Below are positions 1 through 64,000 of a DNA stretch of 64,000 nucleotides, one piece after another; positions within the stretch are counted from its first letter, which is position 1, and each line of letters opens with the position of its first letter. Origin of the DNA: Holosporales bacterium (GTDB taxonomy: Bacteria > Pseudomonadota > Alphaproteobacteria > JAJTHO01); the NCBI GenBank assembly GCA_046338525.1, contig JBKDWF010000055.1:21276-85275 (forward strand), read 5' to 3'. Made by a program: the position numbers and the translations under genes. The notes under the pieces are model-generated. The model was not told the origin of the DNA, ran no database searches, and worked only from the letters and a program-made list of their open reading frames with translations.

Positions 1-9130: not shown

Positions 9131-10023
9131 TTCCGCACCAAAATCTCCCGCAGCCCGCCCCTCTTCCCCGCATCGGCATTAATCCGGCGGGTAGCCGTGA
9201 TGCGTTCGATACAATAATCCGCATATAGCTGATCAAAAAAGGGATCATCCGCCGTGTTGGTGGGATCGGCGTTACTAAGCATTTGCAAGACACCTTTTTT
9301 ATCCAACGTCTTGAACATCGCTGCCAGCCGGCGTTGCTCAACATCATCAAAGGATGTTTTAGCATACTGATTGAAGACGGATGTTTTGTTTAAAGGTCGA
9401 TACGGCGGATCGTAATAGATAAAGGTCTTACCCTCAATACATTCAAGACTCTGGGAAAAATCTCCTTGCTGGATAACAGTGCCCTGCAGCGCTGCTGAAA
9501 CCGCCCGCAGGCGTTCCGGTTGGACAATACGGGGTTGCTTGTACCGCCCGTACGGAACATTGAACTGGCCCTTGCTGTTCACCCGATACAAACCGTTAAA
9601 GCAGGTTTTGTTGAGGAACAGCGTCTGGGCCGCTTGGGTTAGAGTGTCGCTGGTCTTCGTGTTATACGCCTCCCGCATCGCGTAAAAAAACGCCGCACGG
9701 GCTGGGCCGTCGCACCCTAAAAAAGCGTCACTGATAGGTGTTCGATCAGCAATCAACGCCTCCACGTGATCCCGAATGGCTGTGTACACCCCTACCACCG
9801 CCGGATTGGCATCAAAAAGATATGCCCGCTTGATTAATCCCCGGCTTGCTAAATCAAAAAACACCGCCCCGCCGCCGACAAAAGGCTCAATGTAGGTGTT
9901 TATCTCCCCTTTGAGCAACGCCGCTGGGTATCGCTGGGCGAGGATCGGCAACAACTGCCGCTTGCCCCCCGCCCATTTGAGCACCGGGGCAGCCCTGTTT
10001 TGCGCTGGCTTTTTTAGCGGCAC
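9103..10023 (-). CDS. Dam-family (alpha-class) DNA N6-adenine methyltransferase, orphan
   Basis: LKWAGGKRQLLP, EPFVGGGAVF, NGLYRVN..GQFNVPYGRYK and catalytic DPPY motifs in Dam order; no restriction gene adjacent; 3' end overlaps rlmE convergently by 28 nt. Confidence 0.8.
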   Translation of the reverse strand: MPLKKPAQNRAAPVLKWAGGKRQLLPILAQRYPAALLKGEINTYIEPFVGGGAVFFDLASRGLIKRAYLFDANPAVVGVYTAIRDHVEALIADRTPISDAFLGCDGPARAAFFYAMREAYNTKTSDTLTQAAQTLFLNKTCFNGLYRVNSKGQFNVPYGRYKQPRIVQPERLRAVSAALQGTVIQQGDFSQSLECIEGKTFIYYDPPYRPLNKTSVFNQYAKTSFDDVEQRRLAAMFKTLDKKGVLQMLSNADPTNTADDPFFDQLYADYCIERITATRRINADAGKRGGLREILVRNYTNPSATR

Positions 10024-10025
10024 GG

Positions 10026-10556
10026 GTGGAAAATGCAGATGGAACCATCATGATGCAACTCTTTTCCGAATCTTTGATACAACAGGCTACAGCGCTATTG
10101 GCCCAACTGCGACAGAGAGGCCTAACGCTGGCCACGGCGGAATCATGCACCGGTGGCCTCTTAGCCGCATTAATCACAGAGATTCCCAAGGCATCAGCCG
10201 TCTATCATGGCGGCGTGGTATGCTATGCTAATAGCGAAAAAATCCGCCTTGGTGTCCCGGCCACACTAATAGAACAACACGGCGCGGTAAGTGCCCCGGT
10301 AGCCAAAGCCCTAGCGGAAGCCATTTGCACCGCCACCGGGGCCAACATTGGCCTTGCCGTCACCGGCATTGCAGGACCAGGGGGTGCTACTGCCGATAAA
10401 CCCCTTGGGCTTGTTTTTATGGCCTGTGCCCGTGCAGGGCAATCGACCAAAGTGGTACAAGAGATTTTTCCCGGTGATCGAACAACCATACGATTGGCTG
10501 CGGTGGCCAGATGCCTAAACCTTGCGTCGATAGACAGCGAGCAGCCCCCGCCCTGA
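10026..10556 (+). CDS. CinA C-terminal domain protein / nicotinamide-nucleotide amidohydrolase PncC-like (true start probably ATG near 10050)
   Basis: GLTLATAESCTGG and GLAVTGIAGPGG motifs of the CinA/PncC family. Confidence 0.8.
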   Translation: MENADGTIMMQLFSESLIQQATALLAQLRQRGLTLATAESCTGGLLAALITEIPKASAVYHGGVVCYANSEKIRLGVPATLIEQHGAVSAPVAKALAEAICTATGANIGLAVTGIAGPGGATADKPLGLVFMACARAGQSTKVVQEIFPGDRTTIRLAAVARCLNLASIDSEQPPP

Positions 10557-11324
10557 AATCCATCGCCGCCCACCATGGCGCAATACCCTTGCCGCCAGCC
10601 AGCGCCACGGTTTACACAATACCCATCCCAGCCCGCGCCTCCGCCCCAGTGTCACCAGAAACGACCATACATCCTCTTGTTCAAGGCAATCATGCTGAAT
10701 ATTCACAACCTCTAACGAAAAAATGTGCGCCAGCTTTTTCAACCCAGCCGCTGTCCAGCGGCTCATCTGCAGTGGCGGAAAAGATGTCACTTCGTTATCG
10801 TCTGCCCGCCAACCGCCATGGTTAGGAACACTAATCACCAACAAACCACCAGGACGCAGGTGAGACAACGCTTCCTCCAGCAGTCTACTTGGTTCTGACG
10901 TTTGCGCTAATACCCCCAACAACACAACAACATCAGCCAATTTATCCGTATCAGCCACTGTGCATTTTTTCGCATCACACGCAGCCCGAAAGATTGGCGT
11001 CTCATTATCAGCTATCAAAGCGACTACCGACGCTGAAGGAATTGCTTTTGCGGCCTGTTCTTGCTCCCACTCACCTAAGGGCACATCAGCTCGGTACGCT
11101 AAGACTTTTTCTTGACCTGCGACAGCCTGCTTAGAAAAAAAATCCACCCCCGTAATATCACAACGGTACAAAGGCACAATAACGCCAGAAGCAAGAACAT
11201 CCAACACAATACCCGTGTCCTCATGCCATCGTACCGTCAACACCTCCGCAGGAATTACCCCTTGCACAATAGCAGGGGCATTCGCCACCACCGAAGACAA
11301 CACCAATCGCGGCAACCGCATCAA
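10515..11324 (-). CDS. Putative class I SAM-dependent methyltransferase-like protein with Arg/Trp-rich C-terminal tail
   Basis: Methyltransf_11-like DVVVLLGVL...LLEEALSHLRPGGLLVISVPN motifs; motif I degenerate; unusual basic C-terminus (RRRGLGWVLCKPWRWLAARVLRHGGRRW). Confidence 0.4.
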   Translation of the reverse strand: MMRLPRLVLSSVVANAPAIVQGVIPAEVLTVRWHEDTGIVLDVLASGVIVPLYRCDITGVDFFSKQAVAGQEKVLAYRADVPLGEWEQEQAAKAIPSASVVALIADNETPIFRAACDAKKCTVADTDKLADVVVLLGVLAQTSEPSRLLEEALSHLRPGGLLVISVPNHGGWRADDNEVTSFPPLQMSRWTAAGLKKLAHIFSLEVVNIQHDCLEQEDVWSFLVTLGRRRGLGWVLCKPWRWLAARVLRHGGRRWISGRGLLAVYRRKV

Positions 11325-11543
11325 TCTACTTTTTACGCTAAATTGTTCATAAGAAGCAACAACATAAAGGCATTGCTGAAAAATACCTGCATCACCCCCG
11401 CCTGATTTTGACGGAAAGCCTTGAGATTTCCCAAGATATCCTTGGTAATTTCAGGATAATTGTTGGTCACAAAAAAAACTCCACTTTGTTCTTTGTAGCT
11501 GGTTCTTTCATTTGTATCATCAGGAATCAGCAAGGAAGTCATT

Positions 11544-12086
11544 ATGGCTCGCATCATTGATGCCGCAACCGCAAAAACATGGATGGATACAGGGCAAGCC
11601 GTCCTCATTGATGTCCGGGAAACAGCCGAATACAAGGAAGAGCACATACCCGGCAGCAGTCATATACCCTTAAAAAAATGCACCTTGACCCAATTGCCGC
11701 AGGCAACTGGCAAGAAAATGATTATACACTGCAAGGGCGGAACTAGGGGCGGACAGGCTTGCGATGCCCTGTTGCTTGAGAATCCAGCACTGGAATTATA
11801 CAATCTTAACGGCGGGCTAACAGCTTGGAGAGCGGCCGGATTGCCCACCATCAAAAGCAACATGCTACCTATCACACGCCAAGTACACATTGCCGTTGGC
11901 GGCTTAGTGGCCGTATTCACCGGATTGGGATTTTTCGTGCATCCTGGGTTTCATGCTTTAGCTGGGATTATCGGCCTAGGCTTGCTGAACGCCGGGGTTA
12001 CGGGATGGTGCGGCATGATGCTATTGCTGGCAAAAATGCCATGGAACATTGCAGTAAAAACCCAGTGTACCCTACCGGGACGATAG
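11544..12086 (+). CDS. Rhodanese-domain inner-membrane protein (YgaP-like; rhodanese + DUF2892-type C-terminal TM domain)
   Basis: Rhodanese fold with active-site CKGGTRG loop; C-terminal two-helix hydrophobic domain. Confidence 0.7.
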   Translation: MARIIDAATAKTWMDTGQAVLIDVRETAEYKEEHIPGSSHIPLKKCTLTQLPQATGKKMIIHCKGGTRGGQACDALLLENPALELYNLNGGLTAWRAAGLPTIKSNMLPITRQVHIAVGGLVAVFTGLGFFVHPGFHALAGIIGLGLLNAGVTGWCGMMLLLAKMPWNIAVKTQCTLPGR

Positions 12087-12108
12087 GGCGTCTCAACAAT
12101 GGATGGAT

Positions 12109-12145
12109 TTTGAGCCGAAAAGGGTGCTGTAACCCTTCTCAAAAA
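12109..12145 (+). terminator. Weak hairpin (aagggt-gctgta-accctt) followed by an A/T-rich run, after the rhodanese gene
   Basis: 6-bp stem immediately 3' of stop at 12086; T-run not directly adjacent. Confidence 0.25.
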
Positions 12146-12207
12146 AATTTTATTACCCTTGTCATCAAGATGCAGGGAATTTAAACTGTAAAAACTAGGA
12201 GTTTTTC

Positions 12208-12870
12208 GTGATAGCTCTCGATATTATTATTTTTGCCGTGGTGGCAGCGTTTATTTTCTGGCGTTATCGTTCGGTATTAGGCCAGCGCAGTGATGATGAT
12301 GTGACGCGCCCGCCCCCAAGCCAGACGCAATCCCACAAAGGCAAGGACGATGGCGTGGTCATCCTTGATCGCGGCCAATTTCGGGAAGTGCGCCCCACAC
12401 CCCCAGCCCCCGCGCCAGAATCCTTAGCTGGAGCATTGGCCGCCATTTCCGCAAAGGAAAAAGATTTTTCGGAGAAAAGCTTTCTTGCCGGCGCACGGCA
12501 AGCTTTTGGCATTATTGTGACCGCCTTTGCCGAAGGCAACACGGAGACATTGCGTCGTTTTCTGGATGATACCGTTTTTGCCACCTTTGAACGGACGATA
12601 AAAACACGCCAACAGCGTGGCGAGACGGTACAATTCACCTTAGAAGACATTCGCACGGCAGAACTACTCGAGGCTAAACTCGACGGCGATGCCGCAACCA
12701 TCAAGGTTGAAATTCTCAGCGAACAACAACAGATTCTCCGCGATGCCGCAGGCACTATTATCGAGGGTGATCCAGACAGAATCAATGAAGTTCGGGATAT
12801 CTGGTCGTTCCGACGCACTCTTGGCAGTAACGATCCAACGTGGCGGTTAGTCGCAACAAAGGCTTCTTAA
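12208..12870 (+). CDS. Tim44-like domain protein (N-terminal TM anchor, GTG start)
   Basis: N-terminal TM helix, Pro-rich linker, C-terminal ~150-aa region with the Tim44-like pattern common in alphaproteobacteria. Confidence 0.7.
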   Translation: MIALDIIIFAVVAAFIFWRYRSVLGQRSDDDVTRPPPSQTQSHKGKDDGVVILDRGQFREVRPTPPAPAPESLAGALAAISAKEKDFSEKSFLAGARQAFGIIVTAFAEGNTETLRRFLDDTVFATFERTIKTRQQRGETVQFTLEDIRTAELLEAKLDGDAATIKVEILSEQQQILRDAAGTIIEGDPDRINEVRDIWSFRRTLGSNDPTWRLVATKAS

Positions 12871-12973
12871 TAAAGGGCACCTCTATACTCCTTGCACATG
12901 AAGAATGTGCGAGCGGTATATCAAGCTTATTTCTAGGGCTATCGGTGTCTTCAGGCTCTGCGCTCGCAACCCT

Positions 12974-15922
12974 TTAGGGTTCTTGCTTCGCTTTCGGCGC
13001 ACCAAACCAATCAAATACCCCCCGCAACACACCCGGCGTTAAGGCCGTTAGCGGGTTCACGCTAATCGAAGGATTATCTGTTGTACCACTCGCCGTGTAC
13101 CGCATAGCCAAAATGCCTTCCCTTCTGTTGTTAGTTAAAAAATCACCCACAATTGGAATACCGCCAATAATCTGGGTGACGATATAAGCAGGCATAACGG
13201 CTCCCTTTAAATTGAGTTCATTACCCTGCAATCCTATCGTCCCGGCAGCTAAAAAGCCCAGCGATGACCCGGTCATTTTCATATCATCAAGAAACAATGT
13301 GCTTTTATCGAATCTGCCATTAAAGGTCATGATAGAAACTGGCAGACCCTCCCCCATTAACAAATCAATAGGCGCGGTAATAGAAGCTACAGACAAAATT
13401 CTTCCCAGCAGCGGCGCACGCCATAAACCAAAATCTTTTATTGTGCCTTCAAAAGCCCCCGGGTCTCCTAAGCGTAGGGTACCCACCAACTCGCCACCCC
13501 GCATATTAGAATAAAGACCCAGTGCGGCTAAGATACTGCCCGCGTCTTTTGCCTCCAAGCTTACTATATTTTGTTCTAACTTAGCATTAAAAGGAAAAGA
13601 ACGATCGTTTTTGACGATGCTGCCTTGCAAGTTTGCCGCTACTGTCTGACCGTGTCGCCGCTGATACCGAAAAACCACTTTGTGCGCATTAGCTCCTGTA
13701 TTATTATTTGTTTTCAATAAATCCGTCGTTATATCTATATCCAATAGTTGCGGGGTTTTATCCGATTCACTTTTACCACCAGACATTTCCAGAGGCCGCA
13801 ACTGCAAGCTTTTAAAACGCCCCAAGATAATAACACCGCCAGTCTTAGGAATACGGTAACTTAAGCTGCCGTTCGTATCGCCTAACTGCAAAACACTAGT
13901 TCCAAAAAATTGAATATTACCATCATACATTTGGCCTCTACCCCGCAACACATCCTTGCCGCTTTTCAGCACAACCGATTCTATCTGTGTTCCTCGCCCA
14001 TTTATCATTAAATTTGCTTCAAGACTTGCCGGAACATTAATGGGCTTATCCCACACTATCCAAGGCATCTCCAGCGTGGCGCGCAGCATATCCGCACGCA
14101 ATGCCACGGATGAAGCGCCGGAAGCCTTACGCTTCCACGTCACCGTTGTCCCCACTACCCCACGCAGGCTTTGCCCCACATTAATCCCTAAGGATAATAA
14201 TTGCTCTGGCATCAGGTTGGCGGCATTGATAACAGCCGTTTCTGGTGTTGCTGTTTTTCCGGTAAAATCCCGTGCCCAAACAACCTCACTAGGAATCCCA
14301 TTCAACAACCCACGACCATTCAGTTTTGCGCCTTGCGGCGTTACAGAAAGCACCCCAGTAAGTTGTTGTAACCGAAACGCGCTTTGCGGCACGGGAAAAC
14401 CAACGTCTTTTAACTGGCCATTAACATCAATCTGCAATTGACTCACAGGGAGATCGTTCAAGGGTGGGAAACGGGTAAAAAAACGTGTCTCACTGCTCCC
14501 GGTTATTTTTCTAGGATCAAGACCAAAGATATCAGCATAATGTAGCGGAGGCGCATTAACAATAGTCATGTGATCGGAAAGATTGCCGCTTAAATTCAAA
14601 TCAATAACGACTTCCTGGTTATCCGTATCAAGCCCAAGAAAATTCACTGTGCCGCCAATAATTCTTACCCCCTGACATACACCCCCATCGAGGACAATAT
14701 CAAAACTGTTGGCATCAAATGCTGCATTCCCACTTGTTTGCTGCACGGATGGCAGTTCCCCCAGATACTGCACGGTAAAACCTTCAAGACGCATCCCTCC
14801 CTTCAACTCTTGCACAGTGAGTTCTGTTCCTGCTGCTGTCTTATGCACACCAAGGCCTAAGTGAACATGCGCCGTACGAATAGTTCCCGCATCCAAATTG
14901 GTAAAAATCCAAACCCGAGGATTGGGGGCCAAACCTTCCGGCCAAAGCTGACGCAAACTAGAAAAATCAAGAATATCAAGCGCAACATGACCTGTAATAG
15001 CCGCCTGATGCACAGCGCCATCCCACACTGCGGCCACCGATGCCCGTAGGGTTCCTCCTGCAAGACGAAGCTGAGCATCATCAACACGAACCGAACGCTT
15101 TACAAAATCTACCAACATTGTCAGGGTTCCAGACCCCACGACCGTAGAAACCCCAGCCGTCGGCTCTGCTGATACTAATGCCACCGTTAACTGGGGTAAA
15201 ACACCACCCACGCTTGCACCACTCAGTGTCATCTGCACCGGCACAGCAACTGAACCAACCTGTAACGCTCCTGCCGCAGCACCGTTAACCCCTACCGCCG
15301 AAGCCTGTATCGTCCCAGTCATCTCTTTTAGACTGGCCAATGGGGCGGCCATTTTTTCATCAAAAATCCATATTTGGGCGTTATTTACTGTCAACATCCG
15401 CATCGGTAGTTTTGCAAGCACACTGGTAAACCAAACACTTGGATCCAAAACAAATAATGGCGAGGTCTCATTGCGTCGATCAAAAAAAGAAGGTTTTTTG
15501 TCAGCATGCAACACCACACGCAATACCGGCTGTTCCACGGTTAAATGAGTAATTTCATATCCGCGATTATAATTGAAACCGTAGTAAAACATACCGTGCA
15601 ATGCCTGCCACGACAGCCCGCTAGCATTTTTCTCAGCACCTATCGTCGCATTTCCAGAATATATTTCAAAAGTCTGGGCTTTTAAATCCCAGATAAGACG
15701 CACATTTTGCACACTTACTTGCTCTCCCGTCATTACCTCTAACGCCAAGCTTACAAACCGATCCAAGCCAGTGCCCATCAAAGGCCTGCCTGTGCCAAAA
15801 ATAATAGAAACCAGCGTTATCACCAGCAACGCGTTTAAAGTTTTACCCAAAAAACCAAAAATAAGCAGCACGACCGAATCAGAAGCACACCGACAAAAAC
15901 GCAAAAAAGCCCGCATGAGCAT
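12974..15922 (-). CDS. Large AsmA-like/YhdP-family membrane protein (DUF3971-type), 982 aa
   Basis: N-terminal TM anchor; ~1000-aa beta-rich body; conserved C-terminal region (GEGLPVSIMTFNG...AMRYTASGTTDNPSISVNPL) typical of YhdP/AsmA_2 C-termini. Confidence 0.6.
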   Translation of the reverse strand: MLMRAFLRFCRCASDSVVLLIFGFLGKTLNALLVITLVSIIFGTGRPLMGTGLDRFVSLALEVMTGEQVSVQNVRLIWDLKAQTFEIYSGNATIGAEKNASGLSWQALHGMFYYGFNYNRGYEITHLTVEQPVLRVVLHADKKPSFFDRRNETSPLFVLDPSVWFTSVLAKLPMRMLTVNNAQIWIFDEKMAAPLASLKEMTGTIQASAVGVNGAAAGALQVGSVAVPVQMTLSGASVGGVLPQLTVALVSAEPTAGVSTVVGSGTLTMLVDFVKRSVRVDDAQLRLAGGTLRASVAAVWDGAVHQAAITGHVALDILDFSSLRQLWPEGLAPNPRVWIFTNLDAGTIRTAHVHLGLGVHKTAAGTELTVQELKGGMRLEGFTVQYLGELPSVQQTSGNAAFDANSFDIVLDGGVCQGVRIIGGTVNFLGLDTDNQEVVIDLNLSGNLSDHMTIVNAPPLHYADIFGLDPRKITGSSETRFFTRFPPLNDLPVSQLQIDVNGQLKDVGFPVPQSAFRLQQLTGVLSVTPQGAKLNGRGLLNGIPSEVVWARDFTGKTATPETAVINAANLMPEQLLSLGINVGQSLRGVVGTTVTWKRKASGASSVALRADMLRATLEMPWIVWDKPINVPASLEANLMINGRGTQIESVVLKSGKDVLRGRGQMYDGNIQFFGTSVLQLGDTNGSLSYRIPKTGGVIILGRFKSLQLRPLEMSGGKSESDKTPQLLDIDITTDLLKTNNNTGANAHKVVFRYQRRHGQTVAANLQGSIVKNDRSFPFNAKLEQNIVSLEAKDAGSILAALGLYSNMRGGELVGTLRLGDPGAFEGTIKDFGLWRAPLLGRILSVASITAPIDLLMGEGLPVSIMTFNGRFDKSTLFLDDMKMTGSSLGFLAAGTIGLQGNELNLKGAVMPAYIVTQIIGGIPIVGDFLTNNRREGILAMRYTASGTTDNPSISVNPLTALTPGVLRGVFDWFGAPKAKQEP

Positions 15923-15937
15923 AATCTTCCACCCGGG

Positions 15938-18900
15938 CTATTCTAATCCCCTAAGCCCCCTATTCACCAGCGTTAAAAATCCAACGTCAATACCACCCCC
16001 TAACGCATGGGCAAGAGTTTGGCGATACTTAACCAACCGAGAAGCATTCTTCACCTCAAAGGCCTCGAGAGCCTTGGCTACAGTATCTTTTTTGACGTTT
16101 TTTAACAAACAAGTACTAAGATTACGAATAATCTCATACAGATCGGCTAACACCGCCGTACGAGCCTGAGCCTGCCAAGGTGCGTTCAAGGGGATGGCCG
16201 CAGCGGCTGTTTCCAGTTGCGGCAACGACAGCATCTCCGCCAAACCCACATACCCAGCGGCAGCATCTGACAACGACGCCTTAGTGGCCTCGGCCACACG
16301 GATAATGTCAGTAGCATACCGCAGGGATTTCAACTGAGCTACCTGATGCGATAATTCCGAAGGCACATGAACAGCTATCCATGCCTGCGCTTGTTGGTGC
16401 ACTGCGGAACTTTGCAAGCCAGATATTTCCCGAAAAGCCTTTGCCAATCCAGCAACAGACGGCGCATAATGCGCCACTAAAGCTGTAACATCTAAGGGCT
16501 GCTTTTCTTGACCCAAAAACCACAAAGCTTGATGCTCTACTAAGGTATTCACAGCATGATGCAATTCCAACTGCACCGCCACAGGCACCTTATTGTCTAA
16601 CTTTTCAATTGCACCCCACAACGCCCTAAGACCAAACACCTCCCGCGCCGTAGCATAAGCACGCACAATATCACACAAGGGCGCACCGCTGGTTTCCTCC
16701 AACGCATGAGCAAAATGAATGCCGCAACGATTCACGATACTGTTGGCCGCGTGGGTGGCAATAATTTCTCGGCGTAGGGGATGAGCTGCGATCTCGGCTT
16801 CAAAATTTTCCTGCAACCGTACGGGGAAGTACCGTTTTAAATCATTGGCCATGCGCGGCTCATCTGGAATTTTCGAGGTAATAAGCTCGTCAAAAATATC
16901 CATCTTGGCGTACGCAAGCAGTACCGCCAATTCTGGCCTAGTAAGGGGTTTATTCTGACGGGTTCTGGCCGCCAAGCTAACATCATCGGGCAAGCATTCC
17001 AACGCACGGTTAAGCTTACCTTTAGCTTCCAACCGCCGCATCAGCCCAGCATAAGCACCATGCAACTGGATACCTTTGGCTTCCGCCAAGGATAACGCCG
17101 CCGTCTGCAAATAATTATCATAAATCACTAATTCTGCGACTTCATCGGTCATGGCCTCCAGCAAGCGGTTGCGTTCCTCAATTTTAAAGTGCCGCCGCCG
17201 GGTTACTTCCTGCATGAGAATTTTAATATTCACTTCATGATCCGAACAATCCACGCCAGCAGAGTTATCAATGGCATCAGTATTGAGGCGGACACCTTGC
17301 TGGGCTGCCTCAATTCTCGATTTTTGGGTCATTCCCAAATTCGCACCTTCACCAATAACCTTTGCCTTCAATGCCGAAGCACTGATACGCAGCGCGTCGT
17401 TTGTTTTATCGCCGACCTCCACATCGGTTTCATGATTGGCCCGCACATAAGTTCCAATACCACCAAACCACAACAATTCCACATCCATGCCCAAAATAAG
17501 CCGAATCAAAGCATCGGGGGTCAACGCATTTTCCTCAGTCCCTAAAAGCCCACGAACAACAGGGCTTAAAGTAATCGTTTTCGCACTACGGTCAAAAACG
17601 CCGCCGCCTTCAGAAATAAGACGGGGATTATAATCACTCCATTGAGAAGCAGGTAGGTTGAAAAGACGCTGCCGCTCTACAAAACTGGCTTCTACATCGG
17701 GGTTTGGATCGAGGAAAATATGCTTATGATTAAACGCTGCCAACAGGCGAATCTGCGAAGAGAGCAGCATCCCATTGCCAAACACATCCCCCGACATATC
17801 GCCCACCCCGGCAACCGTGAACGGTGTCGCCTGAATATCTTTACCCCGTTCCCGAAAATGACGCTTAACCGCCTCCCAACCGCCCCGGGCAGTAATCCCC
17901 ATTTTCTTATGATCATAACCAACGGACCCCCCGCTGGCAAAAGCATCACCCAACCAGAAGCCATATTCAGCCGCCAACGCATTGGCAATATCCGAAAAGG
18001 TCGCGGTGCCTTTATCTGCTGCCACCACTAGGTAAGGATCGTCACCATCATGACGCACTACTTGAGCCGGCGGCACAACTTTATTCCCGTGCAAATTATC
18101 GGTGATATCCAATAATCCCCGAATCAGGGTTTGATAGCAGCGAACGACCTCTACCTGCTGTTCTTCCCGGGGCAGACCCACCAACGATTTTTTAACAACA
18201 AACCCGCCTTTGCTTCCCACTGGCACAATAACTGCGTTCTTCACCATTTGAGCCTTGATGAGGCCGAGAACCTCCCGGCGGAAATCTTCCCGCCGATCGG
18301 ACCAACGAATCCCCCCACGGGCAACCTTACCACCACGCAGATGTATCCCCTCCATATATGCAGCATAAACAAATATTTCCGCATACGGACACGGCTGGGG
18401 CAAATCAGGCACGAGGTTGCTGTTCATTTTAAAAGAGAAATATTTTTTCAACTGGCCATTGGCATCATGCTGAAACACATTTGTGCGCCAAATCGCCTCA
18501 ACAAGCGCAATCAAATAGCGTACGACGCTGTCTTCCACTAAACTACGCACCGTTGTCAGACGCTCTTGCAACCGTGCCCGCACCGCGGCTGCATCCATTG
18601 TGTTCTCTGGGGCAAAGCGGGCATCAAATAATGCCGCTATATCTGCCGCGATAACTGGATAGGCCAACAACGTCGCACTGATAACAGCCACGCTGTGAGC
18701 AAAACCAGCTTGCCGCGCATAAAATGCCAATGCCCTCAAGGTGGCCACCTGCCGCCAGTGCAAACCAGCAATGATCGTCAGGCTGTTCAGTGCATCATCT
18801 TCAGCATCGCCGCTCCACACAGCAACAAACGTAGCCTCTACGCCTGCTGCGGTAGTAGCACCCAACACAAAATTTGAATCCGAAGAAAAAACAGTAAAAT

Positions 18901-20740
18901 CATGAATCCATGCCCGGGTAGAATGATCAGCAGCCTTAATTTCATAAGCATCCTCGCCCATAGTTCGAAAACCGATATTTTCTAAAATAGGCAGCACACG
19001 ATATAAGGGCAGAGCATTATCCAAAGAAAAAATACGAATGCTATATTGTCCATGCCCCCGCTCTGGCGCGGCGACAAGGCGCACGTGAATCCGCTCATCC
19101 GCATAAAGCATCGCCAGCGCTTGAGTATCGGCGGCGGCAATCGCTGGGGTTGAGGCCTCTTGATACGATAGAGGGAAACCTTGCCCAAACCGGGCGTGTA
19201 GAGCCGTTGCAACATTACTTATACACGCACTATCGAGAGCCTGACGAAGGCTTTCCGTCCAACCATTAATGATTTCATTCAGACGTTGTTCCAACGCGGC
19301 ATGATCAATGGCAGGTCTAGCTTTTGGGTTCACTGCAAAAACAAAATTGATTCGCGCCAACGGTGATTCTTCCACTTGGCCGTTACTAACCCTTACCGCC
19401 CCGGCAACAGCATTAGCCAGCAATACTTCAATACGCCGCAAGACATCCTGACTAAATTTCTCCCGTGGCAGGTACACTAGCGCACTCACCGTATGCTCCC
19501 ACGGAGCGGTGTGCAAGAATAAGGCAATTCGTGGGCGTTCCTGCAACCGCAGGACATTGGTGCTCAGACGAAAAAGCTCATCCTTGTCAAGCTGATAAAT
19601 ATCATCCCTTGGCAGGGTTTTAAGAATATGGAGCAATACCTTACCGTCGTGACCATTGGGATCGAGACCCGACCTCTCCATCACATAACGAGCTTTATGA
19701 CGCAGGAACGGAATTTCTTCGGGGCTTTCCTGATACGCACTGGAGGTAAACAAACCGACAATCCGTAGCTCACCCACCAACCGCGACCGCTCATCAAACA
19801 CTTTCAAAGTAATAACATCCAGCGGAACCGCCCGATGCACGAGAGAAATAGCCTTGGCTTTTGCCACGTGAAGCAACTGCGGCTTGGTAAGAAAAAGCTG
19901 AATATCAATAGGCAACGTCTCGGCAGATTCTTCCTCAGCGTCAATAAACAATTGAGAATCGTGCTGACGCAAAATTCCCAAACCATCGCCATTAGGAATA
20001 ATACGCAGGCTGGCTCCATAAGGATCATGATAATGCCTAGCCTGAACCCCCAGCAGGGTAAAGTGATCGGCAAGAAGCCACTCCAAAAAAGCCACTGTCT
20101 CAGCATGTTCTTCGGGCTGCACTGGCGACTCATGGCGGCGGAGAAGATCGATATGCTGCCGCACTAGAGCCTGCATCGCCGGCCAATCTGTCGTGGCCAA
20201 GGTCACTGCAGCCAGCACCTGTCGCACCCCGTCCAGCAAGCTCTTCCTAGCCATCTCATCTTGGGGAACCTTGAGGTAAATCAACATCGCCGATACCACA
20301 TCCGCACTTTCCTCAGCAGGATGGATTCCGGAAAAACGCTGCAACTTAATGATATTATTATTTTCCCGAACAACAAGCACCACAGGATGAGCAATGAAAT
20401 CAATACTTAACCCCTGGCGCGCAATAGCCGCCGTTACCGAACTTACCAGAAAGGGGCGATCCTCATTAAGAAGCAACAACGCCACCCGACCAGGCTGCAA
20501 ACTGTCCCGCAGAACAACAAGCGGTTGCCGATCGCGCTTATCCACCAAAGCCCGCCACAATGCCCCAACATCCTCGGCAAATGCCGCTGACCGCAAAGAA
20601 TGCCTATCTTCAGCAGCAACATCACTTAAAAAAAGATCAAGAAACTGTCGCTCCAGTCCAGTGGGCACACCTTCATTAAGGGTTTCCCAAGAAGCCATTG
20701 AAAGATTAATAGAGGATACGTTCTTTACGGTGATAGTCAT
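15938..20740 (-). CDS. NAD-specific glutamate dehydrogenase, large (~180 kDa) GdhB/GdhZ type
   Basis: 1600 aa; Bac_GDH signature ([43 protein letters not shown]) and ELFHV dehydrogenase core. Confidence 0.9.
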   Translation of the reverse strand: [1600 protein letters not shown]

Positions 20741-20807
20741 AGCCCTGAAGAAATCAGGCGAAGAGAGACGACTGTCAACTGCAAAATCGTCTTCATAAAA
20801 GACCCAA

Positions 20808-21938
20808 CTATTCCGTCAAATCCTTCCAAACGCCTTTGAGTTTCTCAAAAAACCCTTCCGACTTGGGACTAACATTCCGGCCATCCGCCAATGATCGAAA
20901 TTCCTCAAGAATTTCACGCTGCCGAGCATTAAGATTCACCGGGGTTTCCACTTGAAAATCTATATAGGTGTCGCCGCGGCTTTGTTGACGCAAAATAGTC
21001 ATGCCTTTGCCACGCAAGCGAACCCGGTGGCCCGATTGAGTACCTTGGGGTACCTGCACCGACAGGCGGGCACCATCAATACCGGCAATTTCCACGGTGC
21101 CGCCCAACGCCGCCGTCCAAACCGGAAGTGGCACCACGCACAGCAGCGTGCTGCCCTCCCGATGAAACAACGCATGTTCAGTCACATGCACAAAAAGATA
21201 TAAATCCCCCGACGACGCGCCCCGCAACCCGGCCTCACCTTCTTTGGCAAGACGAATACGGGTACCATCCTCCACCCCCGCCGGAATGTTTACTTCCAGC
21301 GTGCGTTCTTTATAGACTCGTCCCTCACCGTGACAGGTAAGGCACGGGTGCTCAATCATCGAACCGGTACCATTGCACACCGTGCATGTACGCTCCAACG
21401 TAAAAAATCCCTGCTGTACCCGAACTCTACCGTGGCCTTTACACGCAGAGCATCGCACAGCACTGCTTCCCGCCTTGCTACCAGTGCCATGGCAATCGCC
21501 GCAGGGCATGGGGGCACCAAAATGAATCGTGGTGGTTTTACCCGCAAAGGCTTCCTCTAAAGAAACCTGCACGTCGTACCGAATATCCGCCCCACGCCCC
21601 GCGCCGGCCTGGGGCTGCCCGCCGCCCATGCCGCCCATAAAATCGCCAAAGATTTCTTCAAAAATATCGGAAAAGCCCTGATGCCCTCGGCCATGCCCCT
21701 GACCAGCTCCGCCTTGAGTAAAGGCTGCGTGACCATAGCGATCATAGGCGGCACGTTTTTGCTCATCTTTCAGCACATCATACGCTTGGCTAATTTCCTT
21801 GAATTTGTGTTCAGCCGCCTTGTCCCCGGGATTTTTGTCGGGATGATACTGCATCGCCAGTTTGCGGTAGGCCTTCTTGAGATCATCAGCAGTGGCATTT
21901 TTAGCCACGCCTAAGGTTTTGTAAAAATCATTACTCAT
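20808..21938 (-). CDS. dnaJ: Molecular chaperone DnaJ
   Basis: J domain with HPD (YHPDKNPGD); G/F-rich linker; four CxxCxGxG zinc-finger repeats; DnaJ C-terminal domain. Confidence 0.9.
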
Positions 21939-21998
21939 GGGACGAGGCGTATAGCAGAGATAGTTGTGAAAATCTACTGCTTGCCGTAAGCTTTACCG

Positions 21999-22709
21999 AT
22001 GCCGTTATGGACTGCCGCCATTCTAACCTTATTTCCGGAAATGTTCCCCGGTGTTTTGGGGGCGTCCCTAGCCGAAAAAGCTAAAGACAAAGGTCTTTGG
22101 AACTTAGAGATTTATAATATTAGAGATTTCACCACCGATAAACACCATACCGTGGACGATACCCCCTACGGCGGCGGGGCGGGAATGGTCTTCAAGCCTG
22201 ATGTGGTGGCCAACGCTCTGGATGCTATTTTAGAACAACATCCCGAACGAAAAACTTGGCCAAAAGTCTACCTAAGCCCCCGGGGCACCCCCCTTAACCA
22301 AGTGACGGTAAACACTTTTGCGGCAAAGCCCGGCATTATTTTACTGTGTGGCCGCTATGAAGGGGTTGACCAACGGGTTTTAGAGGCTTATGAAATGACG
22401 GAAGTTAGTCTCGGTGATTACATTCTGGCGGGTGGCGAAGTGGCTGCTCAGGTCGTTTGTGAAGCTGTGGTACGGCTTCTCCCCGGTGCAGTAGGCGATC
22501 CGGCAACCCATACAGAGGAGTCCTTTTCCTCAGGGTTGCTTGAATACCCTCACTACACCAAACCACCTGTGTGGCGGGGGGTAGAGGTTCCTGCGGTCTT
22601 GCGGGGAGGAAACCATGCGGCGATTGCCGCTTGGCGACATCGGCAAGCTGAAGATATAACCCTTGCTCGGCGTCCCGATCTGTGGCGGCGCTGGCAAGAA
22701 AAGAAGTAA
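21999..22709 (+). CDS. trmD: tRNA (guanine37-N1)-methyltransferase TrmD
   Basis: SPOUT-fold TrmD motifs ([30 protein letters not shown]). Confidence 0.9.
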
Positions 22710-22732
22710 CACGTTATTTTAGGATCACGATC

Positions 22733-23146
22733 ATGAATTTGCTCCAGCGCCTTGAACAAGAACACCTCGACGCTCTTTCCGCTAAAGGGAAGCACATCGA
22801 TTTCGCCCCCGGCGATACAGTGCGGGTTAACGTAAAGATCGTCGAAGGCGAGCGTGAGCGGATTCAAGCCTATGAAGGCATTTGTATTGCCCGCAAAAAT
22901 GCCGGACTGCAATCCACCTTTACTGTCCGGAAAATCTCGTACGGTGAAGGTGTTGAGCGCGTATTCCCCCTGTACAGCCCCCGGGTGGACAGCATCGAAC
23001 TCGTCCGTCGTGGCCAAGTTCGCCGGGCAAAACTTTATTACATGCGCGCCCTGCGCGGTAAAAAAGCCCGCATTAAAGAGCGTACCACGGGCGTGGGCAT
23101 GGCCAACGGCAGGCCGATTTCCGTAAAAGCTGCTACAGAAGCCTAA
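22733..23146 (+). CDS. rplS: 50S ribosomal protein L19 (start placed at MNLLQ)
   Basis: L19 signature ([40 protein letters not shown]); trmD-rplS order conserved. Confidence 0.9.
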
Positions 23147-23168
23147 TACACCCATTCTCTAGGGGCTC

Positions 23169-23621
23169 TTGATGACAAAACCCCAAACTTCTGTAAACCG
23201 GATTATCGGTGTCCTCAACGGACCAAACCTCAATTTACTCGGCACCCGTGAAACAGCAATTTATGGATCGCTGACGTTAGAAGGGATTAAGGCACTCTGC
23301 GCGGAAACAGCTAAAGACACCGGCTATGCCATTGATTTTCGCCAATCCAACAGCGAAGGGGAATTGGTCAACGCCATTCAAGAGATGGTCAATACCACCA
23401 GCGGCCTAGTCATCAACCCAGCCGCCTATACCCACACCTCCGTAGCTATTCTTGATGCCCTGCGGGCTTACCCTCACCAAGTGATCGAGGTTCATCTCTC
23501 CAATATCTACCAGCGGGAGGAGTTTCGCCGTCATTCCTATGTGTCCTTACGAGCCGACGGTGTTATCAGCGGCTTAGGCGGGACGGGGTATAGGTTGGCG
23601 ATACTGGCGTTGGTGCGTTAA
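23169..23621 (+). CDS. aroQ: 3-dehydroquinate dehydratase, type II
   Basis: Type II DHQase motifs (ILNGPNLNLLGTRE, GLVINPAAYTHTSVAI, HLSNI). Confidence 0.9.
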   Translation: MMTKPQTSVNRIIGVLNGPNLNLLGTRETAIYGSLTLEGIKALCAETAKDTGYAIDFRQSNSEGELVNAIQEMVNTTSGLVINPAAYTHTSVAILDALRAYPHQVIEVHLSNIYQREEFRRHSYVSLRADGVISGLGGTGYRLAILALVR

Positions 23622-23631
23622 GAAAAAAAGC

Positions 23632-23739
23632 CTTATACCATTTTGCAATCACTTGATTGCAAAATTCTTCGCTCAAACGCCGCGCGGGCTTGCCGCTTTG
23701 CGTAAATATTTTCTACATATTGAACGCAAAGCGGTATTA
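23632..23739 (+). repeat. MITE-like 108-bp dispersed element, copy A (TWATACC terminal inverted repeats; internal palindromes CATTTTGCAATCA-CT-TGATTGCAAAATG and GCTTTGCGT-N20-ACGCAAAGC)
   Basis: ~105/108 identity to copy B at 43065..43172 and reverse-complement match to copy C at 46313..46420; its last 3 nt supply the stop codon of the ferredoxin gene. Confidence 0.8.
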
Positions 23740-24006
23740 CAAACCCGCCACCAATTTATCCACATCTTCATGCGTGCGCACCGTTATCCATTGTCCCGTC
23801 GGGTAATCCACCACCGTCACCCCCATAGCACAGCGATCGAGGCATCCAGCCCGGTTGATACGAACGCCTTTGATACCCTTCTCTTTCACTTGAGCTTTGC
23901 AGTAATCAAACAGAGCCTCCGCCCCCTTGCTAGCACAACAGCCTTGCGGGGCATCGTCTTGGCGACGATTAAGACAGAAAAAAACATGATGTTTCAGGGT
24001 TGTCAT
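23737..24006 (-). CDS. Thioredoxin-like [2Fe-2S] ferredoxin (start MTTLK overlaps glmU stop as ATGA)
   Basis: Four Cys in CxxxxC...C..C arrangement (FFCLNRRQDD...GCCAS, AGCLDRCAMG) typical of thioredoxin-like 2Fe-2S ferredoxins. Confidence 0.6.
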   Translation of the reverse strand: MTTLKHHVFFCLNRRQDDAPQGCCASKGAEALFDYCKAQVKEKGIKGVRINRAGCLDRCAMGVTVVDYPTGQWITVRTHEDVDKLVAGL

Positions 24007-25298
24007 GCTTTCTTTTTCCATCCCGAAATAATTTTCTGTACCGCTCGGGCAATACCCAACGCGCCGCTAGGCACATCTTTGGTAATGACGCTGCCCGCAC
24101 CTACAGTGGCTCCATCGCCGACAGAAACAGGAGCCACTAAGGCCGTATTGGAACCGATGAAAGCATTTGCACCCACCGTTGTGCGATGCTTTTTCGCGCC
24201 ATCATAGTTGCAAGTAATCGTTCCCGCGCCAATATTTGCGCCGGCACCAATGATGGCATCGCCTAGGTAACTCAGGTGGTTTGCCTTAGCCCCGGCCCCT
24301 AGGACGGCATTTTTTATCTCGACAAAATTACCAGCATGAGCATCTTCAGCAAGAACAGCCCCAGGCCTCAAACGGGCATACGGCCCCACCACAGCATTTC
24401 GACCGACACGAGCCTGTTCCAAATGCGAAAATGCCCGCACCCGCGCCCCGGCCTCCAACACCACGCCGTTGCCCAGCACCACAAACGGCTCAATAGTAAC
24501 ATCAGCGGCGCATACCAGATCAGCGGACAGCCACACCGTCTCCGGCGCAGGCATCGTCACCCCATCCTCTAGCAGATGATGCCGCATCCGGCGCTGGAAA
24601 ATCGCCTCAGCCACGGCCAGTTCAGCACGGCTGTTCACCCCCAGCACATCCTCCGGATCGGATGCCCGCACTGCGGCGGCTCCATACCCGGCTTGCACCA
24701 CCAGACTAACCGTATCTGTCAAATAATACTCGCCTTTGGCGTTTTTGTTGGATAATTTTGGCAGCACCTGAATCAAGGCATCACGACGAAAAGCCATAAT
24801 CCCAGCATTGCACAACCGAATAGCCCGCTGTTCCGCCGTCGCATCGGCATATTCTATAATCCCCAACAGCCGCGCTCCATCGGTATACAGGCGGCCATAC
24901 TGAGCCGGATCGGCAGGCTCAAACCCCAACGCAGCAACACAACTATGATCCAATGCCTGTAACAGTTTCTGCATCGTGGCAATAGTCAGCAACGGCGTAT
25001 CGCCGTATAACACTAAAACATTTGCTCCCTTACTAGGTGCCTGTGCCAACGCCGTTTGCACCGCATGGCCGGTTCCCAAACGTTCTCGCTGCACCACTGT
25101 TCGCACCCCATCCGGCAGAGGATGGGCAAAATCCTCGGCCACTACCACAGTAATACTGGCCGGGTTTAGTTGCGCCGCGGCATGCAAAACATGATCGAGC
25201 AACGCTCGCCCTGCCAATAAATGTAGCACTTTTGGTAAGGCCGAGCGCATCCGTGTGCCCTTGCCGGCGGCCAAAATAACGATATCCGTTGCCGTCAT
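24003..25298 (-). CDS. glmU: Bifunctional UDP-N-acetylglucosamine pyrophosphorylase / glucosamine-1-phosphate N-acetyltransferase GlmU
   Basis: N-terminal LAAGKGTRM nucleotidyltransferase motif; C-terminal left-handed beta-helix hexapeptide repeats. Confidence 0.9.
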
Positions 25299-27208
25299 GG
25301 AATGGCCGTCGCCGTTTGCAACTGGGCTATCGCCTCGACCTTAGCCAAAACCTGTTGTCCTTCAGCACCAAGACGACGCACAGCCACGGTTTGCTGAGCC
25401 ACCTCATTCTTGCCCACCGCCCAAATAAACGGGGTTTTGGTCAGGGAATGCTCCCGCACCTTGTAGTTTATTTTCTCATTACGGCTGTCCACCGTCACAC
25501 CAATTTCTTGTTCGCGCAAGGCGGCGGCCAATTCTTCCGCGTATTCTTTTGCTTCGTCTGTAATGGTCGCAATAACCACCGGAACGGGGGAAAGCCACAA
25601 CGGCAAATGCCCTGCGGTATGTTCAATAAGAATACCCAAAAACCGCTCTAGAGAGCCGACAATCGCCCGGTGCAACATCACTGGATGCTGCTTGCTGCCG
25701 TCTTCGGCAACGTAGGTCGCGCCCAGACGCTTGGGCAGCACAAAATCACACTGGATGGTACCGCACTGCCAATCCCGCCCCAAGGCGTCGCGGAGGGCAA
25801 ACTCCAGCTTTGGCCCGTAAAAAGCCCCCTCCCCCGGGTTTAGGGTAAAGGTCAGCCCTGCCGCCAACGCAGCCTCTTTCAAAGCAGCTTCGGCCTTGTC
25901 CCAGTCGGCATCCTCCCCGGCTCGGGTGGCCGGGCGGTCGCTAAACTTCACATGAATATCGGTAAAGCCCAAATCTTTATAGACAGTCTTAAGCAGCTCA
26001 CAAAACGCCAGTGCCTCGGCGTTAATCTGCTCTTCCCGGCAGAAAATATGGGCATCGTCTTGGTGAAACGCCCGCACCCGCAACATCCCGTGCAGAGAAC
26101 CCGACGGTTCATTCCGGTGCAGGGTGTTAAACTCCGCCAGCCGCAATGGTAAATCCCGGTAGCTTTTAATACCCTGCTTAAAAATCTGCACATGCCCAGG
26201 GCAATTCATCGGCTTGACGGCAAAGGTACGGGATTCGCTTTCACAGCAAAACATGTTCTTCGCGCCAAACTTGTCCCAGTGCCCGGATTTTTCCCAGAAA
26301 CTGCGGTCGAGTAGCAGCGGCGTGGAAACCTCATCATACCCGGCCTTATTCATTTTCCGGCGCAAGTAATGTTGCAATGTCTGGTACAGTTTCCATCCTT
26401 TAGGGTGCCAGAAAATACTCCCCGGGGCTTCTTCTTGAAAATGAAACAGACCCATCTCTCGCCCTAGGCGGCGGTGATCGCGCTTTTCAGCTTCCTCCAG
26501 CATTTTTAGGTAATTCTTGAGCTGCTCATCGGTTGCCCAAGCGGTGCCGTAAATACGCTGCAACTGCGGCTTTGTCGCATCGCCGCGCCAGTAGGCCCCG
26601 GCTAGACGCATCAACTTAAAAGCGTTGCCCAGTTTAGCCGTATTCGGCAAATGCGGACCACGGCACAAGTCAATAAAGTTTCCCTGCCGATACAGGGTAA
26701 TCTCGGCGTCTTCGGGGAGGTCTTGGACGATTTCCACCTTAAACGTCTCACCCATGCTGCGGAACAGGGCGATAGCTTCGTCCCGGCTCCATACCTCGCG
26801 GACGATGTCTTCATTACGGCTGACAATCTCCCGCATCCGCTGTTCAATTTTTGGCAGGTCATCGAGGGTAAAGGGTTCTTCCCGGTAAAAATCGTAGTAG
26901 AAACCATTGTCAATGGCCGGGCCGATGGTAACTTGAGTGCCGGGAAATAACTCCTGCACCGCCTCGGCCATGACGTGGGCGGCATCATGGCGCAAAACCT
27001 CCAGCGCTTCCGGAGCATCTTTGGTCAAAATCTCCAGCGTTGCGTCGTTTTTTATTGGGCGACCTAAATCCCACAGCGCGCCGTTCACCCGCGCCGCGAT
27101 GGCATTTTTCGCCAGGGATTTGCTCAAAGCCGCCGCCACCGCGCCGGGCGTGGTATCGGGCGCCACCGTTTTGGTCGCACCGTCGGGAAAGGTTAAAACA
27201 ATCGTCAT
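25295..27208 (-). CDS. thrS: Threonyl-tRNA synthetase
   Basis: TGS domain N-terminus, class II aaRS core motifs, C-terminal anticodon-binding domain; 637 aa; start overlaps glmU. Confidence 0.95.
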
Positions 27209-27285
27209 GCCAATGCAGCCTTTAATCGGGGGTCATAAGGCCAGAAATTGGGAAGGGTTGCAAGCCTCTCCTAAAAAGCCTCCCC

Positions 27286-28452
27286 CTATACTGACCGCCG
27301 CGCCACAACACTCGTGCCCATGGCATGACCAGTAAACAACTCGCCCAAGGGCGGTAGAGCGTCCACCACCCGCAGAGCCGCACGTCGTCCAGCGCGCACA
27401 ATAAAATTCTGCGACGAAAAAACAGCATTAATCCCGTGGGTTGCCGTTGACATCAGGGCTCTATCGGCGGCGCGGCGGTGCTCATAGCGGCGCAGCACCT
27501 CTTCACTACCCGGGTCTATACCTAGGTGCATAGCCTCCCCTACAATAGCCGCTAAGGCCGCCCCATCCCGCAACCCCAAATTCAAGCCCTGCCCTGCCAA
27601 CGGGTGCAACCGGTGCCCGGCATCGCCAACAGCAGCAAAACGCGGCGCGGTCAACCGGGGCAACACCCGGCGTTGCAGGGGATAGAGCACCCGCTCGGTT
27701 TCCATCACCAGACGGCCAACAAACATATCCCCGGCGGCACGGTGCAATGCCTCTTCAAACCAGCTTTTTTCCAACGCCGCAAACGCCCGCGCCCGCTTAG
27801 GCGTATCCGTCCAGACTAGAGCAGAGTACTTACCCAGCATGGGGAGCAACGCTATAGGTCCCTTGGGCGTGAATAATTCAAGGGCTGTATTGTGATGAGC
27901 ATGAGGGTGACTAAGCACCGCCACCAACGCCATTTGACCATAATCGTGCACCTCCGGGTACAACCCTGCTGCGGCGGCGGCTTTTGATCCCCGGCCATCG
28001 GCGGCAATGAGCAACGGGGTGCGGCGCCCTTCTGCCGCCACATAACCCGGCGTCCATTCAATATTGGTCAGCGGCCTGTTGTAATGGACTTTAACACCCC
28101 GTTCCGCCAACGCTGCATCTAATGCCCGTTGCAAGGCATCGCTAGTGACAATCACCCCCATGGGAGCCTCCGCCGCTTTGGCCTGAAAACGGGTGGCGGC
28201 GCGGCTGCCTTTTTCCGCAACAATAATCCGTTGAATAGGGCTAGCGTTGCCTACTAATGCAGACCAAACACCGAGTTTTTGTAAATACTCTACACTCCCG
28301 GCATTAAGAGCCACCGTGCGCGGATCAAGAGCAGCCAAGGGTGCCCCCAACGGAGAACGTGCTTCCAGCACTTCCACCTCAATGCCCCGCTGGATAAAGT
28401 CCAGAGCCAAACTTGCCCCCACCGGGCCACCGCCAGCAATCATAATCGTCAT
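27286..28452 (-). CDS. UbiH/UbiF/Coq6-family FAD-dependent ubiquinone biosynthesis hydroxylase (start placed at MTIMIAGGGPVG)
   Basis: GxGxxG FAD-binding N-terminus and DAAH/GQG motifs of flavin monooxygenases; a leaves 10-nt gap to rodA. Confidence 0.8.
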   Translation of the reverse strand: MTIMIAGGGPVGASLALDFIQRGIEVEVLEARSPLGAPLAALDPRTVALNAGSVEYLQKLGVWSALVGNASPIQRIIVAEKGSRAATRFQAKAAEAPMGVIVTSDALQRALDAALAERGVKVHYNRPLTNIEWTPGYVAAEGRRTPLLIAADGRGSKAAAAAGLYPEVHDYGQMALVAVLSHPHAHHNTALELFTPKGPIALLPMLGKYSALVWTDTPKRARAFAALEKSWFEEALHRAAGDMFVGRLVMETERVLYPLQRRVLPRLTAPRFAAVGDAGHRLHPLAGQGLNLGLRDGAALAAIVGEAMHLGIDPGSEEVLRRYEHRRAADRALMSTATHGINAVFSSQNFIVRAGRRAALRVVDALPPLGELFTGHAMGTSVVARRSV

Positions 28453-28462
28453 GAGCAACCGC

Positions 28463-29560
28463 CTACCATCGCCCGCGCTGACGTTGATTATCCCTTGCAA
28501 TCCCCGCGACTAGACCAAATCCAATCATCATTGTCAGCATCGAGGTTCCACCATAAGAAAGCAACGGATACGGAACACCCACCACAGGAAAAATACCAGT
28601 AATCATCCCCACATTGACTAAAATATAACTAAAAAATGTCATTGCAATACCGCCACATACTAAACGGTTAAAACTATAAGGCGACTGTCTGGCAAAGCGA
28701 TAACACTGTGCGATAACATACCACGTGAGCCCCAGCACGCCCAACGACCCCACCAAACCAAATTCTTCTGCTAAAACAGTAAAAATAAAATCTGTATGTT
28801 TTTCCGGGAGAAAGTCGAGCTGATTTTGCGAACCATTTAAAAACCCCTTACCCAAAAAACCCCCGGCTCCAAAAGCAATTTTTGACTGAGTAATATGGTA
28901 TCCAGCCCCTAAAGGATCGCGGCTTGGATCAAGAAACGTCAACACCCGTTCTTTTTGATAGTCGTGCAACAACACCTCCCAAGCAAAGGGAACCACCGCT
29001 GCCCCCAACACAGCAAGAATAATAAACCAGCTAATCGGCACGCCGGCAAAAAAGAACATTGCCGCGCCGCCAAGGCTGAGCAGCAACGCAGTCCCTAGAT
29101 TTGGTTGCAACAACACCAATCCCACAGGAATAGCAATCAGAATCAACGCCGGCAGTAAGAACAGAGGGCTTCGCGCTTCTTTCATGGTTACCTCATGAAA
29201 ATACCGCGCCAATGCCAACACTAGAGCAATCTTCATCAACTCCGATGGTTGTAACTTCAGGCCGCCAATATCCATCCATCGCTGTGCACCTTTACCGACA
29301 ATCCCCCCAACCTCAACAAAAACAAGCAAAACGACACAAAGGCAATAAACGGGATAGGCCAACGATAAAAAAAACTTCGGTGGAATCTGGGCAATAATCA
29401 ATAACCCCACCAAACAGACCCCAAAACGAACCGCCTGGGTACTTGCCCAGACATCCCAGCTACCACCGCCAGCAGAATAGAGTAGAGCAATCCCAATACT
29501 GGACAACAAGAAAACCGCCAGCACAAACCCCACCGGCCATCCGTGCATCGGCCTAAACAT
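28463..29560 (-). CDS. rodA: Rod shape-determining protein RodA (SEDS family); start uncertain (29548-29590)
   Basis: FtsW/RodA/SpoVE topology and motifs; directly downstream of PBP2. Confidence 0.85.
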   Translation of the reverse strand: MFRPMHGWPVGFVLAVFLLSSIGIALLYSAGGGSWDVWASTQAVRFGVCLVGLLIIAQIPPKFFLSLAYPVYCLCVVLLVFVEVGGIVGKGAQRWMDIGGLKLQPSELMKIALVLALARYFHEVTMKEARSPLFLLPALILIAIPVGLVLLQPNLGTALLLSLGGAAMFFFAGVPISWFIILAVLGAAVVPFAWEVLLHDYQKERVLTFLDPSRDPLGAGYHITQSKIAFGAGGFLGKGFLNGSQNQLDFLPEKHTDFIFTVLAEEFGLVGSLGVLGLTWYVIAQCYRFARQSPYSFNRLVCGGIAMTFFSYILVNVGMITGIFPVVGVPYPLLSYGGTSMLTMMIGFGLVAGIARDNQRQRGRW

Positions 29561-31370
29561 TTTGATTCTCGTACAAGTAACCGAGCACATCCCGGGCTAT
29601 AGGCGCGGCCACTTTGGAACCGCTTCCGCCATGCTCCACGATAACACTTATTGCATATTTAGGAGCTTCTGCCGGAGCATAAGCCACAAACAGCGCGTGA
29701 TCGCGCAAGTGCCAAGGCAATTCTTCATTTTTACGTACCCCGCCGGAGCGTTCCTCCATAGTAATTCGCCGTACTTGAGCCGTTCCGGTTTTCCCGGCCA
29801 TAGAAAAACTGCCTTCCTTAAGACGTGCTCCATACGCTGTCCCTCCAGCACTGTTGACAACGGTGTACATTGCGCTGCGGATAAGGCTTAAATGCTGGGG
29901 ATCTATAGGCAAGGGCGCAACACTACCCGCGGGATTTTTCTCAGAAACACGGGATAATCTGGGCATTATACTGGTGCCGCTGGCAAGGCGTGCGGCCATA
30001 ACCGCAAGCTGCAACGGCGTGGTCAAAATATATCCCTGCCCAATCCCAGCATTAAGCGATTCCCCCGTTGTCCAACCAGCGCGATGGCGGCGACGCTTCC
30101 ATCGCTCTGTAGGAATAAGACCTGATTTCTCGCCTTCAATTTCAATTCCCGTTTTTTGACCAAGCCCAAGTATAAAGGCCGCCTCAGCAATCGCATCAAT
30201 ACCCACACGACGGGCAATATCATAAAAATACACATCACACGAATGCGCCAAGCCAGAATGCAGATTCATCGTGCCATGACCTTCTTTTTTCCAGCAATGG
30301 AACACATGGCTTCCAAGGGGATAAGCACCACTGCAATGCACTGTCATTTGAGGATTAATACCACTGCGTAACGCCGCCAACGCAGTAATCATTTTAAAAG
30401 TTGAGCCAGGTGCATATTGTCCGGCAATCGGTTTGTTCAACAAAGGTGCTTTAGGATTACCATTTAATTCCCGCCATAACGCCGGCGGCATCCCAAAATA
30501 AAACGCCGCCGGATCATAACATGGTGCAGTGGTAAGAGCCAGCAGCTCCCCCGTCATGCAATTCATCACCACCACAGAGCCACTTTCTTCCCCCAAACGG
30601 CGAAAGGCAAAGGCCTGTAGTTCACTATCAATACTGCTTTCAAAATCTTCACCAAACTGGCCGTCGTTCTCATACAGCGTTCGCAACACTCGGCCATGGG
30701 CATCCACCTCAAGCTTACGTAGACCAGGACGGCCACGCAGAGTATCTTCATGACTGCGCTCTAGCCCAGCCTTACCAATACGCGCTTCGGGAATACGCAA
30801 CACTGGATCACCAGTTTTATCTTTCGCAATATCTTTTTCTGAAATAGCACCAACGTAGCCCGTCACATGAGCAGCTGACGCACCATAAGGATAACTACGC
30901 GTGCGCACCTTATCTACCTGCACACCACTAATATTTGTTGCGTGCATTTCCAAAAGTGCCAACTCTGTCCAATTGAGGTTATCCCGGACAACAAGGGGAA
31001 GGAATCCTGATTGTGTCATCAACTTCCGGCGCACACTACTCATTGTTCCGTTAGGTATGTTAAGTGTTTTCTCCAAGAAGGCCAGTACTGCTTCGGGGTC
31101 ATCGGCCATTTCGGGGATCAACACCACTTGGTAGCTATCCTCATTGGAGGCCATAGGCCTGCCATTACGATCAAGAAGACGGCCACGAATGGGCGGCAAC
31201 AGCCGCTCACTCACCCTGTTTTGCTCGGCTTTCACCCCATAAGTTTCCGCATCCAACAATTGAATTTGCGTCAATCGGCTCGCCAACACTAAAAAACTAC
31301 CCGCCTGAACGCCGCCCAACAAAAAGGCACGCCTTGAAAACAAACGATATCTATCATGACTAAGCGTCAT
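29553..31370 (-). CDS. mrdA: Penicillin-binding protein 2 (peptidoglycan D,D-transpeptidase MrdA)
   Basis: N-terminal TM anchor, PBP dimerisation domain, transpeptidase motifs SxxK (STFK), SxN (SCD), KTG(T). Confidence 0.9.
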   Translation of the reverse strand: MTLSHDRYRLFSRRAFLLGGVQAGSFLVLASRLTQIQLLDAETYGVKAEQNRVSERLLPPIRGRLLDRNGRPMASNEDSYQVVLIPEMADDPEAVLAFLEKTLNIPNGTMSSVRRKLMTQSGFLPLVVRDNLNWTELALLEMHATNISGVQVDKVRTRSYPYGASAAHVTGYVGAISEKDIAKDKTGDPVLRIPEARIGKAGLERSHEDTLRGRPGLRKLEVDAHGRVLRTLYENDGQFGEDFESSIDSELQAFAFRRLGEESGSVVVMNCMTGELLALTTAPCYDPAAFYFGMPPALWRELNGNPKAPLLNKPIAGQYAPGSTFKMITALAALRSGINPQMTVHCSGAYPLGSHVFHCWKKEGHGTMNLHSGLAHSCDVYFYDIARRVGIDAIAEAAFILGLGQKTGIEIEGEKSGLIPTERWKRRRHRAGWTTGESLNAGIGQGYILTTPLQLAVMAARLASGTSIMPRLSRVSEKNPAGSVAPLPIDPQHLSLIRSAMYTVVNSAGGTAYGARLKEGSFSMAGKTGTAQVRRITMEERSGGVRKNEELPWHLRDHALFVAYAPAEAPKYAISVIVEHGGSGSKVAAPIARDVLGYLYENQNV

Positions 31371-31833
31371 GGGCAGGCCGCCTACGCTTGATAAACCCAG
31401 TCATCAAAAACCATAGTATTGTGTTGGCAAAAAACAAATGCACCTGTGGCATCAATGGTGGTACTCCCACTTGAAACATAGCAAGCCATAAAACAAATAC
31501 CGCCTGCAAAAATAAAAACCATAGCGTCCCCAGCAACCAACGACCACCATGAGGCAGCACAAGGATAATGTCTCGTTTTGCTTTAATCCAGTAAAAGCTC
31601 AATAAAAAAAGCACCGCATTAGTACCCAAAGGCGTAGACTGTAGAGCATCCTCTCCCAGCCCCGCCAAGAGAGGTACTATCACCGTACCCAACCTTCGGG
31701 ACTGTAGACCAACCGCACAATACAACAACAATCCAACCGAGGGGACAAAATAACTATTAAAATAACTACGCATCGCCGCGCCCGCTGCAACAGCAAAAAA
31801 TAACAACAAAATAAACAATAAATTTCGAGACAT
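31360..31833 (-). CDS. mreD: Rod shape-determining protein MreD
   Basis: 157-aa polytopic membrane protein with the MreD pattern (GTVIVPLLAGLGEDALQSTPLGTNAV cf. E. coli [23 protein letters not shown]); overlaps mrdA start. Confidence 0.65.
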   Translation of the reverse strand: MSRNLLFILLLFFAVAAGAAMRSYFNSYFVPSVGLLLYCAVGLQSRRLGTVIVPLLAGLGEDALQSTPLGTNAVLFLLSFYWIKAKRDIILVLPHGGRWLLGTLWFLFLQAVFVLWLAMFQVGVPPLMPQVHLFFANTILWFLMTGFIKRRRPAHDA

Positions 31834-31895
31834 TAAAGGATGACCCGGTTATTATATGGCACGGTACGCTGCCGCGTTGTTTTGGTAAAGAGCAA

Positions 31896-32468
31896 CTATC
31901 CGCCCGCCGACTCCACCCGCAATTGCCGCGCCCGCGTTAAAATAGCGTCCTCAATTTTGCGGGCTGTTGCCGGGTCTGCCGACTGATCCCGCCAATCATT
32001 ACCTTCCTTACGCTGGCGAAAAACATTAACTTTCAAACCATCCGCGCGCAACTGCTTATCTTGAATAAACACGGAAAGCTTCATGCGCTCACTAGGGGAT
32101 TGTGGCGGCGTGTACCACTCCGTTAAAATGACCCCGCCAAATGGATCTGCCGATGCCAAGGGCATAAAACTCACCGTATCTAGGGATGCCTTCCATAAGA
32201 AGGCATTAACACCAATCCCAGTCCCACCCCCGCCTTCGCCATTACTACGGTTTTTCTTGCCCCCAAAAAGCACCAAACCATCATCGCCCGTTGCTTTGCC
32301 AAAACGGTATTCTTTTTGTTCTTCGGCGGGGTAGGATTGCTCAGAATTTTCTTTGACGCTACTGCACCCGGACAGCAACGCCGCCAAGGCAAGCACGACC
32401 CCAAGACCATAAAAAGAAACAAAAACAGTCCCATCAATAGCAAAAAACCGGGACAGTAAACGGCGCAT
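31896..32468 (-). CDS. Lipoprotein, DUF3576-like, Gly-rich
   Basis: Lipoprotein signal with LSGC lipobox; Gly-rich segment; conserved alphaproteobacterial hypothetical pattern. Confidence 0.45.
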   Translation of the reverse strand: MRRLLSRFFAIDGTVFVSFYGLGVVLALAALLSGCSSVKENSEQSYPAEEQKEYRFGKATGDDGLVLFGGKKNRSNGEGGGGTGIGVNAFLWKASLDTVSFMPLASADPFGGVILTEWYTPPQSPSERMKLSVFIQDKQLRADGLKVNVFRQRKEGNDWRDQSADPATARKIEDAILTRARQLRVESAGG

Positions 32469-32532
32469 AGAAGACCTCTTTGTTAGACGCTGCCGGACGC
32501 TACGCTGGAGTGCGGGGAAAGGCAACATGTCA

Positions 32533-33288
32533 TTATTGTGTTAATCCTGCTTTACGCAACGCATCCCAACTGCTCTGATACCAATCCGAACCGGGGTAGT
32601 TATACCCCAGCACGGCGGCGTTGCGTTTGGCTTCAGCGGTAAGGCCAATGGCAAGATAAGCATCGGTCAAGCGATACAGCGCTTCGGGCGTATGGCTGGT
32701 TGTTTGGTAGTCCCGAATGACGTTACGAAAGCGGTTAATGGCGGCTATATAATTACGCTGGCGCAAATAGAATCGCCCAATTTCCATTTCTTTGCCTGCT
32801 AAGTGATCTTTGGTTAGATCAATTTTTAACCCGGCATCCCTAGCATACGCCGTATTTGGGTAGCGCCGCACAACTTGATTCAAATCCGCCATAGCTTTTT
32901 GGGTCATTTCCTGATCTCGGGCGACATCGGTAATTTGTTCATAAGAACATAGCGCGCGAAGGTACAGCGCATAGGGTGCCTCAGCACTCGCAGGGTGGAG
33001 ATCAAGATACCGATCAATCGCTATCACAGCCTCATCGTACTGACCATCTTGATACAACACATAAGGATACATAATTTGGGCTTGCTTAGCCCAAGTGGAA
33101 TAAGGATGCTGGCGTTCGACTTCCTCGAACAACTTAGCGGCTTTCTTGAGACTGCCCTCTGCTTCAGCATCGGCGGCCTCATTATACAAAATATCTACAG
33201 GCTTATCGTCTTCAAACTTTTTGTCTTTTCCATCGCCAGCACAGGCGGACAGCAACACAATCAGGGCAATGGGGAACCAACGGCGCAT
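32533..33288 (-). CDS. bamD: Outer membrane protein assembly factor BamD
   Basis: Lipoprotein signal (LLSAC), TPR repeats, BamD-specific motifs (YP.S.W...A.....YR..DAY). Confidence 0.85.
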   Translation of the reverse strand: MRRWFPIALIVLLSACAGDGKDKKFEDDKPVDILYNEAADAEAEGSLKKAAKLFEEVERQHPYSTWAKQAQIMYPYVLYQDGQYDEAVIAIDRYLDLHPASAEAPYALYLRALCSYEQITDVARDQEMTQKAMADLNQVVRRYPNTAYARDAGLKIDLTKDHLAGKEMEIGRFYLRQRNYIAAINRFRNVIRDYQTTSHTPEALYRLTDAYLAIGLTAEAKRNAAVLGYNYPGSDWYQSSWDALRKAGLTQ

Positions 33289-34223
33289 GGCGGCATCATG
33301 GCGGGCGTTGCGGCCCGTTGCAAGCGATCGTTTATGGCAATTCCAAGACCTTGATAGGGAATGGAAACAACAGCAATGCTCTTATACCCGCCGTGATCAA
33401 GGTCATGCAAGAAGGCGTAAAGATTGCGGGCGGCCTCCTCTAAATTGCCTGAAGGACTGAGGTTTTTTCGGCCGGCACCGCCCCGTGGTTCCGGCATACC
33501 AAAGCACAGCAATGCCTCATCATCCTTAGCCTCCGTTGCATTAAGCCGGAGCGGCGTTTGCGGTGCATAATGCCGGGCCAGCATCCCCGGCGCCCTGATG
33601 CCCTCTTCGACAAGCTTCGGCGCACTCCCAAGAATCGCCTGAAGACGCTCAGTAGCAACCCCCCCAGCGCGAAGAATGCGCCAGCCGTCAGGGTCGAGAG
33701 CCACAATAGTGGATTCCAACCCAACGTCTGCCGAAGTGGTGTCTTCCAGCAATAGGGCTTCTTTTTTGAAAACGGGATCAATATCTGATAACCGGGTCGG
33801 GCTAAGCTGCCCCGACAGGTTTGCCGACGGCGCGGCAAGGGGAAACCCCGCCGCCCGGCACAGCGCTGCCGCCCCAAGATGAGCCGGCACCCGCACCGCC
33901 ACGGTGGGTAGGCCCGCCGTCACAACGGCGGCCAGCCCGGCCTCCGGGCGCACAGGCAGCACCAAGGTTAACGGCCCCGGCCACAACGCCGCCGCCAGAT
34001 GTTCCGCCCGCTCGTCAAAAACGGCTATACCCCGCGCCGCCGCCGTATCCGCAACATGGACAATTAGCGGGTTGTAGGCCGGGCGGCCTTTCAAGGCGTA
34101 AATTTTACCCACTGCCTCCGGGTTGCGGGCATCGGCGGCCAACCCCCACACCGTTTCCGTGGGCATTAGGACTAGGCCGCCATCCCGCAGCCGAGCAGCC
34201 AAGCCTATTACATCAAAATACAT
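33261..34223 (-). CDS. tsaC: L-threonylcarbamoyladenylate synthase (Sua5/TsaC family, YrdC domain + Sua5 C-terminal domain)
   Basis: YrdC motifs (LVLMPTETVWGLAADA, KGRPAYNPLIVHV); ~320 aa implies the Sua5 long form. Confidence 0.8.
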   Translation of the reverse strand: MYFDVIGLAARLRDGGLVLMPTETVWGLAADARNPEAVGKIYALKGRPAYNPLIVHVADTAAARGIAVFDERAEHLAAALWPGPLTLVLPVRPEAGLAAVVTAGLPTVAVRVPAHLGAAALCRAAGFPLAAPSANLSGQLSPTRLSDIDPVFKKEALLLEDTTSADVGLESTIVALDPDGWRILRAGGVATERLQAILGSAPKLVEEGIRAPGMLARHYAPQTPLRLNATEAKDDEALLCFGMPEPRGGAGRKNLSPSGNLEEAARNLYAFLHDLDHGGYKSIAVVSIPYQGLGIAINDRLQRAATPAMMPPCAVGSPLP

Positions 34224-34342
34224 AGAATCTTGATACCATAATAAAGGCGCTAAAGTCTTCCTTTTGTTAAAGCATCTCTTAACCATCCCCTAACCCTTTT
34301 CCGGTATGATTCTTGCACGAACACACTGGGAAGGACCTATTA

Positions 34343-35743
34343 ATGGCCGAATACCGCCAAGGATTAGATTTGCGCCAGGCACAGGGCCTGATGATGACGC
34401 CGCAATTGCGGCAGGCCATTGCCTTGCTGCAAACATCCCAGCAGGAATTGGCCAGCCTTATTGAAGGCGAACTCCTCATCAACCCGCTGCTGGAAGTGCA
34501 GGAAACCGCCCCGGACAGCGAGGGAACAGGCGTTGATACCCCCGACGATCTCCCCGATTTGGACAGCGGCGAAGGCGACTGGCGCACCGCCGAGGGCGAC
34601 GGGGCCGCTTGGGATGCCAGTGGCCACGCCGAGGGCGACCGCCTGGCCAGCCTCACTGATGCGTTGACGTTAACAGATCACCTAAGCCGTCAGGCCGGAA
34701 TGCTATTTTCCGAGCATCATGAGCGCCTGCTGGCCGCGCAGCTCATCGATATGATCGACGCCTCAGGGTATTTTACCGAAGACGTGGCGGCCGTGGCCGA
34801 GCGGCTGGGGGAAGACGTGGCCGTTGTTGAGGCGATACTGCTGCGCCTGCAACAGTGTGAGCCGGCAGGGGTGTTTGCCCGGTCGCTGAAGGAATGCTTA
34901 GCGTTGCAGCTACGCGACCTAGGGCACCTAGACCCGTGGATGGAAACTTTACTCGAAAACCTGCCGTTAGTGGCGGCGCGGGAGCACGCGAAACTGCAAA
35001 AAATCATTGGCTGCGACGGCGGCACGCTGGCGGAAATGCTGGCCGAATTAAAGCGTCTTGATCCCAAACCTGGGGCAAAATTTCTTCATATCCCCATTGA
35101 AACCATGATTCCCGATGTCTTTGTGCGTAAAGATGCCAATGGCCAATGGACAGCAGAATTAAACCCCCAAGCCCAGCCCAATATTGTCCTCAACAGCACC
35201 TTTTACCAAAAAGCCGCCGGGATGATGCCCGATAAAGAACAAAAAAAGTTCTTAAGTACCTGCCATCAAAACGGTAACTTTCTGCTCAAGGCTCTCGCTC
35301 AAAGAGCAGAAACCATCATGCGGGTAACAACCGCTTTAGTAGCTAGGCAACAAGACTTTTTTGACAAGGGCATTCGCTATCTGCGCCCCATGGTCTTACG
35401 CGAAATTGCTGAAGATTTAGGCATCCATGAAAGCACCGTCAGCCGCATCACCACCAAAAAATACCTCGCCAGCCCTCGCGGCGTCGTGGAACTGAAATAC
35501 TTTTTTGCCGCCGGCCTTAAAAACGTCGTCGGTCAAGAGGGTGCCGTCTCTGCCCGCACGGTGCAACATCGCATCAGTCATTTGATTGAGAATGAACAAC
35601 CATCAAAACCGCTGTCCGATGAAACCCTAGTGGATTTGCTCAGCAAAGAAGGCATTGAAGTAGCCAGACGCACCGTCGCCAAATACCGGGAAGGGTTAGG
35701 TATTGCCAACTCGTCTCAACGGCGGCGGGAGAAGCGAGCATAA
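34343..35743 (+). CDS. rpoN: RNA polymerase sigma-54 factor RpoN
   Basis: N-terminal Gln/Leu-rich activator-interacting region (LMMTPQLRQAIALLQ); C-terminal RpoN box (ARRTVAKYRE) and HTH. Confidence 0.9.
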   Translation: MAEYRQGLDLRQAQGLMMTPQLRQAIALLQTSQQELASLIEGELLINPLLEVQETAPDSEGTGVDTPDDLPDLDSGEGDWRTAEGDGAAWDASGHAEGDRLASLTDALTLTDHLSRQAGMLFSEHHERLLAAQLIDMIDASGYFTEDVAAVAERLGEDVAVVEAILLRLQQCEPAGVFARSLKECLALQLRDLGHLDPWMETLLENLPLVAAREHAKLQKIIGCDGGTLAEMLAELKRLDPKPGAKFLHIPIETMIPDVFVRKDANGQWTAELNPQAQPNIVLNSTFYQKAAGMMPDKEQKKFLSTCHQNGNFLLKALAQRAETIMRVTTALVARQQDFFDKGIRYLRPMVLREIAEDLGIHESTVSRITTKKYLASPRGVVELKYFFAAGLKNVVGQEGAVSARTVQHRISHLIENEQPSKPLSDETLVDLLSKEGIEVARRTVAKYREGLGIANSSQRRREKRA

Positions 35744-35760
35744 ATATTCCAAAGCAATAT

Positions 35761-37923
35761 CTAGGCTCTATCCTGTGCATCTGGCAAACCACCAAAACAA
35801 CATTTTATTCGTGTCTCAAACGGTGGATTATCTATCAGCTGTACTGTTGCCCCATGGCTATGCAAATCCGCCACCGCCAACAACACCCCAAAATGATGCA
35901 ATTGTTCACCATAATCCAAAAAGCTACCGTCTTTTGTAAAAAGCGCGGCCACTGGCAAAGGGATAAGAGCATTAGTAGCCTGAAATATCAAAGTAACGCC
36001 TTGGTTATCCCGCTGCCCCTGTACGGTTATGACGCCTCCTTCTGATGTATGCCGTATCAAAAACAACAAGAACTGTTCTATTGCTTGGCGAAATTTTTCC
36101 TCATCAAGAAAAAGACTGCCCACATCAGCGGCCAAGAAAAAATTCAACTTTACACCACGAGATTTTACTTCTTTATCAACAATATTTACCACGGTACGCA
36201 AGGTTGGTAATAACTGCGTCTCGCTAAGACTCAACGTAGCTTTACGGGTTTGCGCGGCAATCAGTTTTAATGTTGTTTGCAGAGTTTTTTGCAGCTGCAC
36301 ACTGGCATTATGCATAAAAGTTATATAATCATAACGCTTGGCTTGGGGAAAATCGGAACGCTGAGCCAACGTCGAAAATGCGGCAATCGCATCCCCCAGA
36401 TCGAGTAATTCGCGGCAATATTTTTGTAAGAACACACCGTATTGGGTAATATTCTGGCGGTATTGTTGTTCGAGAGCATCTTGCTGACTAATATCTTGGA
36501 AAACAATTAATTGTTCTTCTGTCTCAAGAGGCTGCACTGTGACTTTAAAAGTATTATTATTATCAAGAACGATAGGCATGCTCTCTTTATTTTTCAATAA
36601 AATAAGCTGCTGCATTTTTTTTGCATCATCATCTTTTAATGCCTTAATAACCATTTGCCACAGCATCTCTGTTGAAATATCTTTAGAAATAGCAAACAGC
36701 TCAAGCAGTTTTGCATTCCATCGAACGGGCTGATGGGCTGCATTCAACCACAACAAGCCTATACCAAAAATATCGCCCGCATGCTTCGCCGCATGATACG
36801 CAGCATCGACGGCTTTTTGATTTCTGGTCTGTTCCGAAATATCGCGATAACAATACAATAGGCCACCTGTCTTTTGGGGTATGATGCTTATGTCAAGAAC
36901 CCGTCCCTCCAAAAATTCAAGTATGACCTTTTCTTCTGCCACAATACTGCGAAATATCTGTTTTTGCTTGGCAATAAAGCGTTCATAATCGTTAGCATGT
37001 AAAAATGGTTTAATTTTTTGCTTATGTTCAAAAATTCTTTCTACAGTCAATGTCTGATCTGCCAAAATATCCGTTGTTAATTCCCACATATGAACAAAGG
37101 CATCATTATAAAAAACAAGCCGTTTTTTTGTGTCAAAAAGAGCCACCGCGGTATCAACACGATCAAGAATTCCCTGATACACTTGGCTTTGATGTTCAAT
37201 ATCATATTCCAGCGCACACACTGCGGATACATCGCAGGCAAACCCCACCGTACCAGAACCATCTTGGAGTGGCATTTCCGAAATTTCAAAAAGCCTAGGC
37301 TGCCCGTCGATGATCAGGGTATGCCGCTGGGTCATGCCATCGGTTGGTGCTTGATTTTTTGCCGTTACTTCTACCGAAACAAATTCAATTTGCTGTTCGA
37401 GGACTTCTAAGAAAGAATGCCCCACTGCGTGGGTATAGGCTTCGTTCACAAAAATTAAATGACCCTCTGCGGTGCGTGTCCACGCAGGCGTAGGCATCTT
37501 GTCTATCAAAGCACGCAGTTGCGCCGGTAAGCGATCAATAGGCGTGGTCACAGAAGCGACTACAGGTGCCGCTCTACTCGCCAACGGCTCGACCTGAAAA
37601 ATGGGTGTTGGCGCAATATCCATAACAAATGGCGGAGGAACCACGCCAGTGTTTTTTTTATCACGATTTCTGATCTTAAGAAATATCCCAAGCAACACCA
37701 CAATAAAAAGAAATACTCCTGCAAAGCCAAGCCACAACGGAATACCTACACCTTCAATTTCTACCGTCTGTCGCATAACATCCGGCGGCCATAAAGACTG
37801 GGCACCACCTGAAACCGGGACGAAAAAAAACCACAGCCCCACGATCAGGGATACCAGCCTTCTCAGACTCCCTAAAAAATCAATAACGGTAGTGGCTTGG
37901 TTTATAGTCACCTTCAGGGTCAA
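35761..37923 (-). CDS. PAS-domain sensor histidine kinase-like protein with degenerate catalytic core (putative pseudokinase); AT-rich
   Basis: Two N-terminal TM helices, three PAS-like segments, then an H-box-like motif [16 protein letters not shown] with Arg at the phosphoacceptor His position; HATPase region lacks G1/G2 glycine boxes. Confidence 0.6.
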
Positions 37924-39199
37924 TATTGAGGTATTCTGCTTGCTTTTTCGTTAACCGGGTTAATTTTGCCCCCAACTTTGGTAAATGCAACGCAGCAACT
38001 TTTTCATCCAAGCGTTTGGGAAGAATATACACACCAATTTTGTATTTATTACTGTGTTGCCAGAGTTCAATTTGTGCCAAGACTTGGTTGCTGAAACTAG
38101 CGCTCATCACAAAACTTGGGTGCCCAGCGGCGCAGCCAAGGTTCACCAAGCGGCCCTCGGCCAACACCAGCAAACGCTTCCCGTCTGGGAAGGTGACCTC
38201 ATGCACTTGGGGCTTAATTTCCGTCCACGTGTAGTTGCGTAGGGCTTCGATTTGAATTTCGCTGTCAAAATGCCCAATATTACAGATAATAGCACGATCC
38301 TTCATCTGCCGCATATGATCGAGGGTAATAACATCAACGTTACCGGTGGCGGTGACAAAAATATCGCCGTTACTAGCCACGTCGTCCATCGTCACAATTT
38401 GATAGCCTTCCATGCAGGCTTGCAGCGCACAAATCGGGTCAATCTCTGTAACCAATACCCGCGCACCGTGGTTACGCAGTGCCGCCGCCGAACCTTTGCC
38501 CACATCGCCGTACCCGGCCACTACCGCTGTTTTACCGGCAATCATGGTTCCCGTAGCGCGTTTAATCCCATCCACCAAGCTTTCCCGACACCCATACAGG
38601 TTGTCAAACTTGGATTTTGTCACGGAATCATTGACGTTGATAGCCGGAACTTTCAGCTCTCCCTTACGGTGCATCTCATACAAACGGTGCACGCCGGTGG
38701 TGGTTTCTTCGGAAATGCCTCTGATATCTTTCAGTAATTCAGGAAACTTATTGTGCATCATTACGGTCAAATCGCCGCCGTCGTCTAAAATCATGTTTGG
38801 ACGCCAGCCGTTCGGGCCAAGAATCGTTTGCTCAATACACCAATCAGCCTCTTCCAGCGTTTGGCCTTTCCAAGCAAACACCGCCACGCCAGAGACCGCA
38901 ATAGCCGCCGCCGCCTGATCTTGCGTGGAAAAAATGTTGCAGCTGCTCCAGCGCACTTCGGCACCCAAAGCCGTCAGCGTTTCAATCAACACAGCCGTCT
39001 GCACCGTCATGTGCAGGCATCCGGCAATCCGCGCGCCTTTCAGCGGCTGCCGCGCCGCATACTCTGCCCGAATCTGCATCAGGCCGGGCATCTCACTCTC
39101 CGCCAAGGATATTTCCCGCCGCCCCCATTCCGCCAAGCTCATGTCGGCAACTTTATAATCAACGGTATGGACGTGGGCTTTTTTAGTGGCGGCGGTCAT
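37880..39199 (-). CDS. ahcY: Adenosylhomocysteinase (start placed at MTAATKK)
   Basis: AhcY N-terminal motif ([28 protein letters not shown]), NAD-binding [11 protein letters not shown]-terminal [11 protein letters not shown]. Confidence 0.9.
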
Positions 39200-39274
39200 G
39201 AGTGTATCCTTTGTTGGAGAGTGTGTAGGCGAGTGCCTGGCCGGATGCAAGCGGGCATTAAAACTGCGGGCGGG

Positions 39275-39304
39275 ACAAAAATGACAAAAATGACAAAAAT
39301 GACT
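39275..39304. repeat. Tandem 9-bp repeat (ACAAAAATG x3.3) in the ahcY upstream region
   Basis: Direct inspection: gggACAAAAATGACAAAAATGACAAAAATGACttta. Confidence 0.8.
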
Positions 39305-39400
39305 TTAAGCAAGCCCATAAACAGTACCGCAAGAAAAAAGTCCTTCCTAAAACGAGCGGATGAAAAACGCGTACCAATGCTAAACCCTCGGTCGTCTTCG

Positions 39401-39470
39401 CGAGCGCCGGAGGCGCGTGGCGATCCAGAAAAATAATGTCTGCTGGATGACCACGCGCCTCCGGCGCTCG
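39401..39470. repeat. Perfect 20-bp inverted repeat (CGAGCGCCGGAGGCGCGTGG / CCACGCGCCTCCGGCGCTCG) with nested 6-bp inverted repeat (ATCCAG/CTGGAT) in the 30-nt spacer
   Basis: Direct inspection; ~200 nt upstream of the ahcY start, no adjacent T-run. Confidence 0.8.
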
Positions 39471-39687
39471 TCATGACAGAGTTTCTTTTTAAAAAATTGA
39501 TCTCATTGCAATTAATGCGGGGGCTTTGTTGCATAATTCGCAAGCAGTTGATAACAAAAATGAATTTTTGTGGCATTTTTACAACAACTTCCGCCTAAGC
39601 CAAGGGCAGCTTAAAACTTATGCAACAACACCGTGAAAAGCATGAATATAAATAATTGGTTTTAATAATTTTAAACGCCCTCACCCC

Positions 39688-39991
39688 TACCCCTCTCCCA
39701 GAGGGAGAGGGGTTTCCAGAGTCTGCCACACTGGATTCTGGCTTTGGTGCAGCAATCGCACAATAAAAACCTGTTTTTCCTTTAAATAATAAATGCATAA
39801 ATGGCGTTCAACAGGCAAAGCCCGGCATCCGGGCGCGCCTGCCCCGCAAAGGGATTATCCGCAATAAGGCGCAAGGCTTTTTGTATTTTTTGAGTATAAA
39901 AAACAGCTTGGCGTTCTCCATACCGCTGGGCCGTGTATTGAACAATACTGCGCATATCCCGCCGGGCAGCCGGCGAAATTTTAAGAAGCAC
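39688..39991 (-). pseudogene. ParE/RelE-family toxin remnant, frameshifted (N-terminal 69 aa in one frame; C-terminal VFIVRLLHQSQNP in another frame)
   Basis: N-terminal ParE pattern (LKISPAARRDMRSIVQYTAQRYGERQAVFYTQKIQKALRLIADNPFAGQARPD); conserved C-terminal ParE motif in the -1/+1 frame downstream of the premature stop; overlaps parD stop. Confidence 0.5.
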
Positions 39992-40274
39992 TGCTGCCTC
40001 TTGGTGCTACCAGCGGCTCTTCCAACGCAAGCCCCTGCGCTGCGCGCTGCAACCCTTCTTCAAGAACAGATGAGAGTTGCTGATCATCCCAATCCAGTGC
40101 CTGCCCCGCATCAATTTCAGCAAGGCCCACGGCAACAGCATGATAAAAATTCTCGGTATCCAGCCGCAAACGGCGTACCGCTTCTTGAATCAGTGCCTCT
40201 TCCGACGGGAAGGCTTTTGTTTGCAACTGGCAGGCAACAAAATGCCGTTCAGCCTCATGTAAAGGAATGAGCAT
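39981..40274 (-). CDS. ParD-family (RHH, COG3609) antitoxin
   Basis: ParD pattern FPSEEALIQEAVRRLRLDTE ... IDAG; immediately upstream of and overlapping the ParE-like remnant. Confidence 0.5.
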   Translation of the reverse strand: MLIPLHEAERHFVACQLQTKAFPSEEALIQEAVRRLRLDTENFYHAVAVGLAEIDAGQALDWDDQQLSSVLEEGLQRAAQGLALEEPLVAPRGSSAS

Positions 40275-40405
40275 AAGTGTTAAGTCCCTCCGCTGGGAAA
40301 TTGTATCCTAAAACAAACGGCTGCGCAATCAATCCCGTGCGGGGGCGGGGTAGCGATTATTACAAAAATCAATTTTTACAATGCATTATTGCCTTTTGCT
40401 CTTCC

Positions 40406-40444
40406 TTGACAACACAGCGTCGTTATTGTACAATTAAATGTACA
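40406..40444 (+). promoter_or_regulatory. yefM-yoeB promoter/operator: -35 TTGACA (40406-40411), 17-bp spacer, -10 TACAAT (40429-40434), two TGTACA operator half-site motifs (40427-40432, 40439-40444) at 12-bp centre-to-centre spacing
   Basis: Direct inspection; GGAG RBS at 40451-40454 and ATG at 40467. Confidence 0.65.
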
Positions 40445-40466
40445 AATTACGGAGCTTTGGCACCCC

Positions 40467-40721
40467 ATGGAAACCCAAACTTACAGTGCCCTGCGGCAAA
40501 ATTTATCCCATAGCTTGGATGCTGTTTGCAACAACCACGAACCCTTGCTCATCACACGGCGCAGCGGGGCCAGTGTGGTGATGATGTCGCTAGAGGATTT
40601 TAACGGCTGGCAAGAGACGCTGCATTTGTTAAAACATCCAAAAAACAACGAATTTCTCCACGCAAGCCTACACCAAGTTCAAACAGGCCAAACCATCACT
40701 GTTGATCCCGCCGCCCTGTGA
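40467..40721 (+). CDS. yefM: YefM/Phd-family antitoxin
   Basis: Collinear with E. coli YefM (YSEARQNLS...PLLITRRSGASVVMMSLEDFNGWQETLHLL). Confidence 0.85.
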   Translation: METQTYSALRQNLSHSLDAVCNNHEPLLITRRSGASVVMMSLEDFNGWQETLHLLKHPKNNEFLHASLHQVQTGQTITVDPAAL

Positions 40722-40975
40722 ACCTTGTTTTTTCCCACAAGGCTTGGGAACAGTTTTGCCTACTGGCGGATCACGATCCCAAACTGCAAAAGAAGATCCG
40801 CGCCTTATTAAAAGAGTGCCTGAAAACCCCCTTTACTGGCACCGGCAAGCCAGAACCCCTGAAGCACGACTTGTCCGGGTACTGGTCGCGGCGCATCACC
40901 CATGAGCATCGATTGGTGTATACAGTCTCGAACAACGATCTCGTGGTGGTGCAGTGTTGCTATCATTATGGATAA
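40718..40975 (+). CDS. yoeB: YoeB/Txe-family toxin (ribosome-dependent mRNA interferase)
   Basis: Strong collinearity with YoeB (TPFTGTGKPEPLKHDLSGYWSRRITHEHRLVY); ATGA overlap with yefM. Confidence 0.85.
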   Translation: MNLVFSHKAWEQFCLLADHDPKLQKKIRALLKECLKTPFTGTGKPEPLKHDLSGYWSRRITHEHRLVYTVSNNDLVVVQCCYHYG

Positions 40976-41320
40976 GGGACGCACTATAGCGCGTTGCGTA
41001 ATTAACGGTAAACTTTAAAAAGTCTTCAGCGCGCTATACGTTATTGGTCACTACGCCATGTTGTGGCGGCGGCAGTCGGGAGGTTTTTTACCGGAAGTTG
41101 CGGAATAAAAGACTGCTAGTTGCATCATTAGTTATGTTTCATTCTGAAACGCCCTCACCCGCCGCCTTTGGCGGCGACCTCTCCTTTCGGCCTACCCTAT
41201 GCACACAAGTCCTAACATTGGCTCTTTCCGAGCATTAGCGGAGTATAACGGCGCCGCCCGTTGACACCTTCTCCCGCGTAGCGGGGGAAGGTGTGATAAC
41301 TGGAATCCACCCATTGGAAA

Positions 41321-41353
41321 GACCCAAAAAGAAACCCGCCTTGTGGCGGGTTT
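41321..41353 (-). terminator. Rho-independent terminator of the phasin gene (AAACCCGCC-acaa-GGCGGGTTT followed by CTTTTT on the minus strand)
   Basis: 9-bp GC-rich stem plus T-run, 27 nt after the phasin stop. Confidence 0.7.
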
Positions 41354-41379
41354 CTCCGTAATGAAGCTTAGATAAAAAA

Positions 41380-41934
41380 CTAAGCAGCTTTCTTGATAAC
41401 AGACTCAACGGCTTGGTTGAACTGGTTTTGCAGAGGCTGGAAAGCCTTGTTGGTGGCTTCGAGGCTTAGCTGGGACACTTGGGTGCCTTTGCTGACGATT
41501 TGGTCAAAGTTGTCTTTGGCCAGGCTGGTGTGGATGTCGAACGCTTCCTGAGCGTTGCGGACAGACAGTAATTGTTTGGCCGCAGCAACGTTGGACTCGA
41601 ACAGGCTCTGGCTCAAAGCCACAGCTATCTTGCCAATTTCCTCAGCGCTTTTGGCCAAGGTGTTGGTGGCTTGGAGAACAGACTCCAAGGCAGAGCGTTG
41701 AATCTGGCTGATTTCTTCGAATGAATTGGTCACGGTCTGGGTAGCCTCCTGAAGGTTTTTCTTTGCGGTGCTGGTGAATTGAGCGTAGCTCTGGCCAGCG
41801 GATTTGGATTGCTGCTGAAAAAAAGTTTCAGCAGCATTTACCACCGGCTCAACGACGCGGGCAGCGGCAGCTGACAACGCGTTAGAGGCGGCAGATTGTT
41901 GTGGGTTGGCCGATTTGGCGCGTGTGGTGGTCAT
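41380..41934 (-). CDS. Phasin-family (PHA granule-associated) protein
   Basis: 184-aa Ala/Gln/Ser-rich, predicted all-helical protein with the alphaproteobacterial phasin pattern (EEISQIQRSALESVLQATNTLAKSAEEI...AAAKQLLSVRNAQEAFDIHT). Confidence 0.65.
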   Translation of the reverse strand: MTTTRAKSANPQQSAASNALSAAAARVVEPVVNAAETFFQQQSKSAGQSYAQFTSTAKKNLQEATQTVTNSFEEISQIQRSALESVLQATNTLAKSAEEIGKIAVALSQSLFESNVAAAKQLLSVRNAQEAFDIHTSLAKDNFDQIVSKGTQVSQLSLEATNKAFQPLQNQFNQAVESVIKKAA

Positions 41935-42084
41935 ACAATGGTTCCTTAGCTAAGTATTTTTAGTGAGAAGACAAGAACGAGATCATACCCGCTTCAACAC
42001 CGTTAATGCCTTATTGCCGGATAAACGTCAAGATTTTTTTTTGCACCGCAGCAAGATGATGATTACATTTGTACTTATTGCTCA

Positions 42085-42987
42085 TCATGCAACCTTGACA
42101 TCCGGCACGGGTTTGCCTTCCAGCACAGCCTTAATGGTAAGACCAAGATTAGCCGGGGATGGAGAAACAACGATGCCAGCCCGGCGCATAGCCTCCATCT
42201 TAGAAGCTGCATCGCCCTTGCCACCCGCAATAATTGCCCCAGCATGGCCCATGCGCTTACCAGGAGGAGCCGTAACCCCAGCGATAAAACCCGCCACAGG
42301 TTTTTTAATGTTGCTCTGCATTAAAAACTCCGCCGCCTCTTCCTCCGCGCTCCCGCCAATTTCCCCAATCATAATGATTCCTTTGGTTTCAGGGTCGGCC
42401 AAAAATAATTCGAAAGTATCGATAAAGTTGGTGCCGTTAACGGGATCACCGCCAATGCCAATACAGGTAGTCTGACCCAAGCCAGCCGCCGTAGTCTGAG
42501 CCACTGCCTCATAAGTCAAGGTGCCAGAACGAGAGACAATGCCAATGCTACCACGCTTGTGAATATGACCAGGCATAATGCCAATCTTGCATTCGCCGGG
42601 GGTAATAATACCAGGACAATTTGGCCCGATCAGGCGGGTTTTGCTTCCCGTCAAGGCGCGCTTCACCCGCACCATATCAACAACTGGAATACCCTCAGTA
42701 ATACAAACAACCAATGGCACACCAGCATCAATGGCTTCCAAAATCGCATCCGCCGCAAAGGGTGGCGGGACATAAATAACCGAAGCAGTGCAGCCAGTCT
42801 TAGCCCGCGCCTCGTGCACCGTATCAAAAACCGGTAAATTCAAATGGGTAGTACCGCCCTTGCCCGGCGTTACACCACCCACCATTTTCGTGCCATAAGC
42901 AATAGCCTGCTCAGAGTGGAAAGTTCCCTGAGCACCGGTAAACCCCTGACAAATAACGGTGGTATTTTTATCAACAAGAACGGCCAT
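42085..42987 (-). CDS. sucD: Succinate--CoA ligase [ADP/GDP-forming] subunit alpha (start placed at MAVLVDKNT)
   Basis: CoA-binding and ligase-CoA domains with catalytic His loop (SRSGTLTYE) and GIGGDP. Confidence 0.9.
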
Positions 42988-43064
42988 TGGTACTTCCTCT
43001 ATTTTGATGCGCAGGCACCATACTGGGTTGGTTTGCATCTGGCAATCTTCTTGTGGGAAGTCTT

Positions 43065-43172
43065 CTTATACCATTTTACAATCACTTGATTGCAAAATGC
43101 TTCGCTCAAACGCCGCGCGGGCTTGCCGCTTTGCGTAAATTTTTTCTACATATTGAACGCAAAGCGGTATTA
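43065..43172 (+). repeat. MITE-like 108-bp dispersed element, copy B (same orientation as copy A)
   Basis: 3 mismatches to copy A across 108 bp; lies between the sucD start and the RND permease stop. Confidence 0.8.
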
Positions 43173-43207
43173 TACGAGGGTTGGGGAAATACTTGTGGGA
43201 CAAACCA

Positions 43208-46200
43208 TTAGTCTGCCAATCTACCCTCTTCCACCACAACCCCACTTTTTCTTCGACTGAGACGCTGGTAAAAAACCGGAACAATGAACAAGGTAAACAA
43301 CGTGCCAATGCTCATACCCCCAACAATAATCCAGCCGATAGCAGCACGACTTTCAGCCCCTGCTCCACTTGCTACTGCCAGTGGCAATGCCCCCAGCACT
43401 GTAGCCGCCGTAGTCATAAGGATAGGACGCAAGCGAATAGTCGCCGCCTCAACCACTGCCGTCCTTGCATCACGACCTCTGTCCCGCAACTGGTTGGCAA
43501 ACTCCACAATCATAATACCATTTTTGGCAATCAAACCCACTAGAGCAACTAGACCTATCTGAGTGTACACATTGATACTCCCCCCCGTTCCCCATACGGC
43601 CAACAACGCACCAAACAACGCCAACGGCACAACCAATAAGATAATTAACGGATCGCGCCAACTTTCAAACTGCGCCGCCAGCACCAAGTAAATAAACAAC
43701 AGAGCTAGGGTAAACACTAGGCCGAGACTACTGCTGGCCTCTTTAAATTCCCGGCTTTGCCCAGCGACGTCTGAAATAGCAGCGGCATCAATCTTTGTTA
43801 ATTCTCTGCGCAAAAAGTCTAACCCTTGGCCAATCCCCGTCCCCGGGGTGAGGCTGGCGGTAATTGTTACAGCACGCAACTTATTAAAACGATTAAGTTC
43901 TCGCGGCGTTACGCCTTCACGCACTCGCACTAGATTTTGCAAAGGAATCATCGCCCCGCCACTACCTCGCACATACAAAGCCGTCAAATCATCGGGGGTG
44001 CGGCGGCGATCATCAGCCAACTGAACAATCACGTCGTATTGCTCACCGTTGCGTTTAAATCGAGTAATAGGCGTACCACTAAGCGCAGCATCAAGGGTTG
44101 TTCCAATATCCGACACAGCCACCCCCAAGGCAGCACTTTTCTCCCGGTCAACACTCACTTTCAGTTCGGGTTTATTGCGTTTTAAATCACTATCTGGTGT
44201 GCGAAACAGTGGGCTTTCCCGCATTCTGCCCAGCAAGGCGTTGGCTACCTTTTCAAGCTCTTCATAACTACTGCTACTTTGTATCACAAATTCAATAGGA
44301 AGAGACCTTGCTCCTTGACCCAAGGAGGGCGGGTTAATGGGAAATGCCAGCACACCCGGCACTTGCCCTAAACGAGGCCGCAGCGCCTCAACAATAGCAG
44401 AGGAATGTCGGGATCGCTCATCCCAATCTTTGAGACCAAGGACACTGTACCCCTGAACAATAGTGGGGAAACCCACCACCGTAAAGTTCCATACCGCTTC
44501 AGATTGGCTTTGAAGAATCTTTTCCACTTGCTGTAAGTAGGTATCACTGTACCAGACCGTGGAACCTTCCGGAGCCATCGTAACAGAAAAAATTACCCCG
44601 CGATCTTCTATCGGGGTCAATTGCCGCGGAAGAATACTAAACAACAATAACGCCAACCCGGCGCAAATGCCAGCACCCATAAGTACCGCCCGTTGGTTGG
44701 CGAGTATCCAGATTAGGCGGCGTTTATACCCCGCCTCTAGGCGTTCCAGCAACGCCTCCACCCATTTGCCAAAACGATTCGTGCTGTGCAAATCTTTTGC
44801 CCGCAACATCCGAGCGCACATAGTAGGCGTTAAGGTCAACGCCACAAAACCGGAAATCAACACCGCCGCGGACAACGTCAGGGCAAACTCAATAAATAAA
44901 CGCCCAGTCTTACCCGTAGAAAACGCCATCGGAGCAAACACCGCCGCCAAGGTCATGGTCATGGCAATCACGGCAAACGAAATCTCCCGCATACTTTTGA
45001 TAGCCGCATGCAAAGGATCAAGACCGCGCTCTAAGTGGCGATAACTATTTTCTAAAACTACAATAGCATCATCAACGACCAACCCAATGGCAATAACCAT
45101 TGATAACATAGTAAGAGTATTGATAGTAAATCCAGCCGCATACATCAGGGTCAACGCCCCAATCAATGAGACAGGAATCGCCACCAGCGGCACCACCGTC
45201 GCCCGTAGCGTACGCAAAAACAAAAATGTCACCAGTACCACGAGCACCGTAGCCTCAACAATCGTATGAAACACATTACGAATCGACTGACGAATAAAAA
45301 CCGATGCATCGTAAGCAATATTAATCCGCATTCCTTGGGGCAATAATTTTTCAATATCCGGCAGTATTTTACGCACCTGAGATGAAATCTCCAACGGGTT
45401 GGCTATCGATTGTTTGATAATACCTAAGGCAATAGAATTACGATTGTTATATCGGGCAATCTGACGCTCATCCGCTGGACCGTAAGCAACTTTTGCCACG
45501 TCTTTAAGGCGCACGATGGAACCACTAGCATTGCTTCGCAAAATAATATTTTCAAAATCTTCTGGGGTATTCAAATCGGTTTGAGCCAACACAGTAAATT
45601 CCCGGCTTTTTCCTTCAATCCGTCCAGCGGGAATTTCAATATTTTGTTGATTAAGAGCACTTTGCACGTCACTAGGGGTAATTTGATACGCAGCCAACCG
45701 GTCGCGATCGAGCCACACCCGCATGGAATAACGCCGCTCAGCAAACAACCGTACTTGAGCCACACCGTCCAAAGTTTGCAAGCGATCCTGAACAATCAAA
45801 TCGGCCGCCTCGGAAACTTCTAAGGCACTATGCACCTCACTATTAACATTAACCCACATAATAGGGGTGGCATCAGCCTCTACCCTTGCAATCACTGGAT
45901 CATCAATATCATCAGGCAGGCGAGCACGGGTACGAGCAACCCGATCGCGCACATCATTAGCCGCACCATCGGGATCACGGCTGAGTCGAAATTGTACCGT
46001 AATCTGGCTTGATTCCGCTCGATTAATAGCGCGAATAAAATCAATACCTTCAATACCAGAAAGCGCATCTTCAAGAGGTTTTGTAACCTGAGATTCCATC
46101 ACCTCCGCTGAAGCCCCGACATAGCGGGTATCCACCGTCACCACCGGGGAATCAATATTGGGATACTCCCGCACGGCCAAGCGCGTCGCCGCTACTAAAC

Positions 46201-46276
46201 CAACAAGCACCAATAATAAATTGAGAACCGTGGCAAAAACAGGACGACGAATAGAGAATTCAGGAAGAGAGACCAT
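43208..46276 (-). CDS. RND-family (HAE1, AcrB/AcrD/AcrF-like) efflux permease, orphan (no adjacent membrane-fusion or outer-membrane partner); start placed at MVSLPEF
   Basis: 12-TM RND topology with two large periplasmic loops; N-terminal AcrB-like motif (MVSLPEFSIRRPVFATVLNLLLVLVG); ~1020 aa. Confidence 0.85.
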   Translation of the reverse strand: MVSLPEFSIRRPVFATVLNLLLVLVGLVAATRLAVREYPNIDSPVVTVDTRYVGASAEVMESQVTKPLEDALSGIEGIDFIRAINRAESSQITVQFRLSRDPDGAANDVRDRVARTRARLPDDIDDPVIARVEADATPIMWVNVNSEVHSALEVSEAADLIVQDRLQTLDGVAQVRLFAERRYSMRVWLDRDRLAAYQITPSDVQSALNQQNIEIPAGRIEGKSREFTVLAQTDLNTPEDFENIILRSNASGSIVRLKDVAKVAYGPADERQIARYNNRNSIALGIIKQSIANPLEISSQVRKILPDIEKLLPQGMRINIAYDASVFIRQSIRNVFHTIVEATVLVVLVTFLFLRTLRATVVPLVAIPVSLIGALTLMYAAGFTINTLTMLSMVIAIGLVVDDAIVVLENSYRHLERGLDPLHAAIKSMREISFAVIAMTMTLAAVFAPMAFSTGKTGRLFIEFALTLSAAVLISGFVALTLTPTMCARMLRAKDLHSTNRFGKWVEALLERLEAGYKRRLIWILANQRAVLMGAGICAGLALLLFSILPRQLTPIEDRGVIFSVTMAPEGSTVWYSDTYLQQVEKILQSQSEAVWNFTVVGFPTIVQGYSVLGLKDWDERSRHSSAIVEALRPRLGQVPGVLAFPINPPSLGQGARSLPIEFVIQSSSSYEELEKVANALLGRMRESPLFRTPDSDLKRNKPELKVSVDREKSAALGVAVSDIGTTLDAALSGTPITRFKRNGEQYDVIVQLADDRRRTPDDLTALYVRGSGGAMIPLQNLVRVREGVTPRELNRFNKLRAVTITASLTPGTGIGQGLDFLRRELTKIDAAAISDVAGQSREFKEASSSLGLVFTLALLFIYLVLAAQFESWRDPLIILLVVPLALFGALLAVWGTGGSINVYTQIGLVALVGLIAKNGIMIVEFANQLRDRGRDARTAVVEAATIRLRPILMTTAATVLGALPLAVASGAGAESRAAIGWIIVGGMSIGTLFTLFIVPVFYQRLSRRKSGVVVEEGRLAD

Positions 46277-46312
46277 AAATAAACCTAGCCTAGCTTCATT
46301 GCAATGTAACGC

Positions 46313-46420
46313 CTTATACCGATTTGCGTTCAATATGTAGAAAAAATTTACGCAAATGGGCAAGCCAGCGCGTCGTTTGAGCGAAGCGTTTTGCAATCAA
46401 GTGATTGCAAAATGGTATTA
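46313..46420 (-). repeat. MITE-like 108-bp dispersed element, copy C (inverted relative to copies A/B)
   Basis: Reverse-complement alignment to copy A with the same internal palindromes; ends 5 nt before the adk stop codon. Confidence 0.8.
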
Positions 46421-46425
46421 AATGA

Positions 46426-47073
46426 CTAGCGAGCAATAGCTGCTTCAATGCGCACCGCTATTTCAGGCATTTCACCCACGCCGTTAACTGTAGCAAGAAT
46501 GCCCTGACGTTCATAATAAGGCAATACAGGCATCGTTTGATCCCGATACACTTGCAACCGTGCCGCTACTGATGCGGGGGTATCGTCTGGGCGACGAAAG
46601 AAATGGGTGGTACCACATTGATCGCACACGCCCGGAACCTTTGGACGATGGGTGCGATCATGATAGCCAGCACCGCAACCCCGGCAAGCAAAACGACCAG
46701 CAATTCGATCGATAATCTCAGCATCATCAACCTGCAACTCCACCACCTTATCAAGACGTGTGTTGCGCGATTTCAACATTTTATCCAACGCTATCGCTTG
46801 GGCTTCCGTACGGGGAAACCCATCAAGAATAAAACCATTAGCACATTCTGGACGATCGATCCATTCAGCGATCATGTCAACCATAAGGCTGTCTGGCATA
46901 AGGCCACCACTGGTCATCACCGACGCGGCTTGCTCCCCTAATGGTGATCCAGAAGACACCAACGCCCGCAACATATCCCCCGTAGAGAGCTGAGGAATCT
47001 TGTACCGCTGCTCCAATAAACGGGACTGAGTGCCTTTTCCGGCACCGGGGGGGCCAAAAAGGATAAGTTTCAC
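46426..47073 (-). CDS. adk: Adenylate kinase (long form with zinc-binding lid)
   Basis: P-loop GPPGAGKGTQ, NMP-binding region, CRGCG...CDQCG lid cysteines. Confidence 0.9.
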   Translation of the reverse strand: MKLILFGPPGAGKGTQSRLLEQRYKIPQLSTGDMLRALVSSGSPLGEQAASVMTSGGLMPDSLMVDMIAEWIDRPECANGFILDGFPRTEAQAIALDKMLKSRNTRLDKVVELQVDDAEIIDRIAGRFACRGCGAGYHDRTHRPKVPGVCDQCGTTHFFRRPDDTPASVAARLQVYRDQTMPVLPYYERQGILATVNGVGEMPEIAVRIEAAIAR

Positions 47074-48413
47074 CGCAAAGTTCCCTTTAATTTTGCTTTG
47101 CGAATAAGACCTTCATACTGCTGCGCCATTATATGAGCATGAACATGGCCTACTGTATCCATAGTCACAGAAACCACAATAAGCAGGCTTGTCCCGCCTA
47201 AATAAAATGGAATACCGTATTCAGCGATAAGAAATTCCGGCAATAAGCAAACCGCCGCTAGATACACCGCGCCAACGGCTGTTAGGCGCGTCAAAATAGC
47301 GTCTAAATGCTGAGCTGTCGCTTTTCCAGGACGAAATCCGGGAACAAAACCACCGCTTTTACGCAAGTTTTCGGCCGTTTCCGATGGGTTAAACACAATA
47401 GCTGTATAAAAAAACGCAAAAAAGAAAATCAAGGCAGCATATAAAAACATGTACAAAGGCTGACCATGCTGAAGCCAAGCACTGAGAGTTAATAGCCACT
47501 CAGGCCGACTACCCTCCGCCCCGGCTTGACTAAAACCTAACAAGGTCGCCGGCAATAACAATAACGAACTAGCAAAAATCGGCGGGATAACCCCGGCGGT
47601 ATTAAGCTTCAGGGGTAAATGACTGCTATCTGCTGCGTAAGTACGATTACCCATCTGACGCTTAGGATGCTGAATAATAACCTTGCGCTGCGCCCGCTCC
47701 ATATAAACCACCGCAACGATGACGGTCACGGCAACAAGACAAATCAACAATGCTCCCCATACGGGCAGACTTCCGGTGCGGCTCAGCTCAAACAACTGCC
47801 CTAAGGCAATAGGCAAATGGGCGACAATCCCGGCAAAAATAATCAGCGATGTGCCGTTACCAATGCCGCGCTCCGTAATCTGCTCCCCCAGCCACATTAG
47901 AAATACCGTACCGCCGACCAACGTCACAACCACCGACACCCGGAACAGGATATCCGCCCCACTCCCGCGCATCCCTTCGAGACCTACGGCCAGACCGTAA
48001 GCTTGAACCGCTGCTAACACGACTGTCAAGTAACGAGTGTACTGGTTAAGCTGTTTACGCCCGGATTCACCCTCTTTTTTCAAGGCTTCCAACTGCGGCG
48101 AAATAGCGGTCATTAGCTGAATGATAATCGACGCCGAAATGTACGGCATGATATTCAACGCAAAAACAGACATCCGCGACAACGCACCACCGGCAAACGT
48201 ATCAAAAACCCCCAGCATACCACCACCATGCTGTGCAAAAATCTGCGCCAACATTCCGGCATCAACACCGGGAACTGGGATATACGTCCCTAAACGATAG
48301 ACTATCAATGCCGCCAAGGTAAACCATAGACGAGTTTTAAGCTCTCTCGCCTTTGAAAAAGCCCCTAAACTAAAGTTCTGTGCCAGTTGCTCAGCAGCAG
48401 ATGGTATGGCCAT
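47070..48413 (-). CDS. secY: Preprotein translocase subunit SecY
   Basis: 10-TM SecY pattern; position between rplO and adk. Confidence 0.95.
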   Translation of the reverse strand: MAIPSAAEQLAQNFSLGAFSKARELKTRLWFTLAALIVYRLGTYIPVPGVDAGMLAQIFAQHGGGMLGVFDTFAGGALSRMSVFALNIMPYISASIIIQLMTAISPQLEALKKEGESGRKQLNQYTRYLTVVLAAVQAYGLAVGLEGMRGSGADILFRVSVVVTLVGGTVFLMWLGEQITERGIGNGTSLIIFAGIVAHLPIALGQLFELSRTGSLPVWGALLICLVAVTVIVAVVYMERAQRKVIIQHPKRQMGNRTYAADSSHLPLKLNTAGVIPPIFASSLLLLPATLLGFSQAGAEGSRPEWLLTLSAWLQHGQPLYMFLYAALIFFFAFFYTAIVFNPSETAENLRKSGGFVPGFRPGKATAQHLDAILTRLTAVGAVYLAAVCLLPEFLIAEYGIPFYLGGTSLLIVVSVTMDTVGHVHAHIMAQQYEGLIRKAKLKGTLR

Positions 48414-48437
48414 AACTTGGACTTTCTCTTTTTTTTA

Positions 48438-48923
48438 TCAAGCAACTTCTTTCTGTTCATTCACCGGAGCCAGCAGTGTCACACTACCACCTGCTTTTTC
48501 CACGGCTGCAATCGCGCTCTTGGAAGCAGCGGTCACGCTCAGCGTTATTTTGGATTTCAGGGCACCATTTCCCAATAATTTTACCCCATCCCTACGCTTA
48601 CCAAGTACCCGAGCCGCCAACAAAACCTCTTCATCAATAGGCTTTTGAGAATCTAGTACCCCGGCATCAATAGCTTGCTGCAACCGATCCACATTCACAA
48701 CCGAAAACTCGACAGCAAAAAAGTTATTAAAGCCGCGCTTGGGTAACCGACGGTACAGAGGCATCTGCCCGCCTTCAAAACCTTTTAAGGCCACCCCAGA
48801 ACGAGCTGTCTGGCCTTTACCGCCACGACCGCAGGTTTTACCTTTGCCGGAGCCAATACCACGCCCTACCCGCTTAAAGTTGGGACGCGCACCATGATTA
48901 TCAGTAATTTCATTGAGTTGCAT
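48438..48923 (-). CDS. rplO: 50S ribosomal protein L15
   Basis: [19 protein letters not shown] motif; operon position. Confidence 0.9.
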
Positions 48924-48955
48924 TTTATGCCCCCTAAATAGGCGAAGTTGTACGC

Positions 48956-49165
48956 TTAAGCCGCAGCGTCGTCAAGAACGGTCACTAAGTGATGAACCTT
49001 AGCTATCATGCCCCGCACCTGCGGTGAATCAATTAATGTCTTCTGCTTTCCAATCCGACCAAGACCAAGGCCGCGCAAGGTAGCGCGCACCCGAGGCTCA
49101 GTACCAATAGCACTAGAAATTTGACGGACACTAACGTGACCTTGTGTTTTCTTACTCTTCGCCAT
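48956..49165 (-). CDS. rpmD: 50S ribosomal protein L30 (start placed at MAKSKK)
   Basis: L30 pattern ([12 protein letters not shown]...[10 protein letters not shown]); operon position. Confidence 0.85.
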
Positions 49166-49673
49166 CCCCAGCCTCCTTATGCTCTTCATCGCGTTTTAAA
49201 CCTAAATCACTCACTTTGCGGGAACGCTTAGCGGCCACAAAGCGCGGCGAACGAATCGCAGCTAGTGCGTCCAATGTCGCTTTGATCATGTTATGGGGAT
49301 TAGAGCTGCCTACCGATTTAGCAACAACATCCTGAATCCCCAAAGCCTCAAAGACCGCCCGCATCGGGCCACCCGCAATGATACCAGTTCCCACCGGAGC
49401 CGGACGAAGGATAACCTTCCCGGCACCAAAACGGCCAGCAATATTGTGATGCAACGTCCTCCCCTCTCGCAAGGGAACCTTCAACATATGGCGCTTGGCC
49501 TGATCCGTGGCTTTACGAACAGCCTCGGGAACCTCCCGCGCTTTGCCCGAACCACAACCAACTTTACCCCGTCCATCGCCGACGATAACGATCGCCGCAA
49601 AGCCCATGCGTCTACCGCCTTTGACCACCTTGGTCACACGGTTGACAGCAACGAGTTTTTCTACCAATTCCAT
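49152..49673 (-). CDS. rpsE: 30S ribosomal protein S5
   Basis: S5 dsRBD and C-terminal domains ([39 protein letters not shown]). Confidence 0.9.
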
Positions 49674-49691
49674 GACGCCTCTCTTATCGCG

Positions 49692-50060
49692 TTAAAATTC
49701 CAAGCCGCCTTCGCGGGCACCTTCAGCCACGGCTCTTACCCGTCCATGATACAAGTAATGCCCCCGATCAAAATACACGCCCGTTAATCCTTTGGCCGTT
49801 GCCTTTTTGCCCAACAATAACCCAACGTGTTTAGCGGCTTCCACAGTAGCACCAGTCTTAAGCTTGCCTTGCAACTCCTTATCTAGGGTGCTGGCCGCAG
49901 CCAAAGTCTTTCCGGCCACGTCATCAATAATCTGAGCATAGACATGCTTGCTACTCCGATGAACGGAGAGACGCAACGCTCCTGCAGATGCTTTACGGCG
50001 CAGATGAAACCGAGTGCGACGAAGCCGACGCTTTTTGACAATAGCTTGACGATCAGACAT
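49692..50060 (-). CDS. rplR: 50S ribosomal protein L18
   Basis: L18 pattern ([18 protein letters not shown]...[14 protein letters not shown]). Confidence 0.9.
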
Positions 50061-50593
50061 TACTTCTTTTTCCCTTCCTTCAGGGTGATTTTCTGGCCTT
50101 CAAAACGAATACCCTTACCTTTATAAGGCTCTACCGGTTTCATACCACGAATAGTAGCAGCAACTTGACCAACCAGTTGCTTATCTGAGCCAGTAATAGA
50201 AATACTAGTAGGCTTATCGCACTTAATCGCAATACCCGTGGGAATAGGATAGCGCACTTCATGGCTAAACCCAAGCTGCAAAACCAACTCTTTCCCCTGT
50301 ACGGCAGCACGGAAACCAACCCCGGTAATTTCCAACGGCACCGTATAACCCTTGGAAAGACCTTGAACAATACCACGCAACAGGCTATGGTGCGTACCCC
50401 ACTGAGTACGAGCCAAGGTAGTCTTTTCTGTTGGAGCCAAGACAAGACTCTTACCGTCCACCTTGATAGTGACTAGGGGATGCACGGTATGCTCCACCTT
50501 GCCCAATTTACTATTGAAAGCCACAGTATTACCACTCACTTGAGCAGTAAGACCGTCAGGCAATGCAATGGGTTTAACGCCGAGTCGGGACAT
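50060..50593 (-). CDS. rplF: 50S ribosomal protein L6
   Basis: Two-domain L6 pattern ([12 protein letters not shown]). Confidence 0.9.
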
Positions 50594-50602
50594 AAAAGCC
50601 TC

Positions 50603-51001
50603 TTAAAACACTTCACACAAAATTTCGCCGCCTACATTAGCCTGACGAGCCTCCGCATCCGACAAAACCCCTTTTGAGGTTGACAAAATGGAAATCCCTA
50701 GGCCACTGGCGATACGGGCGCAGTCACGAATTGGACTGTACACGCGACGACCGGGGGCAGAAACACGACGAATGGTGCTAATCACCGGAACACCATCATG
50801 GTACTTGAGTTGCACGCGCAATGAGCGAACCCCAGGGCGCAACTCTTTTTCTTCTACCGCACGGATATAACCTTCCCGCAACAGCACATCCAGTACTCGA
50901 GCCTTCATTTTCGATGCCGGCAGCGTCAATTCACTTTGGCGCACCATATGCGCGTTGCGAATGCGGGTGCACAAATCAGCAATCGGATCGTTAACAGCCA
51001 T
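50603..51001 (-). CDS. rpsH: 30S ribosomal protein S8
   Basis: MAVNDPIADLCTRIRNA N-terminus. Confidence 0.9.
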   Translation of the reverse strand: MAVNDPIADLCTRIRNAHMVRQSELTLPASKMKARVLDVLLREGYIRAVEEKELRPGVRSLRVQLKYHDGVPVISTIRRVSAPGRRVYSPIRDCARIASGLGISILSTSKGVLSDAEARQANVGGEILCEVF

Positions 51002-51008
51002 GAATCAC

Positions 51009-51314
51009 CTACCAGCTTGACTTGACGAGGCCAGGAATCAACCCTTGGGAACCAAATTCCCGCAGGGCAATTCGTGACAAATTAAATTTACGATAGTACC
51101 CCCGAGGACGACCGCTAAACGCACAACGATTACGCACCCGTATATGAGCACCATTTCGGGGCAATTCCGATAACTTACGCGTCGCCTCCATACGTTCTTC
51201 CAGAGACAATGCACGGTTATGCACCAGCGCACGAAGTGTTTCACGCTTCTTACGGGCACGATCCGCCATGACTCGGCGTTTATTGTTGCGCTCAACGGCA
51301 CTGGTCTTGGCCAT
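51009..51314 (-). CDS. rpsN: 30S ribosomal protein S14 (long form)
   Basis: 101 aa, S14 C-terminal motif (RNRCAFSGRPRGYYRKFNLSRI). Confidence 0.9.
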   Translation of the reverse strand: MAKTSAVERNNKRRVMADRARKKRETLRALVHNRALSLEERMEATRKLSELPRNGAHIRVRNRCAFSGRPRGYYRKFNLSRIALREFGSQGLIPGLVKSSW

Positions 51315-51326
51315 ACAGAAACCTTT

Positions 51327-51989
51327 TTAACTGTTAAAGGGCATACCGAACGCTTTAAGCAAAGCTTTTGCTTCAACATCGGTTTTAGCGGTAGTCACAA
51401 AAACAATATCCATACCACGAATAGCATCGATTTTGTCATAGTTAATTTCAGGGAAAATCAACTGCTCCTTGAGACCTATAGCATAGTTACCACGACCATC
51501 AAAGGATTTTCCCGACACGCCGCGAAAATCCCGCACCCGCGGAAGAGCAATAGTAATAAGGCGGTCTAAAAACTCATACATACGGGTATTGCGCAAGGTG
51601 ACTTTGCATCCCAGCACCATGTTTTCCCGCACTTTGAACGTCGCAATAGATTTTCGGGCACGTGTAGAAGTAGGCTTTTGACCGGTGATAAGCGCCAATT
51701 CTTCAGCAGCCATCTTCACCGTTTTATTATCGTTCACCGCTTCACCAACGCCCATGTTGACGACAATTTTCTCTAACTTGGGCACTTCGAAAATATTTTT
51801 ATAGCCAAATTCTTTCATCAACGCCGGACGAACAACTTTAGCGTACAATTCGGCAAAACGCGCCTGTGAATTCGCCGAAGCCACAGGAGAAGCCGCCGAA
51901 GCACTGGCATCAACTTTCTGTGCAACTGCTTTTTTAACAGCCGGCTTAGCGTCAGCTTTCACAGTTTTTTTCGGGGTTTCTTTGGTCAT
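51327..51989 (-). CDS. rplE: 50S ribosomal protein L5 with ~40-aa Lys/Ala/Pro-rich N-terminal extension
   Basis: Canonical L5 body from [21 protein letters not shown]...NMGVGEA; no alternative in-frame start downstream of the extension. Confidence 0.85.
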
Positions 51990-52000
51990 CTCAAACGCTC

Positions 52001-52315
52001 CTACACTGTTTTGCCAGATTTTTTAGCAAAACGAACTTTCTGCTCCCCTTCAACACGATAACCAACGCGAGTAGGTTTTCCTGTTTCCGGGTCAGCCAAC
52101 GCAACATTGGAAATATGCAAAGCAGCCTCTTTGGTTTCAATTGTACCTCCCTGTTCACGGGTGGCTTTCAAATGTTTCTTCACCAAATTCACACCGGACA
52201 CGATGACGCGCGACTCTTTCGGAAGCACCCGCAAAACTTTACCAGTCTTACCTTTATCCTTGCCGGCCAGAACCACCACGGTGTCATCACGACGAATTTT
52301 AACTTTAATAGCCAT
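52001..52315 (-). CDS. rplX: 50S ribosomal protein L24
   Basis: KOW motif ([21 protein letters not shown]). Confidence 0.9.
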
Positions 52316-52318
52316 AAC

Positions 52319-52687
52319 CTACAAGACCTCCGGTGCCAGCGAGACAATTTTCATAAAATTCCGTGCCCGCAATTCCCGTGTGACCGGGCCAAAAATACGA
52401 GTACCAATCGGTTCACCCTGCTTATTGACCAACACTGCGGCATTACGATCAAAACGAATCACGGTACCATCCGCCCGATGAACCGGAGCCTTCGTACGAA
52501 CAATCAGGGCGCGGGCAACTTCACCTTTTTTCACTTTACCGCCGGGAATGGCATCTTTTATTGAAACAACAATAACTTCTCCCACCTCAGCCGTGCGCTT
52601 TTTAGAGCCGCCTAAGACTTTAATGCACAGCACAGACTTGGCACCGGAATTATCGGCGACATCCAATACGGATTCCATTTGAATCAT
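52319..52687 (-). CDS. rplN: 50S ribosomal protein L14
   Basis: [18 protein letters not shown]-terminus. Confidence 0.95.
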
Positions 52688-52698
52688 AAAAGAACTCC

Positions 52699-52965
52699 CT
52701 AGGCCTGAACTGCTACGGAATCCGCAGCATTGGTCACAGTTTCAAGATAAGCCCAGCACTTGCGCTTAGAAATTGGGCGGTGTTCCACAATGCGAACGAC
52801 GGCACCTTTTTGGCAGACATTGTTCTCATCATGAGCAAGATATTTTTTACTGCGGTTTATGTATTTCTTGTAGATAGGGTGCATCACGCGACGCTCTACA
52901 AGCACGCTGACGGTTTTATGACCTGAAACACTTACAACAGTACCCTGTAAAATACGACGTGGCAT
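52699..52965 (-). CDS. rpsQ: 30S ribosomal protein S17
   Basis: S17 OB-fold pattern (GTVVS...[19 protein letters not shown]). Confidence 0.9.
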
Positions 52966-52974
52966 AAAACTCTC

Positions 52975-53199
52975 CTATCCTTCCACAGTAATAGCGGCGG
53001 CCTGCTTCTCGCCTAGCACAGTTTGAATGCGGGCGATGTGACGGCGCACCCACCGTGGGCGAACCGTATCCTGCAACGGGGCATTAGCTTTACGAAAGCG
53101 CAAATTAAACTGCTCTTTTTTCAAGCCCAACAGCAAATCCCGAAGTTCATCAGGCGTTTTTTGCCGTAAATCGGCAGGCTTTGTATCACGTAACTTCAT
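52975..53199 (-). CDS. rpmC: 50S ribosomal protein L29
   Basis: 74 aa helical; L29 pattern (ELRDLLLGLKKEQFNLRFRKA). Confidence 0.85.
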   Translation of the reverse strand: MKLRDTKPADLRQKTPDELRDLLLGLKKEQFNLRFRKANAPLQDTVRPRWVRRHIARIQTVLGEKQAAAITVEG

Positions 53200-53209
53200 A
53201 GCTTAATTC

Positions 53210-53626
53210 CTACTCACTCGCCAAACGAATAACAAATTTTGTTTTTATCGGCAATTTAGCCGCAGCAAGTGCAAACGCTTCACGCGCCTGATCTTCCCCA
53301 ACACCATCCACTTCAAACAAAATTCGACCTGGATGAACCCGCGCTGCCCAATATTCTGGTGCACCTTTACCGCTCCCCATCCGTACTTCGGCGGGTTTTA
53401 ACGATACCGGCAGATCAGGAAAAATTCGAATCCAAACTTTCCCAGCGCGTTTTAAATACCGCGTCACAGCACGACGGGCGGCTTCAATTTGCCGAGCCGT
53501 GATCCGCTCAGGCTCTAGGGCTTTCAACCCAAATTGGCCGAAGTTGAGACGATCGCCACCACTCGTCAAACCATGGATACGACCCTTGTGGGCTTTACGA
53601 AATTTAGTACGTTTTGGCGATAACAT
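53210..53626 (-). CDS. rplP: 50S ribosomal protein L16
   Basis: [17 protein letters not shown]-terminus. Confidence 0.95.
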
Positions 53627-53639
53627 GGTTTAGACCTCA

Positions 53640-54302
53640 CTACTCAGCAAAACGAGCTTGGGGCGCGTTTTTGCTAAAAATTTCACCTTTGTACACCCAC
53701 ACCTTGATGCCGCAAACACCATAAGTAGTGTACGCACGAGCCTCGGCGTAATCAATATCTGCGCGCAAAGTATGAAGCGGAACCCGTCCTTCACGATACC
53801 ATTCCACCCGGGCAATTTCCGCACCACCCAACCGGCCAGCACAATTAATCCGAATCCCTTGAGCCCCCATACGCTGAGCCGACTGAACGGCACGCTTCAT
53901 CGCACGGCGGAAAGCAATACGGCGCTCTAACTGCTGGGCAATGTTCTCACCTATCAGTTTCGCGTCCAGCTCCGGCTTACGTACTTCGACAATGTTCAAA
54001 GCAACATCGATCCCACCGCACATTTTTGAGACTTCTTTACGCAAGGAATCAATATCCGCCCCCTTACGCCCAATAACCAACCCAGGACGAGCAGAGTGAA
54101 TAGTAATACGCGGTTTTTTGGCAAGACGTTCAATAACAATCTTGCTAATTCCGGCGCTAGCCAACTTTTCCTCAAGAAAACGACGGACTTTCATGTCTTC
54201 TGTCAACAAGTTGCCGTAGTCCTTACTACTCGCATACCAATTAGACAACCACGGCTTGTTGATTTTGAGCCGAAGACCGATAGGGTTAACTTTTTGACCC
54301 AT
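53640..54302 (-). CDS. rpsC: 30S ribosomal protein S3
   Basis: [13 protein letters not shown]-terminus, KH domain. Confidence 0.95.
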
Positions 54303-54305
54303 GAC

Positions 54306-54695
54306 TTATTCACCCTCTATTATTGCCGCCGTATCGCGTTCGCGAACGACGATGGTCACATTGCTGTAATGTTTTTGAACACTGGCAGAGCGGCCACGAC
54401 CCCGGGCATGAAACCGGCGCAAGCGCATCCCCTTGCCCACCAAGACGCGATCAACAATAAGCTCATCCACATCAAGGCCGTTGTTGTTTTCAGCGTTGGC
54501 GATGGCACTCATCAAAAGCTTGCGGACTGGGGCAGCATTACGTTTTTGATTAAACATCAAAATATCGAGTGCCAAGGCAGCAGAACGACCGCGAATCAGG
54601 CCTGCAACGAGATTCAACTTCTGCGGGCTGGTTTTCAAATTGCTCAGCGTTGCAGAACTGGTTTTTAGGTTAATTGACTCAGCCATAATAATCAC
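54306..54695 (-). CDS. rplV: 50S ribosomal protein L22
   Basis: L22 pattern ([21 protein letters not shown]...SAIANAENN). Confidence 0.9.
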
Positions 54696-54970
54696 TTCTT
54701 CTTCGCGGTTTTATCACCACCATGCCCGGTAAAGGTGCGGGTGGGGGCGAATTCGCCAAATTTATGCCCGATCATATTTTCGTTGACCGAAACAGGAATA
54801 AACTTCTTACCGTTATAGACACCAAACGTCAGCCCCACAAACGGCGGAATAATGGTCGATCGACGCGACCAAGTTTTAATAATATCATGACGACCAGATG
54901 AACGAACTTTATCAGCTTTTTTCAGCAGATAAGCATCAACAAACGGACCTTTCCAAACAGAACGTGTCAT
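54692..54970 (-). CDS. rpsS: 30S ribosomal protein S19
   Basis: [13 protein letters not shown]-terminus; [13 protein letters not shown]. Confidence 0.95.
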
Positions 54971-54981
54971 AGTAACAACTC

Positions 54982-55806
54982 CTAGCGACGACGCCGGATG
55001 ATCTGGCCATCCGTACGCTTATTGTGACGAGTTTTTTTACCCTTCGTAGAAATACCCCAAGGGGTGACGGGATGACGCCCCCCGGAAGTTTTACCCTCAC
55101 CACCGCCGTGTGGGTGGTCAATAGGATTCATGGCCACGCCGCGAACAACAGGTCGCTTACCAAGCCAGCGGTTGCGCCCAGCTTTACCCAATACTTTGTT
55201 TTGGTTATCAGGGTTAGACACAGAACCAATACTCGCCAAGCATTCCGCCGATATAAGGCGTAATTCACCAGAACTCAGCTTTACCTGCGCGTAATGGCGA
55301 TCCCGCCCCACCAACTGGACAAAAGTCCCCGCAGAACGGGCAATCTGACCACCTTTACCGGGTTTTATTTCTACGTTATGAATTAAAGTCCCAACTGGAA
55401 TACTGCGAATCGGCATGCAGTTACCGGGCTTAATATCAGCGCGGTTATTGGTGGATATAATTTCATCGCCGACTGCCAACCGCTGAGGTGCCAAAATATA
55501 CGCCAGTTGACCATCCTGATAACGGATCAAGGCAATAAAAGCGGTGCGATTTGGATCGTACTCTAGACGCTCGACTTTTGCCGGGACATCAAAATTTTGG
55601 CGACGAAAATCCACCAAACGGTAACGGCGTTTATGCCCACCACCTATGTTCCAGTTCGTGGTGCGCCCTGTGTTGTTACGGCCACCGGTGCGGCGAATAC
55701 CAACAGTCAATGTTGATTCTGGTTTACCACGCCACAGATCACGGCGATCAACCGTTACTAATTGACGCTGCCCAGGGGTGGCCGCAGAATATTGACGCAA
55801 AGCCAT
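54982..55806 (-). CDS. rplB: 50S ribosomal protein L2
   Basis: L2 motifs ([34 protein letters not shown]). Confidence 0.95.
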
Positions 55807-55808
55807 AA

Positions 55809-56141
55809 TTATACTCCTGCCGTAGTGTCAAGCGTTTGGCCTTCAGCCAACGTGACAACAGCTTTTTTAACATCAGAACGCTGTCCAATCCGCTGGCGAA
55901 AACGCTTTTGCTTGCCGGGCAAGATAGACGTGTTTACAGCAGTAACTTTCACTCCAAAAATACCCTCAACTGCCTGTTTAATAGCGGGCTTCGTTGCGTC
56001 GAGACGCACCTTAAAAGTATACTGGTTATATTGCAACGCATTGGTCGATTTCTCTGTAGTCACAGGGGACAAAAGAATATCGTATTGGCTATAAGCGTTT
56101 ACCTGACGCTTAAGACACCGTTCACGGTATTTAAAACTCAT
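55809..56141 (-). CDS. rplW: 50S ribosomal protein L23
   Basis: L23 pattern ([13 protein letters not shown]...[12 protein letters not shown]); ATGA overlap with rplD. Confidence 0.85.
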
Positions 56142-56758
56142 GATGCAAGTCTTTCGTTAAGAGCCGCCGCTGCCTCTTTAGTTAAGACCAGCTTTTTGCG
56201 ACGCAGGATGCTATACACATTCGCCCCGGCTGCTGCAAGAATATCTACGTTAGGAATATTAGCGACAGCCCGAAGAAACGGATGATCAATATCTCGATTA
56301 ACAATAAGAGCATGACTCAACTGCAATTTCTGCAACACAGCCGCTGCATCTTTAGTCTTAGAGACATCAGGAAGGGAATCAAGGATCACCAAAGTACCAT
56401 CCTTCAACTTACTCGACAATGCCATGCAAAGACCCAAGCGACGGATTTTTTTATTCAAGGAATAACCGTGATCCCGAACAACAGGCCCGAAAATCCTAGC
56501 TCCACCACGAAATTGCGGAGAACGCAAACTTCCGTGCCGAGCACCACCACGACCTTTCTGCTTAAAAGGCTTTTTAGTGGTGCCGCTAATATCACTAATA
56601 CCTTTGGTTTTATGAGTGCCAGCGCGACGTTTATCTCGCTGCCACTGAACCACTCGGGCAAGAATATCCGTGCGAATTTCCTCACGACCAAACACCGCCG
56701 CGTCAACATCAAGAGCGCCGACAACACTGCCTTCAGGGTTTTGTACATTAAGCTGCAT
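56138..56758 (-). CDS. rplD: 50S ribosomal protein L4
   Basis: L4 pattern ([26 protein letters not shown]). Confidence 0.9.
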
Positions 56759-57473
56759 CAGTACCTCCCGCAGGCGTATCTGTCTGAACGGCCTTCGCTA
56801 ATTTAAAAGAGCCAGGCGCAGGAAGCTGCACAGGCTGCTTCTTCTTTACTGCATCCTTAACATACACGATAGTATTTTCCCCACCAGGGACACATCCCTT
56901 AACAAACAACAAACCGCGATCCACATCCACAGCAACAACCTTCAGGTTTTGCGTGGTTACCTGAACTTGCCCCATATGACCGGCCATTTTTTTATTCTTG
57001 AAGGTTTTTCCAGGATCTTGACGACCGCCAGTAGAACCATGACTGCGATGACTAATTGATACGCCATGACTTGCCCGTAAACCGCCAAAATTATGCCGTT
57101 TCATTGCCCCCGCAAAACCGCGGCCAATAGTCACGCCTGCTACATCCACAAACTGACCCGGAATAAAATGATCAGCCTGAAGCAATGCGCCCTGTTCTGG
57201 GGCATTAGCCGCCGTCACTAAGCATTCCTGCAAATGACGCCTTGGCTCAACACCCTGCTTGGCAAAATAACCACGCAAGGGCTTAGAAAGCCGGGATGCC
57301 TTCACCGCACCGAATCCAATCTGAACAGCCACAGCACCATTTTGCACTGTCGGGGCAGTACGCACCACCTGACAACCCTCCAACGTCAACACCGTTACGG
57401 GCAGTCGAGTACCATCATCGAGGAACCGCTGTGTCATACCTAATTTCCGAGCTAATACGCCAACACGCATCAT
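56748..57473 (-). CDS. rplC: 50S ribosomal protein L3
   Basis: L3 pattern ([26 protein letters not shown]). Confidence 0.9.
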
Positions 57474-57790
57474 GCAGCTCCTGACAATTTAATTTCTACG
57501 TCCACCCCCGATGCCAATTCCAATCGCATAAGGGCATCAACGGTTTGAGGGGTAGGATCAACAATCTCAATCAGCCGCTTGTGGGTACGAATTTCAAACT
57601 GCTCCCGCGACTTTTTGTCGATATGCGGAGAGCGATTCACAGTAAAACGCTCCGTTTTCACCGGCATGGGTACAGGGCCACGCAAACGAGCGCCCGTGCG
57701 CGCAGCGGTTGATACGATCTCCTTGGCCGATTGATCAAGGACACGATGATCATACGCCCGTAAGCGTATGCGAATGTTGTGGCTTTCCAT
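57470..57790 (-). CDS. rpsJ: 30S ribosomal protein S10 (start placed at [10 protein letters not shown])
   Basis: [21 protein letters not shown]...[13 protein letters not shown] pattern. Confidence 0.9.
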
Positions 57791-58001
57791 AACACGCAAA
57801 AAAAACTGCGAACCAAGCCAAGGACACCGACACAAGGTATCCTTTGGAAAGATTCTAAACGCCAGGTGCCGACTTCTGTCGTGTCACCAAGGCCGGAAAA
57901 TCGTACTTCTCAAACGAAGGGAAAGCAGTATTAGCAGACTAACTTACTTACCTCAACTCTTTTTTTTAATCTTACGTTTATTTTCTCGCTGCCGAAAAAT
58001 T

Positions 58002-58028
58002 GAGTGGCGCTCTCGAAAAGCGCCACTC
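58002..58028 (-). terminator. Rho-independent terminator after tuf (GAGTGGCGC-ttttcgaga-GCGCCACTC then AATTTTT on the minus strand)
   Basis: 9-bp GC-rich inverted repeat 12 nt after the tuf stop, followed by a T-run. Confidence 0.7.
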
Positions 58029-58039
58029 TTAACTGCATT

Positions 58040-59230
58040 TTACTTCACAATTGTCGCAACAACTCCAGCACCTACGGTACGACCACCCTCACGAATAGCA
58101 AACCGCAAACCTTCATCCATTGCGATAGGAGCAATCAATTCCACGACAAGCGGGACATTATCCCCCGGCATCACCATTTCACGACCCTCTGGCAATTCTA
58201 CCGAACCCGTTACGTCCGTTGTGCGAAAATAAAACTGTGGGCGATAGTTGCTAAAGAACGGCGTATGACGACCACCTTCTTCCTTGGTAAGAATATACGC
58301 TTCGCATTTGAACTTGGTGTGCGGTGTAATGCTGCCCGGTGCGGCCAACACCTGACCACGCTCAACATCTTCACGCTTAGTACCGCGCAACAATGCACCA
58401 ATATTATCACCAGCTTCCCCTTGATCAAGAAGCTTACGGAACATCTCCACGCCAGTGACAATAGTTTTCTGTGTCGGGCGAATCCCAACAATTTCAACTT
58501 CTTCACCGACTTTAATAATGCCGCGTTCAACCCGTCCGGTAACAACCGTGCCACGACCAGAAATGGAGAAGACATCTTCAACAGGCATCAAGAAAGGCTT
58601 GTCTTTTTCACGCTTTGGCTGGGGAATGTAATCGTCCACCGCTTTCATCAACTCAAGAATGGCTTTTTCACCAATTTCTTCATTACGACCTTCCAAAGCG
58701 CACAAAGCAGAACCCTTAACGATGGGAATTTTATCGCCTGGAAATTTGTATTGCGTCAACAGATCACGAATTTCCATTTCCACAAGATCAATAAGGTCTT
58801 TATCATCAACCATATCCACCTTGTTCATAAAGACAACAATGGAGGGGACACCGACTTGGCGAGCAAGCAAAATATGTTCCCGAGTTTGAGGCATGGGGCC
58901 ATCGGCAGCGGAAACCACCAAAATAGCACCGTCCATCTGAGCCGCACCCGTAATCATGTTTTTCACATAATCGGCGTGGCCAGGGCAATCGACGTGGGCA
59001 TAGTGACGGTTTGACGTCTGGTATTCTACGTGGCTAGTAGAAATAGTAATGCCGCGAGCCTTCTCCTCCGGAGCTTTATCAATTTGGTCATAAGCCATAG
59101 CGGTAGCACCGCCAGCTTTTGCCAGAACTTTTGTAATTGCCGCTGTCAAGCTGGTCTTACCATGGTCAACGTGACCAATGGTACCAATGTTACAATGCGG
59201 TTTGTCGCGGTTAAATTTCTCTTTGGCCAC
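58040..59230 (-). CDS. tuf: Elongation factor Tu (GTG start preceded by GGAG)
   Basis: [27 protein letters not shown]-terminus; full-length 396-aa EF-Tu; ORF-track N-terminal extension rejected. Confidence 0.95.
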
Positions 59231-59249
59231 AGTAAAACTCCCTAGTTGC

Positions 59250-61325
59250 TTAAGCTGATTTTGCCAGTAGTTGTTCGGCGACGTTATTCGGCACCGGATC
59301 GTAATGGTCAAAGACCATTGTGTATTGCGCCCGCCCCTGGCTCATCGAGCGCAGCGTATTAACATACCCAAACATGTTTGACAAGGGCACCATTGCAGTA
59401 ATAACCCGGGCGTTGCCCCGGCTATCCATGCCCATGACCTGTCCACGGCGACTGTTTAAATCGCCAATGACATCACCCATGTAATCTTCAGGCGTTACCA
59501 CTTCTACTTTCATGACTGGTTCCAACAGAATAGCACCAGCCTTACGAACACCCTCCCGGAACGCAGCCCGCCCAGCAATTTCAAAAGCTAGGGTCGATGA
59601 ATCCACATCATGAAACGCCCCGTCGATAAGTTGAATTTTAAAATCCACTACCGGGAAGCCAGCAAGAACACCGCTAACGATACTGGCGTTAATACCTTTT
59701 TCTACACCAGGAATGTACTCTTTTGGAATAGCGCCGCCGACAATTTTATTCTCAAAGGCATAGCCACCCCCACGCGGTTGCGGCTCAAACACCATTTTAA
59801 CCCGCGCAAACTGACCAGCACCACCGGATTGTTTTTTGTGAGTATAATCAACTTCAGCAGTTTTGGTAATCGTTTCGCGGTATGCGACTTGCGGCGCGCC
59901 GACATTGGCTTCAACCTTAAACTCGCGACGCATTCTATCGACAATGATTTCTAGGTGCAGTTCACCCATTCCTTTAATAACGGTCTGCCCGGTCTCATGG
60001 TTGACCGCCACGCGAAAGGAAGGATCTTCTGTAGCCAAGCGCGCCAATGCGGCCGACATTTTTTCCTGATCGCCTTTAGTTTTTGGCTCTACTGCAACCT
60101 CAATAACCGGCTCGGGAAATTCCATGCGCTCAAGAATAATTGGCGACTTGGTATCAGCCAAAGTATCACCCGTAGTGGTATTTTTCAGACCGGCCAAAGC
60201 GACAATATCCCCAGCAAAGGCCTCCTTTATGTCTTCGCGGTTGTTAGCGTGCATCATGAGGATACGCCCAATACGCTCCCGCTCACCCTTTACGGTGTTT
60301 TGAGCATAACTACCAGCCTCTAGCTTGCCCGAATAAATCCGAATAAACGTGAGCGAGCCAACAAAAGGATCGGACATAATTTTAAACGCCAACGCGCTAA
60401 AAGGAGCATCGTCTTTGCAAGGACGGCTGTCCGGTTCCTCTGAATCAATTTTGTGCCCCTTGACGATACCAATATCAATAGGCGACGGCAAATAAGCCAC
60501 TACGGCATCGAGCATTGGCTGCACGCCCTTGTTCTTAAAAGCACTCCCGCACAATACGGGCACGAAAGCACTTTTCAACACACCTTTGCGAATACACTTT
60601 TGCAAGGTAGCAACATCAGGCTCCTTACCGTCGAGATAATCTTGCATCGCGGTATCGTCCATTTCCACGGCCATATCCACGAGTTGGGCATGATACTCAT
60701 CCGCTTTAGCTTTTAGATTTGAAGGAATATCCTCCTCAACAAATTTCGCGCCAAGAGTTTCTTCCAGCCAGCGATAGGCCTTCATCTTAACCAAATCGAC
60801 AACACCGACAAAATCTGCCTCAACCCCAATAGGAAGCTGCAACACCATAGGGCGAGCACCAAGACGATCCTTTATCATTTCCACGCAACGCCAGAAATCC
60901 GCGCCAATGCGATCCATTTTGTTCACAAAACAGATACGAGGCACATTGTACTTGTCAGCCTGCCGCCAGACGGTTTCTGACTGCGGCTCAACCCCGGCAA
61001 CACTGTCAAAAACGGTGACAGCGCCATCGAGAACACGAAGCGAACGCTCCACCTCAATAGTAAAATCAACGTGACCAGGTGTATCAATAATATTAATTCG
61101 ATGATCATTCCACAAACAGGTCGTGGCCGCCGAAGTGATAGTAATCCCACGCTCCTGCTCCTGCTCCATCCAATCCATCGTCGCCGTGCCTTCGTGCACT
61201 TCGCCAATTTTGTAGGACTTGCCAGTATAGTACAGAATACGCTCCGTAGTCGTGGTTTTCCCGGCATCAATATGTGCCATAATACCAATATTGCGGTAGC
61301 GTTCGAGAGGATGTGAGCGAGCCAT
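59250..61325 (-). CDS. fusA: Elongation factor G
   Basis: [20 protein letters not shown]1 motif; 691 aa with domains II-V. Confidence 0.95.
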
Positions 61326-61425
61326 AAGAATACTAAATATCGTTGTAATAAGGAAAACGGTTCATGGCCTAATCACGGCAAGATTGCAAGCAGAAAATAT
61401 ACTCTTCCAAAAATGTTGACACACC

Positions 61426-62346
61426 CTAATCATCTTTACGTACTGTATACGGGTTCCGCAACGCTGCCTTGCGAATGGCCTCGGCCAAATCTTTATCGAT
61501 GGCTTCTGGTAAAACAATCTTAAGACGCACCAAGTGATCACCTTTAGCTTCAGCGGCATGGACACCCTGACCCCGCAAGCGCAACATTGTGTCTGCATTA
61601 GATTGCGGCGGTATCTTGAGAGCAACCTTGGCATGAATCGTTTGCACCGGAATCGATGCTCCGTCCAAGGCCTCCAGCAACGTTACAGGGATAGTACTGA
61701 TAATATTAAGACCTTCTCGTGCCAAGGCGACATGAGGCTGAATCATTACCCGCACCAGAGCATCCCCCGGCGCACCAAAACCACCGGACAATCGACCCTG
61801 ACCCTTAAGGCGCAGCACTTGAGCCTCTTCCACCCCCGGCGGCACCGTTACTTCCACCACACGATCCGGGGCAATTTGCACTCGCTTTTTCGTCCCCAGT
61901 GCTGCTTCCAAAAACGAAATAGTCAAAGACTGTTGGATATCCAATGAGGTATCACTAGACTTCGCCGATCCAGCCCCCGATCCCGCACCGGGGCGGCCAC
62001 CCTTGGGGTTAATGGTACGAAAAATATCATTGAACAAATCGCTGTCAAAAATATCATCATCACTAGGGCGTTGCTGCCGAGCATGACCGCCCTGCCCGCG
62101 AAAACCACTGCCGCCGAAACCTGTAGGGTTTCCCTGAGCATCAATAGACCCCTGATCATACTGACGACGTTTATCCGCATCACCCAAAATGGCATAAGCA
62201 GCCGAAATATCTTTAAAATGACGCTCATTCTTTGCATCACCGGGATGAATATCCGGATGATGTTGCTTGGCTAGGCGGCGATAGGATTTTTTAATTTCCT
62301 CGACACTCGCCGTTTTCGCCACCCCTAGCAGACGGTATAACTCCAT
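61426..62346 (-). CDS. J-domain protein, CbpA-like (DnaJ N-terminal J domain + DnaJ C-terminal domain, no zinc finger)
   Basis: J domain with HPD (HHPDIHPGD); Gly-rich linker; DnaJ_C-like C-terminus; no CxxCxGxG repeats. Confidence 0.75.
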   Translation of the reverse strand: MELYRLLGVAKTASVEEIKKSYRRLAKQHHPDIHPGDAKNERHFKDISAAYAILGDADKRRQYDQGSIDAQGNPTGFGGSGFRGQGGHARQQRPSDDDIFDSDLFNDIFRTINPKGGRPGAGSGAGSAKSSDTSLDIQQSLTISFLEAALGTKKRVQIAPDRVVEVTVPPGVEEAQVLRLKGQGRLSGGFGAPGDALVRVMIQPHVALAREGLNIISTIPVTLLEALDGASIPVQTIHAKVALKIPPQSNADTMLRLRGQGVHAAEAKGDHLVRLKIVLPEAIDKDLAEAIRKAALRNPYTVRKDD

Positions 62347-62353
62347 ATAATGA

Positions 62354-62782
62354 TTATTTCACCACTCGCCAGCTACCATCCTTCTCACGGCAAGCGCTAC
62401 CAAAAGCCTTCTCTTGGTTGCCTTCTACCTTAACGGTTTGCTGGAATTCCCGGCATGTGCGCCCCTCGGAACCCTTAAACGACCGCGATGGTGTCAACGT
62501 ACCGCTATTACCCGAATCTGGATTACGCCAAGAGGATACTTGGCCAGAAGCCTGGGTTTCAAAGGCAAATTGAGCATTACGCTGGGCATATAACACATCG
62601 GCTTTGTCCAAGCCGTTGCCCATACTAGTGCCCGCAAAAGCACCCAACATTGTCCCCGCCAAGTCCTTAGGGGTGCTGGTTTTCACGGCATTGACACTAG
62701 TGCGAGAGGGCTGTGGCTGTCCGGCACAACCAGCAAGCGCAACCACCATAACAGTACAAAAAATTCGCATCATAACTTTCAC
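62354..62782 (-). CDS. Outer-membrane lipoprotein with glycine-zipper motif (17-kDa surface antigen/SlyB-like)
   Basis: Lipoprotein signal (LAGC); glycine zipper GTMLGAFAGTSMGNG. Confidence 0.5.
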   Translation of the reverse strand: MKVMMRIFCTVMVVALAGCAGQPQPSRTSVNAVKTSTPKDLAGTMLGAFAGTSMGNGLDKADVLYAQRNAQFAFETQASGQVSSWRNPDSGNSGTLTPSRSFKGSEGRTCREFQQTVKVEGNQEKAFGSACREKDGSWRVVK

Positions 62783-62791
62783 CCTCCGGTT

Positions 62792-63049
62792 TTAGTTTTT
62801 AAGAAGACTATCAAGTTCGCCCTTTTTATCCAAAGCGTACAAATCGTCACAGCCCCCAATATGAATACCATTGATAAAAATCTGCGGCACCGTTGTGCGC
62901 CCCCCAGCCTTGGTCAACATTTCCGCTCGCTGAGTGGGGTCAGCTTGAACATTTATCTCTGTCCACGTTTGGCCTTTTTGCCGAAACAGCAACTTAGCTC
63001 GATCGCAATACGGGCACGCTGGTTTACTATAAATCGTGATAGCCGCCAT
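62792..63049 (-). CDS. grxC: Glutaredoxin 3
   Basis: CPYC active site, TVPQIFI, GGCDD motifs; 85 aa. Confidence 0.9.
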   Translation of the reverse strand: MAAITIYSKPACPYCDRAKLLFRQKGQTWTEINVQADPTQRAEMLTKAGGRTTVPQIFINGIHIGGCDDLYALDKKGELDSLLKN

Positions 63050-63076
63050 GGATTATCTCCCTTATAAAGTTGAACT

Positions 63077-63742
63077 ATGAGCGGCAACATTTTTTTTGGC
63101 AAGGGGCAAACTGCCCTTATTACTGGAGGGCGAACCCGACTTGGTGCTGCCTTCGCTACGCACTTAGAACAGCGCGGCTATGCCGTCCTGCGCCACAGCC
63201 ACACAAATACCCCAGGCTTTCTGGGTGCTGACCTAGGCAAGCCCAGCGGTGTACATACACTATTAGCACAGCTTTCCGCCCCCGTTAGCGTCCTCATTGC
63301 CAACGCCGGTGTGCTCTGGGGAAATGACGATAACACAAAAGCAATGTGGAGAGTTAATAATACAAGTCCTCGTGCCCTCGCCTTGGGGCTCGCCGCACGC
63401 TGGCCAGATGCTGGCGGTATTATCATCTTTATCACCGATGCCCAGCCCCCGGAAGACGAGGCTTTCAGCCGCTATCGCGCCAGCAAACGGGCGCTGCAGA
63501 AGGCTCTTTTGCCTCTGGCTCAGCAACTAGCACCCAAGTGGCGGGTACACGCCCTTGCCCCAGGGGCTGTCCTGCAAGCCCCCACGGAAAGCCTAGAGCA
63601 TTTCGAGACCATGCGGGCCAAAGCACCTCTGGGGGGTATCGGCATCAACGATTTGACGGGGGCGCTGGATTTCCTCCTCACCGCGCCGAAAGTGACGGGG
63701 CTTAGTATTGCGGTGGATGGGGGGAGTCGGTTGTGCCGGTAG
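63077..63742 (+). CDS. Short-chain dehydrogenase/reductase (SDR) family oxidoreductase
   Basis: N-terminal TGGRTRLG cofactor-binding motif, NAG motif, catalytic YxxxK (YRASK). Confidence 0.7.
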   Translation: MSGNIFFGKGQTALITGGRTRLGAAFATHLEQRGYAVLRHSHTNTPGFLGADLGKPSGVHTLLAQLSAPVSVLIANAGVLWGNDDNTKAMWRVNNTSPRALALGLAARWPDAGGIIIFITDAQPPEDEAFSRYRASKRALQKALLPLAQQLAPKWRVHALAPGAVLQAPTESLEHFETMRAKAPLGGIGINDLTGALDFLLTAPKVTGLSIAVDGGSRLCR

Positions 63743-63764
63743 AATACAGCAAAAACAGTATTTT

Positions 63765-64000
63765 CTAAACCCTCGCCGCTCTTGCCTGTGCATCCACAAC
63801 GGCCAACGCCGCCATGTTTAAGATACCCCGCACCGTTACCGATGGCGTCATGATATGCGCCGGCATCGCCGAACCTAACAAGATAGGTCCAATGCTCAAA
63901 CCATCGCCGAGTTCTTTGAGCAAATTGAAGCCGATATTTGCCGCATCCAAAGTCGGCATAATTAGAAGGTTTGCTTCGCCCTGAAGCCGGGAATTGGGGA
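63765..64000 (-). CDS. Phosphate acetyltransferase-type domain, C-terminal fragment (likely MaeB malic enzyme or Pta C-terminus); gene continues beyond the window end
   Basis: PTA/PTB C-terminal pattern (ILLGSAMPAHIMTPSVTVRGILNMAALAVVDAQ); frame open to position 64000. Confidence 0.5.
   Translation of the reverse strand, partial: PNSRLQGEANLLIMPTLDAANIGFNLLKELGDGLSIGPILLGSAMPAHIMTPSVTVRGILNMAALAVVDAQARAARV

Follow-up and report, generated by a model that had tools for sequence, protein, structure and literature searches.

A dispersed, formerly mobile two-hairpin repeat at gene ends in an uncultured Holosporales lineage

Introduction

Three copies of a short non-coding repeat, one of them inverted, lie at gene ends within 64 kb of a Holosporales genome. 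This raises the question of whether the repeat is mobile, what kind of element it belongs to, and how its copies came to sit against stop codons. The original prediction, drawn from the sequence of this stretch (the whole 64,000 nucleotides, hereafter the window), had read the repeat as a non-autonomous MITE or a structured REP-like family at gene ends. Little is known of the Holosporales, intracellular alphaproteobacteria of which most are uncultured, and our literature search found no description of a repeat family in them.

Results

The repeat unit and its copies in the window

All three copies of about 108 bp were present in the 64-kb window at the places where they had been reported (Table 1), and a profile search with nhmmer returned exactly three full copies in the 64 kb. 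Copies A and B matched at 105 of 108 positions, agreeing with the roughly three mismatches predicted, and copy C matched the other two at 93-94 of 101 core positions (pairwise identity of the three cores, 92-97%). Copy C was indeed in reverse complement, but its predicted coordinates were off by 1 base, since it is 46314-46420 that aligns with 23633-23739. The 25-nt core of the palindrome occurred 0 times in 100 dinucleotide shuffles.

Alignment together with 30-nt flanks showed that similarity begins and ends abruptly, at T(W)ATACC and GGTAT(W)A. The TTA triplets that had been described around the copies were present, but the unit is better written as a 101-nt core, TACC...GGTA, with a T-W-A triplet on each flank. 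The imperfect inverted motif at the ends was also present, but proved longer than predicted: an imperfect inverted repeat of roughly 16 bp makes up the termini (TACCNNTTTGCNNTCA), and the left end TACCATTTTGCAATCA agrees at 12 of 16 positions with the reverse complement of the right end, TACCGCTTTGCGTTCA. The repeat is non-coding, and the ORFs that span the elements are only long, overlapping, spurious reading frames.

Table 1. Positions and flanking triplets of the repeat copies (window coordinates; flanks of copies outside the window are given by locus)
Feature	Position	Strand	Left flank	Right flank	Remarks
Copy A core	23636-23736	+	TTA	TTA	hairpin 1 arms 23640-23651 and 23654-23665
Copy A left flank triplet	23633-23635	+	TTA		11 nt past the aroQ stop codon (23619-23621)
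Copy A linker	23666-23692	+
Copy A hairpin 2 arms	23693-23703, 23724-23734	+
Copy A right flank triplet	23737-23739			TTA	TTA on +; on - the TAA stop of the ferredoxin-like ORF (23737-24021)
Copy B core	43069-43169	+	TTA	TTA	flanks at 43066-43068 and 43170-43172
Copy C core	46317-46417	-	TAA	TAA	flanks at 46418-46420 and 46314-46316, read on the - strand
33-nt derivative	12886-12918	+			internally deleted subfamily 2 member, TACTCCTTGCACATGAAGAATGTGCGAGCGGTA; fourth family member in the window
L019 copy			TTG	TTA
L020 copy			TAA	TTA
L021 copy			TAA	TAT
Other flanks					TAA (L010), TCA (L029), TGA (L016)

Two other small repeat families were seen in the window. One (39377-39477) is a near-perfect palindrome, GTCTTCGCGAGCGCCGGAGGCGCGTGGCGATCCAG..., with 35-nt arms that are 86% complementary and a 14-nt loop; it lies in a gene-poor stretch, and a half copy (92% over 53 nt) adjoins the element copy in L020. 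The other, CACCTTCCCCCGCTACGCGGGAGAAGGTG, follows the phasin gene (41231-41300) and is a REP-like palindrome rich in G+C; a related copy sits at L010 545-590 between the element and an IS3.

Two hairpins joined by a conserved linker

Each element is built from two palindromes, 26 and 42-44 nt long, that carry the tag TACC/GGTA. The first, hairpin 1 (H1), is a palindrome of 12-13 bp with the arms ATTTTGCAATCA and TGATTGCAAAAT. Its 12-bp core was perfect in copy A, and 12 of 13 positions paired in every window copy, exactly as predicted. The predicted second stem-loop, CCGCTTTGCGT-N20-ACGCAAAGCGG (H2), was likewise recovered, with one compensatory change (C-G to A-T) and one mismatch in copy C. 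Each terminus doubles as the outer arm of a subterminal hairpin, and the linker that joins the two hairpins is conserved (CTTCGCTCA..GCGCG..GCTT).

We folded the repeat as RNA in both orientations, a check that the original prediction had proposed. Both strands folded far better than shuffles, with z-scores of -3.2 to -6.6, and DNA folds of both strands likewise exceeded their shuffles by far. The fold was always two separate hairpins plus the linker and never one stem made by the termini.

Searches for a known function of this structure gave little. Rfam returned 0 matches at gathering thresholds, the best sub-threshold hits being chance matches to miRNA hairpin models. There was no canonical terminator with a U tract, just a weak alternative stem with G-T pairs at background frequency, and no promoter-like site above shuffle background. 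A known RNA family, terminator or promoter is therefore unsupported. The IHF consensus WATCAANNNNTTR was perfectly matched within hairpin 1 of every family-1 copy and was absent from subfamily 2, described below. GANTC was absent in all 8 element variants checked. Inspection of the sequence showed neither RYYYAAC nor GTTRRRY, the core sites of an integron attC, and an attC site was rejected as well.

The 4-nt loop of hairpin 1 varies. It is ACTT in the window (23645-23663), AAGT in L016 (899-917), which is the same loop inverted, and AATT in L003, L019 and L021, while the stem is unchanged amid this flipping and variation.

Position relative to genes

Copy A lies between the convergent genes aroQ (23169-23621, + strand) and the ferredoxin-like ORF (- strand), and supplies the stop codon of the latter as had been predicted (Table 1). 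Copy B lies between the stop of an AcrB-type RND permease (43208-46267, - strand; stop at 43208) and the start of sucD (43038 or 42987), and copy C between the adk stop (46426-46428) and the RND start (~46267). The predicted distances, 35 nt past the RND permease stop for copy B and 5 nt from the adk stop for copy C, were both correct. Orientation relative to transcription was inconsistent, which together with the missing canonical terminator upholds the prediction that the repeat is no simple terminator.

Every copy is intergenic and at a gene 3' end, and four lie between convergent genes. In four of the six full copies (A, L019, L020 and L021) the neighbouring gene takes its stop codon from the flanking TAA. 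We do not claim this sharing as proof of special targeting, because spacers are about 10-100 nt long and stop codons already make up a large share of the tolerated T-W-A sites.

The gene order around copies B and C (42085-47073) is unusual. The ribosomal-protein/secY cluster ends with adk, followed by a solitary RND permease that adjoins no membrane-fusion or outer-membrane gene, and then by sucD without sucC. In the more distant relatives L038 and L039 the RND gene follows a membrane-fusion partner at a different locus.

Copies at unrelated loci

Proteins identical to those of the window turned up in many freshwater metagenomes of JGI and in MAGs that NCBI labels Holosporales bacterium. The search for further copies that the original prediction had suggested succeeded at unrelated loci. 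Our scan of the JGI metagenomes yielded three, with flanks unlike those of the window: between rplI and a convergent 142-aa ORF (L019), after priA (L020) and after an unnamed 175-aa ORF (L021). A scan of species-representative genomes gave one true match among 8, at the contig end of the Holosporales MAG JBKCUA01 (L016). The 10 kb beyond the right end of the window held no further copy. Distinct sites number at least nine (A, B, C, the deletion derivative, L019, L020, L021 and two in L016).

About 6 kb past the right end of the window (L040 16270-16345), a sequence that looks tRNA-like by eye was seen in the 313-nt spacer after proS, in which contig L041 ends.

Copies were 92-99% identical to one another, and the L020 copy matched copy A at 100 of 101 positions, whereas orthologous coding DNA of the sister species was only 80-83% identical. 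Every strain of the window's species retained copies A, B and C. In L010 and L029 the sequence on one side gives way to unrelated DNA precisely where the element ends, at T(W)ATACC or GGTAT, and contigs L016, L030 and L031 end inside the element. Whether they are assembly chimeras or real recombination, these breaks and flank switches show that more copies with other flanks exist.

An empty site and the flanking triplets

Comparison of filled and empty sites, another check proposed at the outset, revealed an empty adk-RND site in L037, a relative in which the RND protein is 90% identical and the flanking DNA 80-83%. Its spacer is 44 nt long and reads TAG-TCATT-TA-GGTCGATAC (TCATT-TA-GGTCG), while the filled site of the window reads TAG-TCATT-TAA-[TACC...GGTA]-TAA-GGCGTTAC (TCATT-TAA-[core]-TAA-GGCG). 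The net gain in the window is the core plus 3 nt. It follows from the empty site that the RND gene adjoined adk before copy C arrived. A composite transposon, in which the inverted copies B and C flank the RND gene, was rejected on this ground, as the sister lineage has adk and RND directly adjacent without C.

The flank pattern is T-N-A, mostly T-W-A. The triplets of the two sides were equal in A, B and C and unequal in L019, L020 and L021; the middle base agreed between sides at five of six sites, a statistically weak match with a chance probability of about 0.11. The equal triplets of the window copies fit a duplication of 3 bp of T-N-A, which insertion probably made. The L037 site has TA where a TAA duplication predicts TAA, so that a TAA duplication fits it if a 1-nt indel in the diverged spacer is assumed. 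Alternatively, T-W-A could be the outermost part of the inverted repeat. The TA target-site duplication that the original prediction had entertained did not fit L037: with the element taken as CC...GG and its outermost TA duplicated, the empty site would need two 3-nt indels.

Site A differs from a plain insertion: in the sister species, DUF2256 and DPRP genes separate the ferredoxin-like gene from aroQ, and the ferredoxin-like ORF exceeds that of the window by three codons. Set against L032 10279-12036, window positions 23622-23739 hold copy A alone where L032 has DUF2256 and DPRP (photolyase-related). GCA_041442895.1 has a DPRP-aroQ spacer that exceeds that of L032 by 138 nt and could hold an element copy. 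At site B, one strain (L026 ~9879-9900) has lost 26 nt between short direct repeats (GGTTGGGA-like), made up of the final base of copy B together with its flank triplet and adjacent spacer.

Subfamilies, a hybrid and a deletion derivative

A second element, beside the partial copy in L016 and spaced 7 nt from it, defined subfamily 2. Its plan is TAC(T)-hairpin-CTTCGCTCA-GGCGCAGCGCG-GCTT-hairpin-GGTA, with stem sequences that differ from those of family 1 and with inverted termini matching at 11 of 14 positions. When it was aligned with the covariance model of the family, pairing in its H1 was 96%, and both partners had changed in 6 of 11 pairs. None of 500 shuffles reached this covariation, and slid registers came nowhere near it. 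It is thus the pairing of the palindrome, which the original prediction had read as a possible regulator operator, and not its sequence, that is conserved in subfamily 2. For H2 of subfamily 2 the covariance-model alignment kept the register and understates the pairing, so we used folds instead; these gave a stem of 11-12 bp, TACCGCTCGCA/TGCGAGCGGTA, in both subfamily 2 and L021. The L021 copy is a hybrid, with H1 and linker from family 1 and H2 from subfamily 2.

In the 33-nt derivative of the window (Table 1), the left and right ends have been joined across the repeated ATGTGC. Its neighbours are the convergent Tim44-like (12208-12870) and YhdP-like (12974-15922) genes, and its sequence was the same in other strains. 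Subfamily 2, the hybrid and this derivative show that stem sequences vary and modules recombine while pairing and linker are kept.

In the sister species, L032 12005-12015 reads GAGCGGTATA, identical to the right end of subfamily 2, just past the DPRP stop beside aroQ. This may be what is left of an element end, or it may have arisen by chance (~0.04 matches expected in 20 kb).

Search for a mobilising enzyme

No autonomous element with matching ends (TACCNNTTTGC...GCAAANNGGTA) was found in the loci examined, where the transposases seen nearby were IS3 and IS630 only. The IS630/Tc1-like partner suggested by the original prediction was not borne out, since IS630 in these populations is flanked by TA and carries ends (TTGCCTTCCCCACTAAGGTTTG) that are unrelated to those of the element and do not match them. 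The IS3 in L010 starts with TGAACTACCCC and does not match either. BLAST of the alphaproteobacterial plasmids in PLSDB returned no homologous repeat.

The IS630-family element (HTH_Tnp_IS630 + DDE_3) was located at L027 11925-12261 and also in L045-L048. In one strain an IS630-family insertion lies downstream of the phasin gene, where the window has none.

Discussion

Mode of mobility

The repeat is a dispersed, formerly mobile family in an uncultured Holosporales lineage. This is shown by its multi-copy dispersal, sharp boundaries and empty site, and by its compensatory subfamilies, hybrid and deleted derivatives. The general claim of the original prediction, a non-autonomous MITE or a structured REP-like family at gene ends, is thus upheld by the copies at unrelated loci and the empty site.

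With moderate confidence, we favour a family of non-autonomous MITE-type elements inserted at T-N-A triplets. A transposase supplied in trans would recognise the palindromic ends, and the unit would insert at T-N-A triplets, mostly TTA or TAA, and duplicate the triplet, a behaviour resembling that of the IS5-family and PIF/Harbinger 'Tourist-like' elements. In a compact genome the tolerated T-W-A sites would be almost confined to the short spacers at gene 3' ends, TAA stop codons included, and a 3-bp duplication at TAA would regenerate the stop codon. With tolerated sites at gene ends and the stop regenerated, copies would accumulate there in either orientation. We infer the length of the duplication, the family of the transposase, and a role of the hairpins in recognition by the transposase, as opposed to one in the host. 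Counting against the MITE reading, a transposase that binds the inverted termini alone needs no co-variation of the inner arms.

That co-variation belongs among the grounds of the main rival, mobilisation of a REP/BIME/REPIN-like unit via its single-stranded hairpins, which we consider unlikely overall. Two inverted REP-type palindromes would be spread by a Y1 (HUH) RAYT or an IS200/IS605-type enzyme that recognises them as single-stranded hairpins and makes no target duplication, and T-W-A and TACC would mark sites of cleavage or targeting. The two ends fold into hairpins of their own and not into one long terminal stem, and the compensatory changes that keep the hairpins paired between subfamilies are expected if the folded form is the substrate. 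The modules are shuffled (the L021 hybrid, the L016 pair 7 nt apart, and the 33-nt derivative, which resembles a solitary REP), and flank triplets are sometimes unequal. However, the triplets are equal on both sides in all three window copies, and no Y1 gene was seen in any locus examined (~150 kb of the lineage). The left flanks vary (CTT, TTA, GTA, CTG), so a fixed IS200-type left target was rejected. The feet of the hairpins carry neither GTAG nor CGTC but TACC/GGTA; a GTAG or CGTC tag marks the large REP superfamilies (PMC3733652).

It is doubtful that the element is primarily a host-serving, possibly domesticated module, such as an RNA 3'-end stabiliser, a bidirectional attenuator or a putative IHF site in hairpin 1, with its spread being secondary. 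All copies lie at the 3' ends of genes, and four are placed between convergent genes, as such a module would show, but selection against insertions elsewhere explains this location equally well. The RNA folds well in both orientations (z-scores again -3.2 to -6.6), yet there is no U-tract terminator, no promoter-like site above shuffle background and no Rfam family. The perfect IHF consensus in hairpin 1 of every family-1 copy is not matched in subfamily 2, and although all strains of the species retain A, B and C, the sister species manages without the element at the adk-RND site.

We attach equally little probability to a further reading, in which the element is not a passive MITE. It would then be a two-hairpin module that moves via recognition of its single-stranded hairpins or is targeted to TAA stops, whose insertion would regenerate the stop and append a conserved, RNA-structured 3' cassette predicted to bind IHF. 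If true, this would be a 'safe-harbour' repeat that targets stop codons, and in a compact, endosymbiont-like genome the host would be using it to punctuate transcription. A family of small RNA genes in many copies, two-stemmed and with the conserved single-stranded linker as seed, would agree with the conserved linker sequence and the stems that co-vary between subfamilies, but is very improbable given no associated promoter or terminator, no Rfam match, both orientations relative to neighbouring genes, copies that abut or share stop codons, and sharp, inverted, transposon-like boundaries.

Significance

The family does not overturn the understanding of bacterial MITEs and REPs. It marks assembly breakpoints and chimeras in Holosporales MAGs and is a ready marker for strain and lineage history. 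It also shows a small element persisting in a compact genome by sitting on stop codons, and its subfamilies, with compensated hairpins and a conserved linker, are a natural experiment on what the transposition machinery or the host reads.

Comparison with known systems

The MITE-type reading that we prefer places the element near the Tourist-like MITEs and the IS5/PIF-Harbinger group, which likewise encode no protein, are small, end in inverted repeats and have T-W-A (T-N-A) on both sides. Bacterial MITEs measure about 100-300 bp, a range that takes in the 101-nt core. The IS1031 and IS427 groups of the IS5 family use T-N-A targets. The TACC... ends of the element, however, are not known to resemble IS5-family ends. 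No IS5-family partner was found for it in the loci examined, and support for its duplication is partial. Canonical Harbinger elements, which are relatives of the IS5 family, duplicate 3 bp (PMC12730594).

REP, BIME and REPIN sequences share with the element short imperfect palindromes, inverted pairs with linkers, mosaics and an extragenic position at gene ends; RAYT-associated palindromes measure 20-40 nt. They differ in that the element is without the GTAG/CGTC tag, no RAYT was seen in the loci examined, its copy number is apparently modest, and its equal flank triplets suggest a duplication.

The Correia/NEMIS elements of Neisseria are also MITEs near genes, 100-155 bp long, with an IHF-site motif in some forms, and they are co-transcribed with neighbouring genes (PMC2229807). 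However, Correia termini are 24-26 bp, pair together and have a TA duplication, while the element forms two separate hairpins and a duplication of its outermost TA misfits. Rickettsia palindromic elements (RPE) are about 100-150 bp long, with inverted termini, and come from an intracellular alphaproteobacterial lineage. They insert in frame inside protein and RNA genes, whereas copies of the element are extragenic and at most share a stop codon. Correia, RPE, ERIC and RUP all fold by pairing of their termini and in this differ from the element.

The closest published architecture, compared by description only, is that of the CcrM-associated intergenic repeats (CIR) of Caulobacter and Brucella (Chen and Shapiro, 2003, reviewed in PMC2229807). 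Membership was rejected, since the GANTC loop motif that defines CIR is missing from every copy of the element. CIR were reported without terminal inverted repeats, which the element has. CIR are otherwise alphaproteobacterial and intergenic, about 110 bp long, with two stem-loop arms and a linker; they have TA at their termini and a mobility mechanism that is not known (PMC2229807), and in all of this they are like the element. The element is a previously undescribed small mobile repeat family of a known, MITE or REP-like, kind.

Follow-up and report, generated by a model that had tools for sequence, protein, structure and literature searches.

A probable DivL ortholog with arginine at the phosphoacceptor site and erased ATP-binding boxes in a Holosporales bacterium

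A single gene in a 64-kb stretch of DNA from a Holosporales bacterium (the window, meaning the whole stretch analysed) encodes a membrane-tethered PAS protein in which every catalytic motif of the histidine kinase core has been erased. We consider it probable that this gene is a DivL ortholog, related to DivL by homology and not by mere resemblance, and that its product is a non-catalytic regulator of CckA. The gene is an extreme, very divergent case of DivL, the known non-catalytic 'dead kinase' that governs the cell cycle of alphaproteobacteria, and not a new type. Holosporales are an order of alphaproteobacterial endosymbionts.

Results

The gene and its neighbours

The divL-like gene occupies 35761..37923 (-), where the longest ORF runs for 720 aa from a TTG codon at 37923. 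Gene-caller output for three related assemblies places the start four codons downstream, and the GTG at 37911 is probably the start, giving a 716-aa product. The ahcY gene (S-adenosylhomocysteine hydrolase, 37880..39199, (-)) ends at 37880 (TGA 37882..37880), and its 3′ end overlaps the start of the divL-like gene by 44 nt counted from the TTG, as had been noticed from the sequence at first reading, or by 32 nt from the likelier GTG. The rpoN gene (sigma-54, 34313..35743, (+)) is convergent with the divL-like gene at a stop-to-stop spacing of 17 nt, and the same convergent layout was found in loci L001 and L002. The overlapping ahcY-divL pair is kept in five related loci (L001, L002, L008, L009 and L010), three of which carry a Holosporales label; these loci span two clades whose mutual identity is only 26%. 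In four loci of other relatives ahcY does not adjoin the DivL-type gene. A genome search with the alignment of the Holosporales trio returned one genome locus, L001.

In Agrobacterium, the gene that we take to be ahcY, Atu0029, lies near divL. Agrobacterium DivL is Atu0027 (PMC3577659). The cluster of tsaE, an NTP-transferase gene and addB that lies downstream of DivL in other alphaproteobacteria was ruled out as a set of neighbours here, the ORFs being those of SecY, Adk and AcrB. No CtrA box (TTAA-N7-TTAA) was found near the ahcY-divL operon, and its two occurrences in the window are no more than expected by chance. Rfam gave no match, including no SAH riboswitch 5′ of ahcY, and promoter and terminator scans returned background level only.

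Domain architecture and predicted fold

Two N-terminal hydrophobic helices and three PAS folds, which the earlier note had described as two TM helices and three PAS-like regions, are backed by Pfam and by an AlphaFold2 model. The first helix (residues 16-33; 37825..37878, (-)) may be a signal peptide or TM1; in Tyr-type relatives the first hydrophobic helix is followed by an AxAQ-type motif. The second (residues 61-90; 37654..37743, (-)) is a transmembrane helix that aligns with the membrane anchor of DivL-type relatives. The first PAS fold (residues 134-231; 37231..37524, (-)) is equated by its alignment position with PAS-B of DivL, the second (residues 255-361; 36841..37161, (-)), detected as Pfam PAS_7, with PAS-C and the third (residues 388-477; 36493..36762, (-)) with PAS-D, whilst the PAS-A segment of typical DivLs is absent. 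These are followed by a DHp-like helical hairpin (residues 495-558; 36250..36441, (-)) and a CA-like alpha/beta domain (residues 567-711; 35791..36225, (-)).

The AlphaFold2 model, which is based on an alignment of only eight sequences, contains the three PAS folds, the DHp hairpin and the CA sandwich, with a pLDDT of 80-89 over most of CA and of 54-69 (moderate confidence) in DHp. The protein is thereby predicted to retain a DHp four-helix-bundle protomer and a Bergerat-type CA fold, a point that had been left to structure prediction. Foldseek TM-scores, normalised to the target, were 0.76 for DivL (4q20_B), 0.79 for CusS and 0.67 for HK853, and DivL was the structural match to the kinase core with the highest sequence identity (21%).

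Loss of the catalytic residues

The H-box equivalent is a stretch of 16 residues (498-513; 36385..36432, (-)) in which Arg504 (36412..36414) falls on the His/Tyr phosphoacceptor column in MAFFT, HMM and hhalign alignments alike. The earlier note had placed an arginine at the His position of exactly this stretch. No displaced histidine was recovered, and DHp helix 1 (residues 495-520) contains no His. Moreover, the G1 motif DTGPGIP is replaced by ATNALIP (residues 649-655) and the G2 motif GPGIGLS by GVLLAVA, in line with the earlier reading that neither box was recognisable. That reading had also proposed a retained N-box-like stretch. The helix and its position are kept, but NLLANA has become QFLLFL and both asparagines are gone, so that the stretch is a positional equivalent only. 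The profile alignment likewise recovered neither G1, G2 nor the N-box Asn. Pfam HisKA gave no match to the protein even at E<=10, and HATPase_c scored 12.7 bits, below its cut-off of 26.4. Compared with a canonical sensor histidine kinase, the protein has the DHp and CA folds and lacks the phosphoacceptor His and the N, G1 and G2 boxes.

Sequencing error was considered as a source of these changes. Relatives from independent assemblies carry the same motifs (P0001 with 94% identity, P0002 and L001 with 64-65%), which are therefore not an artefact. The protein is predicted to be unable to autophosphorylate, since Arg stands at the phosphoacceptor position and all the Mg-ATP-binding residue classes of the Bergerat fold (N-box Asn, G1 Asp/Gly, G2 Gly) are replaced. 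Taken together, the profile alignment, the predicted fold and the recurrence of the motifs uphold the initial label of a putative pseudokinase.

Relationship to DivL

With hhalign, the Holosporales trio aligned to 13 Tyr-type DivLs at a probability of 100% (E 1.5e-41) over 576 columns, from PAS-B to the end of CA, with Arg504 on the DivL tyrosine. In a sequence search of the PDB the top match was Caulobacter DivL (4q20, E 6e-5; runner-up 0.029), and the Tyr-type relative P0005 matched 4q20 at 3.8e-44, about 15 orders of magnitude ahead of any other kinase. The resemblance to DivL that had been remarked upon earlier thus goes further and points to homology.

Several of the features that define DivL are present. 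Homology extends over the full length from PAS-B to CA and is nearer than to other histidine kinases; the phosphoacceptor residue is not His; and a membrane tether is combined with several PAS domains, DHp and CA, though the PAS-A segment is missing. The signature tyrosine is replaced by Arg in the query, P0001, P0002, P0009 and P0271. In an exhaustive search of 1.84 billion representatives, Tyr occupied the phosphoacceptor column in 119/156 aligned DHp/CA segments and His in nine. About 20% of the segments are without Tyr in this column, and Tyr is therefore typical of the DivL family but not universal. A word-indexed homology search with an eight-sequence alignment returned mostly generic PAS kinases.

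The gene could instead be a paralog outside DivL, a PAS sensor kinase whose catalysis was lost independently and whose present role is unrelated, for instance as a membrane signal receptor for a different partner. Its identity with Tyr-type DivLs reaches only about 21-23%, the Tyr is absent, His does occur at the site in those nine segments, and some alphaproteobacteria carry two divL homologs (PMC8116508). We regard this explanation as unlikely, because the profile alignment with DivLs runs end to end, the top relatives are overwhelmingly of Tyr type, no solved structure matches better by sequence than that of DivL, and a second clade (P0009 and P0271) forms a bridge to typical DivLs at 33-37% identity. 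Furthermore, no second DivL-like gene was found in the loci read.

This second Holosporales clade shares Arg at the phosphoacceptor column (HVSRALVDPL), likewise is without the PAS-A segment and likewise overlaps ahcY. It differs from the query, to which it has only 26% identity, in that the N-box Asn and a G1 of the form DTGxG are kept, HisKA and HATPase_c are detected by Pfam, and its GC content is near that of its neighbours. The source of P0009 is a MAG (GCA_046336535.1). A Holosporaceae-labelled degenerate relative (P0037) has kept the Tyr and has a degenerate CA, and the Ala-type relatives P0003, P0016 and P0273 have intact CA boxes. Magnetospirillum magneticum DivL provides a precedent for a DivL without Tyr, but there the residue is Ala and not Arg (PMC4211667). 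Related proteins are currently annotated merely as 'PAS domain-containing protein'.

Caulobacter crescentus DivL (4q20), a pseudokinase with Tyr550, shares with the query the membrane anchor, multiple PAS domains, the DHp and CA folds and a non-His phosphoacceptor residue. It has Tyr, and its H, N, G1, F and G2 boxes are preserved (PMC4211667), whereas the query has Arg, erased N, G1 and G2 boxes and no PAS-A. A degenerate but recognisable kinase module like that of the query occurs in the long DivL of the Rhodobacterales Oceanicella actignis and Albimonas pacifica, where the degenerate HK and CA were read by the authors as a stage after loss of DivK (PMC9430884). Those species belong to a different order from Holosporales, and the degeneration is thus independent in the two groups. 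The short, PAS-only DivL of Rhodobacterales is consistent with a conserved functional core that lies in the PAS part (PMC2877005, PMC9430884). In those proteins DHp and CA have been lost, in contrast to the query, which retains the two folds under purifying selection.

Selection and base composition

Against a 64%-identical ortholog, the divL-like gene has a dN/dS of 0.21 over its whole length, with values of 0.10 for DHp and 0.21 for CA. The second PAS fold (PAS-C) is the most constrained region (0.08) and the third (PAS-D) the fastest-evolving portion of the gene. The ORF is unbroken and full length in three lineages at a dS of about 1, and 331 residues are invariant across the Holosporales trio. 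The gene is not decaying and is still under selection.

Comparison with L001 shows that the divL-like gene is the most diverged of the shared region, with an amino-acid identity of 64.7%, whereas 14 genes around it have 76-97%. Its GC content of 43.3% (GC3 39.7%) compares with 51.8% for ahcY and 55.3% for rpoN, as the earlier remark on its AT-richness had it, and is the second lowest among the 47 ORFs of the window (mean 52.1%, sd 4.8). Such divergence and composition, together with the erasure of every catalytic motif, might be expected of a decaying relic, that is, a former kinase, now idle, that a reduced endosymbiont genome tolerates and that drifts to AT. This is very unlikely in view of the intact ORF at such a dS, of dN/dS values far below the neutral value of 1, of the invariant residues and of a fold predicted with good confidence.

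More improbable still is a horizontal acquisition marked by the AT-rich composition (43% GC, GC3 40%, against about 52% for the window), since the gene follows ahcY, with the same kind of overlap, in all five loci of both clades. The AT bias is moreover common to L001, and in the less degenerate clade it is weak (49% vs 51%). Mobile-element features are absent at the gene borders, as the gene overlaps ahcY. The AT-richness is lineage-conserved and tied to fast but constrained evolution, not to recent horizontal transfer. The best explanation is a constraint that has been relaxed without disappearing: no other gene of the shared region evolves as fast, and we assume mutation in this lineage to be AT-biased.

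Within PAS-D lies a mosaic or hypervariable patch of 246 nt (36479..36724, (-)) with 68% identity to L002, compared with 99.6% for the rest of the gene. A diversity-generating retroelement was ruled out for this patch, which carries all substitution types, there being no template repeat in the window.

Discussion

By analogy with Caulobacter DivL, the protein would most likely act as a non-catalytic, PAS-mediated allosteric regulator or scaffold of CckA in the CckA-ChpT-CtrA phosphorelay. It is already published that the tyrosine and the CA domain are dispensable in DivL, and that kinase domains are degenerate or missing in species without DivK. For its essential functions DivL can do without both a phosphorylatable DHp and the CA domain (PMC4211667), Caulobacter DivL with its boxes intact is still without kinase activity in vitro (PMC4211667), and the kinase domain is missing from DivL where DivK is absent (PMC2877005). 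An active but non-canonical kinase or phosphotransferase, using another acceptor residue or the ATP-binding domain of a partner in trans, has next to no likelihood: purifying selection on DHp and CA and an invariant His538 in DHp helix 2 of the trio could be cited in its favour, but there is no His or Tyr on the phosphoacceptor face of helix 1, other residues stand in place of the N-box Asn, the G1 Asp and the G2 glycines, and even the box-bearing Caulobacter protein is inactive.

As a regulator or scaffold of CckA, the gene product would be anchored in the membrane, carry three PAS domains and preserve both the DHp and the CA fold without autophosphorylating. PAS-B to PAS-D would contact CckA, as in Caulobacter DivL, and DHp would serve for dimerisation and perhaps also as the docking site for a single-domain response regulator of the DivK kind. 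DivL without PAS-A regulates CckA like the full-length protein, whereas PAS B-D are critical (bioRxiv 10.1101/323444), which matches the missing PAS-A segment of the query. The CckA interaction and any DivK-type input are put forward on the strength of this analogy. The residues R553, T557 and Y562, on which DivK~P binding depends in Caulobacter DivL (PMC4211667), are Leu507, Asp511 and Phe516 in the query, and a DivK-type input may be lost or rewired.

None of the genes for CckA, ChpT, CtrA, DivK, PleC or DivJ lies within the window. The earlier note had reported no adjacent cognate response regulator, and tblastn with four receiver (REC) queries was indeed blank across the window, as it was in three related loci; neither a REC domain nor another kinase was found in the window or in L001, L008 and L009. 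A literature search on cell-cycle regulators of Holosporales found nothing specific.

A bolder proposal, which we rate as rather unlikely, concerns the Arg that at least two deeply diverged lineages of Holosporales have in this position. It would be no neutral substitution but an adaptive 'phosphate reader', the core being a nucleotide-free sensor of phosphorylated response regulators and the recombinant, hypervariable PAS-D patch tuning CckA output. If so, a guanidinium would stand where His or Tyr faces the receiver Asp~P, and a salt bridge would link it to the phosphoryl group carried by a DivK-like regulator. DHp and CA would then be kept solely as a scaffold for sensing and transmission, which would explain dN/dS values of 0.1-0.2 despite the loss of the motifs.

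All the catalytic residues have been erased in the course of a long evolution, yet the DHp and CA folds are under purifying selection, from which it follows that the dead kinase core has a structural or sensing task to perform. The finding also flags DivL, and by implication the CtrA pathway, as retained in reduced endosymbionts of protists. Its practical value lies mainly in the annotation of such proteins. The gene is also a natural experiment that bears out and extends the Caulobacter genetics on the dispensable tyrosine and ATPase domain of DivL. Lastly, Holosporales hold three states of DivL, namely Tyr with a degenerate CA, Arg with intact N and G1 boxes, and Arg with the CA boxes erased. 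This series allows one to ask why the DHp and CA domains of a pseudokinase persist and whether their decay tracks the loss of DivK.

DivL ancestry and lost catalytic motifs

The ORF of 720 aa at 35761..37923 (minus strand), read from a TTG codon, is real. Gene calls in three related assemblies start instead at a GTG at 37911, four codons downstream, giving 716 aa. The overlap of about 44 nt with the end of ahcY (stop codon TGA, 37882..37880) described in the earlier note is thus correct for the TTG start (44 nt) but falls to 32 nt with the GTG. On the other side, rpoN is convergent with the divL-like gene, at a stop-to-stop distance of 17 nt.

The nearest database proteins were P0001 (94% identity) and P0002 (64%), both from MAGs labelled Holosporales, a label also found on one P0002 cluster member and on the related locus L001. 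The next relatives, proteins of 816-839 aa, were approximately 22% identical; the phosphoacceptor His site was occupied by Tyr (HVSYELRSPL) in four of five and by Ala in the other. Tyr at this site is the signature of DivL. One Tyr-type protein, P0005, matched 4q20, the crystal structure of Caulobacter DivL, with an E-value of 3.8e-44 (next-best kinase 5.5e-29), with NVSYELRTPL aligned to HVSYELRSPL. DivL 4q20 was also the top PDB match of the query protein itself (E 6e-5; second match 0.029). A trio of Holosporales sequences from the query clade, run exhaustively through HMMER against 1.84 billion representatives, returned 3353 matches. Among 156 aligned DHp/CA segments, drawn from the pooled protein set and mostly from its top 150, the phosphoacceptor column held Tyr in 119, His in 9, Ala and Arg in 5 each, and assorted residues in the remainder. 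Moreover, when the trio was compared profile to profile with 13 Tyr-type DivLs, the match had 100% probability (E 1.5e-41), spanned 576 columns from the first PAS through the whole CA domain, and placed Arg504 on the DivL Tyr. This alignment, named beforehand as a possible refutation of the pseudokinase interpretation, revealed neither a His shifted elsewhere nor any cryptic G box. These comparisons support the protein being a divergent DivL ortholog, which sharpens the likeness to DivL proposed earlier.

Pfam identified only PAS domains (PAS at residues 135-230, PAS_7 at 253-369 and a second PAS_7 stretch); HisKA gave no match even at E≤10, and HATPase_c, at 12.7 bits, stayed below its cut-off of 26.4. 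The AlphaFold2 model (mean pLDDT 68.8, from an input alignment of 8 sequences) contained both the two N-terminal helices (residues 16-33 and 61-90, low pLDDT) and the three PAS folds (134-231, 255-361 and 388-477, pLDDT mostly 75-90) anticipated from sequence, followed by a DHp hairpin (495-520 and 527-558, pLDDT 54-69) and a CA alpha/beta sandwich (567-711, pLDDT mostly 80-89). Foldseek superposition of the C-terminal part onto DivL 4q20_B gave a target-normalised TM-score of 0.76, an rmsd of 4.2 Å and 21% identity, the last being the highest among the kinase cores matched. Model and superposition together indicate that the DHp/CA fold is retained, with its catalytic chemistry predicted to be gone. 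The H-box equivalent (residues 498-513) lies at 36385..36432 (minus strand), exactly where it had been placed. G1 (DTGPG) reads ATNAL and G2 (GPGIG) reads GVLLA, confirming their absence. The N-box-like stretch thought to be retained is on the right helix but lacks the catalytic Asn, NLLANA having become QFLLFL with the loss of both Asn residues. With Arg504 on the Tyr column and the ATP-binding boxes replaced, the pseudokinase interpretation is supported.

An N-terminal segment of approximately 65-100 aa, present in typical DivLs, is missing, and is taken by its position to be PAS-A. Published truncations show that DivL without PAS-A controls CckA as the full-length protein does, and that PAS B-D are critical (bioRxiv 10.1101/323444).

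Degeneration of DivL within Holosporales

A second clade, made up of P0271 and P0009 (the latter from MAG GCA_046336535.1, which is labelled Holosporales), shares 26% identity with the query and also carries Arg at the phosphoacceptor site (HVSRALVDPL). In this clade the N-box (NVLSNA) and G1 (DTGAG) are preserved, and HisKA and HATPase_c are still detected by Pfam. Its gene also lies behind ahcY, with an overlap of approximately 35 nt. P0037 (cluster label Holosporaceae) keeps the Tyr and has degenerate CA boxes. Partial or complete CA-box loss was frequent among the 156 segments, Tyr-type proteins included, and the query clade is the extreme of this recurrent loss.

In the P0009 MAG, locus L009 (1..3119) encodes a methyl-accepting chemotaxis protein, together with a small canonical kinase of PAS-HisKA-HATPase_c architecture, at most 3 kb from the ahcY-divL pair. 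More signalling capacity is therefore kept in the less degenerate lineage than is seen locally in the window lineage.

Selection and composition

The divL-like gene is the most diverged of the region shared with L001 (64.7% amino-acid identity versus 76-97% for 14 others). Against this 64%-identical ortholog (dS about 1.0), dN/dS was 0.21 for the whole gene, compared with 0.03 for ahcY and 0.06 for rpoN. Naming the three PAS folds PAS-B, PAS-C and PAS-D by position in the DivL alignment, values were lowest in PAS-C (0.08), DHp (0.10) and PAS-B (0.13), followed by CA (0.21), the N-terminus (0.39) and PAS-D (0.49). The gene is alive, fast-evolving yet constrained.

A patch of 246 nt in PAS-D with sharp borders (36479..36724, residues about 400-482) shares only 68% identity with the related locus L002. 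The remainder of the gene reaches 99.6%, and identity in the aligned flanks is mostly 97-100% when scored in 100-nt windows. Within the patch there are 78 substitutions of all types and no indels (dS 0.67, omega 0.31), and window, L002 and L001 are mutually equidistant. The patch resembles a recombination import or a hypervariable cassette, and could also reflect MAG chimerism. A DGR is unlikely, since no template repeat was found in the window.

The gene is more AT-rich than its neighbours, as noted earlier, with 43.3% GC (GC3 39.7%) versus 51.8% in ahcY and 55.3% in rpoN, the second lowest GC among 47 window ORFs (mean 52.1%, sd 4.8). The L001 ortholog has the same bias (36-44% GC windows versus 47-54% in the flanks). 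In the less degenerate P0009/P0271 clade the bias is slight (49% versus 51%). Relaxed constraint with AT-biased mutation pressure, the latter assumed, fits this distribution; recent horizontal transfer does not.

Gene-to-gene GC heterogeneity is strong across the window (41% to 66%), and its extremes are neighbours: a 570-aa ORF without a Pfam match (28..1740, plus strand, 41.0%) and, 6 nt further on, a sirohaem synthase (CysG-like) gene (1747..3033, plus strand, 65.7%, GC3 78%).

Other features of the window

Upstream of ahcY, between it and a phasin gene, lie YefM/Phd antitoxin (40467..40721, plus strand, Pfam E 4e-19) and YoeB toxin (40718..40975, plus strand, Pfam E 9e-33) genes, overlapping by 4 nt and adjoined by a 97-aa ORF without a Pfam match (39981..40274, minus strand). 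The pair is probably a lineage-specific insertion, because the matching L001 interval is much shorter (phasin end 6592, ahcY start 6665); that interval contains no ORF of at least 120 aa. A perfect tandem repeat of 9 nt (GACAAAAAT x 3.3, 39274..39303) is present in the leader immediately preceding the ahcY-divL operon, and a nearby stretch at 39456..39555 differs in length from L002 by 11 nt. No Rfam family reached its gathering score in the whole 64 kb (1..64000), and ahcY in particular has no SAH riboswitch upstream. Genes for a 1600-aa NAD-specific glutamate dehydrogenase (15938..20740, minus strand) and two envelope lipid-transport-type proteins, YhdP-like (982 aa; 12974..15922, minus strand) and AsmA-like (798 aa; 6081..8477, plus strand), are unusually large for a presumed reduced endosymbiont genome.

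Relation to known DivLs and proposed role

According to Childers et al. (PMC4211667), DivL homologs have Tyr in place of His throughout, except for Ala in Magnetospirillum; DivL is inactive as a kinase and as a phosphatase, and its essential functions depend on neither DHp phosphorylation nor the CA domain. The kinase domain is missing from DivL wherever DivK is absent (Brilli et al., PMC2877005), and in Oceanicella and Albimonas a long DivL has degenerate HK and CA domains after DivK loss (2022 study, PMC9430884). Set beside these kinase-dispensable, kinase-less and degenerate DivLs, the present protein adds a new, independent case from a different order, distinguished by its combination of Arg at the phosphoacceptor position, fully erased ATP-binding boxes, absence of PAS-A and folds retained under selection.

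DivK~P docks on the DivL DHp at R553, T557, Y562 and H579 (Childers et al., PMC4211667). In our alignments the first three correspond to Leu507, Asp511 and Phe516, so any DivK-type input is probably altered or lost. No receiver domain was found in the 64-kb window, in agreement with the earlier view that no cognate response regulator is adjacent, nor was another kinase; the same holds for related loci L001, L008 and L009, apart from the canonical kinase of L009. The Arg is common to two deeply diverged Holosporales clades, and we consider it improbable that it is an adaptive reader of receiver phospho-aspartate.

Taken together, the alignments show a DivL-family member without a phosphoacceptor, which would be unable to bind Mg-ATP canonically. 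The protein would act as a membrane-tethered dimer regulating CckA through PAS B-D, with DHp and CA serving as a scaffold for dimerisation and transmission, and possibly as the surface on which a receiver protein docks.
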